Shown: one piece after another, positions 1 through 64,000 of the stretch
Position numbering within the stretch: the first letter of the stretch is position 1
How the letters are laid out: each line of letters begins with the position of its first letter
Virus record (IMG/VR): IMGVR_UViG_3300037847_007805
Coordinates: 1-64,000 of that record
DNA length: 64,000 nucleotides
DNA from: a virus
Direction: 5' to 3' (one strand)
Translations under genes and position numbers: made by a program
Notes under the pieces: model-generated
Told to the model about the DNA's origin: nothing
The model's input: the letters and a program-made list of their open reading frames with translations, nothing else
Database searches by the model: none

Positions 1-314
1 GCGATAACATTTTAGGACGGAAAAGTTTTTTAGGGGAAGGTTTGTATTGATGAGTTGAGGGAAGGTTAAGGCGAAAGAAAAAAAGAATGAAAAAAGAAGC
101 TGTTTAAGACAGGGAAAGTTGTATCTTGGACAAACTACACGGGCAAACAGCCCAAACCCCCGCAGAAAGCCTTAAAATAGATATAGATGCCGAGTACACG
201 CAGGACAAACACAGACGTAGCGTAGTGAAGGAGTGCCAACGACTGAACGAAGCGGTTGGGGGAAGGTAAAGGACAAGTGCGAACAGAAATTTCGTAAAAT
301 AAATGCAGATATAT

Positions 315-345
315 TTTGTCGAACCAAAAACCTTTTGTATATTTA
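315..345 (+). promoter_or_regulatory. Bacteroidota-type promoter (-33 TTTG, -7 TATATTTA variant)
   Basis: TTTG at 315-318, 19-nt spacer, TATATTTA at 338-345, upstream of the first operon. Confidence 0.5.
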
Positions 346-369
346 CAATGTAATCATAAAACTGAAACG

Positions 370-492
370 ATGAAATTAATTACTGCAAGTAAACTCGGAA
401 AAATAATCAATAAACTTCAATGGTGGCTCATCTATAGTGCAGGGGCTTACTTTATTGGTAGATTTTCTATTGGATTAATCTTTGATATTTAA
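370..492 (+). CDS. small membrane peptide (40 aa, not in ORF track)
   Basis: MKLITASKLGKIINKLQWWLIYSAGAYFIGRFSIGLIFDI, between the promoter and the 496 ORF. Confidence 0.55.
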   Translation: MKLITASKLGKIINKLQWWLIYSAGAYFIGRFSIGLIFDI

Positions 493-495
493 TAA

Positions 496-891
496 ATGAA
501 AATACAGGTTTCAAATGGAGAACTTTTAGACAAACTTTCAATTCTCTCCATAAAAAAACAAAAGCTAAAAGGAGATAAACTCGAAAACGTAGAGAAAGAG
601 TATAAATATCTTCAGAAAAAATATGATGCTCTTTATGTAACTATTTCCCCCGTAGTAAGAAATGAATTTGTAATGTACAATACTGAACTCAAAATAATAA
701 ACTACAAACTTTGGGAAATAGAAGATGATATAAGGGAGTGTGAAAAAGAAAAAAACTTCGGTAAAAGGTTTATTGAACTTGCAAGACAGGTTTATAAAAC
801 AAATGACGAAAGAAGTAAAATAAAGAAAATTATAAATCTATTAACTGATTCCTCTTTTGTTGAGGAAAAATCCTATCAAGATTATGACTGA
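496..891 (+). CDS. DUF6165-like protein
   Basis: VSNGELLDKLSIL...INYKLWEIEDDIR...ARQVYKTNDERS...EEKSY pattern. Confidence 0.8.
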   Translation: MKIQVSNGELLDKLSILSIKKQKLKGDKLENVEKEYKYLQKKYDALYVTISPVVRNEFVMYNTELKIINYKLWEIEDDIRECEKEKNFGKRFIELARQVYKTNDERSKIKKIINLLTDSSFVEEKSYQDYD

Positions 892-1063
892 AAGTGAATT
901 ACATGACTTGCTAAGAAACATAGCTATAAAGAATAAAGCGAATGTTAGAACACTTGTTCAGGCAGGATTAACTAAAGAGCAATTTGATTTTGCGATTGGC
1001 TTTTTAATTTTATCTTTGAGGGAAACAAAAAACGAATTTTTAAATCAAAAACTTATAAAATAA
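884..1063 (+). CDS. hypothetical protein
   Basis: ORF in operon; ATG at 884 overlaps the end of the upstream gene. Confidence 0.55.
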   Translation: MTESELHDLLRNIAIKNKANVRTLVQAGLTKEQFDFAIGFLILSLRETKNEFLNQKLIK

Positions 1064-1067
1064 TAAT

Positions 1068-1373
1068 ATGAGAGTAACAGGAAACATTAAAACCATTTTA
1101 GACAAAGTAAGCGGAGAAAAACGAGATGGTTCAGGAACATGGGAAAAGCAAAGTTTTATTGTGGAAACCAATGAAAATTACAACAACATTTACTGTTTTG
1201 AACTATTTGGGGCAGACAGAGTAAGCGTATTAAACTCCAAATTCGCTGTAGGAAGCCCTATAACGGTAGATTTCAACATTAGCACTAATGAGTATAAGGG
1301 AAAGTATTATACGTCCTTACAAGCGTGGAAATTGACTGAAGCTGATTTTACTGACCAAGATTTAGTAGGATAG
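1068..1373 (+). CDS. DUF3127-family OB-fold ssDNA-binding protein
   Basis: GTWEKQSFIVET...CFELFGAD...EYKGKYYTSLQAWK, acidic tail; typical of Bacteroidota and their phages. Confidence 0.85.
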   Translation: MRVTGNIKTILDKVSGEKRDGSGTWEKQSFIVETNENYNNIYCFELFGADRVSVLNSKFAVGSPITVDFNISTNEYKGKYYTSLQAWKLTEADFTDQDLVG

Positions 1374-1375
1374 TT

Positions 1376-1759
1376 ATGGGGGATAAGTATAGTTTATTAC
1401 AGGAAGATTTAAACGAGTTTGAACTCAAATGTATTGACCCCATCATAAAGGGATTATCAAATAAAATCGGAAAAGAAAATGCTGTAAGCAATAACTACAT
1501 CATTGATAAAATGAATAAGTTTGGCTACATAGGGCTTACTCCACCAAGAGTTAGAAAAATCATAAATCATATTAGAAATAATAATCTTTTAATGTGCGTT
1601 TGTGCAAATTCTAAAGGTTATTTCCTTCCAAAAAATATGAAGGAACTAAATGATTACATGGACACCATGGAAAAGAGAATTAACTCTCAAATTAGAACTT
1701 TTGATAAATTAAAAGAGCAAAGCGATATGCTTAAAAATTACCACAGAGAAAATGTCTAA
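1376..1759 (+). CDS. winged-helix DNA-binding protein
   Basis: PRVRKIINHIR...CANSKGYF pattern. Confidence 0.6.
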   Translation: MGDKYSLLQEDLNEFELKCIDPIIKGLSNKIGKENAVSNNYIIDKMNKFGYIGLTPPRVRKIINHIRNNNLLMCVCANSKGYFLPKNMKELNDYMDTMEKRINSQIRTFDKLKEQSDMLKNYHRENV

Positions 1760-2090
1760 AAAAAGAGTAAAAGAAAGAATAGAGATGTATTCTGAAATCA
1801 GTAAAATGAAAGAAGTGAAATTCTATCAGTTTACAGTTCTCTATCATAGGAAAGAAAAAATTTGGTTTCTATATTTAGAATACTCAAATACTGAAAAAGA
1901 AAAAGATAGTGAAGAAATGGTAACTTACAATATCAAAGAAATGGAATGTTTTGATGGAAAGGGTTGGTTAAAGATTAGTCAGGATTTCACGGAAGAAGAT
2001 TTTAAAAATGTTTTTGATGAATGTGAAAAATCTAAATTTAAAACTAAAGGTGTAAAAATTTATTCAAGAAATGTTTTGAAAGTAGTTTAG
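1752..2090 (+). CDS. hypothetical protein
   Basis: overlapping ORF in operon. Confidence 0.6.
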   Translation: MSKKRVKERIEMYSEISKMKEVKFYQFTVLYHRKEKIWFLYLEYSNTEKEKDSEEMVTYNIKEMECFDGKGWLKISQDFTEEDFKNVFDECEKSKFKTKGVKIYSRNVLKVV

Positions 2091-2306
2091 GTGAAAAGAG
2101 TTCCTTTAAAACAAATAGAAAATTATTTTAAAGACGTTGAGTTTACCGATGACCATATTCAAATAGACCAATGTACTACAGTAACAAACATTGAGAAATT
2201 TTATAATACCCATCTTGAAACATTAAAGAAAAATAGCGGTAACAAACTTTTCATGCCATTTTACATGAGATTATTAAAATTATATTACTTCTATAAAAAC
2301 CATTAA
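2091..2306 (+). CDS. hypothetical protein (DUF6965-like)
   Basis: IENYF...IQIDQCTTVTNIEKFYNTHL...PFYMRL resembles a small Bacteroidota protein family. Confidence 0.55.
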   Translation: MKRVPLKQIENYFKDVEFTDDHIQIDQCTTVTNIEKFYNTHLETLKKNSGNKLFMPFYMRLLKLYYFYKNH

Positions 2307-2313
2307 TAAAAAA

Positions 2314-2384
2314 ATAAGAAAATTATAAGACAAAATATAATTGATATTCAGTAACTTAAATAATCTTATAAGAAAACTATAAGA
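2314..2384. repeat. 17-bp direct repeat pair ATAAGAAAAYTATAAGA
   Basis: copies at 2314-2330 and 2368-2384, intergenic. Confidence 0.6.
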
Positions 2385-2400
2385 ATCTAATAATAAAATT

Positions 2401-2619
2401 ATGAAGTATTTTTTCATCTTTTCCTTTTTGTTTTGTATAAATTGTAAAGCCAATTATGATTTAGATAAAGACCCAAATGTTTTATATTGGGAAATCATTG
2501 ATGATAGTTTGCATATTTATACTAAGCAAGATTCTATCCGAGATGAATTAGAAAGATGGAGATATAAAGATTCAATTTATAGAGCCGATTCACATGATAC
2601 TAAAATAAATAAGTTATGA
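2401..2619 (+). CDS. hypothetical exported/lipoprotein-like protein
   Basis: hydrophobic N-terminus ending in Cys. Confidence 0.5.
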   Translation: MKYFFIFSFLFCINCKANYDLDKDPNVLYWEIIDDSLHIYTKQDSIRDELERWRYKDSIYRADSHDTKINKL

Positions 2620-2771
2620 AACACTTTTACAACAACGGATTAGAATATATTAGAAAAGAACCTGATTATCAAGGAAGGTCTGAAAGACAAATTATTTCAA
2701 ATTATAAAATCACTTTTTTTTCAATTATTGGTTTAATCTTAACTATTTTTTTTATCTTTCTTCTTAAATAA
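2616..2771 (+). CDS. small membrane protein (51 aa, not in ORF track)
   Basis: ATGA overlap; C-terminal hydrophobic helix ITFFSIIGLILTIFFIFLL. Confidence 0.6.
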   Translation: MKHFYNNGLEYIRKEPDYQGRSERQIISNYKITFFSIIGLILTIFFIFLLK

Positions 2772-2772
2772 A

Positions 2773-2877
2773 ATGAATTTAGCTTTTTTACACCCTTGTC
2801 CCATTTGTATTTCTATAGGTATAGCTTCATACTTTGGGTATAAATTCATCAAAAAAAAGAATGCGAAAAAAGAATAA
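2773..2877 (+). CDS. small membrane peptide with HPCPIC (34 aa)
   Basis: MNLAFLHPCPICISIGIASYFGYKFIKKKNAKKE. Confidence 0.5.
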   Translation: MNLAFLHPCPICISIGIASYFGYKFIKKKNAKKE

Positions 2878-2962
2878 TTTTTTACACGAAGTTCTTGACC
2901 TACTTGTTTTTCTACTTGTAGTAGGTTTTATATATTTATTCTTTACTTTTACTTTTTCTCTT

Positions 2963-3835
2963 TTATAAAGACACAAGCATATCTAAAAGTTCCTGTTGGG
3001 GAAAACAATCAAATTTATCTTTTCTTGTATTTGTGTGTGTCCAAATACCCTTAACCTTTCCATAGTAGGCATCTGAATTAAATTCAAAAGCTGAAGCCCC
3101 TTTTTGTTTTACTAAAGCAGGTAAACCCTTTCTAATATCTATTGAATCTCTTTCTCCAATAAATTTTAAAAGTTTTTCAAGTGATTTTATTTGCAAGTTT
3201 GAATATCTGTGCCAAAATTTATATCCCTTAAATTCTTTATCTAATTCCACGACCTGATTAGGAGATGCAGTTTGCCCTGCATAAGTTTTGCCATTTTTTA
3301 TATACCCAAAGTTATTTAATTCTATACCTACACTATGGGTATGCATTCTTTGGTTTCCATTTTTTCCTAAATGCCAAGCATAATGACCTGTTGGGAAAGC
3401 CTGAACAATCACTCCGTCATACATAAGTTCTGTTGGCTTTTTAATGTTTTGTCCACCTATAACAAATTCTGTCGCTATCATACCTCTTGAATCCCTGCCC
3501 CATCTATCTATTGTTTTGAATGGATTGTTCCAACCTGCTGTATGATGGATAAAAATATATTCTTTACTTGTTTTTCTTGTGGAGTATTCACCATGAGGTA
3601 AATAATGCTTTTCATAAAGTCCGTTTTCTCGATGATAAGATTCGTCTGTATCTATATTTTCTAAAGCACTCCAAGTTTTTTTTCCTACGATACCATCAGG
3701 TTTAAGACCTACAGAAATTTGAAAATTTTTAACTGCATTCTCTGTCCCCTTCCCAAAAACACCATCATCATTTATACCTAATAGTTGTTGAAGCTGTTTC
3801 ACTTCTTTTCCTACGCTGTTTATTTTTAGTATCAT
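2963..3835 (-). CDS. endolysin: peptidoglycan-binding domain + N-acetylmuramoyl-L-alanine amidase (Amidase_2)
   Basis: VKQLQ...DGVFG...DGIVGKKTW (PG_binding_1); IHHTAG, AWHLG, SVGIEL, THTN.RKDKFDC Zn-amidase motifs. Confidence 0.9.
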   Translation of the reverse strand: MILKINSVGKEVKQLQQLLGINDDGVFGKGTENAVKNFQISVGLKPDGIVGKKTWSALENIDTDESYHRENGLYEKHYLPHGEYSTRKTSKEYIFIHHTAGWNNPFKTIDRWGRDSRGMIATEFVIGGQNIKKPTELMYDGVIVQAFPTGHYAWHLGKNGNQRMHTHSVGIELNNFGYIKNGKTYAGQTASPNQVVELDKEFKGYKFWHRYSNLQIKSLEKLLKFIGERDSIDIRKGLPALVKQKGASAFEFNSDAYYGKVKGIWTHTNTRKDKFDCFPQQELLDMLVSL

Positions 3836-3898
3836 AATAATTTTTTTTAAATAAAGGTAATTAGTTCCTAACCCTGTAAAAGAGATTAACTCTTTACG

Positions 3899-4108
3899 TT
3901 AAAACTTTTTATCCTTGTTATTTTTGATAAAAGAACTTAACGATGTTAGCAAAGTATCGGCACTAAAACACATCATAGTTCCAAATACTAATAGAATAAC
4001 GAAAATCCAAAGCTGTGCGTGAGCAACTTCTAATAAATAGTAGAAAGCTACTCCATAGGTAATTAAACCTATTAGCGTGGTTTTCCATTCTTTTAATTTA
4101 CTACCCAT
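3899..4108 (-). CDS. putative holin
   Basis: WKTTLIG start, two TM helices, basic C-terminus, directly upstream of the endolysin. Confidence 0.7.
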   Translation of the reverse strand: MGSKLKEWKTTLIGLITYGVAFYYLLEVAHAQLWIFVILLVFGTMMCFSADTLLTSLSSFIKNNKDKKF

Positions 4109-4134
4109 AATTATAGTTTTAAAGGTTAATGGTT

Positions 4135-4190
4135 CAAAGATAATTTATTTATCTTTTTTTATGTAGTAAATCTTATATTTTTTATATTTG
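4135..4190. promoter_or_regulatory. divergent Bacteroidota -7 promoter elements
   Basis: TATCTTTG on minus strand (4135-4142) toward holin/lysin; TATATTTG on plus strand (4183-4190) toward 4217. Confidence 0.6.
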
Positions 4191-4216
4191 GTAATAATAT
4201 ATTTTAAAGCAAAAAG

Positions 4217-4426
4217 ATGATTAATCTTGAATTTGAAACTTTTGAAGAAATCGCTGAAACCTTATCTACTGTAGGTAATGCGATAAATGATACGCTGAAT
4301 AAAAATGAAAAGATTACTGAATTTACTATCAAGGACACTACATATACTATAGATACAGAAAGTGATATATTTAAAGCAGGACTTCTTTACGGTCTATCTA
4401 TTTCTAAAGACATTTCAATCACTTAA
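4217..4426 (+). CDS. hypothetical protein
   Basis: ORF following promoter. Confidence 0.55.
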   Translation: MINLEFETFEEIAETLSTVGNAINDTLNKNEKITEFTIKDTTYTIDTESDIFKAGLLYGLSISKDISIT

Positions 4427-4429
4427 CAT

Positions 4430-4470
4430 TTATTTTAAAAAATAATTTTTTTATTTTAAAAAATAATTTT
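4430..4470. repeat. tandem AT-only repeat TTATTTTAAAAAATAATTTT x2, possible operator
   Basis: copies at 4430-4449 and 4451-4470 upstream of the HTH gene. Confidence 0.45.
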
Positions 4471-4511
4471 ATTTTTGGAAATAATTACGTTAATACGCAA
4501 ACAAGAAACTT

Positions 4512-4721
4512 ATGGCTATTACTAAATTACAAATGATTCTGCGTAGCAGAGGTTTAACCCAAACAGATTTATTTCATTTAATAAACGATTCTCCCTTTAA
4601 AAATATCGGACAAGACAGAATTAATAAGTTGGTTCTTGGAAAACAAAAGAATTATACTATTGAAACTGCAAAAACGATTTCCAATATACTTGGGGTAAAA
4701 ATTGACGATATTGTGGATTGA
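4512..4721 (+). CDS. XRE/Cro-type HTH transcriptional regulator
   Basis: RGLTQTDL...TIETAKTISNILGVKIDDI. Confidence 0.8.
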   Translation: MAITKLQMILRSRGLTQTDLFHLINDSPFKNIGQDRINKLVLGKQKNYTIETAKTISNILGVKIDDIVD

Positions 4722-5356
4722 TGATTTTATTAGATTTTTTAAAACAGTTTACTGATAAACCAAAACTCCATGGTGATATATGGTTTTATATATTATGCAG
4801 AACCCATAATAAAATAAGTATCATTGAAATAATGAGTTTATATAAGGTTTCTAAATCTTCTTTATATAGGATTTTTTCTATATATAAATCTGAAATAGAA
4901 TCCGATGAAGAAATAATAATTTTTTATATAAAAAACTCTTATATATATTCCCTGTCAGAATATAAAAAAGAAAAGCTAAAAAAACCTATACCAAAAAAGG
5001 TAAAAAATATAAAAGTCGAATCTGAAGATGTAAATAATATATATATGGAAATTATATCGTATCTTAATAATAAAAGCGGTAAAAGATTTTCATATAAAAA
5101 TCAGCAAACAAAAAAATATATAAATGCAAGAATTAAAGAAGGGTATATATTAGATGATTTTAAAAAGGTTATTGATATAAAATGTTTAAAGTGGCTAAAC
5201 TCGTCAATGGAAGATTATTTAAGACCACAAACTTTATTTAGTAATAAGTTTGAGGGATATATAAATGAAACTCTTAAAACAAAAAAAGATACAGTAGATA
5301 AAGCAAATGAAACAATTAATAAAGCAAAACAATTCGATTGGGACTTTGATTCCTAA
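4721..5356 (+). CDS. replication initiator-like protein (conserved phage C-terminal domain)
   Basis: IISYLNNKSGKRF...INARIKEGY..DDFKKVID.K...W....MEDYLRPQTLFSNKFEGY. Confidence 0.8.
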   Translation: MILLDFLKQFTDKPKLHGDIWFYILCRTHNKISIIEIMSLYKVSKSSLYRIFSIYKSEIESDEEIIIFYIKNSYIYSLSEYKKEKLKKPIPKKVKNIKVESEDVNNIYMEIISYLNNKSGKRFSYKNQQTKKYINARIKEGYILDDFKKVIDIKCLKWLNSSMEDYLRPQTLFSNKFEGYINETLKTKKDTVDKANETINKAKQFDWDFDS

Positions 5357-6113
5357 TATATCCAAAACAAATGTAGGGATATATGATGCGTATAAAAATG
5401 AGAAAAGAATAGAAAGTTTCAATACCAATGCTCAAATGAATAGATTGGTTGAACTTTTAGGTCAATGGTCTTTTTATTTAGGCTTATCAGAAAAAGTGTC
5501 TGATAAAGAACTTATTTTAAATGCACAGTTTATAAAAGAAAACTTTGGTGCATTGAATTTATATGATATAAAAGAAGCTATGAAAATGTCCGCTACAGAA
5601 AAATTAGGAGATATTGAGCATTACGGAAAACTATCGCCTTTATTTATTGGTAAAATTTTAAATGCATATAAATCCAAAAGAAGCGAAGTAATTGTAACAA
5701 TAAACCAACAAGTTCAAAAAATAAATTTTTCAAAAGAAAATAAAAAGCCTACTGAAAAGGAAAGCATAACTAATATGAAAATTATTTTACAAACAGCTTG
5801 GGACACGGTAAATGTGGAAAAAAAAACTTACTTGGATTTCGGTGATTGTGTTTACAATTTTATAAAAAAGTACAAATTAGTTTCGGTAAATGATAAATTG
5901 GTAGGTGAAGCCATGAAGTATGCTGAAGCCAAAATTAGAGAAGAAAAACACAACTCATCTTTAAAGTCAGTAATTAATAATACTGCTTTTAAAAAACTTG
6001 ATAAAGAAAGTTTAAAAAGAAAAAAAGCAAGGGAGTTTATGGTAAATAGTTGGCTTAAGGCAAAAAGCAAATCTTTTATGGATAAATTTTTGAAAGAGTT
6101 AAAATATCATTAA
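5307..6113 (+). CDS. replication-associated protein (possible helicase loader)
   Basis: follows the initiator; DIKEA...HYGKLSPLFIGKILNAYK. Confidence 0.45.
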   Translation: MKQLIKQNNSIGTLIPNISKTNVGIYDAYKNEKRIESFNTNAQMNRLVELLGQWSFYLGLSEKVSDKELILNAQFIKENFGALNLYDIKEAMKMSATEKLGDIEHYGKLSPLFIGKILNAYKSKRSEVIVTINQQVQKINFSKENKKPTEKESITNMKIILQTAWDTVNVEKKTYLDFGDCVYNFIKKYKLVSVNDKLVGEAMKYAEAKIREEKHNSSLKSVINNTAFKKLDKESLKRKKAREFMVNSWLKAKSKSFMDKFLKELKYH

Positions 6114-6418
6114 TGGTTATTGAAGGATATATTTTTGATAAAATAAATGTTTCTGAAAAGGTTACGCAAATTGTAATGCGTAAAAAACATAAGGATAGAT
6201 ATAACTATATCTGCTTTGTAGCTTTTGGTTGGGTGAGGGAAAAAATAGAAGAACTTGATTTAGACCAAAAAGATAAAGTGAGAATCGAGTATTATATAAA
6301 AAGCAAAAAATGGAATGAAAGATATTCTACCGATGCTATTATAGAACAAATTGAACTAAAAGAAAGAAGGACGAATCAAATCAGGGTTGATTTTGAAACA
6401 GGAGAAATTTTAGAATAA
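6113..6418 (+). CDS. second OB-fold/SSB-like protein
   Basis: ICFVAFG...KVRIEYYIKSKKWNERYST resembles 1068..1373; C-terminal DFETGEI. Confidence 0.55.
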   Translation: MVIEGYIFDKINVSEKVTQIVMRKKHKDRYNYICFVAFGWVREKIEELDLDQKDKVRIEYYIKSKKWNERYSTDAIIEQIELKERRTNQIRVDFETGEILE

Positions 6419-6419
6419 T

Positions 6420-7073
6420 ATGGAAAACAAGAAAAAACATCAGTTTTTAGTTGGCATACCTACAATAAATAGGGCGGATTTGCTCAATGAGGTTTTGCCA
6501 AAGTATTATGAAGATTTCTATAAGAATGATATTTTTATAATTGATAATGGAAATCAAAACATAATCGAAAGAGAAGAAAAATTCCATTTACTCAAACCAA
6601 ATAAAAATTTAGGTGTAGCTAAGAGTTGGAATAAAATAATTGAAAAAGGAATAGAGTTAGGTTATCAGCGTGTTCTTATTTTAAATGATGATGTTTATTT
6701 AGGAAAGCACAGAAAAGATATAGAAGCCCTGATAGAAAAATTTTATCATGCAGATATAATTCATTCAACAAAGAATTTTTGTGCTTTTGTAATATCTACT
6801 TTTGCATATCAGATGTACGGAAAATTTGATGAAAACTTTTTCCCTGCATATTTTGAAGATAAAGATTATATGTATCGGTTGAAAATTGAAGGGGGATATT
6901 GCATTGAATCAGAAGAATTAGACCCCGAAGTTTATAGAAACAGCATGACAATCAAAAAAGATATTGAACTCAATAATGACTTTGGTCTGAACGAGAGGCG
7001 ATATATTTCAAAATGGGGTGGATTGCCAAACGAAGAAATTTTTAAAACACCTTACGATGAAAAGAAAAATTAA
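6420..7073 (+). CDS. glycosyltransferase family 2
   Basis: GIPTINR, IIDNG, NLGVAKSWN, LNDD, FDENF.PAYFEDKD. Confidence 0.85.
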   Translation: MENKKKHQFLVGIPTINRADLLNEVLPKYYEDFYKNDIFIIDNGNQNIIEREEKFHLLKPNKNLGVAKSWNKIIEKGIELGYQRVLILNDDVYLGKHRKDIEALIEKFYHADIIHSTKNFCAFVISTFAYQMYGKFDENFFPAYFEDKDYMYRLKIEGGYCIESEELDPEVYRNSMTIKKDIELNNDFGLNERRYISKWGGLPNEEIFKTPYDEKKN

Positions 7074-7224
7074 GCATGAACATATTTTTTGTACACTTTT
7101 TTTATTTTGTGCATCTTTAATTATTATTTTAGACAACTACTTTATTGAGTTGTTTTGGCTGTTTTGTTATTCAATTTGGCTACTTTTATATTTTGAAAAG
7201 AAAAAAGATAAATTTTTTGAATGA
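7057..7224 (+). CDS. small membrane protein
   Basis: two hydrophobic segments; ATGA overlap with the next gene. Confidence 0.5.
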   Translation: MKRKIKHEHIFCTLFLFCASLIIILDNYFIELFWLFCYSIWLLLYFEKKKDKFFE

Positions 7225-7892
7225 GTAATTATATTAATAAAACTTTGATTTTGGCTCTTGCTATAGTTTGCATAATCCTTTTTTATAGGTCATGTGAAAT
7301 ACAAAAAGATTATGAAAGGGTTGCGAGTGCATTAACTATTTCTGATTTAAAGAACCAAAAATTTGAAACAGAATTAAATAAAAAAGGTGAAGAAATATCT
7401 ACACAAAAGCAACTTATTCTTTCACAAGAAGAAGCCCTTGAAAATAACTTGTTGGAAATAGAAGAATTAAAAAAATATAAAAAAATTCAAAGTAAAACCA
7501 CAGTTAAGACCGTAACACAAATAGATACTGTTTTTGTTGCCTTTAGCGAAAACCCAACTGACAGTATAAAAATGCCGATACCTGATGGTTTTTTCAGATA
7601 TTTTGATTATCAAGAAAAAGATAATTGGTATTCATTTTCAGGAACAGTAAGTGATTTAGGGCTTACAATGTATGATATGAGTATTACAAATAAATACAGC
7701 CTTTTAATTGCTGATAAGAAATTAGGCTTTTTCACTAAGCCTGAACCCCAAATAGTGCTTACTAACGAAAACCCATACACCTCAACAATTTCTATGAATA
7801 ATGTGCAAATAGATTATCAGTTGCCATTTTATAAAAAAGAATGGTTTTGGTTTGCCTTGGGTAGTGCAACCACTATTTTTATAACCAAATGA
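7221..7892 (+). CDS. membrane-anchored coiled-coil protein (possible Bacteroidota phage spanin-like)
   Basis: N-terminal TM, coiled coil, IDTVFV, NENPY, PFYKKEWFW + C-terminal TM. Confidence 0.5.
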   Translation: MSNYINKTLILALAIVCIILFYRSCEIQKDYERVASALTISDLKNQKFETELNKKGEEISTQKQLILSQEEALENNLLEIEELKKYKKIQSKTTVKTVTQIDTVFVAFSENPTDSIKMPIPDGFFRYFDYQEKDNWYSFSGTVSDLGLTMYDMSITNKYSLLIADKKLGFFTKPEPQIVLTNENPYTSTISMNNVQIDYQLPFYKKEWFWFALGSATTIFITK

Positions 7893-7971
7893 GAGAAACA
7901 AGAAACTTTATAATTAGGGTTATTATTTTATTTATTATATCTCTATTTATAGCATTTTACACACAATAAGC

Positions 7972-9162
7972 ATGAAACAATTACTCTATTTTGGAGATTT
8001 TGATTGTACGACAGGATTTGGAAATGTATCAAAAGAATTAATAAGTCATTTTTCTAAGGAAAATCTTTTTATAACAGTATTTGCCACTAACAACCATTCT
8101 AAAGAACCATATAATTTTTCTGAAAACGTATATGTTATTCCTGCCCTAAAAACAAGAGATGGTGATGACGATGATTTATATGCAAGAAAATCTTTTCTTA
8201 AATTAATCTACAACGGAAATTACGATTTAGTTTTTTGCTTGAATGATTTAGAAGTGATAAATGAACTCACTAAACACCTAAAAGAGGTAAAGTTTGCAAA
8301 ATCAAAAGCAAATAAAAAATCTTTTAAAACAGTATTTTATTTTCCTATTGACAGCCCTATACGAAAAAAAGATTTAGATATTTTATCTTTCGTTGATGTA
8401 TCTGCTACTTATACAGATTATGCAAAACAAGAAGTAAAAAATCACTTAGGATTTAGCAACAGTTTTAAAAAGTTAAAAGTAATTCCTCACGGAGTTAGTT
8501 CAACTTTTAAAAAGAATGGAATGTATATAAATAAAAATTTTACTTTCGGAAGCGTTAATAGAAACTCTGTAAGAAAAGATTTTGGAACTTTAATTTATGC
8601 TTTTAGTTTGTTAAAAAAGAAAAAAGAATATCAGGATTCAGTTTTGAAATTACATTGTAATCCTCTCGACCCTTTTGGTTTGAACCTATATCGTTTATGT
8701 CAAAGGCTTGAACTCGAAATTGATAAAGATGTTTATTTTCCTGAAGATTTTAACGAAAATAAAGGGTTTTCCGAAGAAGAACTCAATAAATTTTATAATT
8801 CTTTAGATTGTTTTATAACAACTACTACTGCTGAAGGTTGGGGGCTAACTGTTCACGAAGCAATGGCTTGTGAAACTTTAGTAATATGTCCCATGCACAC
8901 CTCTTTACAAGAAATAACTAATCAAGGAGAAGCTGTTATACCAATTTGGGATAATTCACCAACAGTTTTTAAAGATGACTTTGAAAAAATAAGATATGTT
9001 TCAAATGCCTATGAGGTTGAAGAAGCGATGATAGAAGCTATTAACATGACACCTTCGGTTAGGGCAAAAAAAATTTTAGACGCAAAAAAAATTGCATCTA
9101 AATATAATTGGAAAAAGACAGCCGAAATGTTTTATGGACTAATTCAAAGACAAATCGGCTAA
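7972..9162 (+). CDS. glycosyltransferase family 4 (GT-B)
   Basis: TGFGNVS, VIPHGV, NRNSVRKD, EGWGLTVHEAMAC. Confidence 0.9.
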   Translation: MKQLLYFGDFDCTTGFGNVSKELISHFSKENLFITVFATNNHSKEPYNFSENVYVIPALKTRDGDDDDLYARKSFLKLIYNGNYDLVFCLNDLEVINELTKHLKEVKFAKSKANKKSFKTVFYFPIDSPIRKKDLDILSFVDVSATYTDYAKQEVKNHLGFSNSFKKLKVIPHGVSSTFKKNGMYINKNFTFGSVNRNSVRKDFGTLIYAFSLLKKKKEYQDSVLKLHCNPLDPFGLNLYRLCQRLELEIDKDVYFPEDFNENKGFSEEELNKFYNSLDCFITTTTAEGWGLTVHEAMACETLVICPMHTSLQEITNQGEAVIPIWDNSPTVFKDDFEKIRYVSNAYEVEEAMIEAINMTPSVRAKKILDAKKIASKYNWKKTAEMFYGLIQRQIG

Positions 9163-9168
9163 ATCTAA

Positions 9169-9288
9169 TTACCTTTTGAATACTCCGACTTTGTAAGCTA
9201 CTGCAACTACACCAACAAGAATTAAGGTGTTGTGTACGTTATTTCCACCTAACCAATTCGGGCTTTTAATGTCAAAAAATCCGTTCAT
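9169..9288 (-). CDS. small membrane protein (39 aa, not in ORF track)
   Basis: MNGFFDIKSPNWLGGNNVHNTLILVGVVAVAYKVGVFKR; minus-strand TAGATTTG at 9315-9322 upstream. Confidence 0.65.
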   Translation of the reverse strand: MNGFFDIKSPNWLGGNNVHNTLILVGVVAVAYKVGVFKR

Positions 9289-9416
9289 TGTATTTTTTTT
9301 AAATGATTGATTAACAAATCTAAAAAGTATTACTTTATTTTTATTGTTTAAAACAAATTATATCTGCAAAAATCTTTGAAAATCTATTTTATAATTTTTA
9401 ATTGATTCGTTTATAT

Positions 9417-9424
9417 TAAATTTG
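9417..9424 (+). promoter_or_regulatory. Bacteroidota -7 promoter element TAAATTTG
   Basis: in AT-rich intergenic region before the long plus-strand operon. Confidence 0.5.
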
Positions 9425-9520
9425 ATTCACAAAGAAATATATCTTTTTTATTTTTAAAAATAATAATTTTTTTTTCTTTGCTTTTCACCTGTAGAATATA
9501 TATTTTTGTTAGTTATAATT

Positions 9521-12500
9521 ATGAAAAGAATAGATTTTTATGAAACATATTATAAAAATTTAAGTCCTTCGACATTTGAAGTAAAAAAAACTGATGAAAA
9601 AATTGAAATAACAGGTTTTAAAAATAAATATCCGAAAAACTTTACGGTTAAAGATGTTAAACAATTTCCTGTAAAACAACAATCTATGCAATCATACGAA
9701 AAAGGCGGACAAACTAATTTTAATCCTGACGGAGTAATGAAAGATAAAGTCGTTCACAGTTCAGGTAATGCAGGTGGAATGCTTGTAGGTAAAAGACATA
9801 GCGAAGGCGGAATAAAAGCAATTAACAAATCTACAGGTCAGCCAATAGAAATGGAAGGCGGAGAAGTTGTAATTACACGAAACGCTGTTTCTGATAACAA
9901 AAAAAGAAGTTTTAATGGCAAGATGATGACCAACCGTCAAATACTTTCAGAAATTAATCAAAGTGGTGGCGGTGTTTCTTTTGCTGATGGGGGCGAAATA
10001 CCTGACAATGTTAAATTTGATTGTAATGCTCAATATGAATACGGTGGTAAAACCATGTGTGGTAAAGATTTAGCAAAAAAAATGGCTAAAGGTGGTGCTG
10101 TAGATGATGATATGAGTGAATTAACTTCTGCTGTTCAACAAATGAATGAAATGATGCAAGAGGGTGGAGAAGTTGAAACAATTTCAGAAGAAAATTATGA
10201 GGTTCAAGTATTATATACAACAAAAGATTTTTACAAGAAATTTGTAACAATAAATTTAAAAGAAGTTAATATAAAAAATGGTTTTATAAAAAGTTTTACA
10301 CCTTTTACATTAGGAGAAGCGTTTTTTAAATCCTTGGATAATAGTTATCAAGACCTAAAACTTGATTCTGAATTTGATTTTTCTTTAAAAGATGCATCGG
10401 AAGAATATAGGATTAATGTTACAAAACAAGATATTGAAAATTTTATTTCGAGTTTAAAAGCATTTCAAGGTGTTTTAAAAGAAATAGTAGCTAACGATGA
10501 TACATATATTCAAAAAATAGATACAAAAATTGAAAGATTAAGAATAGATGGGCAACCCTATGAAGGTGCTGAAGGTTATGAAGAATCAATTTTAGAAAAT
10601 TTAGAGGGATATGGGAACTTCAACTCTACTTACATAATAAGACCCGAAGGTAGTACGAATCCTTATGATTGGTTTCCTATTTCTTCACTTGAAGGAAGGA
10701 GTAATCTTGATTATTTTGACTTTAAAAACAGTTTATATTTTACTGACCCTACAAAAGAGCCTTTGAATTTTATTACTGTTTATCCTGTAATCGGAAATCA
10801 AAATTTTCCACTTATAGATTCAAATAAGCCATTCGGTGTCGCTACTAATTTTGAAGAATTAGGAAAAGTAGTTTATGATTTAAGAAACGCAACTAAATTT
10901 CAAGAAGTTAGATATGCTTTATATCTTAATTCACAAGCAGAAAAATATGATTTTATAAATAACAATTTTTGTTTGGATATTGATGTTTTAAAAAATAAAG
11001 ATGTATTAATTTTAACTTTAAGGAAAAGAAGGTCATCTCGAGGACTTGCAGTTGCGGACTTTAAAGGAAATCCCGCAGGTTATTTTTTATATCGAACAAA
11101 AAGAATTTTTCAAAACCCAAACAAATTCTTATACTTATACAAGACAGTTAATTTGTATAAAGATGGTAATAAAATACAAACATTTTATAAAACATCAAAA
11201 TTGAATGTTTATGGTTGGACTAATTTTTCTCTTGGTTTAGATACAAGTAAAAGTGAAAAGGAAAAAATAAAATTATTAAAAAACACTCAAAAAATTAGGT
11301 CAAAGTTTATTAAAAAATATCAGACAAGTTCTATTGTACCTATGATTTTAAAAGATGAAACTGCAATAGACAAAACTATAAAATTTGAAGGTTTTGACTT
11401 TGCTTCTCAAGGAAAAAAAGGTTCAATGGCTTATAAAATCTTTCCAAGAAATGAAAAAGCATTTAACTTTGCTAAAGAAGTTGGTCTAATTGAAGCTGAT
11501 GCGGAAATACAAACCCTGATGGCTAAAGATTTATCATCACCCATAAAAAGCTATGATAAAATAATTCAATCTCTTTCAAAAGAATTAAAAATACAAAGAC
11601 CACTACTTACAAACGATGAAATAGCTTTGTATCAAAGAAAAATAACAAACTTAATTTTTAATCAAAGAAAATTACAGCAAAAACTTAATGAGCAAATTCC
11701 TTTGATTGACAGAGTTAAAAATTCTTTACAAACAAAATTTGGAGATATTAATAAAAAATATCCTGCAACTAAGTTAATGTCTATAAATGGCAAAAAATCA
11801 GAATTAACAAAACAAGAATATGAATTGGTTAGAACACAGCAATTTAAAACATTCTTCGGTGATTGGGAAACAGCTTATGAAACAGGGGACTATAACGGGT
11901 GTTCCAAAATTATTAATCAAGAAACAAAAGAACCTTTAGCTGTATTCCATGGTTCTGATACATTGTTTGCAGAGTTTCAAACTTATGAAACAAACAAATT
12001 ACATTATTTCGCTAAAAAAAGAGAAATGGCTAATTTTTTTGCTACATCTTGGAAAGAACGAGCCGATAAATCAGCACTTGATTCAGAAGCAATAAAACAG
12101 CTTAACCCAATGAAGGGTGAATTTATTTACAGGTGTTTTTTAGATATAAAAAACCCTATAGATTTTTCAAGATTTGGAATAGACCAAAGACCTATAAAGG
12201 ACTACCTAAAGTTTTTAGAAATAAATTATGATATAAGAGGTTTTGATTTCTTAATCACAGGCTCAAAGTATGGAAAATCATTTTTAGATAAAAAAGTTCC
12301 TGCTTGGTTAATTATTAGAACATGGCAAGATTTTAATTCTTACATAAATAATTTTACCCAATATGACGGTTATATTTTCTATGAATCCATACCTGAAAAA
12401 AGCCCAAAAACTATGGCTAACGCATCTTTATCATTTTGTGCATTTGAAAGCAGACAAATAAAATTAGCTGATTCAAATAATTTTAATGCACTTGTAGAAG

Positions 12501-13240
12501 ATATAAGATTTGAAAAAGGTGGTCGTACAATTAAAATTGTAAATGACGGAGTAAAGTTTGATAAGTCAAAATATAAAGCAGTTTATGGAGATTTTGATAA
12601 AGATGGTACTGTAAACATTGACGATGCTAACCCACTTGATGCAAAAAAATCAGGCAAGGTCGAACAAGTCGAACTTAAAGATACTTTTGACAAGCTATTA
12701 GGGGTTAAAGCTGAACTTGATGATATTATGTACGATGCTGTTGATACACTTGATGAAAAAGCACCATCTGATGCCGATATATATGCAAGAACTAAAACAC
12801 CGTACTCAATTCTCAAAAAACTTGTAGAAAAAAGAATGTTAGACCGTGAAAAAGGACTTACAGATATGATAGGAACAACCATTGCTGTAAAAAATCAAAA
12901 AGAACTCGAGCAAGTTAGAGATGATATTGACAATGGATTATTGGGTAAAATTTTAGACAGAGATGATTACTATAAATCTCCAAAAGCGGGATATAAGGCT
13001 TATCATTACATTGTAGATTATAAAGGTGTACCTGTTGAGGTTCAGTTAAAAACAAAAACTCAAAAGAAACTTCATGAAGCAAGTCATGATTTATATAAAA
13101 AAGGAAAATTAAATCCTTCTGAATTAAATAAAATGTCTGATTTATTTGAACAAGCTGATAGAGGAAACGCTAAAGCTAAAGCACAGGTAAATAAATTAGT
13201 AAAAAATAAAAAACAACTAACAAAAAAGATTTCTAAATGA
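9521..13240 (+). CDS. polyvalent protein: N-terminal G-H-GG/E-EGGE module, ADP-ribosyltransferase-like domain, Ca-binding-like repeat, C-terminal RelA/SpoT-type nucleotidyltransferase
   Basis: GKRHSEGG...IEMEGGEVVI; VRTQQFKTFFGDW...PLAVFHG...YFA...FLDIKNP...YDGYI...AFESRQIK; GDFDKDGTVNIDD; RTKTPYSILKK...DMIG...GYKAYH...VEVQLKT. Confidence 0.8.
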   Translation: MKRIDFYETYYKNLSPSTFEVKKTDEKIEITGFKNKYPKNFTVKDVKQFPVKQQSMQSYEKGGQTNFNPDGVMKDKVVHSSGNAGGMLVGKRHSEGGIKAINKSTGQPIEMEGGEVVITRNAVSDNKKRSFNGKMMTNRQILSEINQSGGGVSFADGGEIPDNVKFDCNAQYEYGGKTMCGKDLAKKMAKGGAVDDDMSELTSAVQQMNEMMQEGGEVETISEENYEVQVLYTTKDFYKKFVTINLKEVNIKNGFIKSFTPFTLGEAFFKSLDNSYQDLKLDSEFDFSLKDASEEYRINVTKQDIENFISSLKAFQGVLKEIVANDDTYIQKIDTKIERLRIDGQPYEGAEGYEESILENLEGYGNFNSTYIIRPEGSTNPYDWFPISSLEGRSNLDYFDFKNSLYFTDPTKEPLNFITVYPVIGNQNFPLIDSNKPFGVATNFEELGKVVYDLRNATKFQEVRYALYLNSQAEKYDFINNNFCLDIDVLKNKDVLILTLRKRRSSRGLAVADFKGNPAGYFLYRTKRIFQNPNKFLYLYKTVNLYKDGNKIQTFYKTSKLNVYGWTNFSLGLDTSKSEKEKIKLLKNTQKIRSKFIKKYQTSSIVPMILKDETAIDKTIKFEGFDFASQGKKGSMAYKIFPRNEKAFNFAKEVGLIEADAEIQTLMAKDLSSPIKSYDKIIQSLSKELKIQRPLLTNDEIALYQRKITNLIFNQRKLQQKLNEQIPLIDRVKNSLQTKFGDINKKYPATKLMSINGKKSELTKQEYELVRTQQFKTFFGDWETAYETGDYNGCSKIINQETKEPLAVFHGSDTLFAEFQTYETNKLHYFAKKREMANFFATSWKERADKSALDSEAIKQLNPMKGEFIYRCFLDIKNPIDFSRFGIDQRPIKDYLKFLEINYDIRGFDFLITGSKYGKSFLDKKVPAWLIIRTWQDFNSYINNFTQYDGYIFYESIPEKSPKTMANASLSFCAFESRQIKLADSNNFNALVEDIRFEKGGRTIKIVNDGVKFDKSKYKAVYGDFDKDGTVNIDDANPLDAKKSGKVEQVELKDTFDKLLGVKAELDDIMYDAVDTLDEKAPSDADIYARTKTPYSILKKLVEKRMLDREKGLTDMIGTTIAVKNQKELEQVRDDIDNGLLGKILDRDDYYKSPKAGYKAYHYIVDYKGVPVEVQLKTKTQKKLHEASHDLYKKGKLNPSELNKMSDLFEQADRGNAKAKAQVNKLVKNKKQLTKKISK

Positions 13241-14091
13241 GTGTTCTATCAAATATAGTCGGTACAGAATTACTTGGAAGTGGAACGGGTTTTCAAAGTA
13301 AGTTCCCTACAATGGTTTCTAAAGCTAATCTAATTAATAGTTCATCTTCTCAAGAGATAGATTCTATTATTGATAAAGCAATTTCTAAAGGAGTTTTTGA
13401 ATCAGGTGTGCGTTCATTAGATAATTCGGGAAAAAAAACCATTATACAAGCCCAATTAAATCAAGAACAAAAGGGCGAACCTTCTTTTATGCCAAATTAT
13501 GGTAAAACAGATGAAGAAGGAGAAAAAAATCCACCCACGGGGCAATCGCAATTTAAAGGTGGTGAAGGAGATTTTGATATTCAAAAATTCTTAGACGATG
13601 GCGAAGGAGAAGGCGAAGGTGAAGGCGAAGGCGAAGGAAAGGGAGAAGGACAAGGACAAGGAGAAGATGATAGCGAAGGAGAAGGAGAAGGAGAAGGAGA
13701 AGGAGAAGGAGAACCTCAACTACCTGAATTTAAAGAAGATGAAACTGAAGAAGAAAGAGAAGAAAGAGAGCAGAAAGAAAAAGAGGAAGAAGAAAAAAGA
13801 GAAAATCTAAACTTGTTGCCCCTTATTATAATTCCTGATGAATTGAAAAAAAATAAAGACGTAAAATATAGTTTAAAAGAATCCGAAATTGGAGTAATAA
13901 TTTCTATAAAAGCCAATAACGAATACTATGGTGTGCAAAAGGAATTTATGTTTGAAGTCAATAGACAGCCAATAACACTTGAAGGAAGGACTTTAAATTT
14001 TGATGGACAAGTAAATTTATTAAATAAAGAGTATGAGGATTTTGCAAAATCATACAATGAAGAAGTTTTAACAAAATATAAATCTAAATAA
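13237..14091 (+). CDS. acidic protein with (GE)n low-complexity tract
   Basis: GEGEGE repeat at ~13600-13713; immediately upstream of the AAA+ gene. Confidence 0.7.
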   Translation: MSVLSNIVGTELLGSGTGFQSKFPTMVSKANLINSSSSQEIDSIIDKAISKGVFESGVRSLDNSGKKTIIQAQLNQEQKGEPSFMPNYGKTDEEGEKNPPTGQSQFKGGEGDFDIQKFLDDGEGEGEGEGEGEGKGEGQGQGEDDSEGEGEGEGEGEGEPQLPEFKEDETEEEREEREQKEKEEEEKRENLNLLPLIIIPDELKKNKDVKYSLKESEIGVIISIKANNEYYGVQKEFMFEVNRQPITLEGRTLNFDGQVNLLNKEYEDFAKSYNEEVLTKYKSK

Positions 14092-14092
14092 A

Positions 14093-15451
14093 ATGACAAA
14101 AGAAGAATTATTAGAAATAGTAAACAACCCTGATAATCCTCAAGATTTGATTGATGATGCAAAAGAGCAGATAAGTAGATTAGAAAATCTTGAAAAAAGT
14201 GAAGTAAGCGGGGTAGATGCAGATGTTAGATTTGCTGTAGAGCAGTTTAACAGAGGTATAGAACAAATAGTTACAAAAGGTGTTGATAAACAAGAGGTGG
14301 CTGAAATAGTCAATAAAGAGTTTAGAAACAGTAAAATTGGAATTGACAACCTTGATAAATCAGTAAAAGAACTTATTGGTAAATCTCAAACTGTTCAAAT
14401 CGTAAACTATGAAGGAGTAACTGTAAAAACCTCTGATGGAAAAAAGAGAAAAGTATTTGATATTATACTTTCTGATTTTGAAGCGGGTAACAACGTATAT
14501 TTATATGGGGGTGCAGGAACAGGTAAAACTTTTATTGCAGGTCAAATAGCTAAAGCAATTAACTATAAATTAGTTACACTAAACTGTAATCAATTTACAT
14601 CTCCTTTGGATATTATTGGTGGACAAACCATTGAAGGGTATCAGGAAGGTAGATTAATTACAGCTTTTGGAAATTTAGATTTAGGTGTTAATCCTGCTAC
14701 AGGAAAAGAATTTAGTGGTGCTTTGTTACTATTAGATGAATTACCAAAACTTGACCCAAATACAGCAGGTGTTTTGAATGATGGATTGTCAAAAATTAAA
14801 GACCCTATAGAAAAATCACAAACGGGGAAAATAATTCCACCAACAATTACAAACGGTAGAGGTCAAGCTATTTCTAAAGGTAAAATTTTTGTTATCGCTA
14901 CAGGGAACTCTTTATTGAATGAAGCAGATGCCGACTATGAAGCAAACTTCAAACAGGATTTATCACTTCAAGATAGATTTGCAGGAAGTACATACGAATT
15001 AATTATTGACCCTGAATATGAATTAAATAACATTTTGCAGAATATAATGGTAGATGACAAGCTGTGTAACTTTACATTTATATTTAATTTCTTGTTTAGG
15101 CTTAGAGAAGTTATTGAAAAATACGAATTTCAAGGAAGGGCTTTTGTTTCCCAAAGGCTATCAGTATCATGCAGAGATACATATATTGCTTACAGATTAA
15201 ATGAAAGAATGGGAAGTAAAAAAATACCGAATGCAAAAACACTTCAGGTAGCAATTACAACTTTCTTGAGTTTGTTTACAAGCACTCAACAAAATGCAAT
15301 CAAATCTGATATTGATGTAGATGAGTTTTTCACTTTGGTAGATGAGAAAAACAAAATGCCATTAGATAAGTTAGATACTGAAAAAGATATTGAAGAAGCT
15401 GAAATGTTAATTTCTGCGTTCCAAAAAAATAACCAAGGTAAAATTACTTAA
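14093..15451 (+). CDS. MoxR/CobS-like AAA+ ATPase
   Basis: Walker A GGAGTGKT, Walker B LLLDE, IATGN sensor, SLQDRF. Confidence 0.85.
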   Translation: MTKEELLEIVNNPDNPQDLIDDAKEQISRLENLEKSEVSGVDADVRFAVEQFNRGIEQIVTKGVDKQEVAEIVNKEFRNSKIGIDNLDKSVKELIGKSQTVQIVNYEGVTVKTSDGKKRKVFDIILSDFEAGNNVYLYGGAGTGKTFIAGQIAKAINYKLVTLNCNQFTSPLDIIGGQTIEGYQEGRLITAFGNLDLGVNPATGKEFSGALLLLDELPKLDPNTAGVLNDGLSKIKDPIEKSQTGKIIPPTITNGRGQAISKGKIFVIATGNSLLNEADADYEANFKQDLSLQDRFAGSTYELIIDPEYELNNILQNIMVDDKLCNFTFIFNFLFRLREVIEKYEFQGRAFVSQRLSVSCRDTYIAYRLNERMGSKKIPNAKTLQVAITTFLSLFTSTQQNAIKSDIDVDEFFTLVDEKNKMPLDKLDTEKDIEEAEMLISAFQKNNQGKIT

Positions 15452-16998
15452 TGAATAGAACCAATTACATATACTATTCTTTTGACCCCGTTAAAGATAT
15501 AATGGCGGGTATGAAAACTGTTGAAGATAGAAATTTAGAAAGATGGACAACTCTAAGAAAAATTCAAGCAGATAATTCAAAACAATGGGAAGATACTAAC
15601 TTTTCAGGAAGAAAAATTGGAAGTAAGGATTCTGTAGAAAAACAATTTGACCTTGAAGATGGTCTTTCAAAATTTATAAGCACTCGACTTTTAAAACAAC
15701 TTGAAGATGCTTATGATACTGTTTTATCTGAAGTGGATTTGGGCGGTAATATACTTCCAAGCAGAATAAAATTTTCTTCTAAACCCATGGGTATTTTTGA
15801 CTTTGGTCAAGCATCAAAAGGTTTAATTAGACCTGTAGAGTTTTTTTCTACTGTAGACAATAAAATAATAAACCCTAAAGTGGTCAATAAAGAAACTAAA
15901 GGTGGTGAAAATTTATTTTATTACTTGAAAAAAACAGAAAAGATTTATGTTCAAAGAAGGCAAGAGGGTACAACTAAAATGGTTGATAATTGTCCTGAAT
16001 TGGATATAAAACAAAATAATAAACTAAAACTATTTTTACCTTACAGGGGAAATGAAATAGTAAATGAATGTAAAGGATTTAGATTGAGGTACACCTCTAC
16101 GAACCCCAAAGTTTATGCATATAGAGAAAAATTAGGTGGGGGAACAACTCCGTATGTTGATTTATATATAGCGATGGGGGGAGTATATGACCAAAACCCT
16201 GAATCAATGTCTATTAGAAGCGTACCTAACTTACTTTTAGCAAGAACTCTTGAAAACGCAGGAGTTAAAGTAAGAATTTTTGGTTTGTGGAGTACGGGAA
16301 ATAGGAATGATATTTTCTCAATCGCTTTGCTTATAAAAAATTATGGTGAATCAGTATCTACAAACCAATTAGCTATTTTATGTGCTGATACAAGGTTTTA
16401 CAGATATTGGCTTTCTATTTCAGCTAAAGGTATGATATATGATAAATTTGGTGTAGAAAAACCTGTCTTTGAAGGTACGGGTACTTTGAGAACTGAAGAT
16501 ATAAATGATTATATAATGCCAAGATTGAGAAATTTCACATTGTATAATATACAAGACGGAAAATTTCCTTCACAGCTTGTAAATAAACGACTAATAGTAT
16601 TTGTTCCTCTTGATGCAGATTCAGACGATAAAATTGATAGTGAAGAAGTAAGAAAACAAATTAAAGAAACTTATACAAAATTTGTAGATTATATATGTTT
16701 AGAGTTTTCGATTAACCCTGCTAAAGTAATTAAAGATATTCGAGTAAGACAGAATGAAGAAGGAATGAGTGCGAGTGAAACAAAAAGATATTTAAGAGAA
16801 GCTATTGCAAACGTATATAAAACAACAAGAGAATATAAGGGTAGTGATTTAGAATTGACAGATTCTGAAAAAATAGAACAAGCTGATAATATATTAGATA
16901 AAGAAAATCAATATATATTAGATACTCAAGATGGATATGAAGATACTGAAAAGAGTAGGGAAAAATTATTTGAAATTATAAACAAAACAATAAAATGA
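15451..16998 (+). CDS. putative VWA-like (CobT-like) partner of the AAA+ ATPase
   Basis: coupled to AAA gene; VDLYIA...LARTLENAGVKVRI...IKNYGE...FYR pattern; no canonical MIDAS. Confidence 0.5.
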   Translation: MNRTNYIYYSFDPVKDIMAGMKTVEDRNLERWTTLRKIQADNSKQWEDTNFSGRKIGSKDSVEKQFDLEDGLSKFISTRLLKQLEDAYDTVLSEVDLGGNILPSRIKFSSKPMGIFDFGQASKGLIRPVEFFSTVDNKIINPKVVNKETKGGENLFYYLKKTEKIYVQRRQEGTTKMVDNCPELDIKQNNKLKLFLPYRGNEIVNECKGFRLRYTSTNPKVYAYREKLGGGTTPYVDLYIAMGGVYDQNPESMSIRSVPNLLLARTLENAGVKVRIFGLWSTGNRNDIFSIALLIKNYGESVSTNQLAILCADTRFYRYWLSISAKGMIYDKFGVEKPVFEGTGTLRTEDINDYIMPRLRNFTLYNIQDGKFPSQLVNKRLIVFVPLDADSDDKIDSEEVRKQIKETYTKFVDYICLEFSINPAKVIKDIRVRQNEEGMSASETKRYLREAIANVYKTTREYKGSDLELTDSEKIEQADNILDKENQYILDTQDGYEDTEKSREKLFEIINKTIK

Positions 16999-17858
16999 TA
17001 GGATTAGATGGATTAGCATATATTGATAAAGAAATTAACCCTGTAATTGTTGTCGGTTTAGTTGATTTTATAGATAAGAAGTATTTAGTTCTAAATACTC
17101 CACCTCTTAATGGCGAATTTGGGAGTTATTTTTCTGAAACATATAATAATATAGATTCGATTATGAGGGCTTGTGAATTGTCTGTATTATCACAAGAGGA
17201 AATAATTAGAAGGGACGATAATTCTTCTATTGTATGGGGTACAAGGTCAAATGAATTAGATTTAGGCGATATTGTTTTTTATAATTTTAAAAAATATACG
17301 GTTATAGGACGGGTCTTAAACACCTATGCTCAACTTAATATACAAACTCCTGTTTTATTTAGTATGGACAGAATGTTTGAGGAATATAAAAATTTATTGT
17401 ATTCAAAGTATTCAGATGATGAGATACTAAATATAATTAACGATAAGCTAAAAGGGGGGGAATACAAAGATGATTTTGTATTGCCTTTTACTAATTCTGA
17501 AGATGAAAACTCTTGGGGTGAAAAAATCAAATTAGTTAAAAATTATAATAGGGAAGCCTATTCAAAAATTATTCAAAATTTAAATGATAGATATTTTGAA
17601 TTTGAAGAAAAAAGGCAAACTAAGGATTTTTTAAAGGACTTTTTATTAACTCGACAAGATGAAAAATTAGAAATTTTAGCAGATAGAAAGCCTGAATTTT
17701 ATGAATCGTTTGTGAGGCTTATCAACGTAGTAAACAACAAAATATATAGTCAAGAAAAAGGAATGGCTCAAGTCGAACCTGAAATTCTTGATTTTGAAAA
17801 AATGATGGAAGAAGAATTAGATTTTGAATCATTAATGGAAGAACAACTTGGGGAATAA
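16995..17858 (+). CDS. hypothetical protein
   Basis: ATGA-coupled ORF. Confidence 0.65.
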   Translation: MIGLDGLAYIDKEINPVIVVGLVDFIDKKYLVLNTPPLNGEFGSYFSETYNNIDSIMRACELSVLSQEEIIRRDDNSSIVWGTRSNELDLGDIVFYNFKKYTVIGRVLNTYAQLNIQTPVLFSMDRMFEEYKNLLYSKYSDDEILNIINDKLKGGEYKDDFVLPFTNSEDENSWGEKIKLVKNYNREAYSKIIQNLNDRYFEFEEKRQTKDFLKDFLLTRQDEKLEILADRKPEFYESFVRLINVVNNKIYSQEKGMAQVEPEILDFEKMMEEELDFESLMEEQLGE

Positions 17859-17888
17859 TTAGATATAAATAAAATTAAATTTAAAAAA

Positions 17889-20800
17889 ATGAGTGCAAAA
17901 GCAAAATACGAAAGTTTAGATAGAAGTAAATTGGACAAAGGGGTTCTAAAACTTCTCGATGTTATGAAGAAAAAAACAGACAACTTTGAAAACAAAGAAG
18001 TTGTAAAAGCATCTAAAGTAGAAGGTGCTTTGGATAAGCTGATAGCTAAATATCCTGATGCTGTTAAAAAGTCAAAGCCAAAAGCTAAAGCCAAGCCAAA
18101 AGCAAAGGCGAAAGCAAAAGCTAAATCTACAGGTTCTCCTAAAAAAGAAACTGTAATGACTGTGGCTAAAAGAATTAGAAAGGACGGAGAAAAATGGCAA
18201 GATGCACTCAAAAGAGCCAAAGCAGAAATGGGTAAAGAAACCAAAAAATCTAAATCTGCTGTTGAATCTGAAATGGATAAATTAAAGAAACTAATTGCCG
18301 AAGATAGTGTTCTAAAAGGATTTCAAAAATCTGACTTACAAAGAGATTCTGTAAGAAAAGCTAAACCAAGAGGAAAAAGAAAATCTACTACCAAAGGTGA
18401 AACTACTAATCAATATGGTACATTCAAAAATAAAGTTGGTAGACCTTATTGGGAAAGCAGAGAAAATCGTTCTGATAGATATGCACCAAAATATCCTGCT
18501 AACAAACCATTTTTAGAAGATGGTGGAGTAATTGTAGGTGGTTCAACAGTTCTTAGAAACAATGCCGATATAATGGATTTAGGAATTGCTAATTCTGATG
18601 CTGTATTTAAGCACGGTGGGGCAATACATAAAATGAGAAAAGAAAAAGATATTGACATTTACGAAGAACAAATGAAACATGGTGGTAAAACGCATGGTTC
18701 AGATTGTGGCTGTAAAACCTGTATGGAAAAAGGTGGTATGGTTGAGTATGCTATTTTAGAAGATTATGATGGGAATGACATAGAAAAAATGAAGTTTCCA
18801 AAACCAATAATTGAAAGTGAAGTAGTAGAGCCAATGGGTTATTCATTAGCTGATATTGAGGAAGATGAAGATGGAGTTCTTTATGCAAGATTTCAGCAAG
18901 ATGATGAATTTGCTAAAGGTGGAAGAATGAAGCAAGGTTACAATGACCGATTAGACGAAAGTTTAGGTATGCGTGATGGTGTCGAACCTATGATGATGCA
19001 ATCTTACAAAGACCGTAGAGATGAATCCAAAGGAATGGAAAAAGCTATGGGTCGTAGAGCATATCAATCGGTTGGCACAATGGATAAAATGGGTCATGGT
19101 GGTATGATGCAAGGTTACAACGATAGATTAGATGAAAGTTTAGGTATGCGTGATGGTGTCGAACCTATGATGATGCAATCTTACAAAGACCGTAGAGATG
19201 AATCCAAAGGAATGGAAAAAGCTATGGGTCGTAGAGCATATCAATCTGTGGGTACTATGGACAAAATGGGCATGGGTGGATATTTATTAGCGGGTGGCAC
19301 AGGTGCTTATTTAGGTGCTAAATATCCTGATAAAGTAAAAAAAGTAACTGACCCGTTAGATAAAGCTGTTGAAGATATAAATAGAAACTTAAGAAATAGA
19401 TATGAAGATGGCGGACTTGTAGTAGGTGGCTCAACAGTCCTAAGAGATAACGGAGATATTATGCCCTTGGGAACTGCTAATGCCGATGCAGTATTTCAGA
19501 CAGGTGGAGTTACAGCCCAAACTGTTGTAAACCCAAATGAAGCGATGGCTGATTTACAAAGCACTTATGGTTTTGATGATGTTTATGCTAAAGGTGGGAA
19601 GATAAAAATTAGGAATGGCAAGGTAGTAAAAACCGATATAATTCACGAAAAGGAATCGTTAGGTTTGCCATTTCGAATTGTTTATTCTAAATTTTTAAGA
19701 GCAAATGATATTTCTGAATCATCTTTGTCATTGGCAGATTCACTTGAACTTGAAACTATTGCGTTAAATGAGTGGGAAAAAAGTAATAAAACCTACGCTA
19801 AAGGGGGTTATATTGTTGAATGGTATGAAAATGACCAAAATAATTTTGAATACTTTGATAGCAACGAACTTAATGAGGCAAAGGACTTCTATAAATTTAT
19901 TAAAGACGAAAAATTCTATTACGAGAAACCTAAAGTGGTTTTAACTTCAAGAAGTGATGGAGAAGTATTAATGGGTAAAAAATTTGCTAAAGGTGGTAAA
20001 ATTGATGTAAGTAATTATAAAATCAATTATTTTGAAACTGAAAGCGATAGAGATAGTGGCGAATCTCAACAATTTGATTCTTTTGAAACTGATTATGATG
20101 CTTTCATAAATGATGCAAGACGTTTATATAAAAGAGATGGAATGGAAGCTGTTGAGGTTTTAAACGAAAAAGGAGAAACAGTCGTAATTTTTGATAATGA
20201 CACTCCCGATGGAGAATTTTATATGACTAAACCTTCCAAAAAATCTTCTAAATTAGAAGTTGGAGAATTTCAAGTAGGCAAAAGGGTAGGATTTATAAAT
20301 ACTCCACACGATGAAAGAGTTGGTGAAATTGTGGGAGAAGAACAGAATGGTAAATACCCTGTTAAATTAAAAAGCAAAATACACCAAGGATTTGAAGATA
20401 GAAAAGGTGAGCCAAAACTCATAAAAAGAGAGAACTTAATTAGATTATATAGTAGATGGGACGAAAGGGAAGAATTGGAGAAAAAATTTGATAGCGAAAT
20501 GAAAAGAATTTCACCTAAACAAATAGATAGGATTAAAAAAGAGTATGAAAAATATGAAGATATGCTCTCTCCTAAAAGGGATAATCCCGAATTTCAGGAA
20601 TTTTTTGTCAGAGAATCCCAAAAAATATCCATGGCTAAAGGTGGGAAGATTGATAATATGATAGGTAAAAAAGTTAAAGTTGATTTCAGAAAAGAGGTAG
20701 GCAAAATAATAAATATAGAAAATGATGATGTTACTGTTTTTTATCCTGAATTGGGATTTTCAGAAGTATTAGATGCTAAAGCAGTAGAAATTGTTTTTTT

Positions 20801-22004
20801 ACCAAATAAATTCGCTAAAGGTGGGGAGATTGATGGATTTACTATGAGCATGGTCAAATCAAGTGGAGATGTTACAAAAGTTGAAACCGAAGATGCTAAA
20901 ATCAAAATGGCTAAAGGTGGTATAGTAAAAAACCAAGATGAAAACCATTTATTGCGAACTGCAATAGGTTATTCAATAAGTAAAGGTAATCTTGATAAAG
21001 AAGATAGAAAAAAATTAACTGAAATATACAATAGGTTAGTTAGTTCAAAATTTCATTATGCTAAAGGTGGTAAAGTTGATGACTTAGGAAACCCAACAGA
21101 CCCAAAAGTCATTTCACAAATGGAAAAATTTATAAAAGAAAAAATGCCTAAATTGGATAAGGATAGATTTTTTACAGATGGAATGAAAAGAAAAGAAGCA
21201 AAAAGAATGTTCTATGAAAAATATGGTTATGGTGCTTATAACCCAAGGTTTTCAATTTTTGAAAAAGGTGGAAGGACAATGTATGATGCACCACCAAGTA
21301 AAATAGGTAAAGTGAAATTTTCTTTAGCAAAGGGTAGAGATTTTGACATAATTGTTCCTGAAGGTAAATTCAGGATTTTACGAATCCCCCCTTTTGATTT
21401 ACCAACAGAAGTTGTCGATATGAATAAAGGAAAAAATTTCCAAAAAACTCCCGTAAATGATAGTAAAATTGCTCAAAAATATCAAAAAGAAATTCAAGAG
21501 TATTTAAATATGGATAGTACAAGATTTGAAAAAGGTGGTAAAATAGGATTTGAAGCATTGTCAAAAAAAGTTGCTAAAAGATATGTTGGCAAAAAAGTTC
21601 CTAAAAAATTCCAAAATCAATATGGTAAAACATATAGTCCTGCCGAAGCAAAAGAAGTTGGAGATAAAGTAGCAGGTGCAGTATACAGAATGCAACAGGC
21701 TAAAAAAATGGCTAAAGGTGGTAAAACACAAGGGTACAATGATAAACTTGATGAAAGTTTAGGAAACACCAAAGGGAAGCGTTCTACTAAAGAGCAAAAC
21801 TATAAAGACCGCAGAAATGAATCCGAAGCAATGGAGAAAAAGGGCGGTAAAAGAAAGTATGCCCGTGTGAAAACAATGGATAAAGGTTCAAGAAAAAAGA
21901 AGCCAAATAGCTTTTTTGCTGTTGTAAAAAGAAAGCAGAAAAAAGGAGAGGCTTGGCAAGATGCTATTCAAAGAGTAAAAAAAGAAATGAAAATGAATAA
22001 ATAA
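17889..22004 (+). CDS. giant modular protein punctuated by [MFYL]xxGG motifs (putative core/cargo polyprotein)
   Basis: about 19 motif copies separating short modules; basic termini; internal duplications. Confidence 0.8.
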   Translation: MSAKAKYESLDRSKLDKGVLKLLDVMKKKTDNFENKEVVKASKVEGALDKLIAKYPDAVKKSKPKAKAKPKAKAKAKAKSTGSPKKETVMTVAKRIRKDGEKWQDALKRAKAEMGKETKKSKSAVESEMDKLKKLIAEDSVLKGFQKSDLQRDSVRKAKPRGKRKSTTKGETTNQYGTFKNKVGRPYWESRENRSDRYAPKYPANKPFLEDGGVIVGGSTVLRNNADIMDLGIANSDAVFKHGGAIHKMRKEKDIDIYEEQMKHGGKTHGSDCGCKTCMEKGGMVEYAILEDYDGNDIEKMKFPKPIIESEVVEPMGYSLADIEEDEDGVLYARFQQDDEFAKGGRMKQGYNDRLDESLGMRDGVEPMMMQSYKDRRDESKGMEKAMGRRAYQSVGTMDKMGHGGMMQGYNDRLDESLGMRDGVEPMMMQSYKDRRDESKGMEKAMGRRAYQSVGTMDKMGMGGYLLAGGTGAYLGAKYPDKVKKVTDPLDKAVEDINRNLRNRYEDGGLVVGGSTVLRDNGDIMPLGTANADAVFQTGGVTAQTVVNPNEAMADLQSTYGFDDVYAKGGKIKIRNGKVVKTDIIHEKESLGLPFRIVYSKFLRANDISESSLSLADSLELETIALNEWEKSNKTYAKGGYIVEWYENDQNNFEYFDSNELNEAKDFYKFIKDEKFYYEKPKVVLTSRSDGEVLMGKKFAKGGKIDVSNYKINYFETESDRDSGESQQFDSFETDYDAFINDARRLYKRDGMEAVEVLNEKGETVVIFDNDTPDGEFYMTKPSKKSSKLEVGEFQVGKRVGFINTPHDERVGEIVGEEQNGKYPVKLKSKIHQGFEDRKGEPKLIKRENLIRLYSRWDEREELEKKFDSEMKRISPKQIDRIKKEYEKYEDMLSPKRDNPEFQEFFVRESQKISMAKGGKIDNMIGKKVKVDFRKEVGKIINIENDDVTVFYPELGFSEVLDAKAVEIVFLPNKFAKGGEIDGFTMSMVKSSGDVTKVETEDAKIKMAKGGIVKNQDENHLLRTAIGYSISKGNLDKEDRKKLTEIYNRLVSSKFHYAKGGKVDDLGNPTDPKVISQMEKFIKEKMPKLDKDRFFTDGMKRKEAKRMFYEKYGYGAYNPRFSIFEKGGRTMYDAPPSKIGKVKFSLAKGRDFDIIVPEGKFRILRIPPFDLPTEVVDMNKGKNFQKTPVNDSKIAQKYQKEIQEYLNMDSTRFEKGGKIGFEALSKKVAKRYVGKKVPKKFQNQYGKTYSPAEAKEVGDKVAGAVYRMQQAKKMAKGGKTQGYNDKLDESLGNTKGKRSTKEQNYKDRRNESEAMEKKGGKRKYARVKTMDKGSRKKKPNSFFAVVKRKQKKGEAWQDAIQRVKKEMKMNK
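18933..19270 (+). repeat. 177-bp tandem duplication encoding QGYNDRLDESLG...GTMDK
   Basis: near-identical DNA copies starting at 18933 and 19110; diverged third copy at ~21729. Confidence 0.9.
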
Positions 22005-22441
22005 TGAGAAAAATTTTACTTGGCGGTGCTTTTATTATTGGCGGTTACTTTATTATTAAGAAATTGATGGCTAAAGATATTGAATTAAAAAAAGCAGAAC
22101 TTGAATATGTACCTTATGAGCATGAGTGGGATTTAGAATCTCGAGAAAAATTATATGAACATTTAAAAGTTGTTCAGAGCAACGCTGAAAACAACACACA
22201 TCATTTATCGAGAATAGATATTGAAAAAGGATTTACTCCTGAAGTAGTTGAAAAATTTAAAGAAACAGATATTTATAAACAGCTAAGTAAGTTTAAACCA
22301 TATCAAATTGATACTACAGCTATTGAAAACTTAGGTAAAAATGAAGGTCAAATTCCAAGTTTTGGGTTTAGTCAAGAACAGCTAAATGCATTACTTGAAA
22401 ATTATAGAGCAGGTACTCCAATCCTTCCAAGTTATGATTAA
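22004..22441 (+). CDS. N-terminally membrane-anchored protein
   Basis: MRKILLGGAFIIGGYFIIKK. Confidence 0.7.
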   Translation: MRKILLGGAFIIGGYFIIKKLMAKDIELKKAELEYVPYEHEWDLESREKLYEHLKVVQSNAENNTHHLSRIDIEKGFTPEVVEKFKETDIYKQLSKFKPYQIDTTAIENLGKNEGQIPSFGFSQEQLNALLENYRAGTPILPSYD

Positions 22442-22967
22442 AAAAAACTACATATTTGGTGGTCTTGCTGTTTTGGGTGGATTAATTTTTATTATAAGTT
22501 TTAGAAAAAAACAAAAGCAAAATCAAATGGTCGAATCGGTTTTACCAAAAACTGATTTTGAGTGTCCCTATAATAAATATACAGACCCTGAATATATAGC
22601 TGAAAAAGAAAAAAGAAGAAAAGAGTATATTAAAAACAACCCTTTAGCAGAATTATTTGGAGAATCATTTGCTGATAAAGAGTTTAAATATAATAGCCCA
22701 TATTTCGACCCTAATTTAGATTGTACTGCTGAAGAAAGATTAAAGTTTAAAAAAAGTTTTGATGATAGCATTAATAGGCTAAAAGAAGTTGCTACTAAAG
22801 GATTAGTAAAACCTTTACATTCACCACAAACATCAATTATGTTAGCAAAAAAATTTGGTAAAGCTGAACTTGGTACAGCCTATGACCCAAATAAAAATTA
22901 TGAAAGAAGCTGTGGAACAGAACAATGTTGGGTTTGGGACGGTAAAAAATGGATAAAAGAAAATTAG
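22434..22967 (+). CDS. N-terminally membrane-anchored protein
   Basis: MIKKNYIFGGLAVLGGLIFIISFRKK; start moved to ATG 22434. Confidence 0.7.
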   Translation: MIKKNYIFGGLAVLGGLIFIISFRKKQKQNQMVESVLPKTDFECPYNKYTDPEYIAEKEKRRKEYIKNNPLAELFGESFADKEFKYNSPYFDPNLDCTAEERLKFKKSFDDSINRLKEVATKGLVKPLHSPQTSIMLAKKFGKAELGTAYDPNKNYERSCGTEQCWVWDGKKWIKEN

Positions 22968-22971
22968 AATT

Positions 22972-23694
22972 ATGAAAAAAGAAACACTTTATTATTTAGG
23001 GGGTTTGATTGTAACCCTTGGTGGGATTTTCATTTTTACTTCACTAAAGAAAAAAGACGATTCTATTGATGGTGTTACCACAAAAGATAATTTTTGGAAA
23101 AAAGTTTTATACGGAGTAATTTCTGTAGAAAACGGATTTAACACACCGTGTGATAATATATGGAGTAGAGGCTGTACAGGAAAAAGATATACTGATGTTT
23201 TGCATTTAGATAGTGGAACTATAGGCATTGCACATTTTGCTTCAGGTGGACTTAAAAAGGTTTATCAGGCTATGGACACAGAAAAGTATTTTGGTCGTTC
23301 TGAAAAAGAAATGATTGATAATTACGCATCAAGAACAAGTGGTGCATCTGATAATCAATGGTGGATAGATGGATTTAAAAGATGGGTCAATAATCCAAAA
23401 CATAATAAAATTCAAGATAGATTATTTAAAGATTCAAGACAAGAAGCAGTAAATGATGCAAAGAAAAATGGTTGGACAACTGATAGAGAATTTGCTATAG
23501 CTGTAGGGGTTAGTAACTCTTATGGAAATTCAGGATTTAGAAATCATGCCGAAAAATATAATTGGAATGCAGAAGATATTTTAGATGCTTATGTTTACAA
23601 ATTTAGTAATGATTTTAGTAATCACAAGAATAAAAGAAAAAAGCAAATCAATAAATGGTTTCCTAAAAATAAACAAGTTAAAATAAACTTATAA
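22972..23694 (+). CDS. membrane-anchored putative lysozyme-fold muralytic enzyme
   Basis: N-terminal TM; ISVENG...DSGTIGIAHF...NSYG resembles lysozyme-superfamily motifs. Confidence 0.45.
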   Translation: MKKETLYYLGGLIVTLGGIFIFTSLKKKDDSIDGVTTKDNFWKKVLYGVISVENGFNTPCDNIWSRGCTGKRYTDVLHLDSGTIGIAHFASGGLKKVYQAMDTEKYFGRSEKEMIDNYASRTSGASDNQWWIDGFKRWVNNPKHNKIQDRLFKDSRQEAVNDAKKNGWTTDREFAIAVGVSNSYGNSGFRNHAEKYNWNAEDILDAYVYKFSNDFSNHKNKRKKQINKWFPKNKQVKINL

Positions 23695-23972
23695 TGAAAA
23701 AAATTTTAATTGGGGGTTCTGTTATTACATTAGGTTTTTTATTTTATAAATTTTTTACTAAAAAAAATAAAGATATTGATTTAGAAAAAGTGGAAATTAA
23801 AACAGCCGAACTTTCAGAACAAGAAAAAAAGAGTTTAAAGAAAAAGGAAGATTTATATAGAATGTATGTTAAAGATGATTCAGCAGGATTCAGACCTAAC
23901 CAAGGTGAAATTTCTATGGATATGTTAAATAATTATATGTATCATTTGAATCAAAAAAATAAAAAAAGATAA
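23694..23972 (+). CDS. N-terminally membrane-anchored protein
   Basis: MKKILIGGSVITLGFLFYKFFTKK, similar to the 22004 N-terminus. Confidence 0.7.
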   Translation: MKKILIGGSVITLGFLFYKFFTKKNKDIDLEKVEIKTAELSEQEKKSLKKKEDLYRMYVKDDSAGFRPNQGEISMDMLNNYMYHLNQKNKKR

Positions 23973-24007
23973 TTTTAAAAAAAATTATTATTAAATAAAA
24001 TAATATA

Positions 24008-24015
24008 TATATTTG
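24008..24015 (+). promoter_or_regulatory. Bacteroidota -7 promoter element TATATTTG
   Basis: intergenic, upstream of 24049. Confidence 0.6.
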
Positions 24016-24048
24016 TAATTCACTTATAATTTTTATACTTTTTACTTT

Positions 24049-24561
24049 ATGGACACAATTTTAACATTAGAGGGAGAGATTGGTAGAGAAAATCTTTCCA
24101 CTCAAGGGAAAAAAAGAATTACTACTTATCACAATTTAAAAAAACAAGTAGCTAATTTAGAAAAAGCATATCAAGGGGCTGATGAAAAAGAAAAAGAAAA
24201 CTATGGCTCTGAATTAGATAGTGCTACTGATTATCTAAATAATTTTAGAAAAGCAACTATTGATTTTCTACAAGATGAATTAGATGATTTAAAAGCAAAG
24301 CAAAAAGCCAAAGAAGAAAAACTTAGGCTGAAAAAAGAAAGGGAAGAAAAGGCAAAAGCTGATGCGGAAGCAAAAGCGAAAGAGGAAAAGGAAAAGCAAA
24401 AAGCTGAATCAAATGATAACCCTACTGATATTGACAATCTTGCAAAGCCACCTAAAGAAGATGACGATTCTGACAAAAGTTCAGGAATAACAAGCATTTT
24501 ATTTGGTGGGTTGGTTTTAGTAGCTACACTTGGTGCAGTTAATTATTTTAGAAATAGATAA
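24049..24561 (+). CDS. coiled-coil protein with C-terminal membrane anchor
   Basis: KE-rich helix; ILFGGLVLVATLGAV. Confidence 0.7.
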   Translation: MDTILTLEGEIGRENLSTQGKKRITTYHNLKKQVANLEKAYQGADEKEKENYGSELDSATDYLNNFRKATIDFLQDELDDLKAKQKAKEEKLRLKKEREEKAKADAEAKAKEEKEKQKAESNDNPTDIDNLAKPPKEDDDSDKSSGITSILFGGLVLVATLGAVNYFRNR

Positions 24562-24564
24562 TAG

Positions 24565-24984
24565 ATGAAAAGAAGCGGTAGAAAGAGTAAGGCTCAAACT
24601 CCTGCACCCCGTAAAGACAGAATAAAAGGTTCAAAAACCAATGTCAAAGGTAGTGCTAAAAGTCGAACCTCTGCTCGTTCTATCAAATTTTCTGATTCAA
24701 CTTTAAACTCTATAAAATCAAAACTAAAAGAATACAATGCTAAAAATCCAAATAAAAAAATTTCCCTACCAACTGCAAAAGCTGTTGTTAGAAGGGGAAT
24801 GGGTGCATATTCTACATCTTACAGACCCACGATAAGGGGTGGTAAACCAAATAGTAGGAATGCATGGGGTCTTTCAAGGTTGTATGCTTTTATGAGAAAA
24901 AAAAGTCGTTCTGAATCCGCAAAAGGAGTTGTTCCAAAAAGAGCAATTAAAAAATCTTATGTTCAAGATAATGATTTATTATAA
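24565..24984 (+). CDS. basic protein, DUF5824-like
   Basis: KAVVRRGMGAYSTSYRP...AWGLSRLYAF...DNDL. Confidence 0.6.
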   Translation: MKRSGRKSKAQTPAPRKDRIKGSKTNVKGSAKSRTSARSIKFSDSTLNSIKSKLKEYNAKNPNKKISLPTAKAVVRRGMGAYSTSYRPTIRGGKPNSRNAWGLSRLYAFMRKKSRSESAKGVVPKRAIKKSYVQDNDLL

Positions 24985-25277
24985 TGGGTTACAGAATTAC
25001 AGATTATACAAAACAACAAGCTAAAAAACTTGGTGTTGAAGTAAAGCCTTCTAAAACGAAAGGTAAAAAAATAGATGTCTTTAAAAAAGGCAAAAAAGTT
25101 GCTTCTGTAGGTGCTATAGGATATAAAGATTTTCCTACTTACTCAAAACTTGAAAAAAAAGGTATATATGAAAAAGGGTATGCTAATAAAAGAAGGAAAC
25201 TTTACAAAATAAGACACAAAAAAGACAGGAATGTTAAAGGTAGTGCAGGTTACTACGCAGATAAATTATTATGGTAA
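24984..25277 (+). CDS. basic protein, Tlr6F/DUF5754-like
   Basis: ITDYTKQQAKKLGV...GAIGYKDFPTY...RRKLYKIRH...SAGYYADKLLW. Confidence 0.7.
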   Translation: MGYRITDYTKQQAKKLGVEVKPSKTKGKKIDVFKKGKKVASVGAIGYKDFPTYSKLEKKGIYEKGYANKRRKLYKIRHKKDRNVKGSAGYYADKLLW

Positions 25278-25642
25278 ATCTATCAAATACAGTTCCACCA
25301 CTAATTCACAAGTGGTCAAAAGCTATCAGCTTGATGAATCCAAAATTAATGGCGGATTTTTATTGTGAAAACGCTGTCTTAGTAGGCACTTACAGTCAGC
25401 CTTATGAAATCGGCAAAAAACAAATTTTAAAATACTTTGAAGATTTTTTGAATAATGATAGTATGACTTGTGTTATTAACGAGCAAACTTGTCAAAAAAT
25501 AGGAAATTTATGTGTTTCAAGTGGAGTTTACACTTTTACAATAAATGGAGAAAGTATTGAAGCGAGATTTAGTTTTGTTTGTATTCCAAGAAACGGTCAA
25601 ATGAAAATTTTAAACCATCATTCGTCTGTTTATGAAAGATAG
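25271..25642 (+). CDS. NTF2/SnoaL-fold protein, COG4875 (iota-carbonic anhydrase-like)
   Basis: FYCENAVLVGT...YFEDFL...SGVYTF...ARFSFV...KILNHHSS. Confidence 0.7.
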   Translation: MVNLSNTVPPLIHKWSKAISLMNPKLMADFYCENAVLVGTYSQPYEIGKKQILKYFEDFLNNDSMTCVINEQTCQKIGNLCVSSGVYTFTINGESIEARFSFVCIPRNGQMKILNHHSSVYER

Positions 25643-25841
25643 TCAGATAGTAGCGTTATCAACTTTCGTATTATTTACGGGAGAAGCATACGGTCATTAT
25701 TTAATTGCAAAAAATGAGGGCAAAGAAAAGTTTACTTTTTATTTCCCTGAATTTGATACAACAGTAAAAAATTTAATGTTAGTTGGTGCTTTTTCTTTGG
25801 CTAATGGATTTATAGTATCACAAGTAAAAAAACTTTTATAA
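25632..25841 (+). CDS. small membrane protein
   Basis: two hydrophobic segments. Confidence 0.6.
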   Translation: MKDSQIVALSTFVLFTGEAYGHYLIAKNEGKEKFTFYFPEFDTTVKNLMLVGAFSLANGFIVSQVKKLL

Positions 25842-25984
25842 TGGTATATAGAGAATCAGGAGAAGAATCAAAAAAAGAAAAAATACATAAAAACCTTTTG
25901 CTTGTTTTTACAGCAGTAGGTATAATTAGTTTTAGTTTAGGTGCGTTAGTAAATTACCATACATTAAAAAAAATCAATAAATAA
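25841..25984 (+). CDS. small membrane protein (47 aa, not in ORF track)
   Basis: TAATG coupling on both sides; LLLVFTAVGIISFSLGALV. Confidence 0.65.
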   Translation: MVYRESGEESKKEKIHKNLLLVFTAVGIISFSLGALVNYHTLKKINK

Positions 25985-26373
25985 TGATTTCAATTTCAGG
26001 TAATATACAAAACACTTTGGGTGAGCCATTAATGGGGGCAAATGTTTATGCAGATACCTTAAGTGGTAAACAAGGGGGAATATCCGATTTTGATGGAGAT
26101 TTTAAAATAAATTTTGACCAAGAATTATCATCTCCTATAACAATTTCTTATATGGGCTATAAGAGTGAAACCTTCAGCCCTGAACAATTACAAAATTCAC
26201 AGGTAACCCTTGAAGAAAACATTGAAGAATTAGATGCGGTATTTATTAGTAACAAAAAACCTAAAAGCAAAAAAAAGTTAGAAAAAAACAAACTTATAGG
26301 AATTATTAGCATAGGTGCAGGTCTTTTAGCCTTGGGAATAATCCTTGTAAATATAAATAGAAATGGAAAATAA
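25984..26373 (+). CDS. CarboxypepD_reg-like domain protein with C-terminal TM
   Basis: ISGNI...GEPLMGANV...SDFDGDF...ISYMGY...LEE...LDAV. Confidence 0.8.
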   Translation: MISISGNIQNTLGEPLMGANVYADTLSGKQGGISDFDGDFKINFDQELSSPITISYMGYKSETFSPEQLQNSQVTLEENIEELDAVFISNKKPKSKKKLEKNKLIGIISIGAGLLALGIILVNINRNGK

Positions 26374-26695
26374 ACCTACAAATCAAACAGCAGAAACTAC
26401 AGGGGCTGAAGCAGTAGCCTCTCAAGATACAGCAGGGGCAGTAGATAGTACAAGCCCTTCGCCATCTAATTTTGAAGAAGGTGGTGAATTAAAAGCAGGT
26501 GGGGAATACTCACTTGTATATTATTTGACATTTGCATTATTACTTTCTGCATCAGCTTATAGTATTTATTATCATAGACAGGCATTAAACAAATTAATGG
26601 ACGATGATAATGATGAACTAAAAAGAGAAGTGCGTGAAGTAAAATCTAATCTTAAAAAATTAATGGGCAACAAGTATGAAATTATCACTAAATAA
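26363..26695 (+). CDS. membrane protein
   Basis: FEEGG motif followed by TM helix and coiled coil. Confidence 0.65.
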   Translation: MENKPTNQTAETTGAEAVASQDTAGAVDSTSPSPSNFEEGGELKAGGEYSLVYYLTFALLLSASAYSIYYHRQALNKLMDDDNDELKREVREVKSNLKKLMGNKYEIITK

Positions 26696-27326
26696 TATAA
26701 CATACGGAAATCCTAATTCATCTCACAAGAAGGCTTTATCAAAAACCTGTCTTGTGGATTCTTTATTTGAGGAACTAACAAAATTTCCATTTCCTGAAAA
26801 TGAAAGCGATACTACAAAACAAGAACTAAATGAACTTGTAGATTACTTAGAAGATATGGACATTGTAGATAATGAAAAAATTAGAAAAAGATACATTTTC
26901 TACGATAGAAACCTATTTCAAGCAATCATAAATACTTTCAGAACTGATAAAGTAGATATAAAACAACTTATAAACGATATTGATAATGACATAACAGGTT
27001 TAATAGTAAAATTAAAATACTTTTACCAAAGACCAAGACCTTATCAACTTGCCAATTATTACAAACTAAAACTTTTTCCAATAAATACAAAATCGGGACA
27101 TTCACCGTCTTATCCAAGCGGACACACTACACAGGCTTATGTAATTTTAACAATTTTAGGAAATCTTGTGCCTGAATACTATCAAAAAACAAAAAAAATG
27201 ATAGAAGATGTTGCGTATAGCAGATGCTATATGGGTGTCCATTATCAAACTGATAATGATTTTGCGTTTCTTGTAGCACAAAAGATTTTAAAACAACCTG
27301 AATTTGTTGAAAAATATGGAATTTGA
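26676..27326 (+). CDS. PAP2-superfamily phosphatase/haloperoxidase-like protein
   Basis: KYFYQRPRP, SYPSGH, SRCYMGVHYQTD (C1-C3 motifs). Confidence 0.85.
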   Translation: MKLSLNNITYGNPNSSHKKALSKTCLVDSLFEELTKFPFPENESDTTKQELNELVDYLEDMDIVDNEKIRKRYIFYDRNLFQAIINTFRTDKVDIKQLINDIDNDITGLIVKLKYFYQRPRPYQLANYYKLKLFPINTKSGHSPSYPSGHTTQAYVILTILGNLVPEYYQKTKKMIEDVAYSRCYMGVHYQTDNDFAFLVAQKILKQPEFVEKYGI

Positions 27327-27723
27327 AAACATTACTTTTCCTGTTTGTCCTTTTCCAAAACCGAGAATGACACAAAGAGATAGGTGGAAAAAAAGACCTG
27401 TTGTAGTCAAATATCATATTTACAAAGATAGCATGAAGCACTATGCAAATGAATTTAATTATTGTGTAGATGAGGATTTATCTTTGACATTTATAATGCC
27501 CTTTCCTAAATCTTACTCAAAAAAGAAAAAAAATGAATTAAGAGGAAAACCACATAGGTTAAGACCTGATTTAGACAATCTACTAAAAGCATTCAAAGAT
27601 GCTCTTTGTCAAGAAGATTCATATATACACACTTATAGTAGTATTCAAAAAATATGGGGAGATGATGGAAAAATCATAGTAAAGAAACTTAAACTTGAAG
27701 AAAATGACACTACTCCCGAATAG
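27316..27723 (+). CDS. rusA: RusA-like Holliday junction resolvase
   Basis: KPRMTQRDRW, RPDLDNLLKAFKDAL, KIWG. Confidence 0.85.
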   Translation: MEFENITFPVCPFPKPRMTQRDRWKKRPVVVKYHIYKDSMKHYANEFNYCVDEDLSLTFIMPFPKSYSKKKKNELRGKPHRLRPDLDNLLKAFKDALCQEDSYIHTYSSIQKIWGDDGKIIVKKLKLEENDTTPE

Positions 27724-28300
27724 CAATAAATCAAAACACGAAGATTTATTTATTGAATTTTCATATTTCACAAGAGATTATGGAACAAATGCTTTATTGC
27801 ATAATTTAAAAATTCTAAACGATTCTTCAGGCTACCTTGAAAACCAATCCTCACAAGAAGAAATTTTGACACATGAATTGGGTCTTGCTTTTTCAGAATA
27901 TGGCATAAATTTTATTTCACTTTTTTTTCAAACAAATCGAACTAAAATGCTTAATTTTGAATACAGCGAAAACTCGGCATTAAATGACAAGGTTTTTGAA
28001 ATTATTTGTAGGGTTTTTAAAACTACCAAGGATTCAATCTTAGACAAGTTTGATAGAGATGGAGTAAGAGTTTATGCAAGTGGTTCGCTATTTAAATTGT
28101 TATTAGATACTTGTGGATATAGTGTAAAAGAGGTAATGTTGCTCACAGGAAAGCCAAGAAGCATAATTAGTAGACACAAAAACATAATCAGCAATTTAGA
28201 CCATAAACACATATTTGATAAAAAGATTATCAAAAAATTTATAGAATCTAAAAAACAATTAATTAAATATATTTTAAATGAGTACAAGCAAGAAAACTAA
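27704..28300 (+). CDS. hypothetical protein with C-terminal HTH-like region
   Basis: GYSVKEVMLLTGKPRSIISRH. Confidence 0.5.
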   Translation: MTLLPNSNKSKHEDLFIEFSYFTRDYGTNALLHNLKILNDSSGYLENQSSQEEILTHELGLAFSEYGINFISLFFQTNRTKMLNFEYSENSALNDKVFEIICRVFKTTKDSILDKFDRDGVRVYASGSLFKLLLDTCGYSVKEVMLLTGKPRSIISRHKNIISNLDHKHIFDKKIIKKFIESKKQLIKYILNEYKQEN

Positions 28301-29252
28301 TGACGAAGCAGAAGAAGTAGAGTTTGAAGAAGTCGGCTCTTTTGATGCTAACCCTGATTTTTCTCCTTTTGACGAACCTGTTAAAGAAAGAGATTATACT
28401 AAGCCAAACATAGATGCTTCACAAATTGAAGGTGAATTAGAAGAACCTACATTTGAAGCACCAAGTTTTTCTGATTTTGAAGAAGAAGAAGAACCCAAAC
28501 CATTTAATCCAAGTTACAATGAATTAGGTAATAAGGAAAAACAAATGGGTGCGGAAATGATTGCAGACGTTGTAGTAGACGGATATGCTCGTTTGAAAAA
28601 AGGTATGGGTAGCCTTTCCACTATTTCAGAAAATAAATTAGAAAGAGAATTTGCTGAAGGAAATATCAACCCTAATTTACAATTACCTATAGATGAATAT
28701 GGAAATACTGCATCTATTAGAGAATTTGTAAAAGAGTTTAATGAAACAAGTAAAGAAGCGTTTGATACTCCTCAAGATTTTAAAGAAAAAGTAAAGCCAC
28801 CTCTTATTAGAGTATTCAAAAAAAGAGGTGTAGGAATGACTGATGAACAGTTATTACTTTACTATTTTGGAACTGACTTTGCTACAGCAGGTATTACCGC
28901 ATTTGGTCTTAAAAAATCAGCAGATGGGATTTTGAAACAATTAAGAGAACAAACTGATTTAATGCGTTCTCCCGCAAGTCCACCACCCCCACCTTCTAAT
29001 CAATCATCAACAGATGTTTCGGAAAGTGAAAGTGAGTTTGAAGAACCTGAAGAAGTTTTTGAGGTACAGCCCGATATAGTAGCACCAAAGAAACAGTCGA
29101 ACTCAAACTTTAGTTCAGAGCAAGAAGTTCCTGAAAATATGCCTTCTTTTGGCGACCCTGCTATTTTGAAGGAGATTGATAAGATTGCTTCACAAGAGAA
29201 CTTAGATTCAAAACCCAAACGAAAAAGGGGTAGACCTAAAAAGAAAAAATAG
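28278..29252 (+). CDS. acidic protein upstream of the packaging ATPase
   Basis: E/P-rich termini, hydrophobic central helix, C-terminal KRKRGRPKKKK. Confidence 0.7.
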   Translation: MSTSKKTNDEAEEVEFEEVGSFDANPDFSPFDEPVKERDYTKPNIDASQIEGELEEPTFEAPSFSDFEEEEEPKPFNPSYNELGNKEKQMGAEMIADVVVDGYARLKKGMGSLSTISENKLEREFAEGNINPNLQLPIDEYGNTASIREFVKEFNETSKEAFDTPQDFKEKVKPPLIRVFKKRGVGMTDEQLLLYYFGTDFATAGITAFGLKKSADGILKQLREQTDLMRSPASPPPPPSNQSSTDVSESESEFEEPEEVFEVQPDIVAPKKQSNSNFSSEQEVPENMPSFGDPAILKEIDKIASQENLDSKPKRKRGRPKKKK

Positions 29253-29257
29253 GCATT

Positions 29258-29410
29258 ATGTTTACCAAGGAAACAAATACATTAACTAACCTGTTTTTAC
29301 GGGGAATTAGTTTAACAACTCCGTGTGTTACTTATACATACATAACTTTAGATAATCAAACATTTGTTTGTATAGATGAAAAATACACGATAAAATATCA
29401 TACAATATGA
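29258..29410 (+). CDS. small hypothetical protein (50 aa, not in ORF track)
   Basis: ATGA overlap with the ATPase start. Confidence 0.4.
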   Translation: MFTKETNTLTNLFLRGISLTTPCVTYTYITLDNQTFVCIDEKYTIKYHTI

Positions 29411-30219
29411 GAGAGCCAAAATTAGGAGTAGCTGTAGGGAAAAAAGGTGTAGGGAAAACTTACACTACTGATAAGGTAATACAAAGCTATGTTCAAGGTA
29501 ACCCGAGCAAAGGTGTAAAACCAAGACGAGCATTAATACTTGATGTAAATGATGAATTTGAACATATAAAAGCCTTACGAGTAAAAGACGTTATGAAGTT
29601 TTCTGTCCACCCTACCGTAGAAGCAAGAAGAATACGACCATTTATGGAAGATGGTCAAAAAATGACCATAAGAGAAATTCAAGAAACTTTATTTGAAATC
29701 TTAAGACACTATAGAGGCGGTTTACTTTTGATAGAGGATATAAACAGATATATTTCAGACCAACTACCAAATGACGTTGTGGGTGCTATATGTACAAACA
29801 GACACTCTGACACAGATATAATTCTTCATTTTCAATCTATTGGAAGGGTAACTACAAAAATTTGGCAGAACCTAAATTGGTTAAGATTTCATAAAAACAC
29901 CGATTCTGTAGATAGACACAAACACAAATTTGAAGATAAATTTGAATATCTTAAAATAGCAGAAATTTTAGTAAACCATAAATACTATAATGGCGATGAA
30001 AGATATTTTTTATATGTAGATGTTGATAGTGAGAAGATATTAGGAAACGTATCAAAAAAAGATTTAGATTTTGCTATCGAGGAATACATTTCTAAGTATT
30101 ATAAAAAAATTGTTACTCCACTTTTAAATCAAGTTGGCATGGACGGAAAAAAGAAATATACACCCGAATCAGCCATCAAAGAGATTAAATCCAAGATTTA
30201 CAAGAATTTTAGTAAATAA
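29407..30219 (+). CDS. A32/P9-like (FtsK-HerA superfamily) genome-packaging ATPase
   Basis: N-terminal Walker A GKKGVGKT, LILD strand, Walker B LLLIED, NRH arginine motif, HFQ glutamine motif; 270 aa, no nuclease domain. Confidence 0.75.
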   Translation: MREPKLGVAVGKKGVGKTYTTDKVIQSYVQGNPSKGVKPRRALILDVNDEFEHIKALRVKDVMKFSVHPTVEARRIRPFMEDGQKMTIREIQETLFEILRHYRGGLLLIEDINRYISDQLPNDVVGAICTNRHSDTDIILHFQSIGRVTTKIWQNLNWLRFHKNTDSVDRHKHKFEDKFEYLKIAEILVNHKYYNGDERYFLYVDVDSEKILGNVSKKDLDFAIEEYISKYYKKIVTPLLNQVGMDGKKKYTPESAIKEIKSKIYKNFSK

Positions 30220-30285
30220 ATGCAATTATCCTTTTTATTTGCAGATAATTTTATTTATTAAAATAAAAATTATTATAAAAGACAA

Positions 30286-30293
30286 TATATTTG
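30286..30293 (+). promoter_or_regulatory. Bacteroidota -7 promoter element TATATTTG
   Basis: upstream of the 30357/30537 unit. Confidence 0.6.
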
Positions 30294-30356
30294 AAGCGTA
30301 GATAGTTCTGTAACTGTTTACGCTAATTTATTTATTAACTTTTATATCATTCTGTA

Positions 30357-30485
30357 ATGAATACCAAAGTGCTTATGGAGTTTGGTAAGTCCGTTTTAAC
30401 TGTCGTTGTAGGAGTAGCTGTATATAATGCAGTAAAACCTATGCTCGATAAGGCAAAATTGTCTGCACCAAGTTCTGACGAATAG
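30357..30485 (+). CDS. small membrane protein (42 aa, not in ORF track)
   Basis: MNTKVLMEFGKSVLTVVVGVAVYNAVKPMLDKAKLSAPSSDE, apparently co-transcribed with the capsid candidate. Confidence 0.65.
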   Translation: MNTKVLMEFGKSVLTVVVGVAVYNAVKPMLDKAKLSAPSSDE

Positions 30486-30536
30486 TCAAACGAAATTTTA
30501 AAAATTATTTATTAACCTTATTTTAAATTATTTATC

Positions 30537-31229
30537 ATGTCAAATGTACGCAGATATTTAGCAAATGCACAGAGAATGGCAAACGAATCTTTCTCTAATG
30601 CAGATGGTTTCATTGATGATGATTTGTCTTTCACAGGCGAAGATTTTTTCAGTGCTAATGGAGTAGGCGGTGGTTCAGCACCAACTTCTCAACCATATAT
30701 TGTTACTGTAACTTCTACATCAGGAAGTGCTGTATCAAACTTTAAGGTGCTTGGTTCTTACGAGTATCTTAACAATTCAGGTTTCACCGCAGGTGGCGAC
30801 CTTGTAATTGGTTCAATCACTATTTCAAGTGGAATTTCAGGTATCACATACCGTGAAATGTTGTACCAATTTATGAACAATCCGTATAGTGTAGGACTTA
30901 CTTATGTACAGTCAGCTACAGCTAATCAGATTTTGGAAACTATTTCTGTTAATACAAGAGATGCTAACGGTAATGAAGCACAAAAAACACTTGTGCCAAC
31001 AATCGACCCGTATCAGCAACAATCTACAGTATTAGCTATGAAATATGCTTACCGAATTGATGGTTTCACAAAACTAATCATTCGTCAGATTTTAGCTAAC
31101 GCTACTGTTAAATTGTACTTCTACCCATCTGACAACATTAACCTTGCAAGAGGTCTTGCAGGACAAAATGTTTCTCGTCAGTACGGAAACCCAGGCATTG
31201 TAAAAGCACAAACTATCAAATTAACATAA
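30537..31229 (+). CDS. candidate major capsid protein (beta-rich, possible single jelly-roll)
   Basis: follows the packaging ATPase, has its own promoter and terminator, strand-rich, paralog at 54559. Confidence 0.55.
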   Translation: MSNVRRYLANAQRMANESFSNADGFIDDDLSFTGEDFFSANGVGGGSAPTSQPYIVTVTSTSGSAVSNFKVLGSYEYLNNSGFTAGGDLVIGSITISSGISGITYREMLYQFMNNPYSVGLTYVQSATANQILETISVNTRDANGNEAQKTLVPTIDPYQQQSTVLAMKYAYRIDGFTKLIIRQILANATVKLYFYPSDNINLARGLAGQNVSRQYGNPGIVKAQTIKLT

Positions 31230-31269
31230 TTAGATAGTTAATGCTTAACAATAGTATTGGATAATTAAC

Positions 31270-31305
31270 AAGGGGCGGATTGATTTATTCAACTTGCCCC
31301 TTTTT
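31270..31305 (+). terminator. intrinsic terminator
   Basis: AAGGGGC-GGATTGA-TTTAT-TCAACTT-GCCCCTT hairpin + T tract. Confidence 0.75.
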
Positions 31306-31319
31306 AAAATTTAAAAACT

Positions 31320-31685
31320 ATGGACGTATATAATTATGTAGCAGGTGCATCACCAATTAAAGCACAGGGTATTATAAACAGCTTTGGATATAAAGTCGTA
31401 GATAAAAACGATATGGGTGGAAACCTTAAGTCGCTTGTGGCAAAAGAGGGAGAACCCGCACTTAAAATGATATTAGAATCACACCCTGATAAAGATGTGA
31501 TTTTAGAACTTTACGGAACTTCTGAAGGGGAGTGTAAAACCTGTAGAGATTCACAAATTATAGAAAAATTTTTAAACGCAAGTGGTAAAGAGCAAAGCGA
31601 GGCTAAAAAAAGTGATAATAACTTTTCATTAGTTTTCCTTGCAGGTATTTTGGCATTATCATTTGCAATCATTTCAAAAAAATAA
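31320..31685 (+). CDS. structural membrane protein, NAxG family
   Basis: CKTC, FLNASG, C-terminal TM + KK. Confidence 0.7.
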   Translation: MDVYNYVAGASPIKAQGIINSFGYKVVDKNDMGGNLKSLVAKEGEPALKMILESHPDKDVILELYGTSEGECKTCRDSQIIEKFLNASGKEQSEAKKSDNNFSLVFLAGILALSFAIISKK

Positions 31686-31688
31686 AAA

Positions 31689-32360
31689 ATGGCTCGATTT
31701 AACAAATTAGGACAAGCTATTGGTATTGCCATTTCAAAAGATGAGCAGGGAATAAGAAATTTGCTTCAAAGAAACGGTGTATCAACAGCTAACATAAAAA
31801 CTAAAAACCAACTTGCAGATGTTTTTGTAGAATCACTTGTCGCATCTAAAGGTTTGGCTCAAGATTTTTCAAACTATGTAAAATCTAAAGATAATGTAAA
31901 CTTCATGTATAATAATGCAGGTGGAATGTATAACAACATGACATTAGAAATGTCATCTTTTGCAAGTGTTGTTGGTGATGGAGTGCCTGATGCTTATAAT
32001 ATGACGGGAGATGAATCAAATACTAACATTTGGTCGCCTTCAGGAACAAGCACTTCAGTAAATGCTGATGGCGAAAATGAAGAAGAAAAGAAAAAAGGTG
32101 GATTTTTTGAAGGAATAACCTTAAAAGAAATACTTAATCAAGCTAAAGATATTTACTTAGCTGATAAAAATGATTCAATCGCAAGACAAGAAACAGAACA
32201 AATAAAGACAATAGCTAACACGCAAATCAATAACGATAATTTTTCACCTAACAGAACTTCTCCTGAAAAAAAATCAAACACAGGACTATATATTTTCCTT
32301 GGTGTTTTAGGATTAGCAGTCGTTGGTGGGGTTATTTATTTCGTATCAAAAAAGAAATAA
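31689..32360 (+). CDS. structural membrane protein, NAxG family
   Basis: IRNLLQRNGV domain, YNNAGG, C-terminal TM. Confidence 0.7.
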   Translation: MARFNKLGQAIGIAISKDEQGIRNLLQRNGVSTANIKTKNQLADVFVESLVASKGLAQDFSNYVKSKDNVNFMYNNAGGMYNNMTLEMSSFASVVGDGVPDAYNMTGDESNTNIWSPSGTSTSVNADGENEEEKKKGGFFEGITLKEILNQAKDIYLADKNDSIARQETEQIKTIANTQINNDNFSPNRTSPEKKSNTGLYIFLGVLGLAVVGGVIYFVSKKK

Positions 32361-32361
32361 T

Positions 32362-32961
32362 ATGGCAACACAAGACCAATTACGTCAATTAGGAAATGCT
32401 GTAGGATTTTTGTCAGTAGCTGATATTCAAGGGCTTTCTAACCTTTTAGCTAAATATGGCAATATGCCTGATAACATTTCTTATCAAAGTTTGAATAAAG
32501 CAACAATAGAATCTTTATCAAACCGAAATTTTTACCAAGAATTTTTAAGATTAGTTTCTGCTAATGTAAAAGAGGTTGCTCAAATTAACCAATTCAGCAA
32601 TGTAGCAGGTGATACGGTTGCAACTACCCCTGCAACCACTCCCGCTTCAACGGGTTCAGGCTTTTTTTCAGGGTTTAACTTAAACACTCTAATCGGTCTT
32701 GGAACTACTATTTACGCAACTGAATCAGCAGGAAAACAACAAGACAGGCTGTTAAATGCTCAAGCTAATCAACAAGCACAGCAAAACCAAGATACGATTA
32801 TGGCAGGTCAATTAGCTTTAGAAACCGAAAAATTAAAACTTGCTCAAATTCAGGCGGGTGGTGGACAAGGCGGTGCTAACAACACTATGCTATATGTAGG
32901 ATTAGGTATATTAGGATTACTTGTAGTTGGTGGAGTTATTTACGCAGTAGCTAAAAAATAA
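32362..32961 (+). CDS. structural membrane protein, NAxG family
   Basis: LSNLLAKYG domain, FSNVAG, Gly-rich amphipathic segment, Q-rich coil, C-terminal TM. Confidence 0.7.
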   Translation: MATQDQLRQLGNAVGFLSVADIQGLSNLLAKYGNMPDNISYQSLNKATIESLSNRNFYQEFLRLVSANVKEVAQINQFSNVAGDTVATTPATTPASTGSGFFSGFNLNTLIGLGTTIYATESAGKQQDRLLNAQANQQAQQNQDTIMAGQLALETEKLKLAQIQAGGGQGGANNTMLYVGLGILGLLVVGGVIYAVAKK

Positions 32962-32964
32962 TAT

Positions 32965-33192
32965 ATGAAAAGTCCAAAAGAGATAGTTGAAGATGTTTCT
33001 TCAATGACCGATGAAAAGAAAAGAAAAGCATTTATGGTAAAAGCACAGTCAAGTGTGCATGGTGCTTTTTGGGGTGGTGCTTTTGGTCTTATGTTCGCTT
33101 TTTATAAAGGCAAAAATAAATATACAAGTGCCTTATTAGGTGCGGGTATTGGTGCGTTAGTGTCGAACCTTTTAACCGTTGAAAAAAAATAA
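32965..33192 (+). CDS. glycine-zipper membrane protein
   Basis: GAFWGGAFG...LLGAGIGAL. Confidence 0.7.
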   Translation: MKSPKEIVEDVSSMTDEKKRKAFMVKAQSSVHGAFWGGAFGLMFAFYKGKNKYTSALLGAGIGALVSNLLTVEKK

Positions 33193-33196
33193 AATT

Positions 33197-33469
33197 ATGA
33201 TAAATCCCGAAAGAAAGTATACGTTTGGCGACCCCAAGAATAAAAGTCAATTTTTTATAGATAATAATGTGACAATTTTACCTGTTAGGGGTGATAGAAT
33301 GACAAAAGAGGAACAAAAAGCTAAAATAGAAGAAGAAAAAATAAAATTACAGGCAAGTCAAGATGAAAAGAAAATAAAGGAAAAAATCAAAAGAAATAAA
33401 AATGTTCTTATATATGTGGCTGTAGCAGTAGCAGGTTTCTTTGCTTATAAAAAATTATTTAAAAAATAA
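33197..33469 (+). CDS. C-terminally anchored protein
   Basis: YVAVAVAGFFAYKKLFKK. Confidence 0.7.
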   Translation: MINPERKYTFGDPKNKSQFFIDNNVTILPVRGDRMTKEEQKAKIEEEKIKLQASQDEKKIKEKIKRNKNVLIYVAVAVAGFFAYKKLFKK

Positions 33470-33473
33470 AGTT

Positions 33474-33812
33474 ATGAGAAAAATGAGTAAGGAAGCACAA
33501 TTAGAACGCTTAAGAAAAAAATTAGCAGAATTTGAGGCTATCATGCAAAAAGGCGGTAAAGTTCAAGGTACTGTTGATAGTTTAAGAAAACAAATTGCTG
33601 TTTTAGAACAAGCAACTTCAAAAAGCGACAAAAACATTGACTTAAGCAATTTAAAACCTGTCGGTGGTTCTGACACAGAAAAAGAAGTTTTTGAAATGCA
33701 AAGACAAGAATTTGAAAAGGAAAAAAAGAAAGAAAAAAATAAAAAAATTCTTTTATACGTTGCCCTTGCAGTAGCAGGTTTCTTTGCTTATAAAAAATTA
33801 TTTAAAAAATAA
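33474..33812 (+). CDS. C-terminally anchored protein
   Basis: YVALAVAGFFAYKKLFKK; 3' end identical in DNA to the previous gene. Confidence 0.7.
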   Translation: MRKMSKEAQLERLRKKLAEFEAIMQKGGKVQGTVDSLRKQIAVLEQATSKSDKNIDLSNLKPVGGSDTEKEVFEMQRQEFEKEKKKEKNKKILLYVALAVAGFFAYKKLFKK

Positions 33813-34238
33813 ATGATGCATCATTCAGATTACATGGAAGATTTTAACAATGCTATGGGTGGAAATTATAATTTCGGACTACATGGTTTTAAGCCTTCAA
33901 AAGGTAGTTTACTAAATACTTCTGTATTGGATAAAAAATTACGAGGAATTAGTGATAGTAGTGAATTGAAATCTGATGTCCAACCATCTGAAGAAGAATT
34001 ACAAATGCAAGAAAAATATATGCAAGAGTTGATAGATGCAAATAAAAAATATCGTGCTACTTTAATTGGTGGTAGGATAGGAAGTTCTTTGGGCTTCATT
34101 GTAGCTTTAGGCTACGCTTTTAAAGTAAAGTCAGGATTTTGGAAAGGTTGGGGTTATACAATCTTGGGAAGCATGGCTTTAGGTGGATTAGGGGCAGGAG
34201 TAGGTTTTGCTATTGATTCATCAAAGAAGAATAATTAA
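33813..34238 (+). CDS. membrane protein
   Basis: FNNAMGG near N-terminus, two C-terminal Gly-rich TM segments. Confidence 0.7.
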   Translation: MMHHSDYMEDFNNAMGGNYNFGLHGFKPSKGSLLNTSVLDKKLRGISDSSELKSDVQPSEEELQMQEKYMQELIDANKKYRATLIGGRIGSSLGFIVALGYAFKVKSGFWKGWGYTILGSMALGGLGAGVGFAIDSSKKNN

Positions 34239-34266
34239 TATATGTTAAACTTTAAATTTTAAAACT

Positions 34267-34386
34267 ATGAAATTAGATGTTAAATCTTTAGTAGGAGTAG
34301 CAGTATCAGTTGCTGTACTTTATGTAACCGTATATTACGGTGGACAAGCGTGGAAGCGTTCTCAAGAAGGTGAGAAACTATTATAA
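34267..34386 (+). CDS. small membrane protein (39 aa, not in ORF track)
   Basis: MKLDVKSLVGVAVSVAVLYVTVYYGGQAWKRSQEGEKLL. Confidence 0.65.
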   Translation: MKLDVKSLVGVAVSVAVLYVTVYYGGQAWKRSQEGEKLL

Positions 34387-34389
34387 TAA

Positions 34390-34491
34390 ATGAAACAAAG
34401 AACTTTAATAGGATTTTTTTTAGTTGTTGCAGGGATTGGGGGTCTATCTTATGTTTACAATCGTTACATAAAGGACGATTCTCAATCGTAG
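34390..34491 (+). CDS. small membrane protein (33 aa, not in ORF track)
   Basis: MKQRTLIGFFLVVAGIGGLSYVYNRYIKDDSQS. Confidence 0.6.
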   Translation: MKQRTLIGFFLVVAGIGGLSYVYNRYIKDDSQS

Positions 34492-34506
34492 CAATGTTAT
34501 TATAAT

Positions 34507-34770
34507 ATGGAAAAGTCAGCAAATCAATTATGGAGAGAAAGCGGTACTTCATTATCTTTTAAAGATTGGATTCAAAGAGAGAAAGATAAAGGTGTACAAA
34601 TAAAAAACAAACTCCTTGAAAATGTTGTCGATTCGTTTAAAGAAACTGACGAACAAGACACAATAGATACAACAAGGTTTGCCTTTGGAATACCAAAATG
34701 GGTAGTTTATACAGGTGTTTCAATTTTAACCTTTGCTGTTGTATATAAACTTTACAAAGCCAAAAAATGA
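34507..34770 (+). CDS. C-terminally anchored protein
   Basis: SFKDWI; C-terminal TM + KAKK. Confidence 0.7.
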   Translation: MEKSANQLWRESGTSLSFKDWIQREKDKGVQIKNKLLENVVDSFKETDEQDTIDTTRFAFGIPKWVVYTGVSILTFAVVYKLYKAKK

Positions 34771-35555
34771 ATTTAAGGATTAATACCCGATATGAAGAAC
34801 TATCCTTGGCTATATATGTACAAACACTTGCACCCTGCAAAATCAGGATAAAAGTTTTTGATGCAGAACAGCCTAAAACTGTTTTTACCGACAGGTATAA
34901 AACCGTAAAAGGAAAAGAGGTTTTTTATGTCAGAATGCCCTTAACTTCAAGCAAGGTAATTGTAAGCATATACAACGAAGCTGTTGGAAATAAAAGGAAA
35001 GGCGAAGATAGTAGCTTTATTGTTACAGAGGTCAAAAAACTTCCGTTGCAAAAAAGAACAGATGTTGGCGATATAAAAGATTATACCGTTTCAGCTTTTG
35101 TAGATTTTGCACAAAGGTTTTCATTTAATGCCTCGTATTTAGACGACAATAAAACTTATCAGAGCCAAAGCGGAGAGTTTTTGATAGAGTATTTACCAAA
35201 TATAGTTAGTTCAAAAACAGGGAAAAAAATGAAAACCCCTGCTCGAATTTCCAAAGTAAATGGTAGAATACAAGTATCAAAAGAAGCGTTTGACACATAT
35301 ACTGTACCTATGCGTATGGCTATATTGTTACACGAATTTTCCCACTTTTATTTAAATGATAATATGGACGATGAGGTTGAAGCTGACCTTAATGGTCTTT
35401 TAATCTATTTAGGCTTGGGCTATCCAAGGATAGAAGGTTATCAGGCTTTTTTAGAGGTGTTTCAAGAAAGTCCATCACAACAGAACAGAAACCGTTATGA
35501 TATTATAAATAAATTCATAAGGGATTTTGAGAATAATAAAATGGTAATGAATTAA
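34767..35555 (+). CDS. zincin-type metallopeptidase
   Basis: AILLHEFSH (HExxH) followed by EVEAD. Confidence 0.7.
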   Translation: MNLRINTRYEELSLAIYVQTLAPCKIRIKVFDAEQPKTVFTDRYKTVKGKEVFYVRMPLTSSKVIVSIYNEAVGNKRKGEDSSFIVTEVKKLPLQKRTDVGDIKDYTVSAFVDFAQRFSFNASYLDDNKTYQSQSGEFLIEYLPNIVSSKTGKKMKTPARISKVNGRIQVSKEAFDTYTVPMRMAILLHEFSHFYLNDNMDDEVEADLNGLLIYLGLGYPRIEGYQAFLEVFQESPSQQNRNRYDIINKFIRDFENNKMVMN

Positions 35556-35566
35556 AAAAATTAAAC

Positions 35567-35704
35567 ATGGCAAAGAAAATGAACGCATATATGAAAGCAC
35601 TACAAAAAGCAAGAAAAAGCGGTGCAAGTAGTTTTAAGTACAATGGCAAAACATACAAGAAAGCTAAGACCAAAACAGGTATGGTAATTTATAAAGCAAG
35701 ATAA
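35567..35704 (+). CDS. small basic putative DNA-binding protein (45 aa, not in ORF track)
   Basis: MAKKMNAYMKALQKARKSGASSFKYNGKTYKKAKTKTGMVIYKAR. Confidence 0.7.
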   Translation: MAKKMNAYMKALQKARKSGASSFKYNGKTYKKAKTKTGMVIYKAR

Positions 35705-35705
35705 A

Positions 35706-35963
35706 ATGAAAAATAGTACAATTATAACCTTGTTAGCAGGTTTAAGCCTTTTCTTGTTGTTTGAAAAATATGGTAAAAAGAAAAAAGGTTGCGGTTGCAA
35801 AGGAAAAGAGGACAGTCAAGTCGAACCTTCGGATTCTGATGATGTTGATTGTCAAGAAGCAGTCGATATGATTATGGCAGAAAGAATGAAAACAATGAAA
35901 ATGTCCCAAGAGGCTTTTGCAAAAATGAGAGAAGAAGAATTAGAAAAATGTAAAAACTCATAA
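35706..35963 (+). CDS. N-terminally anchored protein
   Basis: TM then KKKKGCGC. Confidence 0.65.
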   Translation: MKNSTIITLLAGLSLFLLFEKYGKKKKGCGCKGKEDSQVEPSDSDDVDCQEAVDMIMAERMKTMKMSQEAFAKMREEELEKCKNS

Positions 35964-35966
35964 ATT

Positions 35967-36407
35967 ATGTCTTTACAGTCAGTTAAAATCTTGCCAACAA
36001 AAAACAGTTCCGACCAAGAATGGCTATCGTGGTACTTAGATTTAAAAAACCTTATAGGTACTAAAAAAGCTAACAGAATTTTTACAATGCTTTGGAATAA
36101 TGAAGATGGGTATAATTCTGATGCAAACTCCGTGTATTTACGAGATGAAATGGAAGGTTACGGAGTAGAGATAGCAGGTGGAGTTATTGGTGATGTAGCT
36201 GATTTCTTTTCTACTGCTAAAGGTTACTTTGGTGGATTTTTTACAGCAGGAAAATGGATTGGTATTGTATTGGCAGGTGTGGTTGTTGTTTCTGTAGGTG
36301 GATTACTATTACAGATAGCTTTCAAACCATCAGTAAGACAAGAAGCTGTAAAAATTGGCACAGCAATAGGTACAAGAGGAATGTCTGAACTCCCCGCAAA
36401 AAAATAA
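35967..36407 (+). CDS. membrane protein
   Basis: Gly-rich amphipathic stretch and TM. Confidence 0.7.
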   Translation: MSLQSVKILPTKNSSDQEWLSWYLDLKNLIGTKKANRIFTMLWNNEDGYNSDANSVYLRDEMEGYGVEIAGGVIGDVADFFSTAKGYFGGFFTAGKWIGIVLAGVVVVSVGGLLLQIAFKPSVRQEAVKIGTAIGTRGMSELPAKK

Positions 36408-36413
36408 TTAAGA

Positions 36414-36893
36414 ATGACGAGGCAACAAAAAATAATAGTTTATGCAAGTGTAAGTGCTTTAAGCATTGGCTATCTGTCTTATAAAGCTATTAGAAGAAAT
36501 CAAATTTATAACGAATTGATTGGTGTAATAGAAAAAACAGGTGGTGGATATAATAAGAGTAAAAATGAAAGTGCATTAAAAGGTACTCTACACCCCATAA
36601 TAGAAAGTCAAAACTATGATAAGGGTATAATTATTTTACAACCTGATGAAGTAAAAAACAGAGCAGAAGCATTATTTAGTGCTATAGATGGGGCAGGAAC
36701 AGATGAAGAAAAAATTGCTTCTGTTATTACGATGTTCAATGATAAATTTGCTTTATCACAGGTTGCATCTTTTTATAGAGCAAAATATAATGAAACTCTT
36801 TATGATGCACTAAAGGGAGATTTGAATAATAGCGATTTTGAGTATTATGTAACGGAAAACATGGCAAAATTGCCTGAAGTAAGATTTGTTTAA
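36414..36893 (+). CDS. membrane-anchored annexin-repeat-like protein
   Basis: ALFSAIDGAGTDEEKIASVI...QVASFYRAKYNETLYDALKGDL matches the annexin GxGTDE repeat. Confidence 0.65.
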   Translation: MTRQQKIIVYASVSALSIGYLSYKAIRRNQIYNELIGVIEKTGGGYNKSKNESALKGTLHPIIESQNYDKGIIILQPDEVKNRAEALFSAIDGAGTDEEKIASVITMFNDKFALSQVASFYRAKYNETLYDALKGDLNNSDFEYYVTENMAKLPEVRFV

Positions 36894-36903
36894 AAAAAAA
36901 GCT

Positions 36904-37416
36904 ATGAATAAAAACACAAAAACACTTTTATATGTATTAGGCGGAGTAGTAGTTTCCGTAGTAGGAGTATTTGCTTATACGCTTTTAAAAAACAGAAAAT
37001 CTGCTAATATAACAGATTTGAATATAGACGAAGTAATAAAAGAAGAAAGCCAAAATACAGGAACGCAAAATAATGAAGTAGCGGATAATGAAGCTATATT
37101 GGGACAAGCTATTCCTTCAAGAGAAAGTTTCCCATTACAAATTGGTATGTATGGAAAAAATGTTCATGTAATGCAACAAGCCTTAAAAGAATTAGGAAAT
37201 TATAGTGGAAAAATAGATGGTAAATATGGGGCATTAACAGACGAAGCGTTAGATAAAGGCGGTTCAAGGTATAATGGAAGTATGTGTGGTAATTGGCTCG
37301 TAGGGGCTTGTGAAGTAACAATGTCAGGATTTAACAGATTGATGGCTGATGCAAAAAGAGAAAAAGGGTTTGATAAAGATTTGGCATTGATAGAAGCCCA
37401 AAAAATGTATTTGTAA
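36904..37416 (+). CDS. membrane-anchored peptidoglycan-binding domain protein
   Basis: FPLQIGMYGKNVHVMQQAL...IDGKYGALTDEAL. Confidence 0.75.
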   Translation: MNKNTKTLLYVLGGVVVSVVGVFAYTLLKNRKSANITDLNIDEVIKEESQNTGTQNNEVADNEAILGQAIPSRESFPLQIGMYGKNVHVMQQALKELGNYSGKIDGKYGALTDEALDKGGSRYNGSMCGNWLVGACEVTMSGFNRLMADAKREKGFDKDLALIEAQKMYL

Positions 37417-37435
37417 CTTATTTAAATGGTTTTAT

Positions 37436-37840
37436 ATGAGTTACAGTTCATATTTGAAAGGAAAGGCACAAGCAAATCAAGATTTAAGGAATAAATATCT
37501 TGCAACAAAGAGTTGTCCTGATGCCTTAAAAAATAGAGATGAATTACAATTTGTAGTTTCTGACCTTACAAAAAAAGCAATAAATAGTGATTATTGGCGA
37601 GGCTATTCTGATGCACACGCACAAAGGCTCAAAGATGTTTCGGCATATTACAATTTTGGTGATTGCGACAATTATTTTAATCGCTATAAGGTTGATAAGT
37701 TGGGCAAAATAGTAGATAAAAAAAATACAAAAGCCCAAGAATTAATTAATGCACAAACCAAAAAACAAAATAGGCTTGTCTTATTTGTTGGATTTGCAGT
37801 TATGTTAGTTGGAACAATAATTATTTTAAAAAGAAAATAG
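37436..37840 (+). CDS. C-terminally anchored protein
   Basis: C...DLTKK...C, TM; similar to 37843. Confidence 0.7.
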   Translation: MSYSSYLKGKAQANQDLRNKYLATKSCPDALKNRDELQFVVSDLTKKAINSDYWRGYSDAHAQRLKDVSAYYNFGDCDNYFNRYKVDKLGKIVDKKNTKAQELINAQTKKQNRLVLFVGFAVMLVGTIIILKRK

Positions 37841-37842
37841 TT

Positions 37843-38277
37843 ATGAAAAAGCTAATAGATAAAATTAAAAATATACAGCAAAATAGGTCAGATGCTGAAA
37901 ATTCTGCTACAAACATTAATAATTTAGGTATAAACAAGACAAACACCTTTACTATTTGTGCAGATTTAGACCAAAAAATTACTCGGTACGATGTGCTTAT
38001 TGCAGACCTTACAAAAAAAAATGTAAAGGGTAAATCATACGGAGATTTAATAAAAAAATATAGTTCTGAAAGATTAGAACTACAAAAAAGATTTACACGA
38101 TTATCGTGTTTAGAAGAAATAGAATTTCAAAAGTTAGAAGAATCTGCTGACATTTTAGACACGCAGTTTTCTCAAGCTGAAATAGATATTCTTGAGAAAT
38201 CAAGAAAAGAACAAAATAAACTGTATTTCATTGGTGCAGGAGTTTTATTATTAGGTGCATATATAATTATTAGATAA
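37843..38277 (+). CDS. C-terminally anchored protein
   Basis: C...DLTKK...C, TM. Confidence 0.7.
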   Translation: MKKLIDKIKNIQQNRSDAENSATNINNLGINKTNTFTICADLDQKITRYDVLIADLTKKNVKGKSYGDLIKKYSSERLELQKRFTRLSCLEEIEFQKLEESADILDTQFSQAEIDILEKSRKEQNKLYFIGAGVLLLGAYIIIR

Positions 38278-38489
38278 TGAAAAGAGAATATAATTATAGG
38301 GGTATTTATGATAAAGATGAAGTCGGAAGAATAAACGACTTACTTGGTACGCAAAGAGAACTGTTTATAGAAGAAGAAAAAAAACAGCTTCCAACACAAC
38401 AAAAAGTTCAAAAATACTTTTTGATTGCGATGGGAGTTTCATTAATTATTGTATTAACTAAAGTTTTATCAAATGGAAAACGCAAATAA
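38277..38489 (+). CDS. small membrane protein
   Basis: C-terminal TM. Confidence 0.65.
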   Translation: MKREYNYRGIYDKDEVGRINDLLGTQRELFIEEEKKQLPTQQKVQKYFLIAMGVSLIIVLTKVLSNGKRK

Positions 38490-38781
38490 CATTTTAAATC
38501 CACCTCAAAATAATAATTGGGAAGAAAATGACAATTTCGCATCTAATACACTTGCTAAGGGCGAAGGTATCGTAAAAGACATCGTAGATGGTGCTAAAGA
38601 TACTTTTAATCTTGCTGTAGAAGAAGCAAAAACTGTAGCACCTGATGTAGTTGATGTTTTTGAAGAATCATCAGACAGGTTGAATGCAGAGCCAAGAATT
38701 ATAAAGGCTGTACCTAACAACTATTTGGTTTATGGAGTTGTATTGTTAGCATCTTATATTATTGTCAAGAAGGTGCTGTAA
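38473..38781 (+). CDS. C-terminally anchored protein
   Basis: C-terminal TM + KK. Confidence 0.65.
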   Translation: MENANNILNPPQNNNWEENDNFASNTLAKGEGIVKDIVDGAKDTFNLAVEEAKTVAPDVVDVFEESSDRLNAEPRIIKAVPNNYLVYGVVLLASYIIVKKVL

Positions 38782-39344
38782 TGAGAAAACTGTTTTTTTA
38801 CGGTGGTATTGGTATTATAGGTTACGCTTTTTATTCATATTTTAAAAAGCAATATAACCTTGCGGTAAACTATACCTATCGTTTAAAAGACATCAATGTC
38901 CTTGAACTAACAAAAGAAAAAGCAACCTTAGATTGTACAGTAGAAATTAAAAATAAATCCTCTTTTCAAGTAGAAATAAGAGGCTGGGATTTAGTTTTTA
39001 AATACAAGGGTGTTGAATTTGCTGACACAAAAAGCAATGAAAGATTTGCAATACCACCTGATTCAGTATTTTCTGTAAGTGCAGTTGGAGATTTAGATTT
39101 TACTAATTACAAAAGTGTTTTGTACCCCGCAGTTTTAGATATACTGTCAAGAAAACCGATTGACGTTCAAGTTGATGGAAAGCTATTTGTAACTTTCATG
39201 GGAATAAATAGAACAATTAATTTTAGTGATGAAGAATTTAGATATTCAGATGATATTATTGAAGAAGTTGGTTTAGGTAAAAAATATGATAAAACTTTAG
39301 CAAAAATCCAAGATATATTCGGTAAAATTGGAGTAAAAGTTTAA
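38781..39344 (+). CDS. membrane-anchored LEA_2/WHy-like domain protein
   Basis: N-terminal TM; VEIKNKSSFQVEI...YKGVEFA...IPP. Confidence 0.6.
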   Translation: MRKLFFYGGIGIIGYAFYSYFKKQYNLAVNYTYRLKDINVLELTKEKATLDCTVEIKNKSSFQVEIRGWDLVFKYKGVEFADTKSNERFAIPPDSVFSVSAVGDLDFTNYKSVLYPAVLDILSRKPIDVQVDGKLFVTFMGINRTINFSDEEFRYSDDIIEEVGLGKKYDKTLAKIQDIFGKIGVKV

Positions 39345-39374
39345 TTTTACAAAATAAGAAACATTTAAAAAGAC

Positions 39375-39770
39375 ATGATACAGCAGATTACGAGTAAAAT
39401 TATGCTTGGTGGTATTTGTAAATATGCAAATATATATCAAGATGAAGAAAAAAATGTTCAGATAAGAGTGTCTAAAAATGGAGAAGATTCATTGAATTAT
39501 GAAATGTGTCAAAATTGGCAACCAAAAGAATCGGTAACTTTTAAAGACATACTTAATAAAAAAATAGACATTCTTGGTTATGAGCAACTGTCTACTCCTT
39601 TTTTGCTTAAGTCATTAAACTTATATCAAAAAGAGTTTGAGGCAGAAAATGAAACATTGAGCATATTTCTCTTTAACAGAAATGATAAAGTGGGATTAGC
39701 TGTTTTTGAAGATAAGAAAAATTTAAAATTATTAACTCTATCAAAACATTTTGAGCAATTAGGATTATAA
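39375..39770 (+). CDS. hypothetical protein
   Basis: ORF in operon. Confidence 0.65.
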   Translation: MIQQITSKIMLGGICKYANIYQDEEKNVQIRVSKNGEDSLNYEMCQNWQPKESVTFKDILNKKIDILGYEQLSTPFLLKSLNLYQKEFEAENETLSIFLFNRNDKVGLAVFEDKKNLKLLTLSKHFEQLGL

Positions 39771-40049
39771 ATGGCTACTACAAGAAGAAAGACCGTGAGT
39801 GTGAGCAACGCTGATATTAATTGGATTAAAGACCAATTACTTGAACAGCACACAGTTTTGATGAAACTTAACCAAACTATAATTGGGGATAAAGAGTACG
39901 GTCAAAAAGGTCTTGTCGAGCAAGTAAATGACCATAGAAGGTACATTCTTAAAGACCAAAATCTCAAAGCTAAATTTGTGGGCGGTACAACTGTAGTAGG
40001 TGTTGTATGGACTTTATTGCTCAAGTTTTGGGATAAAATTTTTGCTTAA
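39771..40049 (+). CDS. small membrane protein
   Basis: IIGDKEYGQKGLV, C-terminal TM. Confidence 0.65.
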   Translation: MATTRRKTVSVSNADINWIKDQLLEQHTVLMKLNQTIIGDKEYGQKGLVEQVNDHRRYILKDQNLKAKFVGGTTVVGVVWTLLLKFWDKIFA

Positions 40050-40052
40050 AAT

Positions 40053-43000
40053 ATGAGCATTCAGGTATCTTTAGCCAACGATATTAAAGTCGTTCAGGGC
40101 AATGGTTTAGCTATCTTTTTAGATAGTGATACAAACCTTTTAACCCTGAAAGATACTAATGGGTGTGTTCAAGCCCTCGACAGTTATATATTACAAGAGG
40201 GGATTACTGAAATTATAGCGGGTTGTTGTATAACAGGTGGTGGCACATCTGCAATAGTTACAATTAATCACGCAGACACTTCTTCATTAGATGGCGATTA
40301 TGGTGCTACAGGTTCTCAAAATGGCTGTTACATCAAATCTGTTACAGTTGATGGTCTTGGACATTTAACAGGTGTAACAAGTGCTAATTTTGATACAAGA
40401 TATTTAGGAATTTGTGCTTGTGCTTGTGATTCAGCTTCGTTAAACGCTTTAGACCCTGATTACTATTTAAACTTTTGTAATTTTTTCAATGTCCCACCAT
40501 TAGGAGATATAACTGATGTTGTTGCAGGAGATGGTTTAGGCGGTGGTGGTTGTTGTGGTTGTATTACTTTATGTAACACAGATAAAGGTTCAGACCAAGC
40601 AATTATAAAAAGAATTGCAGATAATTCTTCAACAGTATTTACAGCTTCCACCAATAATGATTTGTTTTGTATTGTTGGAACAGGGGCTATAAGCACATCT
40701 ATAAGTGGAGATACTTTAACAATATCTTCTTCAACTGTTGCTAATAATTGTCAAATTGAGGTTTCGGCAGGTACAGGTTTAAGTGGTGGTGGCTGTTTTA
40801 ACTTAAATCAAAGTTCTAATTGTACACTTACTATTAATAACTGCGATAGAGGTTCACAGCAAAATATATTTAAAAACATTGCTGTATCAGGACAAAATAC
40901 AATTATTGCAGGTTCAAATACAGCCACATTAACTTTAGTTGAGGGTGCTAACATTGATATTACTACTTGTACTACTGATGGTTCGGTAACAATAAGCAGT
41001 ACACAGTCAGCCCCAAATAATTGTCAAATACAAATTACAGGCGGAGATGGGCTTGGGGGAAGTGCAACCTTTACTTTAAATCAAGCAACAAATGGTAGTT
41101 TCTCACTTTGTAATACAGACAAAGGTTCTGACCAATGCTTTTTTCAAAACATTGCGGTTGTTGGTTCATGCACGATAACAGCAGACAGTAATGCCGACAC
41201 CGTTTGTTTATCAGCAGGAACAGGAATTACTCTAACCTCTGACAGTTCTCAAGATTTAATTACGATAGGTACTACAGCTACAGGCTGTACAGGAACAGTA
41301 ACCGAAGTATGTGTACAAAGTGGCACAACAGGTTCTGATTTTAATGTTTCGGGTAGCCCGATTACAACTTCAGGAACAATTACTTTAAACTTGCCCATAG
41401 CAAGTGCGACCAAAACAGGTAAATTATCATGCACAGATTGGGCAACATTTAATAGTAAAACGTCATGCACAGGAACAGTAACAAGCGTAGGGTTCTGCAC
41501 AGCAGAAGGGGGAACAGATGTCAATGTATCAGGAAGTCCGATAACGTCAAGCGGGGACATAACATTGAACATACCGATTGCAAGTGCAACAAAAACAGGT
41601 AAATTATCATCAACTGATTGGAGTGATTTTGATGCAAAAGTAGATGATGTAACAGCAGGTTCAGGTATTGCGGTAAGTGGAACTGATACTATTGAAGTAA
41701 CAAATACTGACAAAGGTTCAGACCAATGTATATTTAAAACATTTGCAGTTTCAGGACAAAATGATATTGTAGCTGATTCAAATAGCGACACGCTTACTTT
41801 TGCAGGTTCAGGTATTGCAATTACAACTGATGATGCTACAGACACCATTACATTCACCGTTACTGATGCAGGTGGTACGGTTACAGAGATTTGTGGTGCA
41901 GTAGGAACAACGGGAACAGATTTTAATGTTTCAGGAAGTCCAATCACGACAAGTGGAACTCTAACCTTTAACCTTCCTGATGCGAGTGCAACCTCAAGAG
42001 GTGCATTAACAAGTACAGATTGGAGTACATTTAATTCTAAAACAACTTGCACGGGTACAGTAACAAGTGTCCAAATTGGTGGGGGAGAAGGAATTGTAGC
42101 CACAGGAACTAATCCTGTTACAACAAGTGGTACTATAAATCTTGCAGTTTGCCTTAATGAATTAACAACAACAACAGATAATGATTGCGGTTGTTATTTT
42201 GCTGTAGTAGATTCTTCAGGTGTACAAAGTAAACTTTGTAAATCAAACATAAATAATTCAGGATTCAACAATGATGCGGGATATACAACCTGTACAGGAA
42301 CTGTATCGAGTGTAGGATTGTCAGCAGGAACAGGAATATCTGTTTCAGGAAGCCCCGTTACGGGAAGCGGAACTATGACGGTTACAAATACTGACCGTGG
42401 TTCTTCTCAATGCATTTTTAAATGTGTGGCTGTTTCAGGACAAACAACAATAGAAGCTGATAGCAATGCCGATACATTAACCTTTGCAGAGGGAACGGGT
42501 ATTACTATAACAACTGATGATTCAACAGATACTATTACGATTTCAAATGAAGGTGCAGACGGAACAGTTACTTGTATAAATTTTGCTACAGATGAATCGG
42601 GTACTAATGTAGGGGTGTCAGGTGTTCCGATTACAACAAGCGGAACAATAACTTTATCTATACCTGAAGCAAGTGCTACTTCTACAGGTAAACTTACTGC
42701 AACTGATTGGAGTACATTCAACTCTAAAACCACTTGTACGGGTACTGTAACAAGTGTTGGTCTTACAACGGGAACAACAGGGACAGATGTAAATGTTTCA
42801 GGAAGCCCCGTTACAGGAAGTGGTAATATAACTTTAAATATACCTACTGCAAGTGCTACAAAGAGAGGTGCATTATCCTCTACTGATTGGAGTACATTTA
42901 ACTCCAAAACTACTTGTACAGGTACAGTAACAAGCGTGGGTCTTGCTACTGATGAAACGGGAACAGACGTAGCTGTATCGGGAAGCCCTGTAACGGGAAG

Positions 43001-46000
43001 TGGAGATATAACGCTTTCTATTCCTGTGGCAAGTGCAACTAAAACAGGTAAATTATCAAATACAGATTGGACTACATTTAATTCTAAAACAACCTGTACA
43101 GGAACTGTAACAAGTGTTTCAGGCGGGGCAGGTTTAACGGGAACTGTAACAACTTCAGGCTCTATTTGTGTTGATTATGCAGGTGCAGATAATATAATTT
43201 TAGCAAGTCCTTGTACAGCTACAGGCACATTAGATGTCGATGACTTTATTATGATAAATAATTGTAACACAAATAATGTTACAAAATCAGCTATATCTAA
43301 TTTACCTTTCTCAAATTGTTCAGGAACTGTTACAAGCGTAGGTTTAACCACAGGAACAACAGGTACTGATGTAAATGTATCGGGAAGTCCTGTAACGGGT
43401 AGTGGGGACATTACCTTAAATATACCCGATGCAAGTGCAACCTCAAGGGGTGCTTTAACAAGTACAGATTGGTCTACATTTAATTCAAAAACGACTTGTG
43501 TTGGTACGGTTACAAGCGTAGGTATTACAAGTGGTGGTGGATTAAGTGTTTCAGGTAGCCCTATAACTACAAATGGAGATATAACTGTTACAAATACAGA
43601 TAAAGGTTCTGACCAATGCATATTCAAAACTTTTGCAGTTTCAGGTCAAGATGATATTGTAGCCGATTCTAATAGTGATACTGTTACTTTTGCAGGTTCA
43701 GGTATTGCGATTACAACCGATAATACTACAGATACAATAACATTTACAGTTACCGATGCAGGTGGTACGGTTACAGAGATTTGTGGTGCGGTTGGAACTT
43801 CAGGAAGTGATTTTAACGTAACAGGAAGTCCAATAACGACAAGCGGAACTCTAACCTTTAACCTTCCGACAGCGAGTGCAACAAAACGAGGTGCTTTATC
43901 AAGTTCAGATTGGACTTCATTTAATTCTAAAGTAGACGATGTAACCGCAGGTGCAGGTATAAGTGTAACAGGTTCGGGTACTAAAACCGTTACAAATACA
44001 ACCTGCATATTTAAAAATATAGCTTCAACAGGTCAATCCACTTTAGTTGCAGACAGCTTGACTGATACGGTAAATATAGAATCAGGAACAGGGATTTCTA
44101 TAACTACAGATGATACTACTGACACCTTAACTATAGCAAACACACTTAGTGTATCTGATTGTACAATCTGTATTCAAGCAGGTTCAGGTCTTGGTGGTGG
44201 TGGAGATTTTACCTTAAATCAAAGTTCAGGTGAAACTGTAACTTTAACAAATGCTGACAAGGGTTCTTCCCAATGCATTTTCAAAAATATAGCTGTTTCA
44301 GGTCAAAACACAATTTCAGCAGACAGCAATGCCGACACACTTACTTTTGCAGGTTCGGGTATAGCAATTACAACTGATGATAGTACAGACACGGTTACGT
44401 TTACAGTAACAGATGCAGGTGGTACAGTAACCTGTATAAATGCAGTTGCTTGTAATACAGGTTCAGATATTTCTGTTACAGGAGTTCCAATTACCACAAG
44501 TGGAGAAATATGTATTAACATACCGACAGCAAGTGCAACTAAACGAGGTGCTTTATCATCTACAGATTGGTCTACATTCAATAGCAAAACAGATTGTACG
44601 GGTACAGTTACAAGCGTATCGGGTGGAGTAGGTCTTACAGGAACAGTAACAAGTTCAGGAAATATAAATGTAGATTACTTAGGTACAGACAATATAATTT
44701 TATCAGCTACAAATTGTGAAGGTGCTTCAGCTTCTTCAGGATTTACATTACTATTAAATGATGATTCCACTTGTAATGTCGGAAGATATGAATTAAGTGA
44801 TTTACCATTTTCAAATTGTGGTGGAACTGTTACAAGCGTAGGTTTAACAACTAACGAATCAGGAACAGATGTTTCAGTATCGAACAGTCCAATTACAAGT
44901 AGCGGGGATATTACCCTATCAATACCGATTGCAAATGCGACCAAAACAGGTAAATTATCTAATACAGATTGGAGTACATTTAACGCAAAAACTACTTGTG
45001 TTGGAACAGTAACAAGTGTAGGAATTACAAGTGGCGGGGGCTTAAGTGTATCAGGTAGTCCGATTACAACAAACGGTGATATAACCGTAACAAATACAGA
45101 TAAAGGGTCTGACCAATGTATATTTAAAAATATAATAGTTTCGGGTCAAGACACTATATCTGCCGAAATAAATGATGATAGCTTAACCCTTATTGCGGGT
45201 ACAAATATGTCTATCTCAACAAATTGCACTTTAGATTCAATAACCTTTGCTTCGACAGGAACAACTTGCACAGGAACAGTTACAAGTGTTGGGCTTACAG
45301 CAGGTACAGGAATATCTGTTTCAGGAAGTCCAATTACAAGTAGTGGCTCTATTACAGTTTGTAATACTGATAAAGGTTCAGACCAATGCATATTTAAAAC
45401 TTTTGCGGTTTCAGGTCAAGATGATATTGTTGCTGATTCAAATAGTGATACTCTTACTTTGGTAGGTTCAGGAATTGCAATCACAACTGATGACACAACC
45501 GATACAATTACTTTTACTGTAACTGATGCAGGTGGAACTGTAACTTGTGTTTGTACTACAGCACCTTTAACAGGGGGTAATTTTTCTACTACGGGTACAA
45601 TAGGTATTACCGAAGCAGATTCAACAACAGATGGTTATTTATCATCTACAGATTGGAATACATTTAACGATAAAACCGATTGTACAGGAACTGTTACAAG
45701 CGTTGGACTTACAGCAGGTTCAGGTATTTCTGTTTCAGGAAGCCCTATAACAGGAAGTGGGTCTATAACTGTTACGAACTCTGACAAAGGTTCTGACCAA
45801 TGTATGTTTAAGTGTATTGCTGTAGCGGGACAAGATACTATTGTAGCTGATAGTAACACCGATACTCTTACAGTTGTCGGTGGAAATAATATATCAGTTT
45901 TAACAAATGCCACAAGTGATACTCTAACTATTTGTACTATATCTACATCATGCACAGGTACTGTTACGAGTGTTGGTCTTTGTACGGGTACTGCGGGTTC

Positions 46001-49000
46001 AGATGTAAATGTTACAGGCACACCTGTTACAAGTAGTGGTAACATAACTTTAAATGTTCCAACAGCGAGTGCAACGAAACGAGGTGCTTTATCTTCTACA
46101 GATTGGTCTACTTTTAATAGTAAAACTGATTGTGTAGGAACTGTTACAAGTGTAGGTTTAACAGCAGGTACGGGAATATCTGTATCAGGAAGCCCTGTAA
46201 CAAGTAGTGGCTCAATAACTGTATGTAATACTGACAAAGGTTCTTCGCAATGTATTTTCAAATCTATCGCAGTATCAGGACAAAATACTATTACAGCAGA
46301 TAGCAATGCCGACACACTTACATTTGCAGGTTCAGGTATAGCTATTACGACTGACGATAGTACCGATACTGTAACATTTACAGTAACTGATGCGGGTGGA
46401 ACTGTTACAGAGGTTTGTGCAGTTACAGGAACATCGGGTACAGATTTTAATATAGGTGGAAGTCCAATTACTACAAACGGAACTCTAACCTTCAATCTCC
46501 CTGTTGCTTCGGCTTCAGCTACAGGTAAATTATCTTCAACTGATTGGAATACATTTAATAATAAAACTGATTGCACGGGAACGGTTACAAGCGTTTCAGG
46601 TAGCAATGGATTATGTGGAAGTGTTACAACTTCAGGAAGTATTTGTGTAGATTATGCAGGAGTTGATAACATAATTTTATCAGCAACAGACGTAACGGGT
46701 AATACTATAGGTTCAACCGATAAATTACTTATTTCTTGTCAAACTAATGGTAATGTTGGTTATTATTGTGTATCTGATTTACCATTTTCAAATTGTACAG
46801 GTACTGTTACAAGTGTAGGATTAACAGCAGGTTCGGGTATTTCCGTTTCAGGTAGCCCTATAACGGGTAGTGGCTCAATGACTGTTACTAACTCTGATAG
46901 AGGTTCTTCTCAATGTATCTTTAAAACTTTTGCTGTATCAGGACAAAACGATATTGTAGCTGATTCAAATAGCGACACAGTAACTTTAGTAGGTTCAGGT
47001 ATTGCAATAACTACAGACGATTCTACAGATACAATAACATTTACTGTTACAGATGCAGGGGGTACGGTAACAAGTGTAGGATTGTGTACAGGAACTACAG
47101 GTACAGATATAAATGTTTCAAATACACCTATTACTACAAGTGGTAATATAACTTTAAACGTACCAACCGCAAGTGCATCAAATCGTGGTGCTTTATCAAG
47201 TACAGATTGGAGTACATTTAACGACAAACTTGATGATGTTACCGCAGGTGTAGGTATATCCATTTCAGGTTCAGGAAATAAAACTATATGCAATAGTGAT
47301 AGAGGTTCTGCACAATGTATATTTAAAAAGGTGGCAGTTTCAGGACAAGCTACAATTCAAGCTGACACAAATGATGACACGCTTACTTTTGCAGAAGGTA
47401 CAGGCATTACAATTACAACAAATGATACAACCGATACTGTTACGATAAGTAGTTCAATCGTTGGTGATATTACTTGCGTGGGTGCAGGTGCAGGACTAAC
47501 GGGTGGGGGTAGCACAGGTGATGTAACATTATGCGTAGATTATGGTAGTACAGGTCTGATTGCAGATGCAACTTGTGTTGGTTCAGTAAGTAGTTCAGAT
47601 TTCTTATTAGTAGGTTTAGCCGATAGTAGTTCAGGAGAAACAAGAAAAATTGAAATAGTTGATTTCTTCTCTTGTGTCGGTGGAGATATAACAGGAGTAA
47701 CAGGCTCGGGTGGACTATGTGGTGGTGGAACTTCAGGTGCTGTAACTGTTTGTGTAGATTATGAGGGTGCTGACAACATTATTTGTACAGCTTCTTCATG
47801 TGAAGGCACAGCTATAGGAACAGGTGATGCAATAATTGTTAATGAAGATGCATCAGATTGTGTTAGACGACATTTAGTAAGTGATTTACCATTTTCAAAT
47901 TGTACAGGTACTGTTACAAGTGTAGGTTTGACCGCAGGTTCAGGAATTTCGGTTTCAGGAAGTCCAATAACGGGTAGTGGTTCAATGACTGTTACTAACT
48001 CTGACAGGGGTTCTTCACAATGTATTTTCAAAACTATAGCCGTATCAGGTCAAAGTGATATAGTCGCAGATACAAATAGCGATACTTTAACATTTGCAGA
48101 GGGAACTAATGTTACAATAACCACAAACGCTACAAGTGATACTCTTACTATTTCTTCATCTGCAACAACTTGTACAGGAACTGTAACAAGTGTAGGTCTT
48201 ACAACGGGTACAACAGGGACAGATGTAAATGTTTCAGGAAGTCCAATTACAGGAAGTGGTGATATTACTTTAAATATACCTACTGCAAGTGCATCAAATC
48301 GTGGTGCTTTATCATCTACAGATTGGTCTACATTCAATGATAAAACTGATTGCTTAGGAACTGTTACAAGTGTAGGTTTAACAGCAGGTACGGGAATATC
48401 AGTTTCAGGAAGCCCTATTACAAGTAGCGGGTCAATGACTGTTACGAACTCTGATAGAGGTTCTTCACAATGCATATTTAAAACGATTGCTGTTTCAGGA
48501 CAAAGTGATATTGTAGCAGATACAAATAGTGATACACTTACATTTGTTGGTTCGGGTGTTACAATTACTACAGATGCATCAACCGATACAGTTACTTTCA
48601 CAGCTACACAGGGAGATATTACAGGTGTTACAGGAACAAGTGGTCTTTGCGGTGGTGGAACAGTAGGAGATGTTTCAGTATGTGTAGATTATGCAGGTAC
48701 AGATAACATTATTGCTTGTTCCCCTTGTACAGCAACGGGTACACTTTCTACAAGTGATTGTATTATGATTAGTAACAATGCTACTAACAATGTTACTAAA
48801 GCAACAATAGGTTTATTACCATTCTCAAATTGTCAAGGTGATATAACAAACGTAACAGCTACTTGTGGATTGTGTGGCGGTGGTGCTTCAGGTAGTGTAT
48901 CAGTTTGTGTTGATTATTGTGGAAGTGATAATATAATTTTAGCCTCACCATATCCTGCGTTTGTAATCAATTCAAGTGATAAAATTCTTACTACAAACAC

Positions 49001-51371
49001 TTCTAATTGTTGTGTTTATCAAACAGAATTATCCTGTTTACCTTTTTCAAATTGTTCAGGAACAGTTACAAGTGTTTCAGCGAATGCAGGGACAGGAATA
49101 AACATAACGGGAGATACAACAATTACAACAAGTGGTGCATTTACTGTTTGTAATACTGACAGAGGTTCTTCTCAATGTATTTTTAAAACCATAGCTGTTT
49201 CAGGACAAAGTGATATAGTAGCAGATACAAATAGTGATACACTAACTTTTGTTGGTTCAGGTGTTACAATCACTACTGATGCCTCTACTGATACGGTTAC
49301 ATTTACAGCAACGCAGGGAGATATAACAGGTGTAACAGGTTCAGGCGGTCTTTGTGGTGGTGGCACAAGTGGTGCAGTTACAGTTTGTGCTGATTATGAA
49401 GGAAGCGATAATATAATTTTAGCTACTCCATCTTGTTCAGGTGGTACTGTTAGTTTAAGTGATAAAATCATTACAACAAGCACTTCGGGTTCTCAGGCAG
49501 TTTGTCAAACACCTTTATCGGATTTACCTTTTACTAATTGTTCAGGAGATATTACTTGTGTAGGTACAGGTGCAGGACTAACGGGTGGGGGTAGCACAGG
49601 TGCTGTAACTGTTTGTGTTGATTATTTAGGTTCAGATTCAGTAGTAATGTCTGCACCTTCAGGAACAGGAACTATAGCACCTGATGATTTCTTACTTATT
49701 GGTAGAGATAGTTCAGAATCAGGAAATTCTGATAGATTCCCAATAGAAGATGTGCCATTAAGTTGTTTTTGCAATGATAGTGGATTTACAAGCTGTACGG
49801 GAGATATTAATACTGTAGGTGCAGGTGCAGGACTAACAGGTGGTGGTGCTTCAGGTAGTGTTGCACTTTGTGTTGATTATGCAGGTACTGATAACATTAT
49901 TGCTTGTTCCCCTTGTACAGCAACGGGTACACTTTCTACAAGTGATTGCATAATGATTAGTAATAATGCTACTAACAATGTTACTAAGGCATCAATAAGT
50001 TTATTACCTTTTACTAATTGTTCAGGAGATATTACTTGTGTAGGTACAGGTGCAGGATTAACAGGTGGTGGTACTTCAGGAAATGTTACGGTTTGTGTAG
50101 ATTATAGTTCTTCGGGTCTTATTGCAGATGCACCTATAGGTAGTGGTTCACCTGATTCAGATGATTACGTCTTAATTGGTAAAGATTCCACAGGTAGTGG
50201 TGAAACTGTTTCTTATCAGCTTACAGATTTGCCATTCAATCAAACCAATGCAACAGTTTGTTGCGTAAATCTTGTAAATGGGGGTGGAATGACAATTTCA
50301 GGAAGTCCAATAACAACAAGTGGTTCTATAAGTTTAACAAATTCTGACCGTGGTTCAAATCAATGTATATTTAAGAATATAGCTGTTTCAGGACAAAGTA
50401 CCATAGTTGCAGATTCAAACAATGACACTCTTACTTTTGCAGGTGGAACAAATGTTACTATAACTACAGATGCCTCAACGGACACAGTAACAATAAGTGC
50501 AAATGATTCTTGCACAGGGGACGTTAGTAGATGTGGAAGCATCACTTGTAACGATATAGCTTTATGGTGTAATAATACGGGGATTTATTCTTGTAATTGT
50601 TTTACTTATTGCCCTACAACTTGTTCATTATTTGTTCATGGTGGAAGCGGTGGTGTTTTTGCTACTCCTGATAAAAACTGTCCATCTTATTCTTTTATTG
50701 GTGATACAGACACAGGTGTTGTAAATTCAGGTGGAAGTGCTAATCAAGTTGGTTTCATGACAGGGAGTAAAAATGCACTAACTGTTACAAGTGGACAACA
50801 GCTAAAACTTGATTGCTATTGTGCAACTATGACAAGTTCATTAGGTTGTTCTATAGACCCTGACCAACAAAACTACTATCCGTGTAATGGCACAATAGCA
50901 GAAATAGGAGTAGATAGATGCGGAAATGTTGCAAGAGGATTTCAAGAAGCAACATGGAAATTTACACTTGCTCAATTAAATGCAGGGTTTGGTGGAAGTG
51001 GTCAAACACTTTTACAATCAGCAGGTGCAGGAAAATTTGTGGTGATTCAGGAATCTACCTTTATGGGTGAATTTAATGCTGATTTTAGTAGTGCAAATAA
51101 TAATATAGAAATAAGACAAGGAAATCAAAATAATTCAAATGCAACCGTTTCAATTTTACCCGCAACTCAACTTAACTTAATGGCTACTAATATAGCTACA
51201 AATGGAAACTTTGGTATTTATAGTAGAAATGTACCTCAAGTTGGAAGGATATTCAAAGCTAATACACCTACTACAATACACTTAGTTAATAGTAATAACT
51301 TTCCATCAGGTCTTACAGCAGTATATATAAAATTAAGATATAGGGTTTATGACCAAACAAATTACATATAA
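40053..51371 (+). CDS. giant Thr/Gly/Ser/Cys-rich repetitive fibre/spike protein (3772 aa)
   Basis: recurring GTVTSV, GSPITTSG, GALSSTDWSTFNSK, GSSQCIFK.IAVSGQ..I.AD.N.DTLT, CVDY...DNII modules; globular C-terminal domain. Confidence 0.85.
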   Translation: MSIQVSLANDIKVVQGNGLAIFLDSDTNLLTLKDTNGCVQALDSYILQEGITEIIAGCCITGGGTSAIVTINHADTSSLDGDYGATGSQNGCYIKSVTVDGLGHLTGVTSANFDTRYLGICACACDSASLNALDPDYYLNFCNFFNVPPLGDITDVVAGDGLGGGGCCGCITLCNTDKGSDQAIIKRIADNSSTVFTASTNNDLFCIVGTGAISTSISGDTLTISSSTVANNCQIEVSAGTGLSGGGCFNLNQSSNCTLTINNCDRGSQQNIFKNIAVSGQNTIIAGSNTATLTLVEGANIDITTCTTDGSVTISSTQSAPNNCQIQITGGDGLGGSATFTLNQATNGSFSLCNTDKGSDQCFFQNIAVVGSCTITADSNADTVCLSAGTGITLTSDSSQDLITIGTTATGCTGTVTEVCVQSGTTGSDFNVSGSPITTSGTITLNLPIASATKTGKLSCTDWATFNSKTSCTGTVTSVGFCTAEGGTDVNVSGSPITSSGDITLNIPIASATKTGKLSSTDWSDFDAKVDDVTAGSGIAVSGTDTIEVTNTDKGSDQCIFKTFAVSGQNDIVADSNSDTLTFAGSGIAITTDDATDTITFTVTDAGGTVTEICGAVGTTGTDFNVSGSPITTSGTLTFNLPDASATSRGALTSTDWSTFNSKTTCTGTVTSVQIGGGEGIVATGTNPVTTSGTINLAVCLNELTTTTDNDCGCYFAVVDSSGVQSKLCKSNINNSGFNNDAGYTTCTGTVSSVGLSAGTGISVSGSPVTGSGTMTVTNTDRGSSQCIFKCVAVSGQTTIEADSNADTLTFAEGTGITITTDDSTDTITISNEGADGTVTCINFATDESGTNVGVSGVPITTSGTITLSIPEASATSTGKLTATDWSTFNSKTTCTGTVTSVGLTTGTTGTDVNVSGSPVTGSGNITLNIPTASATKRGALSSTDWSTFNSKTTCTGTVTSVGLATDETGTDVAVSGSPVTGSGDITLSIPVASATKTGKLSNTDWTTFNSKTTCTGTVTSVSGGAGLTGTVTTSGSICVDYAGADNIILASPCTATGTLDVDDFIMINNCNTNNVTKSAISNLPFSNCSGTVTSVGLTTGTTGTDVNVSGSPVTGSGDITLNIPDASATSRGALTSTDWSTFNSKTTCVGTVTSVGITSGGGLSVSGSPITTNGDITVTNTDKGSDQCIFKTFAVSGQDDIVADSNSDTVTFAGSGIAITTDNTTDTITFTVTDAGGTVTEICGAVGTSGSDFNVTGSPITTSGTLTFNLPTASATKRGALSSSDWTSFNSKVDDVTAGAGISVTGSGTKTVTNTTCIFKNIASTGQSTLVADSLTDTVNIESGTGISITTDDTTDTLTIANTLSVSDCTICIQAGSGLGGGGDFTLNQSSGETVTLTNADKGSSQCIFKNIAVSGQNTISADSNADTLTFAGSGIAITTDDSTDTVTFTVTDAGGTVTCINAVACNTGSDISVTGVPITTSGEICINIPTASATKRGALSSTDWSTFNSKTDCTGTVTSVSGGVGLTGTVTSSGNINVDYLGTDNIILSATNCEGASASSGFTLLLNDDSTCNVGRYELSDLPFSNCGGTVTSVGLTTNESGTDVSVSNSPITSSGDITLSIPIANATKTGKLSNTDWSTFNAKTTCVGTVTSVGITSGGGLSVSGSPITTNGDITVTNTDKGSDQCIFKNIIVSGQDTISAEINDDSLTLIAGTNMSISTNCTLDSITFASTGTTCTGTVTSVGLTAGTGISVSGSPITSSGSITVCNTDKGSDQCIFKTFAVSGQDDIVADSNSDTLTLVGSGIAITTDDTTDTITFTVTDAGGTVTCVCTTAPLTGGNFSTTGTIGITEADSTTDGYLSSTDWNTFNDKTDCTGTVTSVGLTAGSGISVSGSPITGSGSITVTNSDKGSDQCMFKCIAVAGQDTIVADSNTDTLTVVGGNNISVLTNATSDTLTICTISTSCTGTVTSVGLCTGTAGSDVNVTGTPVTSSGNITLNVPTASATKRGALSSTDWSTFNSKTDCVGTVTSVGLTAGTGISVSGSPVTSSGSITVCNTDKGSSQCIFKSIAVSGQNTITADSNADTLTFAGSGIAITTDDSTDTVTFTVTDAGGTVTEVCAVTGTSGTDFNIGGSPITTNGTLTFNLPVASASATGKLSSTDWNTFNNKTDCTGTVTSVSGSNGLCGSVTTSGSICVDYAGVDNIILSATDVTGNTIGSTDKLLISCQTNGNVGYYCVSDLPFSNCTGTVTSVGLTAGSGISVSGSPITGSGSMTVTNSDRGSSQCIFKTFAVSGQNDIVADSNSDTVTLVGSGIAITTDDSTDTITFTVTDAGGTVTSVGLCTGTTGTDINVSNTPITTSGNITLNVPTASASNRGALSSTDWSTFNDKLDDVTAGVGISISGSGNKTICNSDRGSAQCIFKKVAVSGQATIQADTNDDTLTFAEGTGITITTNDTTDTVTISSSIVGDITCVGAGAGLTGGGSTGDVTLCVDYGSTGLIADATCVGSVSSSDFLLVGLADSSSGETRKIEIVDFFSCVGGDITGVTGSGGLCGGGTSGAVTVCVDYEGADNIICTASSCEGTAIGTGDAIIVNEDASDCVRRHLVSDLPFSNCTGTVTSVGLTAGSGISVSGSPITGSGSMTVTNSDRGSSQCIFKTIAVSGQSDIVADTNSDTLTFAEGTNVTITTNATSDTLTISSSATTCTGTVTSVGLTTGTTGTDVNVSGSPITGSGDITLNIPTASASNRGALSSTDWSTFNDKTDCLGTVTSVGLTAGTGISVSGSPITSSGSMTVTNSDRGSSQCIFKTIAVSGQSDIVADTNSDTLTFVGSGVTITTDASTDTVTFTATQGDITGVTGTSGLCGGGTVGDVSVCVDYAGTDNIIACSPCTATGTLSTSDCIMISNNATNNVTKATIGLLPFSNCQGDITNVTATCGLCGGGASGSVSVCVDYCGSDNIILASPYPAFVINSSDKILTTNTSNCCVYQTELSCLPFSNCSGTVTSVSANAGTGINITGDTTITTSGAFTVCNTDRGSSQCIFKTIAVSGQSDIVADTNSDTLTFVGSGVTITTDASTDTVTFTATQGDITGVTGSGGLCGGGTSGAVTVCADYEGSDNIILATPSCSGGTVSLSDKIITTSTSGSQAVCQTPLSDLPFTNCSGDITCVGTGAGLTGGGSTGAVTVCVDYLGSDSVVMSAPSGTGTIAPDDFLLIGRDSSESGNSDRFPIEDVPLSCFCNDSGFTSCTGDINTVGAGAGLTGGGASGSVALCVDYAGTDNIIACSPCTATGTLSTSDCIMISNNATNNVTKASISLLPFTNCSGDITCVGTGAGLTGGGTSGNVTVCVDYSSSGLIADAPIGSGSPDSDDYVLIGKDSTGSGETVSYQLTDLPFNQTNATVCCVNLVNGGGMTISGSPITTSGSISLTNSDRGSNQCIFKNIAVSGQSTIVADSNNDTLTFAGGTNVTITTDASTDTVTISANDSCTGDVSRCGSITCNDIALWCNNTGIYSCNCFTYCPTTCSLFVHGGSGGVFATPDKNCPSYSFIGDTDTGVVNSGGSANQVGFMTGSKNALTVTSGQQLKLDCYCATMTSSLGCSIDPDQQNYYPCNGTIAEIGVDRCGNVARGFQEATWKFTLAQLNAGFGGSGQTLLQSAGAGKFVVIQESTFMGEFNADFSSANNNIEIRQGNQNNSNATVSILPATQLNLMATNIATNGNFGIYSRNVPQVGRIFKANTPTTIHLVNSNNFPSGLTAVYIKLRYRVYDQTNYI

Positions 51372-51459
51372 AAACTATTTTTTTTATTTATTATAATAAA
51401 AATTTTCTTAAATTGTGCATCTCTAAAAAGACATCAGAAACTAATTAAAAATTCAAAAT

Positions 51460-51909
51460 ATGATTTATTGGTTCACAGGACAACCTGCTCATGGTAAAAC
51501 TACCCTTGCAAGAAAACTAATGAAATATCACAAAGATATTTATGATAACAAAATCAAAAGCATATCTATTGATGGCGATGATTTAAGAGAAGTTTTTAAT
51601 AACAAAGATTACAGCGAAAAAGGAAGAAGGAAAAACATAAAATTAGCACAAGATTTGGCTCTGTTTATGCATCATAAGGGTTACGATGTATATGTTTCTT
51701 TGGTAACTCCATTTATAGATATGAGAGAAGATTTCAAACAATTAATGAAATCTGAAATTAAAGAATTTTACGTTTACTGTAGTAAAGAAAGGGAAAGAGA
51801 AATGTATAAAGTAAAAGATTATCAGCCACCAAAAGATAACTTTACTTTGATTGATACTACTGAAGATAGTATAGAAAAATCTCTTTTTAAAATTTTACAA
51901 AATATATGA
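51460..51909 (+). CDS. cysC: adenylyl-sulfate (APS) kinase-like protein
   Basis: WFTGQPAHGKTT, IDGDDLR, DYSEKGRRKNI, SLVTPF, YQPP. Confidence 0.8.
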   Translation: MIYWFTGQPAHGKTTLARKLMKYHKDIYDNKIKSISIDGDDLREVFNNKDYSEKGRRKNIKLAQDLALFMHHKGYDVYVSLVTPFIDMREDFKQLMKSEIKEFYVYCSKEREREMYKVKDYQPPKDNFTLIDTTEDSIEKSLFKILQNI

Positions 51910-52784
51910 ATATAATACTAAACATTCAAGGCGGTCTTGGTAAAAACATTTTAGCAACAGCTTTGGTAAAAGGAATTAAAAAAAGATACCCCAACTCCTT
52001 TCTAATCGTTATTAGTGGTTATCCTGATGTGTTTTTAAATAATCCGTCTGTCAGCAAATGTTTAAGGCATGACCAACAGGTAGGCATTTATAATAAATAC
52101 ATAAAAAATCACGACACAAAATTTTTCATAATTGACCCTTACATGACGAGTGATTTTCAAAATGGAAAAGGACATTTGTTACGAATTTGGTTTGAATTGT
52201 GTGGTCTAAACTATAAGGGTGAGCAACCTCAATTTTTTCTTTCTAAAGTCGAAAAACAGTATTATAAAACAGCATATCCAATAACAAAACCAATTTTAGC
52301 TATTCAACCTAATGGTGGGGCTAAAAATCAGGGTATGTATTATAATTGGGCAAGAGATATTCCTGAAGTTATTACTACAAAAATTATAAATAAATTTAAA
52401 AACGATTATCAGATTGTTCATATAAAACGTCAAGACCAAATGTCGTTTACAAACACTACACAGGCTTTAGACAGTTTTAGAAGCATTGCATATTTAATAT
52501 CCATATCTGAAAAGTGTTTGTTTATTGATAGTTTTGCACAGCACTTGGCTAAAGCAGTAAATAAAAAAGCTGTTGTGCTTTGGTCAGCAACAGAGCCTGA
52601 AATGTTTGGCTACGATTCACATATAAACATTAAAGCAAATAAATACACAAAAGAACCACAATACAATCATGGACACTATAAGCCTTTTGAACTTGTTGAG
52701 CCAATAGAAAAATGTCCTTATCAAGATTTATCTGAAATTTTTGATTATAATTTAGTTTATAACAAACTTTATTCGTATAATTAG
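51906..52784 (+). CDS. GT9-like (heptosyltransferase-fold) glycosyltransferase
   Basis: IQGGLGKNI...KKRYP, FIDSFAQHLA, AVVLW, FGY. Confidence 0.7.
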   Translation: MNIILNIQGGLGKNILATALVKGIKKRYPNSFLIVISGYPDVFLNNPSVSKCLRHDQQVGIYNKYIKNHDTKFFIIDPYMTSDFQNGKGHLLRIWFELCGLNYKGEQPQFFLSKVEKQYYKTAYPITKPILAIQPNGGAKNQGMYYNWARDIPEVITTKIINKFKNDYQIVHIKRQDQMSFTNTTQALDSFRSIAYLISISEKCLFIDSFAQHLAKAVNKKAVVLWSATEPEMFGYDSHINIKANKYTKEPQYNHGHYKPFELVEPIEKCPYQDLSEIFDYNLVYNKLYSYN

Positions 52785-52823
52785 TTTATTTTTGTATTAG
52801 TTTTATAAAATAATTTTAATATC

Positions 52824-53135
52824 ATGGCAAAAAAGATTCAAGAAACACAAAAAATTGAAAAAGAAGAACTTAAGGAGTTACAAGAATTAGTAGGTGCTAC
52901 TACTGATGCAAACAACAGGATTGCACAACTTTGTCTTAACAAAGAAAGAACTTTTAGAAATCTTCAAAAGGAGTTTGATGAGAGCATGGAACTTATTGAA
53001 CTTCAAATAAAAGAAGCTAATGAAAAGCAAGTTGAATTTGTTAAAGAATTAGACAGCAAGTACGGTCAGGGCAAAAGCTATGACCTATCCACAGGGGAAA
53101 TAAAAGATGTGGAGAAAAAAGATGAAAGTAATTGA
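52824..53135 (+). CDS. coiled-coil protein (possible fibre chaperone)
   Basis: EELKELQ...LDSKYG...YDLSTGEI, near the fibre gene. Confidence 0.55.
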   Translation: MAKKIQETQKIEKEELKELQELVGATTDANNRIAQLCLNKERTFRNLQKEFDESMELIELQIKEANEKQVEFVKELDSKYGQGKSYDLSTGEIKDVEKKDESN

Positions 53136-53658
53136 CCCTGCTGATAAAGTAATACAAAACGTAATTTTTGAGAAACCCGAAGTCGTAGTAAAGATTTTGA
53201 GGGATAGCGGTGTGTCTGTATCTAACAGACCTACTCTTGATGAAATTACTGAAAAAACATTTGTAGAGGTTTACGATAAGCAGAACAAAGAGTTTGCTAA
53301 AAAGTTTGATAGCTTAATCAAAACGGGTGAGTACAACAATGCTGTAGGTATTGTTCTAACTATTGCTTCAGGTATCTTTTCGGGTATCATGGGTTCAAGA
53401 CAAGCAAGAAAGCAAAGGGCAACTATGGAAAGAATTGCTGTTGCTCAATTAGAAAATGATAAATTACTTGCCCAAGACCAAAACAGAATTTACGGAGAAA
53501 CCGAAAGAACTAAAATTTTAGCAAGTAGCTTACTCGATTATAGAGGTAAACTACAAGATGCTTCCACAGAAAGACAAAAAAATGTTTATTATTACTTGAT
53601 TGCCCTTGGATTAGGAATATCAATTATTTATGGTACAAACTTATTATTAGCTGACTAA
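53122..53658 (+). CDS. structural membrane protein, NAxG family
   Basis: VVKILRDSGV domain, YNNAVG, Gly-rich hydrophobic segment, coil, C-terminal TM. Confidence 0.7.
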   Translation: MKVIDPADKVIQNVIFEKPEVVVKILRDSGVSVSNRPTLDEITEKTFVEVYDKQNKEFAKKFDSLIKTGEYNNAVGIVLTIASGIFSGIMGSRQARKQRATMERIAVAQLENDKLLAQDQNRIYGETERTKILASSLLDYRGKLQDASTERQKNVYYYLIALGLGISIIYGTNLLLAD

Positions 53659-53999
53659 TGGCAAAGCAAGGTGGATTTGACGTAGGTAATTTAGCGGGTA
53701 CTTTAATTAGTACCTTTATTGGTATTGGCTTTGCTAAAAATGATGCTAAAAAACAGCGACAGCTTCAAGAAAAGATAGCAAATATGTCGCTTGAAAATCA
53801 ACAAGCAATCGCTAATAGATTAGCAGAGGCACAAACAAACATTGAAAAACAAAGAATAGCTTTTCAAATTTTAGCACTTGAAAACAACGCTAATTTAGTA
53901 AGAGAATTAGAGGGAGAAAAAAATAAATCATTAATTGTTCTTGGTGTTGGTGCTATCGCACTTGCAGTTGTTATAGTTTTAGCAAAATTTAAAAAGTAG
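53658..53999 (+). CDS. membrane protein with coiled coil
   Basis: N-terminal Gly-rich hydrophobic segment, C-terminal TM. Confidence 0.7.
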   Translation: MAKQGGFDVGNLAGTLISTFIGIGFAKNDAKKQRQLQEKIANMSLENQQAIANRLAEAQTNIEKQRIAFQILALENNANLVRELEGEKNKSLIVLGVGAIALAVVIVLAKFKK

Positions 54000-54004
54000 A
54001 TATT

Positions 54005-54211
54005 ATGAGCCAAAGAGTAGGAGATTTTGGAAGTGAACTTATGAGTTGTGGAAACGATAGTGAAATTAAAAAATATGGTTCAGAACAAGCGTGTAGGGAA
54101 GCAAAACTATTTCCAAATAAAAAGAAATCTGAAAAGGTAAGTAAACAATATCTTATGTATGGTCTTATAGCAGTAGCGGGATATTTCGCATACAAAAAAT
54201 TTAAAAAATAA
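54005..54211 (+). CDS. C-terminally anchored protein
   Basis: IAVAGYFAYKKFKK like 33197/33474. Confidence 0.7.
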   Translation: MSQRVGDFGSELMSCGNDSEIKKYGSEQACREAKLFPNKKKSEKVSKQYLMYGLIAVAGYFAYKKFKK

Positions 54212-54555
54212 TGGACGGGCAAACTAAAAAACTTTTAATAGTAGTTGGAATAGCTGTATTAGTTCTATGGGTTACGAAACCAAAAAACAATATGGTAGAT
54301 TCAATGAGAAAAGGTGGTTCTAAAAAATTAGATGCACCTAAAACTTTAGATTCAAAACTTGCTCAAGAACAGCATGAAGGTACAGTTGGTATTCAAGCGA
54401 TGCGAAGTGCAATAGCAAATGGAGAAACGAAAAAAGAACTTGACAAACTAAATAGAATGCTTTTGAATGAAAATGGCATCAAAGTTTATGTAATGTCAAA
54501 TGGTAAATTGTGTGCGAGAAACAGAAAGGGTAAAACAGTTGCAAAAGAAAAATAA
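54211..54555 (+). CDS. N-terminally anchored protein
   Basis: LLIVVGIAVLVLWV. Confidence 0.7.
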   Translation: MDGQTKKLLIVVGIAVLVLWVTKPKNNMVDSMRKGGSKKLDAPKTLDSKLAQEQHEGTVGIQAMRSAIANGETKKELDKLNRMLLNENGIKVYVMSNGKLCARNRKGKTVAKEK

Positions 54556-54558
54556 TTT

Positions 54559-55101
54559 ATGGGAGTATATTCACCATCAACAACATCTTTTCCTAACGGG
54601 GTGGTTACTATAGAAAGTGAAGATGACACTTTGTATAGCACCATTCAAGAAGCTGTTGCAGGTTCTCATAACTACCAAATCAATGAAATTTACCTAAAAG
54701 CAAACGACATATCCCAAATCCTACAGCCGATTACTTTTCAAAAGTATGATTCAAATGGAGATATTCTTGAGGATAAAAGAGTTCCCACAGTAGACCCATT
54801 TTCATTTCAACCTTCTATAAAAATAAATTTTAAAAACAAGGATTATATTTTAGATGGTCGCTTAGAAATAGATTATACAGTCAAAGGTGGAGAAGAAGTT
54901 TATTTCTATTTAGATACGACTGTGTTAGACAATGGTGCATTACTTGGCGATGATAAAAGTATGCCGAAAGATTTTTTGAAAACATATAATTTTTTCCAAG
55001 ATTACGGAAAAGAAATAGAAATTGATTTTAGTTATGACGAAAGGGCAATACCTGAATGCACAGACCAAGAGGCGAGTGATTTCAGGACTGAAAACAGGTG
55101 A
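54559..55101 (+). CDS. paralog of the capsid candidate (minor capsid/vertex protein)
   Basis: SQILQPI...DSNG...VPTVDPFSFQ...YILDG...VYFY aligns with NQILETI...DANG...VPTIDPYQQQ...YRIDG...VKLYFY. Confidence 0.65.
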   Translation: MGVYSPSTTSFPNGVVTIESEDDTLYSTIQEAVAGSHNYQINEIYLKANDISQILQPITFQKYDSNGDILEDKRVPTVDPFSFQPSIKINFKNKDYILDGRLEIDYTVKGGEEVYFYLDTTVLDNGALLGDDKSMPKDFLKTYNFFQDYGKEIEIDFSYDERAIPECTDQEASDFRTENR

Positions 55102-55486
55102 TTTAGTTAAACTTCGTTCAGAATACATTTTTTTGCCTTTTGTATTTCACTATGGAATCATAAGTTTAGAAGATGGTAAAATATATATTTACCACTCAAT
55201 TACCGACAAAGAAAATAAACATGGTGGTAATTTAGTAAGAGAAGATTTTGAGCAAGTAATAAAAGGTAGAGAAATTTTAGCTGTAGAAAGTTTAGATATA
55301 AAAAAAGAAAATTTTTATAATACCTTAGATAAATTACAAAAAAGAAAATATGATGTGTTTACAAATAACTGTGAGCATTTTGTTAATTTTATAAAAGAAA
55401 AAAGATTTGTTTCAAATCAACTTAAAACTTGGGGTTTAGCAGTTTCCCTTGGGATAGTTGTATATTTATTTATTAAGAAAAAATGA
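55022..55486 (+). CDS. LRAT/PLAAT-like permuted NlpC/P60 thiol hydrolase with C-terminal TM
   Basis: GDLV, HYGI...IYH, YDVFTNNCEHFV; start uncertain. Confidence 0.8.
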   Translation: MILVMTKGQYLNAQTKRRVISGLKTGDLVKLRSEYIFLPFVFHYGIISLEDGKIYIYHSITDKENKHGGNLVREDFEQVIKGREILAVESLDIKKENFYNTLDKLQKRKYDVFTNNCEHFVNFIKEKRFVSNQLKTWGLAVSLGIVVYLFIKKK

Positions 55487-56958
55487 GTTACAAAGAAGCC
55501 ATAAGTTTAAAACTAACAAATAACACTTCTATTGACCAACCCATTGGAATACTTGGGGGGCAATCTTCTACATATCAAAACTCAAATAATAACATTTTAG
55601 TTGAGTGGGATTTAGCAGGTGAAACTTTTTCTGCCACAACTGTTACTCTTGATACTACTGTGCCTGTTACGGTAGATTTGCCTTCTCAAAACATACAGGG
55701 AGTAGTAGAAGCGTTAAATACAACAGATAAAGCTATCTTTACTACTTCAGGAACAAAAGTTTATGCAACATCTTTAAGAGATAGTAGTGTTCAATCCGCA
55801 GATATAAGTGTTGGTACAAGTGGAACATATTTAGCAAAGGTTTTAGGAACAACTGCCGATAGTGTTAATTTTACTCAATTTTCTCCGTCATCTGTAATTA
55901 GTGCATTTGAAAGTGCCACAACAAATACAGGAACAACTTTATACATAGACCCAAGTGATACAATTACTGTAGGGACACAGCTTTATGATGATTCTTTTGG
56001 AAATACCGCATCAACAGTAACGCAGTTTGCAACTCAAGGACTTGGCTCTAACCCAAATGTGCTTACTATTCATAATGGAATTATAACAGAAGTAACTCCC
56101 CGAGGTAACTTAACTAATAATTTTTCGAGGGATATAACTGCGATGCCTAATTTTAATAAATCTACAGTTTTTACAGGAACTACGGGGCAGACGGGTAAAT
56201 TCATAAAACAATGGGTGCTTTCAACAAATGGTAAATATGTATTTGCCATTGAAGATAATGCTGTAATTTACAGATGGACATTTACAACCGCATGGGATTT
56301 TTCGACATTTGATAATACTTCAACTACCTCGCTTGACTTAACAGGTCTTGATGGTTCTGTAGGCACTCAAAAAGGATTGGCTATAAACCCCATTGGAAAT
56401 AAATTATATTTTTATGATAATGGTAATGGTGGCTATAGAAGTGTTAGTTTAAGCACTCCGTTTGATTTATCAACTGCTACGTTAGATAGTTTTACAGCTA
56501 ACGTAAGTACAGCAAGACAAATTTGTTGGAATAATGATGGCACATCTTTAGTGGGTATTGATAAAACTGCGGGTATTAATATAAGTGCTTATTCAACACC
56601 TTTTGATTTATCTTCATATCAATCTAATCAGAATGAGCCGACTATGACAACCTACATAAACCCCTCAAAAAGTAATGCATCATGTGAGAGTTTAATTATT
56701 TCGCCTGATGGGACTAAATGGTATGTACTGTTTTTCGCTGTTGGTACTCCGAATGAATTTGAAACCATACAGGTAGATATTAGTAGTTATAGCGATATAA
56801 CAACACTAAACCAAACAGACAACAATAGGCAATTCGATGGAATATCAGAGGTTACAAATGGCTTGTGGTGGAATGAAAATCAAACTGAATTATTTTTCCA
56901 CCAATCAGCAAATGGTGGTGATAATGATATTTATAGAGTTGATTTCCCTGCACCTTAA
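55483..56958 (+). CDS. putative spike/receptor-binding protein with beta-propeller repeats
   Basis: TTAWDFST, LSTPFDLST, YSTPFDLSS repeats with NPIGNK/NNDGT/SPDGTK turns. Confidence 0.65.
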   Translation: MSYKEAISLKLTNNTSIDQPIGILGGQSSTYQNSNNNILVEWDLAGETFSATTVTLDTTVPVTVDLPSQNIQGVVEALNTTDKAIFTTSGTKVYATSLRDSSVQSADISVGTSGTYLAKVLGTTADSVNFTQFSPSSVISAFESATTNTGTTLYIDPSDTITVGTQLYDDSFGNTASTVTQFATQGLGSNPNVLTIHNGIITEVTPRGNLTNNFSRDITAMPNFNKSTVFTGTTGQTGKFIKQWVLSTNGKYVFAIEDNAVIYRWTFTTAWDFSTFDNTSTTSLDLTGLDGSVGTQKGLAINPIGNKLYFYDNGNGGYRSVSLSTPFDLSTATLDSFTANVSTARQICWNNDGTSLVGIDKTAGINISAYSTPFDLSSYQSNQNEPTMTTYINPSKSNASCESLIISPDGTKWYVLFFAVGTPNEFETIQVDISSYSDITTLNQTDNNRQFDGISEVTNGLWWNENQTELFFHQSANGGDNDIYRVDFPAP

Positions 56959-57758
56959 AATTCATCATCTATATCCAACGATTTGGTAAGGTTAGAATAT
57001 AATGGGTTTTTACCAACCATTTTCCCTCTAATAAGATTTACGTTGTCAGATTCATCAACAACTATATAATCGCCACCCTCAACATGGTCATCATAAGAAA
57101 TGGCTTTTTGTAACTTTAAATCTTCTTTTGGCAGGGTTTTACTTAATTGTTTTAGGACTATTTTTTTTACAGTCCAATACTGTGGGTCTTTAGTATCATT
57201 AAAATATAAATGATTTGGAGTTTTTTGCATTTTAATAATTTGAGAAATTTCTGTTTTAGACATCACTTTAAATACAATATCGTCATCATTTAGCTTTACA
57301 CAAGCATAAATGTATTTTATATTTTCAGCTTTTTTTACAGCTTTTTCGGAAGGTATGTGGGTTAGCTTCGGGTTAATTCCTAATTCGTACTCGAAGTCAT
57401 CACCCTCAAAAACTACCTCTGTCCAAACTTTTTTTATCTTATTGCTACGATATAATAAAGTGATAAGCCCCTTGTAACCAATTATAGGGTTTATGGAGTT
57501 TTTAAAAGGTATGAAGAAAAACTCACCAACCAACTCACTTGGATTTAACCCTAACTCGGCACAATGCAAAATAGATGCAAATAATGATGCAGGATTTTTT
57601 TGAAATGCTGATTGAAGCTGTGGACTTCTTTTCAGTTCCGTTATCATAATCTGCTTGAATTTCGCAGGACTTATTGGACTATCCTCAAGAAGTTCAGTAA
57701 AGTTTTTCTTTTCATATTTTTCTATTGTGTTTTGAAAATTTGTTATAAGTTCTTTCAT
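56955..57758 (-). CDS. recT: RecT-family ssDNA annealing protein
   Basis: CAELGLNP, FFIPF, IIGYKGLITL, VFEGDDFEYELG, KKIVLKQLSKTLP. Confidence 0.9.
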   Translation of the reverse strand: MKELITNFQNTIEKYEKKNFTELLEDSPISPAKFKQIMITELKRSPQLQSAFQKNPASLFASILHCAELGLNPSELVGEFFFIPFKNSINPIIGYKGLITLLYRSNKIKKVWTEVVFEGDDFEYELGINPKLTHIPSEKAVKKAENIKYIYACVKLNDDDIVFKVMSKTEISQIIKMQKTPNHLYFNDTKDPQYWTVKKIVLKQLSKTLPKEDLKLQKAISYDDHVEGGDYIVVDESDNVNLIRGKMVGKNPLYSNLTKSLDIDDEF

Positions 57759-57770
57759 CTTTAGTTTTTG

Positions 57771-57995
57771 TTACGTTAATTTTTCATGTTCAAGTCGTAT
57801 AGCATCAGAGATTTTTTTGTTTTTCTTTTTTATTTCTCTGTCTATTCGATTTATTTCTTTAAATAACTTTTCTCCGTCCATTATAGGTAAAGGAGTTTTA
57901 ATCAAAAAATTTTTAAGAGATTTTTTATATCTCTCTAAGGCGATTATTTTTAATTCGTGTCTAAACACTTTGGCACTTGCTTTTTCTAAATACAT
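57771..57995 (-). CDS. hypothetical protein
   Basis: between nuclease and RecT. Confidence 0.55.
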   Translation of the reverse strand: MYLEKASAKVFRHELKIIALERYKKSLKNFLIKTPLPIMDGEKLFKEINRIDREIKKKNKKISDAIRLEHEKLT

Positions 57996-57997
57996 AA

Positions 57998-58792
57998 TTA
58001 ATAATATACTGTATCAATTAAGGGTAATCGAGTAGCATATTCACAATCCTCAAACAAAGGACATTGTGTGCAGTTTTTAAGGCTTGGTTTGGCTTTAAAA
58101 ATCTTATCTAACGGATTACTATTGATTTGGTTATATACGAAGGCTACGTTGTTCTTATGAAGTTCTAATGTGGATTCATCAATAACTTGTTTTATGATTT
58201 TTGCTTGTTTTGGGTTTGATTGTGAAAAAACAAAGTAATAAAAGTCAAAATCTTCAGGTTCATGATTTAAACAATCTTTTGCCAACAGGGTGTATTGAAC
58301 CCCCTGTATCATTAATTTATGCTTTTCTGTTAATGAGTTTGTTTCCCAACCCCTTTCGTCCCATTTGTTATCTATAAGACCACTATATTTTAAATCTATG
58401 AAGCAGAACCTATCGTTCCATTTTGCATAAATATCTGCAATCCCATTCATTTGTTCATTTTTCAATGAAAGCCCTACGTCAATAATTTCTATTCCATATT
58501 CTTTTACAATATCTTTAAAGTAAGAAGCACTATCTTCTGCCCTTTGAAAAGGTGCAGACAATTTTTCACGGGCTGTTCCTTTATAGCTTATTTTAGGTTC
58601 AGGAACTTTTCCGTTTCTTGGTAAAGCCCCTGTGCATTTATATTCAAAATAGTTACCTAAGTCCATAGCTTCACTACTTGGAAACTCTACACCCTCAAAA
58701 TACTTTGCTTTTATTTGTAAACCACAAACATCTACGAAATCAGATTTATAATCTGAAAAATCTTTTAAAAATGATTGGCTTATTCTATGCAT
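57998..58792 (-). CDS. PD-(D/E)XK exonuclease (RecE/Cas4-like)
   Basis: ISQS, C, GIADI, IDLKY, Q..QY, C-terminal CTQCP...C. Confidence 0.75.
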   Translation of the reverse strand: MHRISQSFLKDFSDYKSDFVDVCGLQIKAKYFEGVEFPSSEAMDLGNYFEYKCTGALPRNGKVPEPKISYKGTAREKLSAPFQRAEDSASYFKDIVKEYGIEIIDVGLSLKNEQMNGIADIYAKWNDRFCFIDLKYSGLIDNKWDERGWETNSLTEKHKLMIQGVQYTLLAKDCLNHEPEDFDFYYFVFSQSNPKQAKIIKQVIDESTLELHKNNVAFVYNQINSNPLDKIFKAKPSLKNCTQCPLFEDCEYATRLPLIDTVYY

Positions 58793-59090
58793 TATTTATT
58801 TTTTTAAATTCATTTTCTTCAATCCAACCATCTGAAGTTACATCTGTTCCAACCCAAATGTGATTTTTACCATGTCTTTTTCTTTCTGAAACTCCTTTTA
58901 CAGGCATTTCAATCCTTACATCTTCAAGAGTTCTCAAGTCAAGAACATCTGTTTTATTTGCCAATTCGTTTAACATATTATCTGCTTCATCTTTTGAGTA
59001 TGCTTCCATAATCACAGGTTTTGGGTTACCCATAAAGTAATACTTATAGAATTTCACTTTTGGTTTTGACCAATCCTTCATATTTCTCAT
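58785..59090 (-). CDS. hypothetical protein
   Basis: overlapping ORF in operon. Confidence 0.6.
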   Translation of the reverse strand: MRNMKDWSKPKVKFYKYYFMGNPKPVIMEAYSKDEADNMLNELANKTDVLDLRTLEDVRIEMPVKGVSERKRHGKNHIWVGTDVTSDGWIEENEFKKINNA

Positions 59091-59277
59091 TTAATTGATT
59101 ATATAAAACGTAGGTGAGGATTCCTGTTTCTCTAAATTTATCATCGCCTGATGTTTTAATGTGAAAATTATAGAAATTTTCAATTAAACGAACCAAACCC
59201 TCGTAATGTTCATTGCAATTACGATTTGAACGAATTATTGCAGATATTTTCTCAAAGTGTTGTACAAGTTGTTCCAT
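59044..59277 (-). CDS. hypothetical protein
   Basis: ORF in operon. Confidence 0.55.
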   Translation of the reverse strand: MEQLVQHFEKISAIIRSNRNCNEHYEGLVRLIENFYNFHIKTSGDDKFRETGILTYVLYNQLNEKYEGLVKTKSEIL

Positions 59278-59337
59278 TTCGTGTTAATTTTGATTTACCC
59301 TGTATTGTGTCTAATTAGGGTAATTAGTTTCTTGGAT

Positions 59338-59368
59338 AGCGGGTCGCTTTATGCGACCTGCTTTTTTT
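59338..59368 (+). terminator. intrinsic terminator-like hairpin in plus-strand orientation
   Basis: AGCGGGTCGC-TTTAT-GCGACCTGCT then T tract; G.U pair only on the plus strand. Confidence 0.7.
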
Positions 59369-59765
59369 ATACACATAGTTTATATTTATTTTCATAGTAT
59401 TTTTTAATTCCATAAGACAGTAAAACCTTTTTCATAAGTAAAAACAAAAACTCTTTATCTTGTTTTTTTAAATCCATAAAAGTTTCTTTTACAATATCAT
59501 CTTCAGATTGTTTGATTCCATAATAAAGTAATTCCATTAAAAACTCTGAAATTACTATTTCCTTTATAGGAAGTTCCTCTGTCAGTTGCTCGGTAATCAT
59601 TATGTCCTTAAAAAAGTGCATAAAATTACTATCCTTTAATAGACCATCTACCATAACAGCAGTATTCCTGTCCTCTTTCCTGTGTGCTATATCAAGCAAA
59701 GATTCAGTAGCCCTGTCATCTATCTGCTGAAAAAATACATTCCAATCTTTCTGTGTTATCATCAA
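59367..59765 (-). CDS. hypothetical protein
   Basis: ORF. Confidence 0.6.
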   Translation of the reverse strand: MMITQKDWNVFFQQIDDRATESLLDIAHRKEDRNTAVMVDGLLKDSNFMHFFKDIMITEQLTEELPIKEIVISEFLMELLYYGIKQSEDDIVKETFMDLKKQDKEFLFLLMKKVLLSYGIKKYYENKYKLCV

Positions 59766-60091
59766 AAATCCTTAAAGGCAAATGGTTTGCCTAAAGAATT
59801 ATTTTTGCAGTAAGTTAAGAGTGCATTATAGTATTTTAAAGCATCTAAACGATTTTTCGCAACAACTTTCCCATAGAAAAACCAATAGTAATTACCATCG
59901 TTATCTAATACTCCAAATTTATAGTTTGTTTTTGAATTAAGAAAGAAATTTTCGTCAATTATGCTTAAAACAGCCATAGGATAGCCCCTTTCGACAAATT
60001 CGTTATACTCAAATTTGTGGGACAATTCTTCTTCAGTAAATGGTATGATTTTAAATTCCACTTCTGTCTTTATTTTAATTACACATGGCAA
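59762..60091 (-). CDS. hypothetical protein (start probably downstream of 60091)
   Basis: minus-strand TATATTTG at 60089-60096 overlaps the called TTG start. Confidence 0.55.
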   Translation of the reverse strand: MPCVIKIKTEVEFKIIPFTEEELSHKFEYNEFVERGYPMAVLSIIDENFFLNSKTNYKFGVLDNDGNYYWFFYGKVVAKNRLDALKYYNALLTYCKNNSLGKPFAFKDF

Positions 60092-60162
60092 ATATATAAA
60101 AAATTATTTTCTACAACAAAAATTATTTTACAAAATAAAATTATTATATAAAATAAAAATAT

Positions 60163-60870
60163 CTAATCTACTAACTGCTTGAATAACATATCTTTAGAGG
60201 TAAAGTATGCTGTAACTTTTTCTACGTTTTCAGGAGTATCTCTGTAATAAATACAGTCAGTTTTCCAACAATCAAAGTCATCACCAAGTAAAACAGAGCA
60301 TTCGTACATTAGCTGATAACAAAAATATCTTATGTATTTATAAATCATTCTTTTGTTTTCATCACCTTCATCAATACAAACCCTTTCTCCCATGTATTTA
60401 CCATCAAAACGGGTAAAATGTTTTTTCCTACCTAAAACAGATAAAGTTGCCAATCTAAGGGCTTTAGACGGGCTTTTAAGACCTTTTTCATAAGTATCTT
60501 CACTTATTATTCCTTTAATCATAGCTATTCTCCAATAAGCATGGTCGAGGTCAGTTCCTGTAACTTTGCCTTTATTGTGGTCGAAATCAAGATTATATTT
60601 AGTTACTTCGTGTTTAGGTGGTAATGCAATCTTTTTTCTTCCTTTCAACCATTTAGTTACATCTCTATTGACACTTTTAAACATAAATAAATAGTTGCGA
60701 GGGAAATTTTTTGAGTGAGGAAAGTAAAACATTGTATTCTCAAAAATAATTTGAGTGGATTCAGATGTTTTTTTTAAGAAGAATTTTGTGTTTTTATTTT
60801 TTAAAGTCCTAATTAATCTATTAGGATTTGAAAACATCATTTTAGTTATTTCATAGTTAAATGAACTCAT
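60163..60870 (-). CDS. minimal family-B-like DNA polymerase (palm/fingers only)
   Basis: motif A-like GTDLDHAYW, motif B-like KALRLATLSVLG, motif C-like WKTDCIYY. Confidence 0.55.
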   Translation of the reverse strand: MSSFNYEITKMMFSNPNRLIRTLKNKNTKFFLKKTSESTQIIFENTMFYFPHSKNFPRNYLFMFKSVNRDVTKWLKGRKKIALPPKHEVTKYNLDFDHNKGKVTGTDLDHAYWRIAMIKGIISEDTYEKGLKSPSKALRLATLSVLGRKKHFTRFDGKYMGERVCIDEGDENKRMIYKYIRYFCYQLMYECSVLLGDDFDCWKTDCIYYRDTPENVEKVTAYFTSKDMLFKQLVD

Positions 60871-60885
60871 TGTGTCTAATAAGTT

Positions 60886-61770
60886 TTATATTATTCCCCC
60901 TTCATCAAACATTTCTTCTATTTCTTTTACAGCTTTTCTGTATTCAGCTTTTGTTTTAAGACCAAGTTTAAATTCTTCTAACAGTATTTCTTTTGCTCTA
61001 TTTTTATCTGCAAGTGGGGTTCTTTGCCTTGTAGGTTTTTTAACAGTTTCTTTTTTTGATTTCGTTGGTCTTTTTTGTGTTTTTGCTTTTTTTAATCTTT
61101 CTCTTTTAGTTTGCTTTTTCTTTGATTGAACTTTTTTGATACGTTCTACCCTTCCTGTATCTTCTACAGGCACTTCTCTTTCCTGTGCAACTTGACCTTC
61201 TTCATCTAAAAGTTTTGTTCCATCAGATAAAACAAAATCAATAAAATAAGAACAGTTTGAGCCATCATCTTTTTTGTTTGGAACAACTTTTATAATTCCT
61301 TCAAACACAAGTCCACTTTTGTTATCTACAAATTGTCTTATGTTTTCTACAATAGGCTGAACCTCTATTTCGATATTTATGTTTTGAACTTGGTCAATTC
61401 TTGTTCTGCCAAATTCTGAACCCCCATTTACTCTGACTTGAACATTTTGTGGAAGCCCTTGTAGTGTATTTTCTATTTCCCACCACTCTAAAGAAATTAT
61501 ATCAGCTTTATTTACAGCGAAAACAGAAAAACAAGGAGAAACTTTTTTTGGTGCTGTTAAGCCTAATGCTAATTCAACCTCTTTTTTAATATCAGCAACT
61601 TTGACTTGGTTTACTGACTTTCCTTTAAATTTAGGATATACATTAGCCGAAGTCCATTTTTGGATTTCATTCCATTTTTCGGGTCTACCCTGCTTCTCAA
61701 ATTCTTTTTTGACTTGCTTTGCACACTTGTTAAACAATCGCAAACCATTATTTTTGGGTAATTTCGGCAT
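60886..61770 (-). CDS. basic hypothetical protein upstream of the polymerase-like gene
   Basis: K/R-rich termini; ends FDEGGII. Confidence 0.65.
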   Translation of the reverse strand: MPKLPKNNGLRLFNKCAKQVKKEFEKQGRPEKWNEIQKWTSANVYPKFKGKSVNQVKVADIKKEVELALGLTAPKKVSPCFSVFAVNKADIISLEWWEIENTLQGLPQNVQVRVNGGSEFGRTRIDQVQNINIEIEVQPIVENIRQFVDNKSGLVFEGIIKVVPNKKDDGSNCSYFIDFVLSDGTKLLDEEGQVAQEREVPVEDTGRVERIKKVQSKKKQTKRERLKKAKTQKRPTKSKKETVKKPTRQRTPLADKNRAKEILLEEFKLGLKTKAEYRKAVKEIEEMFDEGGII

Positions 61771-61878
61771 TTTTACCTTTAAGTATTAGGATTTAATAAA
61801 AGATTATCGTTATTTTGTTTTTCCAACGCAAGTTCCATTCATCATCGTTGGTTTTTGATTACACATAAAAGCCACTTG

Positions 61879-62166
61879 TTAATCCTCAATAGGTGGCTTT
61901 TTATATTTCTTTATTGATGATTTAGAAACCCCAAAATACTTCACAGCTTCATTGATAGAATTATCTTTACAAAACTGATAAATTTTTTCGGCAGTATCAC
62001 TATCAATTCGGTTATTTTTAAACCCAATATCGGTTAAATCGTGCTTTTTGCAATGATAGTTTATTGTGCTTTTAGCACACTCTAATTCTTTGGCTATTTC
62101 ATTGTAGGTTTTACCTTCCTCTCGAAGCGATAAAATCGCATTTTTTATTTGTCGTGGTCTTGCCAT
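61879..62166 (-). CDS. tandem HTH DNA-binding protein
   Basis: GKTYNEIAKELECAKSTINYH and SINEAVKYFGVSKSSIKKY. Confidence 0.75.
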   Translation of the reverse strand: MARPRQIKNAILSLREEGKTYNEIAKELECAKSTINYHCKKHDLTDIGFKNNRIDSDTAEKIYQFCKDNSINEAVKYFGVSKSSIKKYKKPPIED

Positions 62167-62279
62167 ATTTTGAATTTTTTAAGTTTCTTTAAAAGTTGGA
62201 CTAAAGTACGACTTTTTATAAAAGAGGCAAAAAAAAATAGACAAAAAATCTATTTTAATTTTTAGTATGTAACAAAAAT

Positions 62280-62801
62280 TTATGCTCTTTTTATGTTTTT
62301 GTGAACGTATTTAGGATTTATTGCTTTTCCATCTACTAATACTTCATAATGTAGATGGTCGCCCATAGAATTTCCTTTCATTGGGTCATTATATCCACCA
62401 CCTGATAATCCTATAACTTGACCCTTTGTAACCTTATCACCTTTTTTTACAAAAAACTTTTTTAAATGGCAATACTTAGTTGATAAACCGTCTTTATGAT
62501 TTAATTGAATAAATCCACCGCAACCATTCGGCTCTGTGTTTTTAGCGTACTTAACTACTGCATCTGCTACTGCATATACATTGCTTCCTGATTTTGCTCT
62601 TAAATCCCAACCATTATGCATTCTTCCCCATCTCCAACCATAAGGGCTTGTTATAGCAGTATTGTTGATAGGCGGAAGGTCTATGGCATTAGCATCTCCA
62701 TATTTTAAATCATCTCTTATTCTTTTAAAAACAAGGGGAATACTTACTAAACCAACAGCTATACCAATTCCATAAATTACAAATGGATATTTTTTAAGCA
62801 T
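62280..62801 (-). CDS. membrane-anchored M23 peptidase
   Basis: ITSPYGWR, HNGWD, YCHL, HLHYE; N-terminal TM. Confidence 0.9.
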   Translation of the reverse strand: MLKKYPFVIYGIGIAVGLVSIPLVFKRIRDDLKYGDANAIDLPPINNTAITSPYGWRWGRMHNGWDLRAKSGSNVYAVADAVVKYAKNTEPNGCGGFIQLNHKDGLSTKYCHLKKFFVKKGDKVTKGQVIGLSGGGYNDPMKGNSMGDHLHYEVLVDGKAINPKYVHKNIKRA

Positions 62802-63247
62802 TAGTCAAATTTTCCTTTGATAAATAAATTATAGTATTCTTCAGTAACTTGTCCTTTTACAGCATCAGGATAGAAATTTTTAAAATTTTGCCAACTTTTA
62901 TCATCTCCGTCAAAGCCCATCTGCTCATTAAGAACTGCATTTTCAGTTAAGTTTCCAAATTTTCCATCAACAGCCAAACCATAAGAACCCGCATCATTCA
63001 AAAATTTCTGTAATGCTTTTACTTTATCCCCACCGCTTCCTTTTCTAAGTGGAAACCCTTTATCTGTATATTTGCTTGTTACAACAGAACTTACTTCATC
63101 GGGAAGATTTACTATTGTTTCTTTTACATCGGTTACAGCTTCACCAAAACTTGTTGGCTTTTTTCTAAGTAAGCTAAAAACTAAATAACCAACTCCTGCT
63201 GTGGCAACCCCGCCTAATGTTATGAAAATTATTTTTTTTGTGTTCAT
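62801..63247 (-). CDS. membrane-anchored peptidoglycan-binding domain protein
   Basis: FPLRKGSGGDKVKALQKFLN...VDGKFGNLTENAV. Confidence 0.8.
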   Translation of the reverse strand: MNTKKIIFITLGGVATAGVGYLVFSLLRKKPTSFGEAVTDVKETIVNLPDEVSSVVTSKYTDKGFPLRKGSGGDKVKALQKFLNDAGSYGLAVDGKFGNLTENAVLNEQMGFDGDDKSWQNFKNFYPDAVKGQVTEEYYNLFIKGKFD

Positions 63248-63257
63248 TTTGAGTAAT

Positions 63258-63728
63258 TTATGATGTTAATATGTTAGAGGATTTTACAAAAGTATCGCCC
63301 ACTTTTTTATATCCTAAATTATTTATTTTTTGTTCCACTTCGTCTAAATCGTTTTTTAACGAAACTAATTTTTTATAAAATATCACCCGTCCAAATCCTG
63401 TTGGCACTTGACCTGTTTTAACAAAATTTTCAAATGCAACTCTATTACGAATATCTCTATTCATCAAAGGATTATTTCGTGTTTTGTCAATTTCTTTTTT
63501 ATATATTTTATTAATTTCTTCATATTGGTCAAGAAAAAACTGTGCTTCTTCTTTTGTAGTGTCTTTTACAACGCTTGAAGAATCTAATACGTTATCTTTT
63601 GGTGTAGAAGCTACTGAATCATCTACAACTGATTGTTGCTCTAATACATTATTCTTTTTTCTAAAGAACATGAAATATGCTAAAACACCTGTAATTGCTA
63701 AACCCGATACTAAGTATATTTTTTTCAT
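63258..63728 (-). CDS. N-terminally anchored protein
   Basis: TM + RKK; DTTKEEAQF...LGYKKVGDTFVK. Confidence 0.7.
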   Translation of the reverse strand: MKKIYLVSGLAITGVLAYFMFFRKKNNVLEQQSVVDDSVASTPKDNVLDSSSVVKDTTKEEAQFFLDQYEEINKIYKKEIDKTRNNPLMNRDIRNRVAFENFVKTGQVPTGFGRVIFYKKLVSLKNDLDEVEQKINNLGYKKVGDTFVKSSNILTS

Positions 63729-63732
63729 AGTT

Positions 63733-64000
63733 TTATCCTAATACTGTTCCTGCTTTTACAAATCTATTTCCAACCTGAACCCAACCTAATCTTGCAATTT
63801 TATCTAAAAGAGGCTGTATTTCTTCTCTCCTCATTTTCTCTGCTTTCTTTTTTTTGTTAGCAATAATAGTCATATTACTACAAGTCCTTCCCCTACAATT
63901 TTTATTTGTAGCAAGAGCATCGGCTTGTTCGATTAAATCTTTTACTTGTTTTATTAAAAACTGTGCTTCTTCTACTGATGTATCTTGCGTATAAAAATTT
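63733..64000 (-). CDS. partial paralog of 63258..63728 (5' end outside the window)
   Basis: translated ...TQDTSVEEAQFLIKQ...KIARLGWVQVGNRFVKAGTVLG*. Confidence 0.7.
   Translation of the reverse strand, partial: NFYTQDTSVEEAQFLIKQVKDLIEQADALATNKNCRGRTCSNMTIIANKKKKAEKMRREEIQPLLDKIARLGWVQVGNRFVKAGTVLG

Follow-up and report, generated by a model that had tools for sequence, protein, structure and literature searches.

Results

A seven-module protein on the plus strand

The window analysed here is a stretch of 64,000 nucleotides, positions 1 to 64,000 of a virus record of 79,409 bp (IMGVR_UViG_3300037847_007805) that is rated 100% complete. An open reading frame (ORF) spanning 9506/9521-13240 on the plus strand, when read from the ATG at 9521, encodes a protein of 1,239 amino acids (aa), identical to the one in database record P0003. 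By mapping [FYM]-x-x-G-G motifs, hereafter seam motifs, and homology along this protein, we could show that the gene encodes a polyvalent effector of seven modules, the last two being of the ART-PolyVal and, by predicted activity, of the RelA/SpoT pyrophosphokinase type.

9521..13240, plus strand: whole gene, polyvalent effector, 1,239 aa, seven modules (ORF list, translation)
9521..9709, plus strand: module 1, N-terminal leader, aa 1-63, ending in YEKGG at nt 9695-9709 (motif map)
9710..9994, plus strand: module 2, aa 64-158, 'HSEGG...EGGEVVIT', ending in FADGG; highly conserved candidate packaging or processing module
9995..10168, plus strand: three mini-modules, aa 159-176, 177-192 and 193-216, ending in YEYGG, MAKGG and MQEGG (motif map)
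10169..12523, plus strand: module 6, aa 217-1001, comprising an upstream region, helices and the ART domain, ending in IRFEKGG and internally free of seam motifs
11930..12487, plus strand: ART-PolyVal ADP-ribosyltransferase domain, aa 804-989 (Pfam PF18760, E 6e-8)
12509..12523, plus strand: FEKGG seam, aa 997-1001, joining the ART and RelA modules (homology breakpoints)
12524..13237, plus strand: module 7, aa 1002-1239, calcium loop and small-alarmone-synthetase-like RelA/SpoT enzyme (116 homologous modules)
12590..12625, plus strand: EF-hand-like DxDxDG loop, aa 1024-1035, D1024-x-D1026-x-D1028-G1029...D1035 (read from the sequence)
12788..13105, plus strand: RelA_SpoT nucleotidyl/pyrophosphoryl-transferase core, aa 1090-1195 (Pfam PF04607, E 1.5e-14)

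The same genome encodes an endolysin, RecT, RusA and a replication initiator, which identifies the gene as phage-encoded; neither terminal inverted nor direct repeats were found in it. Searching a phage database with tblastn and megablast returned a sole match of 79 residues in a Pasteurella phage, and no match for the ORF at 17889-22004.

Seam motifs punctuate the protein

The six motifs named in a preliminary description of this DNA are all in place, starting at aa 59 (YEKGG), 154 (FADGG), 172 (YEYGG), 188 (MAKGG), 212 (MQEGG) and 997 (FEKGG), the last corresponding exactly to nt 12509-12523. In its seven-residue form, [FYM]xxGGx[LTIV], the motif was observed 6 times in the 1,239-aa protein against 0.147 expected, and none of 20,000 shuffles reached six. 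The ORF at 17889-22004 holds 16 seven-residue motifs (0.26 expected), and the genome's other 90 ORFs of at least 100 aa (21,431 residues) hold 6 in total. A logo drawn from 1,148 instances reads [FYML]-[A/E]-K-G-G-x-[L/T/I/V] with unconserved flanks; the second residue past the GG, a position that lay outside the selection of the search pattern, is L, T, I or V in 94% of them. Each module closes with [FYM]-[A/E]-K-G-G and the next one opens with x-[L/T/I/V]. Some seams are merely 5-28 residues apart, and they occur in tandem and with a 28-residue period; such close spacing is as compatible with repeated binding sites as with cut sites. The motifs share the nucleotide core GCT-AAA-GGT-GG, in which the first glycine codon is GGT in 81% of cases compared to 48% in the background, a bias more likely due to GGAGG being avoided than to a signal for recombination.

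FEKGG separates two modules that are shuffled independently

FEKGG is exactly where homology with 119 relatives breaks off. Of 172 segments, 56 have their end at aa 1001-1002 and about 40 begin at aa 993-1002; the glycines G1000 and G1001 are themselves near-invariant. Comparing all sequences against each other, we found 31.6% of the 7,552 internal segment ends close to a motif GG (from -2 to +3), compared to 3.9% for random positions. On the upstream side, ART-only relatives have their stop codon two residues past the GG (48 of 120 proteins). On the downstream side, 59 of the 116 module 7 homologues directly follow a seam motif, 45 have a GG within 8 aa, 11 stand at the protein start and 1 has none of these; the stand-alone RelA-module proteins start with M-K-R-K-V-K-I-V-N-E-G, at the post-GG position, and in the sister viruses G001 and G002 the RelA module resides in the other large gene. 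As claimed in the preliminary description, FEKGG lies at a real enzyme boundary, since the breakpoints fall at aa 1001-1002 and the modules on either side are shuffled independently; it is the exact seam between them, and it is at such seams that modules have been moved, dropped and re-ordered during evolution.

The structural models agree with this assignment. FEKGG has a pLDDT below 50 in both AF2 models and sits in a low-confidence tail, 22 residues beyond the last strand that the ART model predicts with confidence; these 22 residues are conserved within the ART family rather than forming a loose linker, which speaks against a cut site. Because both domains match their Pfam profiles and the motif is at a module boundary, we found neither a departure from the ART and RelA_SpoT profiles nor a motif buried inside a continuous fold.

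The two C-terminal modules carry predicted enzymes

Both enzyme domains proposed earlier were recovered. For the ART-like domain, PF18760 matched aa 804-989 above its cut-off (33.9 vs 31.2 bits), over HMM positions 5-139 of 140. Homology segments shared with ART-only relatives begin upstream of it, 22 of them at aa 682 and others further upstream. Candidate catalytic residues are H810 (18/22 homologues) for the strand-1 His, Y829 (18/22) for the strand-2 Tyr and, tentatively, E955 (21/25) for the acidic residue of strand 5; the ART-PolyVal family is described as H-Y-D. AF2 modelled the ART part poorly within aa 640-1239; a second model, of the ART part, had a pLDDT of 69.6. By using VIA-align, we obtained matches with diphtheria toxin (Z 4.3), MbcT (Z 4.4) and NatT (Z 4.8), all below the noise level stated for the tool and covering model residues about 113-303, as well as a weak fold match with a cyanophage pre-ejectosome protein (Z 5.0). 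Foldseek with the second AF2 model found no match for the ART part.

The small-alarmone-synthetase-like domain is more firmly placed. PF04607 scored 54.7 bits (cut-off 27), the region aligned with the RelSeq synthetase domain (E 4e-6), and Foldseek returned RelP, RelQ and CapRel (E about 1e-5, probability 1.0). The motifs RxKxxxS, D..G, GY..H and EVQ are all present, and R1090/K1092/S1096, D1115/G1118, G1157/Y1158/H1162 and E1173/Q1175/K1177/T1178 are invariant in 24/24 aligned homologues. Ahead of the core, an EF-hand-like element had been read as a calcium-binding-like repeat; the element is there and is invariant in 24/24 homologues, at low model confidence, but it is a single loop and not a repeat. 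The genome also encodes a predicted small alarmone hydrolase (HD_4) at 78044-78616, about 65 kb from the 1,239-aa gene, and this enzyme is a possible candidate antidote. Unlike in toxic small alarmone synthetase (toxSAS) loci, we found no antitoxin gene adjoining the synthetase gene.

Module 2 is a widespread conserved unit

The leader (module 1) recurs in the close homologues P0004-P0007, and module 2 has a far wider distribution. Searching with aa 64-192 gave 1,113 representative clusters at E<=1e-3, of which 247 also passed E<=1e-30. The conserved unit measures 95-130 aa, is near-invariant in alignments A4 and A5, and includes the first two mini-modules, which are conserved together with module 2 in relatives. 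It stands at N-terminal, internal or C-terminal positions in proteins of about 100-2,200 aa, some of which also contain ArdA, N6 DNA methylase, Zeta kinase, GNAT or NUDIX domains. Since it occurs in >1,000 protein clusters and its copies in the top matches are 60-87% identical while the remainder of each protein differs, module 2 appears to be a key part of the machinery. It had no Pfam match, and hmmscan did not bear out a suggested relationship with crAss cargo protein 1 (Atlas score 0.82).

Two motif-rich genes flank a conserved gene block

The neighbours of the 1,239-aa gene are a glycosyltransferase gene and a gene for an acidic repeat protein, the latter opening a block that joins the two seam-motif genes.

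13237..17858, plus strand: gene block encoding an acidic GE-repeat protein, a MoxR-type AAA+ ATPase, a 515-aa protein and a 287-aa protein
14093-15451, plus strand: MoxR-type AAA+ ATPase (Pfam AAA_5/bpMoxR)
17889..22004, plus strand: second seam-motif protein, 1,371 aa, lysine-rich, with about 22 motifs; its counterpart in G001 and G002 carries the RelA module
60886..61770, minus strand: unrelated basic protein of 294 aa whose C-terminus is FDEGGII-stop, i.e. a seam motif

The order of the block is kept in G001 and G002, where 3/4 genes have homologues; BLAST of both genomes gave no match for the GE-repeat protein. In L017, the MoxR-like and 515-aa-like genes come after the big protein. Orthologues of the 294-aa protein in G001 and G002 end in LEKGGKI and FEKGGII at an overall identity of only about 30%.

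Search for a seam protease

The preliminary description had taken the position of the motif as independent support for polyprotein processing, and this claim was not supported as stated: the FEKGG boundary demonstrates modularity, not proteolysis. A simple separation of enzymes by cutting leaves the conservation of the motif at C-termini unexplained. Since a cut would be useless where only two residues follow the GG, the motif points to a recognition tag, cleaved or uncleaved. The 16-aa tail (..DYL[KR]MFLGK) that three stand-alone module genes of L017 have in common behind their terminal motif is a hint of a cleavable tag.

We looked for a matching enzyme. Over the complete genome, the Pfam families C5 and C48 (the clan CE profiles PF00770 and PF02902, at E<=10) and C39 gave no match; a very divergent clan CE enzyme could escape this search. 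PPPDE enzymes cleave after Gly-Gly, and for this reason the LRAT/PPPDE-like ORF 55022-55486, the only papain-like candidate, with a His...NCEHF signature and a C-terminal membrane helix, seemed promising; it was discarded as absent from G001, G002 and L017. The M23 peptidase of ORF 62280-62801 was likewise set aside, being missing from G001 and G002. Screening the conserved ORFs for invariant Cys/His retrieved only PAP2, RecT and a polymerase-like protein, and no protease conserved among relatives was found.

Discussion

The 1,239-aa protein belongs with the polyvalent effectors defined by Iyer, Burroughs, Anand, de Souza and Aravind (2017, PMC5512222). Like the members of that family, it joins at least two unrelated effector domains on one viral polypeptide, here the ART type proper to the family (ART-PolyVal) and RelA/SpoT, both above their Pfam cut-offs, and its relatives carry ArdA, methylase, Zeta, GNAT and NUDIX domains. 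RelA/SpoT acquisitions were reported in that work for Spirochaetes and epsilon-Proteobacteria (pro)phages. In contrast to the proteins described there, ours has no MPTase, MuF or assemblin peptidase domain, and the paper, in which the terms 'glycine' and 'linker' do not occur, describes no conserved seam peptide, no such peptide serving as a C-terminal tag and no module 2 (PMC5512222). In the literature searched, we found no description of this seam grammar or of the conserved 95-130-aa module.

Taking these observations together, we propose a chain of events that we consider plausible, if slightly short of probable. The 1,239-aa protein would be loaded into the particle, perhaps via the highly conserved module 2, where the seam peptide would be recognised and cut after Gly-Gly by a viral or host protease. 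The released enzymes would enter the host along with the DNA. There, the ART would modify host proteins by using NAD+, and the RelA-type enzyme would stall host growth, either by synthesising (p)ppGpp or (p)ppApp or by pyrophosphorylating tRNA, while the small alarmone hydrolase of the virus might limit self-harm later in infection. We infer packaging and delivery from a single source, the repertoire of the family, which includes ArdA and DNA methylases; it is from such an early-acting repertoire that Iyer et al. argued for them (PMC5512222).

Virion proteins that are loaded, processed in assembly and injected, such as T4 Alt and internal proteins, T5 pb2 and lambda gpH, can be likened to the proposed cargo. 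T4 internal proteins carry an N-terminal capsid-targeting signal and are cut by gp21 at L-x-E. In T5, pb2 is cut past R1127 just before ..AEGGMM.., so that the glycines end up on the far side of the cut, whereas our proposed cut falls after the GG; given this, and since module 2 gave no BLAST alignment with pb2C, pb2 was rejected as a model for the seam. Both pb2 and gpH are cut by an unidentified protease (PMC10038345, PMC12617516) and set a precedent for virion proteins processed in this way.

A further likeness is found in eukaryotic viruses. The precursors cleaved after Gly-Gly by adenain of adenovirus and pS273R of African swine fever virus (ASFV) share the site (M/I/L)-x-G-G. As in these substrates, a hydrophobic residue shortly precedes the Gly-Gly here, and sites separate functional units, occur within basic core-like proteins and close a basic protein; the spacing differs, however (hydrophobic-x-x-G-G), and no clan CE protease is detectable. 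The peptide [FYM]-[A/E]-K-G-G-x-[LTIV] might both mark proteins for loading and direct their cleavage in an undescribed cargo system that frees separate enzymes in the host, its protease or receptor possibly being tied to module 2 or to the MoxR-type ATPase block. We regard this specific version as rather unlikely. If true, it would define an exchangeable arsenal of ART, alarmone synthetase, Zeta kinase, ArdA and methylases, and a prokaryotic counterpart of the Gly-Gly polyprotein maturation of adenovirus and ASFV.

Several alternatives would explain part of the data. The seam peptide could be an uncut docking tag, aromatic/Met-x-x-G-G-x-aliphatic, for a virion or assembly component, perhaps with the help of the MoxR-type ATPase block, the protein being loaded and active intact. 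Such a putative tag would account for the ART-only proteins that keep the motif at their C-terminus, for the unrelated basic protein ending in it in three viruses, for tandem seams whose 28-residue period suits multivalent binding, for the lack of a conserved protease and for the MoxR block keeping its place between both motif-rich genes; a precedent is the polyvalent virion RNA polymerase of N4, which is packaged unprocessed (PMC5512222). However, a GG side upstream and an x-[LTIV] side downstream fit a P/P' substrate better, stand-alone forms begin immediately past the GG and the L017 tails resemble removable peptides, which leaves an uncut tag as a possible but doubtful reading. That the motif is a mere structural hinge and favoured recombination seam, free of any recognition, in an array working as one chain, seems improbable to us. 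Low pLDDT at the seam, the coincidence of homology breakpoints with motifs and a core whose GGT preference could aid microhomology-based exchange are what such a hinge would predict; yet it needs no aromatic residue or Met at -5, no Lys at -3 and no aliphatic residue at +2, gives no reason for retention at C-termini, and would have to recombine through eleven nucleotides, too short for homologous recombination, with a codon bias that may merely reflect GGAGG avoidance.

Finally, the protein may not be virion cargo at all and instead be made in the infected cell, where its several enzymes would serve host takeover or anti-defence, its RelA module and the alarmone hydrolase together tuning host alarmones. 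Its gene is indeed outside the putative morphogenesis block, behind glycosyltransferase genes, the virus has its own alarmone hydrolase, and neither the protein nor 36 relatives have a MuF, portal or tape-measure domain (for MuF, no Pfam match at E<=1 in the protein and none in the relatives). Nevertheless, we hold a purely intracellular role for very unlikely: the ArdA and DNA methylase modules of sister proteins make most sense at DNA entry (PMC5512222), a weak fold match ties the ART model to the pre-ejectosome protein, and both the seam motif and module 2 would be left unexplained.

If the seam is a recognition signal, a simple rule would split the huge unannotated 'cargo' proteins of uncultured viruses into functional units, and the same signal would provide a design rule for loading foreign proteins into such particles. 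The binding partner of module 2 is worth finding, given the number of clusters in which this module occurs.

The RelA/SpoT synthetase fold is known as a weapon from toxic small alarmone synthetases and MuF-fused toxins (PMC7229694, PMC11782079, PMC12226406), the latter including the MuF-fused adenosine 3'-pyrophosphokinases of temperate phages (PMC12226406). Module 7 resembles FaRel, FaRel2, CapRel and PhRel in its single-domain RelA/SpoT fold, CapRel being among its best fold matches (PMC7229694, PMC11782079). As in toxSAS systems, a possible antidote hydrolase is encoded in the same genome, but at a distance rather than adjacent; and unlike toxSAS and MuF toxins, an invariant EF-hand-like loop precedes the enzyme here. 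By pairing a probable toxin-like alarmone synthetase and its calcium loop with a viral alarmone hydrolase, the locus offers an entry to how viruses use and restrain alarmone weapons.

The effector gene and its two enzyme domains

The window covers the opening 64 kb of a 79,409-bp virus record, which is 100% complete according to CheckV; G+C is ~30%. The gene of interest and its profile matches are the following.

9506/9521–13240, + strand: polyvalent effector ORF; the ATG at 9521 gives 1,239 residues
aa 804–989: ART-PolyVal (PF18760), above the curated Pfam cut-off
aa 1090–1195: RelA_SpoT (PF04607), above the curated Pfam cut-off

The 1,239-residue product is identical to a protein on record (P0003), and the ART-like and RelA/SpoT-like domains proposed for it in the preliminary description both match their Pfam profiles, which makes it a polyvalent protein by definition. 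Since both domains are named in the polyvalent-protein paper of Iyer et al. (PMC5512222), their combination is of a known kind. The text of that paper does not mention the seam peptide described below, its use at C-termini or module 2, and a full-text literature search with YAKGG returned nothing relevant. Ahead of the gene, TATTTTTG lies at 9501–9508, 13 nt before the start codon and following a 340-nt AT-rich gap; as a match to TAnnTTTG, the -7 promoter element of Bacteroidota, it is a candidate promoter element.

The C-terminal 238 residues align to the RelSeq synthetase domain (E 4e-6). Their AlphaFold model has pLDDT values of 70–90 over aa ~1052–1239, and by using Foldseek we matched this module to RelP and RelQ, both small alarmone synthetases, and to the tRNA pyrophosphokinase CapRel (E ~1e-5, probability 1.0). 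Across the 24 aligned homologues there is no variation at R1090/K1092/S1096, D1115, G1157/Y1158/H1162 and E1173/Q1175/K1177/T1178, nor in an EF-hand-like loop, D1024-x-D-x-D-G...D1035. The calcium-binding-like element noticed earlier is therefore present and invariant, but as a single copy and not as a repeat.

The ART part is structurally less clear than the RelA part. A second ART model, built from 62 sequences, reached a pLDDT of 69.6 and a pTM of 0.66, and Foldseek found no match for the ART model. A wider structural search returned diphtheria toxin (Z 4.3), MbcT (Z 4.4), NatT (Z 4.8) and a cyanophage pre-ejectosome protein (Z 5.0); these matches share one core, and all of them are weak and under the level that the tool calls reliable. 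H810, Y829 and E955 are conserved in most of the ART homologues, with E955 as a tentative strand-5 residue; the ART-PolyVal family is described as H-Y-D (PMC5512222). Given the weakness of the structural matches, the probable membership of this part in ART-PolyVal rests on the profile match together with the three conserved residues.

FEKGG is the seam between the ART and RelA modules

The FEKGG motif occupies aa 997–1001, that is nt 12509–12523, exactly where it had been located, and the five further motifs reported with it were all recovered, at aa 59, 154, 172, 188 and 212. By comparing the protein with 119 homologues by BLAST, we found that 56 of 172 segments end at aa 1001–1002 and that ~40 start at aa 993–1002. 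In proteins consisting of the ART module alone, the stop codon comes directly after ..RFDLGGIL, ..RFDFGGTL, ..FDFGGKL or ..FEKGGKI, and the C-terminal end falls exactly two residues past the motif GG in 48 of 120 proteins. On the other side, 116 homologous RelA modules directly follow [hydrophobic]-x-x-G-G in 59 cases, have a GG within eight residues in 45, stand at the protein start in 11 and lack a GG in one. Stand-alone RelA proteins (such as P0137–P0139) begin with M-K-R-K-V-K-I-V-N-E-G, which corresponds to the post-GG position. In the sister virus G001 the ART protein terminates with FEKGGKI-stop, and in both G001 and the second sister virus, G002, the RelA module resides inside the other large gene rich in motifs, which corresponds to ORF 17889–22004. 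An all-against-all comparison placed 31.6% of the 7,552 internal segment ends between -2 and +3 relative to a motif GG, versus 3.9% of random positions, a figure to be read as an effect size and not as a probability because the segments are not independent.

The ART model has its final confident strand at aa 968–975 and drops below pLDDT 50 over aa 977–1003, so FEKGG does not lie inside a continuous fold. Nor is this stretch a loose linker, since the 22 residues preceding FEKGG are conserved across the ART family. The earlier proposal that the motif sits at a real enzyme boundary thus holds: homology breaks at aa 1001–1002, the two modules also occur apart, and FEKGG is a true seam between them.

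The seam motif is enriched in two neighbouring genes

The seven-residue form of the motif occurs six times in the effector versus 0.147 expected, a number reached in none of 20,000 shuffles, and all six copies have L, T, I or V at the second residue after GG. The neighbouring ORF 17889–22004 (1,371 aa) contains 16 such matches versus 0.26 expected, and the remaining 90 ORFs of at least 100 aa together contain six in 21,431 residues. A logo from 1,148 instances reads [F35/Y34/M19/L12]-[A53/E19]-[K49]-G-G-x-[L29/T24/I23/V18] with unconserved flanks; its first position and both glycines are set by the search pattern, while the second residue past GG, which the pattern leaves free, is aliphatic or Thr in 94% of instances. 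The five residues upstream go with the upstream module (RFEKGG closes the ART module whatever follows), and the post-GG residues go with the downstream one (RT-I-x-I opens the RelA module whatever precedes).

At the nucleotide level, the core of the motif is GCT-AAA-GGT-GG. In 81% of 79 motifs the first Gly is encoded by GGT, compared with 48% among all Gly codons of the same genes (window 9521–22004 and the G001/G002 counterparts), a bias that may reflect avoidance of GGAGG or a signal at the DNA level. The product of ORF 17889–22004 (+ strand) also contains runs of AKAKPK, and a unit that recurs in it, QGYNDRLDESLG...YKDRRDESKGMEK, closes the G001 and G002 counterpart proteins as well, always right after a seam motif. 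The two motif-rich genes flank a gene block.

13237–17858, + strand: four genes, for an acidic (GE)n-repeat protein, a MoxR-type AAA+ ATPase, a 515-aa protein and a 287-aa protein

The 515-aa and 287-aa proteins have no family match; their genes and that of the MoxR-type ATPase have homologues in relatives, with the order kept.

Module 2 is the most conserved part of these proteins

No part of these proteins is better conserved than the region comprising module 2 (aa 64–158) and the two mini-modules after it. Searching exhaustively with aa 64–192 yielded 1,113 representative clusters at E<=1e-3, 247 of them at E<=1e-30, with 60–87% identity among the top matches. Module 2, which has no Pfam match, occupies an N-terminal, central or C-terminal place in proteins ~100 to 2,200 residues long. 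In 36 such proteins it is accompanied by ART-PolyVal (20), DUF5661 (19), DUF5824 (11), Zeta toxin (7), Eco57I/N6 DNA methylase (4), GNAT (3), NUDIX (2) and ArdA (1). It was from this domain repertoire that Iyer et al. deduced that such proteins are delivered along with the DNA entering the host (PMC5512222). We infer, as a candidate role, that module 2 is a shared loading or processing module.

Is the seam cut?

The preliminary description took the boundary position of the motif as support for polyprotein processing, and we put cutting at the seam at slightly under an even chance. In its favour, the motif divides into a P-side and a P'-side, and stand-alone forms begin just past GG. L017, a contig of 132 kb from a Sediminibacterium genome bin, has MoxR-like and 515-aa-like genes in the same order and, at L017:8716–10925, three genes in a row for stand-alone modules, including an ART module. 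Each of the three ends with the seam motif and then a common 16-residue tail, ..DYL[KR]MFLGK-stop, the next gene following a few bases on. This tail looks like a removable peptide, which we also counted for a cut; the arrangement may represent a tag that is cleaved off or a cassette that splits genes. Against a cut, we found no match to the Pfam C5, C48 and C39 proteases in the complete genome, and the M23 peptidase is not conserved. Two further ORFs bear on the question.

55022–55486, + strand: papain-like candidate, 154 aa, which weakly matches LRAT and PPPDE (Peptidase_C97), carries a His...NNCEHF signature and has a membrane helix at its C-terminus
60886–61770, − strand: unrelated basic lysine-rich protein, 294 aa, whose C-terminus FDEGGII-stop is a seam motif

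The former may act on phospholipids or be a peptidase specific for Gly-Gly; as a common seam protease it was rejected, being absent from G001, G002 and L017, which likewise counts against a cut. The latter and its two sister-virus orthologues share ~30% overall identity, yet end in FDEGGII, LEKGGKI and FEKGGII.

That the motif is retained at C-termini where just two residues follow GG indicates that its role exceeds domain separation. A passive hinge or recombination seam, which would account for the breaks in homology, is for this reason improbable. The motif may instead be a docking tag, or a tag cut after doing its work; a tag that stays uncut would fit both the C-terminal copies and the protease searches, and we regard it as rather unlikely. 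The T5 tape-measure protein pb2 was discarded as a match: it is cut after R1127, immediately before ..AEGGMM.., so that the glycines lie on the far side of the cut, and module 2 did not align with the cleaved pb2 fragment. Gene 60886–61770 lies just upstream of the gene for a protein of 235 aa in which the motifs GTDLxHAYWRIA and WKTDCIYYR are conserved.

Other genes of the virus

A possible partner of the RelA module is encoded near the genome end.

Genome 78044–78616 (L001:15044–15616, in the DNA holding the genome end; outside the window), − strand: HD_4 protein, 190 aa (Pfam E 2.4e-12; TIGR00691 positions 1–121)

The matches are to the hydrolase half of RelA/SpoT enzymes, and G002 has an orthologue. 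The protein is a small alarmone hydrolase of the virus itself and plausibly an antidote to the RelA module; in toxSAS systems, such hydrolases serve as antitoxins (PMC7229694).

Matches in genome bins came from Sediminibacterium, Roseivirga, Ignavibacteria, Salinispira and Phycisphaerales; these may be binned viral contigs and do not fix the host. One ORF of the 41 in a joint scan (51460–63728 or L001; alignment A2) weakly matched the Pfam profile of the STING ligand-binding domain (E 3e-4). Finally, 26676–27326, 51460–51909 and the terminal 15 kb of the genome encode a PAP2 phosphatase, whose KxxxxxxRP/PSGH/SRxxxxxHxxxD motifs are intact, along with an APS kinase, several glycosyltransferases, and sulfotransferases and methyltransferases; together these look like a virus-encoded set for glycan or lipid modification.

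What the first reader, a model, noticed from the sequence alone, without database searches (positions are those of the whole stretch)
17889..22004. Giant protein built of cassettes separated by about 19 [MFYL]-x-x-G-G motifs: candidate Gly-Gly-cleaved phage polyprotein system
Seen, in order: LEDGG, FKHGG, MKHGG, MEKGG, FAKGG, MGHGG, MGMGG, YEDGG, FQTGG, YAKGG, YAKGG, FAKGG, MAKGG, FAKGG, MAKGG, YAKGG, FEKGG, FEKGG, MAKGG. The segments between motifs are mostly unrelated to one another. Where segments are duplicated (the QGYNDRLDESLG unit, the VGGSTVLR.N.DIM.LG.AN.DAV unit), the duplication runs from one motif to the next, so the motif is the unit boundary. Established: adenovirus protease and the ASFV SUMO-like protease cleave virion precursors after Gly-Gly, and ubiquitin/SUMO end in GG. 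Inference: this ORF is an expandable array of core/injected mini-proteins released by a GG-specific protease, or the motif is a repeated packaging signal.
Basis: partly seen in the sequence, partly recalled or inferred. Interest (0 to 1): 0.9.

Follow-up and report, generated by a model that had tools for sequence, protein, structure and literature searches.

The report
Gly-Gly junctions in viral cassette protein
A 1371-residue protein of an uncultured marine virus is a string of about 18 small interchangeable modules joined by one conserved aromatic-Ala-x-Gly-Gly peptide; relatives gain, lose and move modules exactly at that peptide, which looks like a protease cutting signal, but cutting has not been shown.

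Summary
All 19 listed motifs are present in the stated order. [MFYL]xxGG occurs 21 times against 1.9 expected. In this 79-kb virus genome the motif is confined to this ORF and the ART/RelA-SpoT protein at 9506-13240.

The ORF belongs to a large family from uncultured viruses. It has a conserved N-module and C-module around a shuffled array of cassettes. The junctions share the consensus k-[FYM]-[AE]-x-G-G-x-[ILVT].

- Cassettes are the units of homology.
- Clean indels between close relatives are whole cassettes in register with the motif.
- One RelA-SpoT cassette sits in a different gene in relatives, still joined at a junction.
- Known domains (RelA_SpoT, Zeta_toxin, LPD11, DUF2958, ART-PolyVal) each lie inside one cassette.
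- In an AlphaFold model all seven junctions fall in low-confidence coil between small folded units.

This is a "polyvalent protein" (Iyer et al. 2017) with a junction peptide I could not find described in the literature. Cleavage at the junction is the most likely function (about 0.4) but is unproven.

No adenain/Ulp1-type or C39 protease was detected. The only candidate peptidase found in all 14 relatives is an M48-like zincin (34767-35555). The 55022 thiol enzyme is in 6 of 14.

This scan has reported the same kind of Gly-Gly junction on other DNA (e1-5932213, e1-5952629).

The parts
17889..22004 (+). ORF of the 1371-aa cassette-array (polyvalent-type) protein P0001
   Evidence: 236 homologs at E <= 0.001
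17889..18527 (+). Conserved basic N-module (residues 1-213). It contains a KPKAKAK repeat and a 'GEKWQDALKRA' helical element, and ends at LEDGG
   Evidence: segment cluster 1, present in 89 of 121 proteins; repeat
18528..21722 (+). Variable cassette array (residues 214-1278): about 18 cassettes of 17-216 aa
21723..22001 (+). Conserved C-module (residues 1279-1371): a QGYNDKLDES unit plus a terminal helix pair ...KKGEAWQDAIQRVKKEM
   Evidence: cluster 5 in 68 proteins; conserved C-termini; helices with pLDDT about 90
18513..18527 (+). junction LEDGG (res 209)
18606..18620 (+). junction FKHGG (res 240)
18672..18686 (+). junction MKHGG (res 262)
18723..18737 (+). junction MEKGG (res 279)
18909..18923 (+). 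junction FAKGG (res 341)
19089..19103 (+). junction MGHGG (res 401)
19266..19280 (+). junction MGMGG (res 460)
19401..19415 (+). junction YEDGG (res 505)
19494..19508 (+). junction FQTGG (res 536)
19584..19598 (+). junction YAKGG (res 566)
19794..19808 (+). junction YAKGG (res 636)
19983..19997 (+). junction FAKGG (res 699)
20631..20645 (+). junction MAKGG (res 915)
20811..20825 (+). junction FAKGG (res 975)
20907..20921 (+). junction MAKGG (res 1007)
21057..21071 (+). junction YAKGG (res 1057)
21258..21272 (+). junction FEKGG (res 1124)
21525..21539 (+). junction FEKGG (res 1213)
21708..21722 (+). junction MAKGG (res 1274)
18927..19275 (+). Tandem duplication (2 x 177 nt) of the QGYNDRLDESLG cassette, junction to junction
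   Evidence: 93% matches; 91% between the two copies
9506..13240 (+). Second motif-bearing polyvalent protein P0124 (1244 aa). It has an N-terminal Gly-Gly-rich region, an ART-PolyVal domain (res 809-994), the junction FEKGG (res 1002-1006, nt 12509-12523), and then a RelA_SpoT cassette (nt 12524-13237)
14093..17858 (+). Three genes conserved in position between the two polyvalent genes: a MoxR/CobS-like AAA+ ATPase, a DUF7192-like 515-aa protein and a 287-aa protein. Their link to the array is unknown
34767..35555 (+). P0122, the candidate processing peptidase: an N-terminal beta-sandwich plus an M48-like zincin domain with an invariant HExxH...E
55022..55486 (+). P0123: LRAT/PPPDE-like thiol enzyme with a C-terminal hydrophobic tail. 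A weaker protease candidate
56955..57758 (-). RecT-family single-strand annealing recombinase. It could mediate cassette exchange at the short junction repeats (inference)

Best explanation
ORF 17889-22004 encodes a polyvalent-type effector carrier of an uncultured marine virus.

Shown:
- A conserved basic N-module and a conserved C-module bracket about 18 small cassettes that are mostly unrelated to one another.
- Every cassette is joined to the next by one linear junction peptide, consensus k-[FYM]-[AE]-x-G-G-x-[ILVT].
- The junctions lie in flexible linkers between independently folding mini-domains.
- Cassettes are gained, lost, duplicated, reordered and moved between two genes exactly at the junction.

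Inferred: the junction is a recognition site for a virus-encoded endopeptidase. The best candidate is the universally conserved M48-like zincin at 34767-35555. It would cut the array into separate mini-proteins and enzymes after synthesis or packaging. One carrier with one set of end modules could then deliver many independent anti-host factors.

Also inferred: the near-invariant junction DNA (GCTAAAGGTGG core within about 31-nt repeats), together with the virus's RecT recombinase, supplies the short homology for in-frame cassette exchange.
For: Enrichment and restriction of the motif:
- 21 matches against 1.9 expected.
- Confined to the two polyvalent genes.
- The 11-mer GCTAAAGGTGG occurs 9 times against 0.02 expected, only in these two genes and always in frame.

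Family-wide conservation:
- Most of the 120 listed homologs carry about 6-20 strict copies.

Cassettes as evolutionary units:
- 63% of inter-protein HSPs cover at least 80% of both segments, and architectures are shuffled between fixed ends.
- Clean indels between close relatives are single cassettes that start at AKGG.
- The RelA_SpoT cassette of P0124 is 80% identical to copies inside the array genes of L013 and L010. The ART proteins of several relatives stop 2-4 residues after the same junction.

Domain boundaries:
- RelA_SpoT, Zeta_toxin, LPD11, DUF2958 and ART-PolyVal each lie within one cassette.
- LPD11 sits within 3-4 residues of its flanking motifs.
- In the AF2 model of residues 905-1371, all 7 junctions lie in segments with pLDDT below 50. 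Three of these are short dips between confident elements.

Selection acts at the protein level:
- F/Y/M (TTT/TAC/ATG) interchange, and position +2 is I/L/V/T.
- Position -1 differs by lineage (K, D or N), as expected if the recognition partner is virus-encoded.

Cassettes can work alone: LPD11 is a 70-aa stand-alone gene in Cellulophaga phage phi17:2.

Candidate enzymes:
- P0122 is present in 14 of 14 relatives.
- Its HExxH...E is invariant.
- Its model is confident (pLDDT 90), and its C-domain is closest to the M48 peptidases BepA (Z 8.6) and Ste24.
- RecT is present.

Precedent from the literature:
- Processing of polyvalent proteins has been proposed, and phage P1 DdrB is processed before packaging (PMC5512222).
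- A 2811-aa polyvalent protein is an abundant virion component of phage phi24B (bioRxiv 10.64898/2026.04.10.717836).
Against: - No experimental or proteomic evidence of cleavage exists for any family member, and no cultured relative is available.
- Nothing links P0122 specifically to the junction. P0122 is a core gene of the whole lineage, so its co-occurrence with the array says little.
- I found no pocket residue in P0122 that covaries convincingly with the K/D preference at position -1.
- Earlier first-reader notes propose a different motif ([FY]xN[AV]xG in structural proteins) as the zincin's substrate.
- Several cassettes are only 17-30 aa, so cutting would yield peptides of unclear use.
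- The N- and C-modules are always terminal, which would also fit an uncut protein.
- The codon bias at the junction (Ala GCT 87% against 42% elsewhere; first Gly GGA 4% against 36%) shows a nucleotide-level constraint. That could by itself preserve part of the motif.
- Packaging of this protein into virions is inferred from its class only.
Confidence: 0.4

Rival explanations
1. The array is not cut. The junction is a multivalent linear docking motif. An aromatic or Met 'sticker' plus a Gly-Gly hinge is bound by a virus-encoded partner such as a packaging adaptor, a chaperone like the neighbouring AAA+ ATPase, or the capsid or membrane interior. Alternatively the motifs make cohesive contacts with each other. 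Either way the whole basic protein would be recruited and held in the particle as one chain carrying many small effector beads.
For: - The motif is a conserved linear peptide in disordered linkers, which fits a binding motif as well as a cleavage site.
- ART-protein homologs keep a complete motif (through position +2) at their very C-terminus, with nothing downstream.
- Some stand-alone small ORFs start MAKGG.
- Very short spacers of 17-30 aa are natural for multivalency.
- The N- and C-modules are fixed at the ends.
- The protein is strongly basic, with 202 Lys in 1371 residues.
- Position -1 varies by lineage, which suggests a co-evolving viral partner.
Against: - No binding partner has been identified.
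- Motifs near protein termini are no more frequent than the overall motif density predicts: 15% against about 12% at N-termini, and depleted at C-termini.
- Unrelated enzymes (ART, RelA-SpoT, Zeta-type kinase) tethered in one chain of 1400-2800 aa would have to act while still attached.
Confidence: 0.27
2. The junction has no recognition role. It is a flexible hinge whose sequence persists because it is the short-homology site at which cassettes recombine in frame, so it is copied along with them. This would resemble the conserved demarcation motifs of polymorphic toxins.
For: - Synonymous sites at the junction are far more uniform than codon usage predicts.
- There are 9 exact copies of GCTAAAGGTGG and 8 copies of a 31-nt repeat at 71-84% identity to a reference copy.
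- All clean indels are in register with the junction.
- One cassette has moved between genes at a junction.
- The genome encodes RecT.
Against: - The hydrophobic position alternates F/Y/M with unrelated codons, and position +2 alternates I/L/V/T. What is conserved there is the residue type, not the DNA.
- The exact DNA core is only 11-14 nt.
- The GGA depletion at the first Gly could simply be avoidance of an internal AAGGAGG (my inference).
- The motif persists across lineages whose N-modules are only 30-45% identical.
Confidence: 0.15
3. One reading: a Gly-Gly-specific thiol protease cuts directly after Gly-Gly, as in adenovirus, ASFV or ubiquitin processing. The enzyme would be adenain/Ulp1-like, or the LRAT/PPPDE-like protein at 55022-55486.
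For: - P0123 matches LRAT (25.0 bits, cut-off 24.3).
- It matches the PPPDE peptidase family C97 below its cut-off (22.5 bits against 29.2). It also has an NCEHF motif.
- PPPDE/DeSI enzymes act after the Gly-Gly of SUMO (established knowledge).
Against: - P0123 homologs are found in only 6 of 14 related records, and in 4 of 7 that are at least 90% complete. All 14 carry motif arrays.
- Pfam C48, C5 and C39 models find nothing in the genome.
- The motif spacing differs from (M/L/I)-x-G-G.
- P0123 has a C-terminal hydrophobic tail typical of LRAT/PLAAT lipid enzymes.
Confidence: 0.08

Closest known systems
Polyvalent proteins of phages and conjugative elements (Iyer, Burroughs, Anand, de Souza, Aravind 2017, J Bacteriol, PMC5512222)
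   Same: - A giant virus-encoded protein that strings together unrelated effector domains.
- Family members and the neighbouring gene carry ART-PolyVal, RelA_SpoT, LPD11, DUF2958 and Zeta-type kinase domains.
- That paper proposed proteolytic release of domains.
   Different: - P0001 itself has no Pfam, PHROG or NCBIfam domain.
- No metallopeptidase (MPTase) hub was found inside the protein. The zincin is a separate gene.
- Cassettes are unusually small and numerous.
- Every joint carries one conserved Gly-Gly junction peptide. The words 'linker' and 'glycine' do not occur in that paper.
- The motif strings FAKGG, YAKGG and MAKGG gave no relevant paper in the library.
Gly-Gly-X processed polyproteins of ASFV (pp220/pp62, protease pS273R) and adenovirus precursor proteins (adenain)
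   Same: There are many products in one chain, a short conserved Gly-Gly site at each boundary, and a strongly basic precursor. This is a resemblance in how it may work, and it rests on established knowledge of those systems.
   Different: - No clan-CE protease was detected.
- The motif spacing is hydrophobic-x-x-G-G rather than (M/L/I)-x-G-G.
- Cleavage has not been shown.
- The virus class here is unresolved.
Demarcation motifs of polymorphic toxins (VENN in CdiA, DPxGL in Rhs)
   Same: A short conserved peptide marks the point where variable modules are exchanged by recombination. In Rhs the motif is also a cleavage site (established knowledge).
   Different: Those systems have one motif and one variable C-terminal toxin per protein. 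Here up to 27 junctions separate a whole array, and the system is viral rather than a bacterial competition system.
Polyubiquitin precursors
   Same: Head-to-tail units each end in Gly-Gly. Some related proteins end with a junction followed by a 2-4-residue cap.
   Different: The units here are unrelated to each other and to ubiquitin, and no deubiquitinase-type enzyme is conserved. This is an analogy only.

Membership tests
Polyvalent proteins (Iyer et al. 2017) | One polypeptide of a phage or conjugative element that combines several unrelated effector or enzymatic domains | tested here: met
   Family members that share P0001's end modules and cassettes carry RelA_SpoT, Zeta_toxin/AAA_33, LPD11 and DUF2958. 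For P0001 itself, the modules are shown to be independent by clustering and by the fold model, not by a known function.
Polyvalent proteins (Iyer et al. 2017) | Presence of 'large polyvalent-protein-associated' (LPD) or PolyVal-type domains | tested here: met
   LPD11 scores E = 2.9e-30 in the array protein of relative L039. ART-PolyVal is in the neighbouring P0124. Neither is found in P0001 itself.
Polyvalent proteins (Iyer et al. 2017) | Zincin-like MPTase domain within the polyvalent protein (frequent, not universal) | tested here: not met
   No peptidase domain was found in P0001 or in six large relatives scanned with Pfam. A separate zincin gene (P0122) is present instead.
Polyvalent proteins (Iyer et al. 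2017) | Packaged in the particle and delivered into the host with the DNA | not testable with these tools
   No cultured relative is available. The only support is by analogy, from phi24B gp47 found in virions.
Gly-Gly-cleaved viral polyproteins (adenain / ASFV pS273R type) | Virus-encoded clan-CE cysteine protease | tested here: not met
   Pfam Peptidase_C48 and Peptidase_C5 give no match at E <= 1 in the whole 79-kb genome. This holds at Pfam sensitivity only.
Gly-Gly-cleaved viral polyproteins (adenain / ASFV pS273R type) | Site consensus (M/L/I)-x-G-G|x or G-G-x | tested here: inconclusive
   Gly-Gly is invariant, but the hydrophobic residue lies one position further upstream ([FYM]-[AE]-x-G-G).
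Gly-Gly-cleaved viral polyproteins (adenain / ASFV pS273R type) | Demonstrated cleavage into mature products | not testable with these tools
   This needs proteomics or an in vitro assay.
Double-glycine leader / C39 peptidase systems | C39 peptidase domain and an N-terminal leader ending in Gly-Gly | tested here: not met
   No Peptidase_C39 match in the genome. The motifs are internal and repeated, not single N-terminal leaders.
M48-type zincin peptidases (for P0122) | HExxH plus a downstream Glu, and the zincin fold | tested here: met
   H189, E190, H193, E203 and E205 are invariant in 42 sequences. In the AF2 model (pLDDT 90.3), residues 109-256 align to BepA (Z 8.6, 120 residues aligned, rmsd 4.0), to chain 3c37_B (Z 6.9) and to Ste24 (Z 6.7). 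No Pfam, NCBIfam or PDB sequence match exists, so this is fold-level similarity, not family membership by sequence.

The most novel reading that the evidence does not exclude
A bacterial virus uses a true polyprotein strategy. One carrier protein is an evolvable library of dozens of mini-effectors, namely enzymes and peptide-sized inhibitors. A virion-module metalloprotease releases them at [FYM]-A-x-G-G sites. The same junction, at DNA level, is the in-frame recombination joint that lets related viruses trade single effectors, even between genes. It would be a prokaryotic-virus counterpart of ASFV and adenovirus Gly-Gly processing, but with a zincin instead of a clan-CE protease.
Probability: 0.3. 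Interest if true: 0.8.

Novelty: new variant of a known kind. Interest (0 to 1): 0.55.

Why it matters
It has been proposed since 2017 that polyvalent proteins are cut into separate anti-host factors, but no cutting sites were known. Here the putative sites are exact, numerous and conserved across hundreds of uncultured viruses. The idea can therefore be tested with short peptides, or with a two-cassette mini-array plus one candidate zincin.

If the sites are cut, each of the roughly 190 cassette clusters seen here is a candidate stand-alone mini-protein, possibly an anti-defence factor. The junction would then be a simple rule for parsing such proteins in metagenomes.

If they are not cut, the motif is a new multivalent signal in virus particles.

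Either way, the junction explains how these proteins diversify: whole cassettes are exchanged in frame.

Tried and rejected
**Database searches on P0001**
- Pfam, PHROGs and NCBIfam gave no family.
- The PDB sequence search gave nothing.
- tblastn against 50,697 GenBank phage records gave no match, and megablast of 14-26 kb gave none.
- An ESM Atlas search with the N-module gave no usable hit.

**Complex prediction:** P0122 against a 56-residue piece with two junctions returned 'no answer' (score 0.02). This is not evidence either way.

**Covariation:** I compared the lineage-specific residue at position -1 (K or D) with columns of 15 P0122 sequences. Only clade-specific differences appeared, with no convincing charge swap near the active site, and the comparison is confounded by phylogeny.

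**M23 peptidase at 62280-62801:** M23 enzymes can cut Gly-Gly bonds, so I considered it as a candidate. I rejected it as a general processing enzyme because it is found in only 1 of 14 relatives, the near-identical one.

**Other proteases:** no clan-CE or C39 protease was detected.

**Terminal motifs:** motifs near protein ends did not turn out to be enriched over the background density, so I do not use them as evidence for precursor-type trimming.

**Internal translation starts or Shine-Dalgarno sites at the junction:** rejected by my own reasoning. F and Y codons cannot start translation, and no start codon follows at a fixed distance.

**Virus class**
- The Pfam portal, HK97-capsid, A32-ATPase and protein-primed PolB models found nothing.
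- No terminal inverted repeat was found in this record, although two relatives are classed as having them.
- The class stays unresolved.

**Fold searches with P0122:** Foldseek against the PDB and against viral models was dominated by the N-terminal beta-sandwich.

Full report
**1.

The window is the first 64 kb of a 79,409-bp IMG/VR virus record that CheckV rates complete. GC is about 30%.

ORF 17889-22004 (+) encodes 1371 aa.

| Measure | Result |
|---|---|
| [MFYL]xxGG matches in the ORF | 21 |
| Same pattern in 5000 shuffles | mean 1.9, maximum 10 |
| Tighter pattern, this ORF | 17 |
| Tighter pattern, ORF 9506-13240 | 4 |
| Tighter pattern, all other ORFs | one each in two ORFs |
| GCTAAAGGTGG in the window | 9 exact copies, 0.02 expected |

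All nine copies of the 11-mer lie in these two genes, on the + strand and in frame.

The two internal duplications run from junction to junction. One is a 177-nt tandem repeat at 18927-19275. The other is the VGGSTVLR unit.

**2. What the protein is**

P0001 has no hit in Pfam, PHROGs, NCBIfam or the PDB. It does have 236 homologs at E <= 0.001 in metagenomes. Most of them share only 5-10% of the query, at about 70% identity. Many carry RelA_SpoT or Zeta_toxin/AAA_33 domains.

Most of the listed homologs have about 6-20 strict copies of the motif. A logo over 2071 Gly-Gly sites gives k-[FYM]-[AE]-[K>D]-G-G-[KE]-[ILVT].

I cut the 121 proteins at the motif and clustered the 1807 segments.
- Segments are the units of homology: 63% of inter-protein HSPs cover at least 80% of both segments.
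- The architectures have a fixed N-module (cluster 1, 89 proteins).
- They also have a fixed C-module that ends ...AKEIRKEGEKWQDAVKRA...KK.
- The cassettes in between are shuffled, repeated and replaced.

Clean indels between close relatives are whole cassettes that begin at AKGG. Examples are P0005/P0006, P0011/P0012 and P0001/P0003.

Known domains each lie inside a single cassette:
- RelA_SpoT sits in a 245-aa cassette.
- Zeta_toxin sits between two canonical junctions.
- LPD11 sits 3-4 residues from its flanking motifs.
- DUF2958 ends before its first motif.
- In the neighbouring P0124, ART-PolyVal (809-994) and RelA_SpoT (1095-1200) are separated by FEKGG at 1002.

LPD11, DUF2958 and ART-PolyVal place the family among the polyvalent proteins of Iyer et al. 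2017 (PMC5512222).

**3. Cassettes move between genes**

In several relatives the ART protein stops 2-4 residues after its terminal junction, for example ...RFEKGGKI and ...RFDLGGIL.

In L013 and L010 the RelA_SpoT cassette lies inside the array gene. In this genome a copy 80% identical to those is attached to the ART protein at exactly that junction.

In other relatives the array is split into two genes, or reaches about 2840 aa with 27 motifs.

**4. Structural context**

I modelled residues 905-1371 with AlphaFold2 on a 40-row alignment. Mean pLDDT is 58. The model shows:
- a beta-hairpin cassette;
- two helical-hairpin cassettes;
- a three-helix cassette with pLDDT 94;
- a confident C-terminal helix pair.

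All seven junctions fall in segments with pLDDT below 50. Three of these are short dips (model residues 104-111, 151-159 and 305-313) between confident elements.

The motifs therefore lie between folded units, not inside them. The model is shallow for several cassettes, so this is moderate evidence.

**5. What maintains the motif**

Part of the constraint is on the protein.
- The hydrophobic position alternates F/Y/M with unrelated codons, and position +2 is aliphatic.
- Position -1 differs by lineage: K in this genome, D or N in others. This points to a virus-encoded recognition partner.

Part of the constraint is on the nucleotides.

| Junction position | Codon | At junctions | Elsewhere in the genes |
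|---|---|---|---|
| Ala | GCT | 87% | 42% |
| Lys | AAA | 100% | 86% |
| First Gly | GGA | 4% | 36% |

The GGA depletion may reflect avoidance of an internal AAGGAGG (my inference).

The genome also encodes RecT. Short-homology exchange at the junction is therefore plausible (inference).

**6. Who could cut**

| Candidate | Result |
|---|---|
| Clan-CE (C48, C5) or C39 peptidase | no match in the genome |
| M23 peptidase, 62280-62801 | present in 1 of 14 relatives |
| P0123, 55022-55486 (LRAT/PPPDE-like) | present in 6 of 14 relatives |
| P0122, 34767-35555 | present in 14 of 14 relatives, about 60% identity |

More on P0122:
- It has 1378 homolog clusters.
- Its HExxH...E is invariant.
- Its model is confident (pLDDT 90.3). 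It has an N-terminal beta-sandwich and a C-domain closest to the M48 peptidases BepA (Z 8.6) and Ste24.

P0122 is the best candidate, but nothing ties it specifically to the junction.
- The covariation test was inconclusive.
- The complex prediction gave no verdict.
- Earlier first-reader notes suggest a different motif as its substrate.

**7. Verdict**

The modular architecture, and the junction as the unit boundary, are shown. Cleavage at the junction is the most economical reading of a conserved eight-residue linear motif in linkers between unrelated modules. One such module (LPD11) exists as a stand-alone 70-aa gene in Cellulophaga phage phi17:2. Even so, cleavage remains an inference, and I put it at about 0.4.

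A non-cleaved multivalent docking motif (about 0.27) and a hinge kept mainly as a recombination joint (about 0.15) are not excluded.

I found no paper that describes the motif.

This scan has already reported the same kind of Gly-Gly junction in other genomes (e1-5932213, e1-5952629). The P0122-type zincin has look-alike stretches in windows of 12 genomes of the scan.

The virus class is unresolved. No tailed-phage or A32-type hallmark was detected. Two relatives are classed as having inverted terminal repeats.

Noticed in passing
window 34767-35555 (+): P0122 is one of the most conserved genes of this virus lineage: about 60% identity across relatives, and 1378 homolog clusters. It has an N-terminal CBM/jelly-roll-like beta-sandwich and an M48-like zincin domain. 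No Pfam or PDB sequence match exists, and no homolog was found in GenBank phage records.
   Followed up: yes
window 56955-57758 (-): A RecT-family single-strand annealing protein (E = 6e-31). It is a possible agent of short-homology cassette exchange.
   Followed up: partly
related records G001 and G002 (loci L006, L011): IMG/VR classes two complete relatives (72.5 and 68.8 kb) as having inverted terminal repeats. I found none in this record. No portal, HK97 capsid, A32 ATPase or protein-primed PolB was detected by Pfam, so the virus class is open.
   Followed up: partly
window 14093-17858 (+): Three genes are conserved in position between the two polyvalent genes in 12-19 related loci. They are a MoxR/CobS-like AAA+ ATPase, a 515-aa protein whose nearest ESM Atlas clusters carry DUF7192, and a 287-aa protein. 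Their role is unknown.
   Followed up: partly
window 9506-10200 (+), N-terminus of P0124: A Gly-Gly-rich N-terminal region (GGMLVGKRHSEGGI...MEGGEVVI) is conserved, at 48-69% identity, near the start of the ART-type proteins in 14 loci. It matches no known family.
   Followed up: no
loci L014, L024, L031, L035, L039 (relatives): In some relatives the array is split into two adjacent genes at a conserved break. Gene A ends ...LPMPxSxTHKND. Gene B starts MKLFNKTIDRQLF, which is a DUF2958 domain.
   Followed up: partly
proteins P0019, P0028, P0265, P0269 (homologs): Four different family members end identically with ...GGKIGYRE. That is a stop a few residues into the widespread KIGF... cassette, which suggests a recurrent break or insertion point inside that cassette.
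   Followed up: no
window 40053-51371 (+): A 3772-aa ORF lies in a segment of higher GC (37-39% against about 30% elsewhere). I did not examine it.
   Followed up: no
window 51460-51909, 36414-36893, 38781-39344, 26676-27326 (+): Pfam matches that are unusual for a virus of this kind: APS-kinase-like P-loop kinase, an annexin repeat, LEA_2, and a PAP2 phosphatase.
   Followed up: no
window 17889-22004, residues 88-117 and 1340-1368 of P0001: The same roughly 28-residue helical element (..AKRIRKDGEKWQDALKRAKAEM.. and ..VKRKQKKGEAWQDAIQRVKKEM..) occurs in both the N-module and the C-terminus. The C-terminal copy is nearly universal in the family and may be a targeting or binding element.
   Followed up: partly

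Follow-up and report, generated by a model that had tools for sequence, protein, structure and literature searches.

Tail fibres set which cells a phage attaches to and how long the virion survives, and the locus described here raises the question of why one such fibre should carry cysteine throughout its repeats, directly upstream of genes that look like enzymes of sulfate activation and sugar transfer. The fibre gene lies in a window of 64,000 nucleotides (positions 1 to 64,000 of the virus record IMGVR_UViG_3300037847_007805), which is the whole stretch of DNA that we analysed; the full record, of 79,409 bases, is rated 100% complete by CheckV. A megablast search of 25 kb against cultured phages gave no match, and a full-text search of the literature found no paper on Cys-rich phage fibres together with heptosyltransferase, APS kinase or S-glycosylation. 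Below, we examine the composition of the fibre, the positions and origin of its Cys residues, the genes that travel with them and the readings that these observations allow.

A giant tail fibre rich in cysteine

The fibre gene (Table 1) encodes a product of 3772 aa, 43% of which is Thr, Ser and Gly. The 152 Cys residues amount to 4.03% and are encoded by 121 TGT and 31 TGC codons, which bears out an earlier note on this DNA that had put Cys at roughly 4-6% by eye, with 17 in the first 265 residues; the motifs quoted there are indeed present, ICACACD at residue 120 and GGCCGC at residue 165. This level is about six times the usual one, the other 64 ORFs of the window holding 104 Cys in 14,879 residues (0.70%; binomial p ~5e-64 for the fibre excess) and the other virion-type ORFs of the same phage 0-0.4%. 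The final Cys of the fibre is residue 3623 and the following 149 residues are without one (p = 0.002 at 4%), so the head had rightly been described as Cys-free.

Table 1. Features of the fibre locus and of a further glycosyltransferase gene, in window positions
Feature	Position	Strand	Basis
Second glycosyltransferase, PHROG 2170	7972..9162	+	phrog_2170, E 4e-39
Giant tail-fibre gene	40053..51371	+	Single ORF, translation
N-terminal anchor, aa 1-46	40053..40190	+	Aligns with fibre N-termini of L232, L356 and P0002-P0012
Cys-dense N-terminal region, aa 1-265, 17 Cys including CC and CxCxC	40053..40847	+	
Repeat shaft, 41 anchored modules (A x16, B x15, C x10)	40848..50504	+	Module anchors, alignments
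Cys-dense neck ahead of head, aa 3485-3623, 14 Cys/139 aa	50505..50921	+	
Cys-free C-terminal head, aa 3624-3772, swappable tip	50922..51368	+	
APS-kinase-like P-loop kinase, 149 aa	51460..51909	+	PF01583, E 9e-15
GT9-fold glycosyltransferase, 292 aa	51906..52784	+	Start overlaps kinase stop; AF2, Foldseek

We identify the ORF as the long tail fibre of a marine phage, uncultured and ~79 kb in genome size. It displays the general features of tail fibres, namely a shared repeat shaft, an N-terminal anchor conserved in the group and a swappable C-terminal tip; it has a weak match to PHROG 677 (tail-fibre connector; E 2e-4), and full-length orthologues of 3777-4100 aa come from independent assemblies. 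The anchor is common to Cys-rich fibres of related phages that have other types of shaft. The fibre studied (P0001) has no Pfam match and so lacks the C-terminal PF13884 domain (Peptidase_S74 fibre chaperone), which is present in P0003 and P0004, respectively 85% and 81% identical to it over 92% of the length. PF13884 also ends P0007-P0011, while the C-termini of P0002, P0005 and P0006 instead resemble the head of P0001. The shaft thus belongs to PF13884-ended fibres in which the tip alone has been swapped, and by analogy with the orthologues that bear this domain the fibre is probably trimeric. BLAST similarity of the head to the C-termini of other fibres that adjoin a GT9-like gene (L238, L214, L228-L230 and L260) is 25-37%.

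Positions and origin of the cysteines

The shaft is composed of modules of three types, which are recognized by the anchors GSxQ-C-IFK (A), S-T-D-W-x-x-F-N-x-K ... C-x-G-T-V-T (B) and C-VDY ... LPFSNC (C). The earlier note had taken the Cys residues for scattered substitutions at positions that hold Asn, Gly, Ser or Thr in sibling repeats. The siblings it compared are real, with one copy of GSQQNIFK and seven of GSSQCIFK, three each of GDITGV and of GDITCV, and VTCI and VTCV beside 21 copies of VTSV, and about half of the residues fit the description, being spread over many sites where Cys exchanges with Ser, Thr and Asn. The other half do not: a per-position count assigns 78 of the 152 to nine recurrent repeat-position classes, and three near-fixed positions alone hold 52, of which 27 lie at the module boundary C-x-G-[TD]-[VI]-T, 15 at Q-C-IFK and 10 at C-VDY. 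At Q-C-IFK, Cys is the consensus (15 of the 16 A modules) and Asn the exception. Within this motif Cys is near-fixed at position +4 and present also at +8, both formerly Asn (Q-N-IFK-N), and the change from Asn to Cys takes two base changes (AAY to TGY). More generally, the Cys of module A stand at semi-conserved Asn, Thr or Ser positions and not in the most variable columns.

The claim that there is no fixed disulfide spacing holds at short range and needs correction at long range. Cys-Cys spacings of one to four residues (4, 8, 4 and 6 cases, respectively) are those expected by chance, with no excess of CxxC-type motifs, and at longer range the repeats give rise to periodic spacing at 40 and 60 residues. 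Two further accounts were considered and rejected. A diversity-generating retroelement as the source of the Asn-to-Cys changes is contradicted by the absence of a reverse transcriptase (PF00078) from the 79,409-base record, and recoding by a phage tRNA by a window in which there is no tRNA and the Cys codons of the other genes are normal. As for structure, searches by sequence found no homology of the modules to solved structures. An AF2 model of the A-B unit (73 sequences, monomer) is mostly coil, with a pLDDT of 72; the best Foldseek matches to it were trimeric autotransporter heads at E ~1, a wider search came back empty and no fold in the PDB matched.

Elsewhere, the same repeats are essentially free of Cys. 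Module A was found in 329 viral stretches, and the fibres that carry it outside this lineage contain 0-0.4% Cys in 78 viral loci and 0-0.6% in 24 genome loci, with Asn (88), Ala (11) or Ser (6) as the residue at Q-x-IFK; neither the kinase nor the GT9-like gene was detected in these 102 loci by BLAST or HMM. Among fibres that share the N-terminus the Cys content is graded, from 0.54% in P0012 through 2.1-3.0% in P0007-P0011 to 3.4-4.1% in P0001-P0006. Given that the modules are Cys-free elsewhere, this series from 0.5% to 4% makes the gain of Cys traceable site by site, and its direction is that of a net gain, 92 sites being Cys in P0001 only and 24 in P0007 only. Compared with composition, the partners with which Cys exchanges are enriched for Asn (2.7x), Ser (1.6x) and Thr (1.2x); exchange with Gly is rare (0.3x), although one base change suffices to turn Gly into Cys.

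The Cys residues do not behave like those of disulfide-rich domains: they are neither conserved in pairs nor kept better than the average residue. Their conservation in five orthologues (0.89, 0.80, 0.85, 0.69 and 0.66) runs alongside overall identity (0.89, 0.83, 0.82, 0.74 and 0.74). Fibres with an unrelated architecture, built from NTAIG repeats, confine their Cys to six hypervariable positions; there, the number of Cys in each 17-residue repeat is as expected of independent placement, and no two positions stand out as a pair. Since the residues are placed independently and conserved no better than others, classical paired disulfides appear unlikely, as the earlier note had also held in denying regular pairing. 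It had further proposed that the Cys are selected thiols, exposed along the shaft for S-linked modification, metal binding or inter-fibre crosslinking, and of this proposal selection is supported: the trait is lineage-specific, has arisen in a repeat architecture that is Cys-free elsewhere and recurs in an unrelated one.

The downstream cassette and its association with Cys-rich fibres

The kinase encoded downstream of the fibre scores 55.4 bits against Pfam PF01583 (cut-off 21.1) and matches APS kinases in the PDB at E ~5e-7; in the alignment with 3CR7 the P-loop is retained, as are DGDxxR and S..R..NI. With 149 aa it is a short protein, and it stays below the NCBIfam equivalog cut-off of TIGR00455 (54 vs 138.7 bits). 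Of 78 loci with a homologue, 77 have a cytidylyltransferase-like gene next to it; the homologues also adjoin sulfotransferases, and this context, of neighbouring sulfotransferases and nucleotidyltransferase, supports a putative APS-kinase function. A role of the kinase in supplying Cys to a Cys-hungry fibre was rejected as the main link, because loci with the kinase only have no Cys-rich fibres and the kinase travels with sulfotransferases.

For the transferase encoded by the next gene, the AF2 model (pLDDT 89, pTM 0.88; plain two-lobe secondary structure) predicts a GT-B fold closest to heptosyltransferases. GT9 enzymes take up at least the top 14 places among the Foldseek matches (E 2e-12 to 5e-8; TM 0.56-0.70 to the best), with 3TOV at 2e-12, WaaF at 2e-11, WaaC at ~1e-9 and TibC at ~1e-8. 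At the level of sequence, Pfam and hhalign speak for GT9 only weakly. The match to PF01075 is borderline (22.2 bits, cut-off 22) and restricted to residues 191-238, with only 3 of 22 family members matching at E < 0.01, and hhalign against Escherichia coli WaaC gives a probability of 23%, restricted to a C-terminal donor motif (IDSxLQHAAAAL) aligned with WaaC 249-301, with no sequence similarity detected in the N-terminal half. The 22 family members have an invariant GGLGK after strand 1, and none of their Cys positions is invariant or nearly so. We take Asp13 to be the N-terminal catalytic Asp of WaaC, and a possible Asp-to-Lys swap at this position of the phage enzyme is a lead. The catalytic Asp of TibC is Asp110 (PMC4358343). 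The hallmarks of the BAHT subfamily to which TibC and AAH belong, that is, a four-Cys iron finger, an N-terminal beta-barrel and a beta-hairpin thumb, are absent from the phage enzyme.

GT9-like genes of this kind occur in at least 551 viral stretches, as found with an alignment query, a single-protein query having retrieved the sister contig only. In the cultured Pelagibacter phage HTVC111P, which has the pairing, the homologue gp53 lies directly 3' of the tail-fibre gene gp52, and in Synechococcus phage Sf-FS3 it stands among genes annotated as phosphoheptose isomerase, PfkB kinase, cytidylyltransferase-like and epimerase (ADP-heptose pathway). The second glycosyltransferase of the window has homologues near the cassette in six kinase-anchored and three GT9-anchored loci, and its product may be a further member of a decoration pathway.

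Cys richness had been expected to co-vary with neighbouring modification genes, and it does so with the GT9-like transferase, while the cysC-like (APS-kinase-like) gene alone has no link to it. Kinase-anchored loci that include a GT9-like gene have a Cys-rich fibre in 20 cases, Cys-poor fibres only in 3 and no fibre in view in 6; those without one have no rich and 10 poor fibres (Fisher 3e-6). In GT9-anchored loci, 58 of 111 Thr/Ser/Gly-rich ORFs contain at least 1.9% Cys (median 2.03%), compared with 4 of 112 in a comparison set (p 1e-17), by a cut that is arbitrary and in loci that are not phylogenetically independent; the median of the other ORFs in the GT9-anchored loci is 0.64%. When the GT9-like enzymes are clustered at 70% identity, a Cys-rich fibre accompanies 18 of the 21 clusters; at 50%, it does so for 6 of the 7.

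This pairing holds in two unrelated fibre architectures. The median Cys content of NTAIG-anchored fibres is 0.24-0.38%, and all four that have a GT9-like gene are rich (1.9-4.9%), against 5 of 34 without one in view on fragmentary contigs; a search of the whole contigs of these five Cys-rich loci, which are just 3-20% complete, did not find the gene. There are exceptions, since Cys-poor fibres stand beside a GT9-like gene in 3 kinase-anchored and, by the 1.9% cut, 21 GT9-anchored loci, and a few Cys-rich fibres have no such gene in view. A metagenome scan with the N-terminal anchor yielded eight loci, mostly close relatives on short contigs. One of them, L356, is a distant relative that has kept the anchor on an IGGG-type, visibly Cys-rich shaft, and its fibre gene is followed by a sulfotransferase-like gene, the kinase, a nucleotidyltransferase and the GT9-like gene. 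As Cys richness travels with a neighbouring sugar-adding enzyme across many phages, the phage probably decorates its own fibre, perhaps on Cys.

A proposed decoration of the fibre, competing readings and known systems

Starting from the observed composition, repeat positions, lineage specificity, enzyme fold and co-occurrence, we tentatively favour, with somewhat less than even confidence, a reading of the genes in which Cys studding is selected and tied to decoration of the fibre, an S-linked sugar being possible. Whatever shaft fills the fibre slot in this phage family, here a string of ~41 small, putatively beta-rich modules of three types, would gain Cys. The trait is coupled genetically to a downstream cassette in which a GT9-fold glycosyltransferase is joined by a putative source of activated sulfate (PAPS); to the latter belong the APS-kinase-like gene here and, at other places in the genome, a sulfotransferase and a small nucleotidyltransferase. 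In the cytoplasm of the host, the fibre would be the substrate of the transferase, just as the repeat adhesins TibA and AIDA-I are heptosylated by TibC and AAH, with ADP-heptose as the presumed donor and the Cys thiols as acceptors or as part of the acceptor set. The expected product is an S-linked, possibly sulfated sugar that would cap the thiols and coat the shaft, while the receptor-binding head would stay Cys-free.

Several points weigh against parts of this scheme. The enzyme may have a host envelope molecule as its target, and Ser and Thr, of which the shaft already has more than 1100, are alternative acceptors to Cys. The Cys of module A, which replace semi-conserved residues, may be structural or face the axis instead of being exposed, and the density of Cys in the N-terminus and the neck is more suggestive of crosslinking or metal binding. 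In addition, we know of no GT9 enzyme that makes S-linkages, and such S-glycosyltransferases as are known, SunS and its relatives, are members of GT2.

Least unlikely among the alternatives, although we still consider it somewhat improbable, is that the Cys residues are crosslinkers. Upon release into oxic seawater, Cys residues related by the symmetry of the trimer would form inter-chain disulfides or cystine knots that stiffen a very long and thin fibre, the N-terminal Cys would bind the baseplate, and the GT9-like enzyme would separately O-glycosylate Ser and Thr, both traits hardening the virion. The near-fixed Cys at every module boundary, the others at conserved Asn positions, perhaps near the axis, the CC and CxCxC motifs of the N-terminus, the 14 Cys of the neck and the trimer chaperone domain of close orthologues (PF13884) are all in keeping with crosslinking, for which cyanophage Pam3 offers a precedent (PMC9942802). 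One substitution in a homotrimer would moreover create three adjacent thiols, which would explain both the unpaired spacing and the ease of gain and loss. However, three thiols per layer cannot all pair, and crosslinking leaves unexplained why Cys richness tracks the GT9-like gene and not kinase plus sulfotransferase alone. Nor does it suit the NTAIG fibres, whose Cys occur only at the six hypervariable positions, which probably face outward, with no pairing from rung to rung or within a rung, or a conservation that equals that of the average residue, unlike that of structural disulfides.

It is improbable that the GT9-like cassette has as its target a molecule of the host envelope, or some phage glycan that has nothing to do with the fibre, and that its link to Cys-rich fibres is ecological or phylogenetic, reflecting the same phage groups, hosts and waters. 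Accessory genes do commonly sit 3' of fibre genes, the characterised GT9 enzymes outside the BAHT group all act on lipopolysaccharide (WaaC, WaaF), and sets of kinase, nucleotidyltransferase and sulfotransferase are found in 50 loci without Cys-rich fibres. A shared ecology would nevertheless have to account for a pairing that spans 6-18 deep enzyme clusters and two unrelated fibre architectures, that holds inside the NTAIG set as well, and in which the GT9-like gene directly abuts or overlaps fibre genes while no Cys richness is seen outside the fibre ORFs of these loci (median 0.64%).

Metal binding is very unlikely. Where each chain has one Cys at a fixed module position, a trimer would contain Cys3 sites, so that three symmetry-related thiolates per layer, along with the Cys-dense neck (14 in 139 aa) and N-terminus, could coordinate Fe, Zn or Cu, and the fibre proteins and tips of T4 have metal-binding sites. 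Typical His or Cys metal-site motifs are lacking, though, CxxC is not enriched, sites turn over fast, the axial placement of the Cys is an assumption of this account, and coordination of a metal gives no reason for the glycosyltransferase link.

Least probable of all is that the Cys have no function and, under relaxed selection, mutated to a neutral level and spread to fixed positions by duplication or gene conversion of the repeats, which are clearly duplicated: base composition alone predicts 2.6-3.2% Cys, Cys changes make up ~8.7% (P0002) and 7.6% (P0005) of orthologue differences against 7.5% expected from random non-synonymous mutation, and gains about equal losses in close orthologues (19 and 16), but the observed 4.0-4.2% exceeds the neutral estimate, the other virion-type ORFs of the phage hold 0-0.4%, relatives of both architectures are near zero, and the trait is convergent, tracks one neighbour gene, is limited to particular columns and exchanges with Asn, Ser and Thr instead of the one-step neighbour Gly.

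A broader form of the decoration reading, which we hold to be unlikely, is that many phage lineages attach heptose-like, possibly sulfated sugars to Cys of their own fibres by means of a stripped-down GT9 enzyme, and that fibres in this context then evolve Cys at outward or boundary positions as acceptors for these sugars. If true, no virion protein would have been known before to be S-glycosylated, and no GT-B or GT9 enzyme to carry out such a reaction; a sugar on Cys would give virology a new protein-sugar linkage and a well-studied enzyme family a new activity. The signature is simple, Cys-studded repeats adjoining a small GT9-like gene, and a widespread, genetically defined system of fibre decoration would change how sequence is used to infer the hosts of marine phages and the stability of their virions.

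Known systems each share part of this arrangement. In structure, the phage enzyme comes closest to the LPS core heptosyltransferases WaaC and WaaF and the GT9 family (PDB 2H1H, 6DFE, 1PSW and 3TOV), and its C-terminal donor motif aligns with that of WaaC, but the known acceptor is lipid A-Kdo and not a protein. The S-glycosyltransferases of glycocins (SunS with sublancin, ThuS and GccA) are, to our knowledge, the only well-established bacterial enzymes that glycosylate Cys thiols; in contrast to the phage candidate they are GT2 enzymes with a GT-A fold, not GT9, and they modify one or two Cys of small peptides, not virion proteins. Mucins are Ser/Thr-rich, O-glycosylated and sulfated, with Cys for crosslinking, and by analogy only they resemble the phage system in joining a Thr/Ser-rich repeat polymer to glycosyltransferases, a sulfotransferase and many Cys; there is no homology, and mucin Cys sit in dedicated domains and not throughout the repeats.

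In the TibC/AAH and TibA/AIDA-I systems, as here, a gene for a GT-B enzyme of heptosyltransferase fold lies beside that of a long beta-rich repeat adhesin, which TibC and AAH decorate many times, although autotransporter repeats, unlike the Cys-rich phage candidates, have no Cys enrichment that we are aware of. TibC heptosylates Ser in repeat adhesins; it forms a dodecamer and has a four-Cys iron finger as well as an N-terminal beta-barrel (PMC4358343; PDB 4RAP, 4RB4). The phage enzyme consists of little more than a GT-B fold, in 292 aa, with the invariant N-terminal GGLGK and no conserved Cys, and its cassette adds putative PAPS synthesis and a sulfotransferase. In cyanophage Pam3, finally, the N-terminal Cys of the fibre trimer is disulfide-bonded to Cys-rich loops of the baseplate wedge and DTT releases the fibres (PMC9942802), a case of covalent Cys chemistry in a virion fibre that involves one Cys per chain at the base, as against the 152 along the shaft here.

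Anatomy of the fibre and its cysteines

The source virus record comprises 79,409 bases, complete according to CheckV, and the G+C content of the window is about 30%, rising to 37-39% in the 40-50 kb region. The giant ORF listed below can be identified as a tail fibre. Its full-length orthologues, 3777-4100 aa long, were recovered from independent assemblies; a PF13884 fibre chaperone domain forms the C-terminal end of several orthologues at 57-85% identity, and this fibre (P0001) and three others carry an alternative, Cys-free head. The protein is rich in Thr (17.7%), Ser (12.9%) and Gly (12.5%) and contains 152 Cys (4.03%), versus 0.70% pooled over the 64 other ORFs of the window. Every sequence example offered by the earlier note was found in the translation, and the Cys-free C terminus of about 150 aa that it described is real, the final 149 residues being devoid of Cys (p = 0.002). 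The adjacent 139 residues on the N-terminal side are Cys-dense (n=14). Only one other window ORF has a fibre-like Cys content, and it has a homologue in the related locus L232; two giant ORFs are almost without PHROG matches.

Features of the window and of related loci
Feature	Position	Strand	Description
Tail fibre	40053-51371	+	Single 3772-aa protein
Module A			16 copies in the fibre shaft; GSxQ-C-IFK ...
Module B			15 copies in the fibre shaft; ... S-T-D-W-x-x-F-N-x-K
Module C			10 copies in the fibre shaft; ... C-VDY ... LPFSNC
APS-kinase-like gene	51460-51909		Directly downstream of the fibre; Pfam 9e-15, key motifs retained
GT9-like gene	51906-52784		Overlaps the kinase stop; GT-B model, pLDDT 89
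Small Cys-rich ORF	25271-25642	+	123 aa, 5 Cys (4.07%)
Giant ORF	9506-13240	+	1244 aa; Cys in both giant ORFs 0.2-0.5%
Giant ORF	17889-22004	+	1371 aa
Cytidylyltransferase-like gene	L271:9036-9386 (genome 72036-72386)		20 kb from the kinase
Tandem fibre genes, contig L356	L356:11-3500		595 and 560 aa
SfFS3_97 to SfFS3_99, phage Sf-FS3	L270:7943-10356		Three tandem paralogous ORFs, 260-269 aa

When Cys frequency was counted per repeat position over the shaft modules, it proved uneven. The module-boundary motif C-x-G-[TD]-[VI]-T accounts for 27 Cys, Q-C-IFK is found in 15/16 A modules, C-VDY in 10/10 C modules (a count true by construction, since the motif anchors the alignment), and 26 more Cys occupy six other recurrent positions. 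The other 74 are distributed between the first 460 aa (21), the neck (13) and the shaft, over which 40 are scattered. About half of the Cys therefore belong to the repeat consensus and are not sporadic substitutions. Short Cys-Cys distances match random expectation, in agreement with the suggested lack of fixed disulfide spacing.

Module A is no phage-specific repeat: besides 329 viral stretches, it is present in giant proteins of Patescibacteria and of other metagenome-assembled genomes. On the Candidatus Saccharibacteria chromosome OZ246395.1 (loci L086 and L088) it occurs as GSxQ-N-IFK in almost Cys-free proteins of 5931 and 6710 aa, and loci L083-L104 hold it in further giant, almost Cys-free proteins of metagenome-assembled genomes. 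No sequence relatives of the fibre modules were found among solved structures. The monomer model of an A-B unit is extended and matched no fold, which would be consistent with an obligate oligomer.

Gain and turnover of the cysteines

Comparison across lineages indicates that the fibre Cys are derived and lineage-specific. Elsewhere, fibre ORFs with module A contain 0-0.6% Cys (78 further viral loci, 24 genome loci); the variable residue of Q-x-IFK is Asn 88 times, Ala 11 times and Ser 6 times in the viral loci, Asn again dominates in the genome loci, and the B-module boundary is Ala, Gly, Ser or Asn. Among proteins sharing the N terminus of the fibre, Cys content is graded, from 0.54% in P0012, whose 14 Q-x-IFK motifs all lack Cys, through 2.1-3.0% in P0007-P0011 to 3.4-4.1% in P0001-P0006, and Cys occupies 92 sites in P0001 only and 24 in P0007 only when these two are compared. 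Within module A, Cys is restricted to a few columns: +4 (the residue in Q-C-IFK) and +8, which are both Asn in other loci, -5 (Thr there) and -30 (Ser there). The columns that vary most have none. Replacing Asn by Cys requires two base changes; no reverse transcriptase was found in the genome for a retroelement-type mutational shortcut, and no tRNA was found in the window for a decoding one.

The Cys at -30 (T-V-T-C-V; in the fibre, VTCI at aa 839 and 1459 and VTCV at aa 1830) and +4 are nearly exclusive (p 7e-6). In the 83 A modules of P0001, P0003, P0005, P0007, P0008 and P0010, both are present in 2, only the former in 14, only the latter in 50 and neither in 17. The two columns may be alternative sites for a single Cys in each module, or the pattern may stem from module subtype or lineage.

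Cys is conserved among orthologues like the average residue (0.89 vs 0.89 overall, down to 0.66 vs 0.74), and gains roughly equal losses in the closest pair. Relative to composition, Cys exchanges preferentially with Asn (2.7x), Ser (1.6x) and Thr (1.2x), and Gly is under-represented (0.3x) despite its single-base path to Cys. From base composition alone, 2.6-3.2% Cys would be expected, and the share of changes involving Cys is close to the neutral share of non-synonymous mutations; neutral drift is nonetheless a less likely source of the fibre Cys. Average conservation, balanced gain and loss and a neutral-like share of changes together make single sites look interchangeable, with the total load kept high, a pattern unlike that of structural disulfides.

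Association with a GT9-like gene

The top structural matches of the GT9-like model are all GT9 heptosyltransferases (3TOV, WaaF, WaaC, TibC), and sequence-level recognition is confined to the C-terminal donor motif. Co-variation with fibre Cys was assessed from four anchors: the kinase, the GT9-like family, module A with the genome loci, and the 17-residue NTAIG repeat of other fibre shafts. Fibre-like ORFs were defined by Thr+Ser+Gly >=30% and Cys-rich ones by Cys >=1.9%, both arbitrary thresholds, with a minimum length of 400 aa in the module-A and genome sets and 300 aa in the kinase- and GT9-anchored counts. Loci are fragments of <=20 kb, so a gene scored as absent is one missing from the surrounding 10 kb.

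The GT9-like gene is present in 29/79 kinase loci (sister contig excluded). Twenty of these 29 have a Cys-rich fibre-like ORF (Cys up to 6-7%), 3 have Cys-poor ones only and 6 have none in view, versus 0 Cys-rich and 10 Cys-poor among the 50 loci without the gene (Fisher 3e-6). Around the GT9-like family (80 of at least 551 stretches examined), 58/111 distinct fibre-like ORFs are Cys-rich; the median Cys over all 111 is 2.03%, and that over the 316 other ORFs of these loci 0.64%. Rich and poor loci number 30 vs 5 with the kinase and 14 vs 16 without it. HMM searches found neither gene in the module-A or genome loci, where 4/112 and 0/31 fibre-like ORFs are Cys-rich. NTAIG is the architecture of most other Cys-rich fibres. 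The median over 77 NTAIG-anchored fibres is 0.24-0.38%; 4/4 with the GT9-like gene are Cys-rich, versus 5/34 with none in view, those five on contigs only 3-20% complete. Enzymes were clustered against pseudo-replication, kinship among loci being controlled only roughly: a Cys-rich fibre adjoins 18/21 GT9-like clusters at 70% identity and 6/7 at 50%. Cys-rich fibres thus track the GT9-like gene, the co-variation with modification genes on which the earlier note had staked its reading.

Most Cys-rich neighbours belong to one NTAIG/IGGG superfamily without similarity to the shaft of this fibre, so that Cys richness has arisen by convergence in two or more architectures. Eleven GT9-anchored loci each have 6-14 further genes in common with the window, and their fibre region, where in view, is Cys-enriched (1.6% in L201 to 5.3%) and quite different in sequence. 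On metagenome contig L356, two tandem fibres have the N-terminal anchor of P0001 and visibly Cys-rich IGGG-type shafts, followed by sulfotransferase-like, kinase, nucleotidyltransferase and GT9-like genes. The fibre slot of this phage group can thus be filled by one very long fibre or by several short ones, and is Cys-rich whatever the shaft, whereas A/B/C modules are Cys-free wherever else they occur. In Cys-rich NTAIG repeats, Cys occurs only at hypervariable positions 6, 7, 10, 11, 16 and 17 (6-16% each), never at the eleven conserved ones; counts per repeat fit independent placement, and no preferred position pairs stood out within a repeat or between neighbours. Independent sites, probably facing outwards, are thus favoured over paired disulfides in that family; in the present fibre the recurrent Cys take the place of semi-conserved polar residues, so the reading is not extended to it.

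Three cultured phages have distant GT9-like homologues. In Pelagibacter phages HTVC111P and HTVC112P the gene directly follows the tail-fibre gene (HTVC111P gp52 is NTAIG-type, with Cys at 1.47%); the copy in Synechococcus phage Sf-FS3 adjoins genes annotated as ADP-heptose pathway. SfFS3_97 to SfFS3_99 (9-11% Cys, Gly-rich motifs) are flanked by a 1481-aa protein and by the GT9-like gene with these pathway genes and several prolyl 4-hydroxylases. As to the host, a marine oligotroph is no more than hinted at, by the low G+C and by the enzyme's relatives in pelagiphages and cyanophages.

The kinase-like protein scores far under the NCBIfam equivalog cut-off. Outside the window, the same genome encodes a sulfotransferase, a GT2, a methyltransferase and a 116-aa cytidylyltransferase-like protein. 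Over loci L107-L185, a cytidylyltransferase-like HxGH gene (116-173 aa) lies directly downstream of kinase homologues in 60/78 loci and no more than 2 kb away in another 17; DUF2061, HAD-like or sulfotransferase proteins are other frequent neighbours. The kinase and the HxGH gene may constitute a compact PAPS-making module of phages in which an unusual enzyme activates sulfate.

Possible roles of the cysteines

Selection for the Cys load of fibres adjoining a GT9-like gene is well supported; a full-text literature search found no description of this pairing. The main rival to a role in modification is that the Cys form inter-chain or fibre-to-baseplate crosslinks, for which Pam3 provides a precedent (PMC9942802). 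Crosslinking suits the boundary Cys and the Cys-dense N terminus and neck but gives no account of the specific transferase link; it is compatible with decoration. Metal binding by the Cys, and action of the GT9-like enzyme on the host envelope instead of the fibre, are less likely. We propose that the enzyme would decorate the fibre, with thiols that would accept the sugar or contribute to the recognition site, and that the kinase, nucleotidyltransferase and sulfotransferase genes could supply sulfation. The analogy is with the enzymes TibC and AAH, whose targets are repeat adhesins encoded beside them and heptosylated on Ser (PMC4358343).
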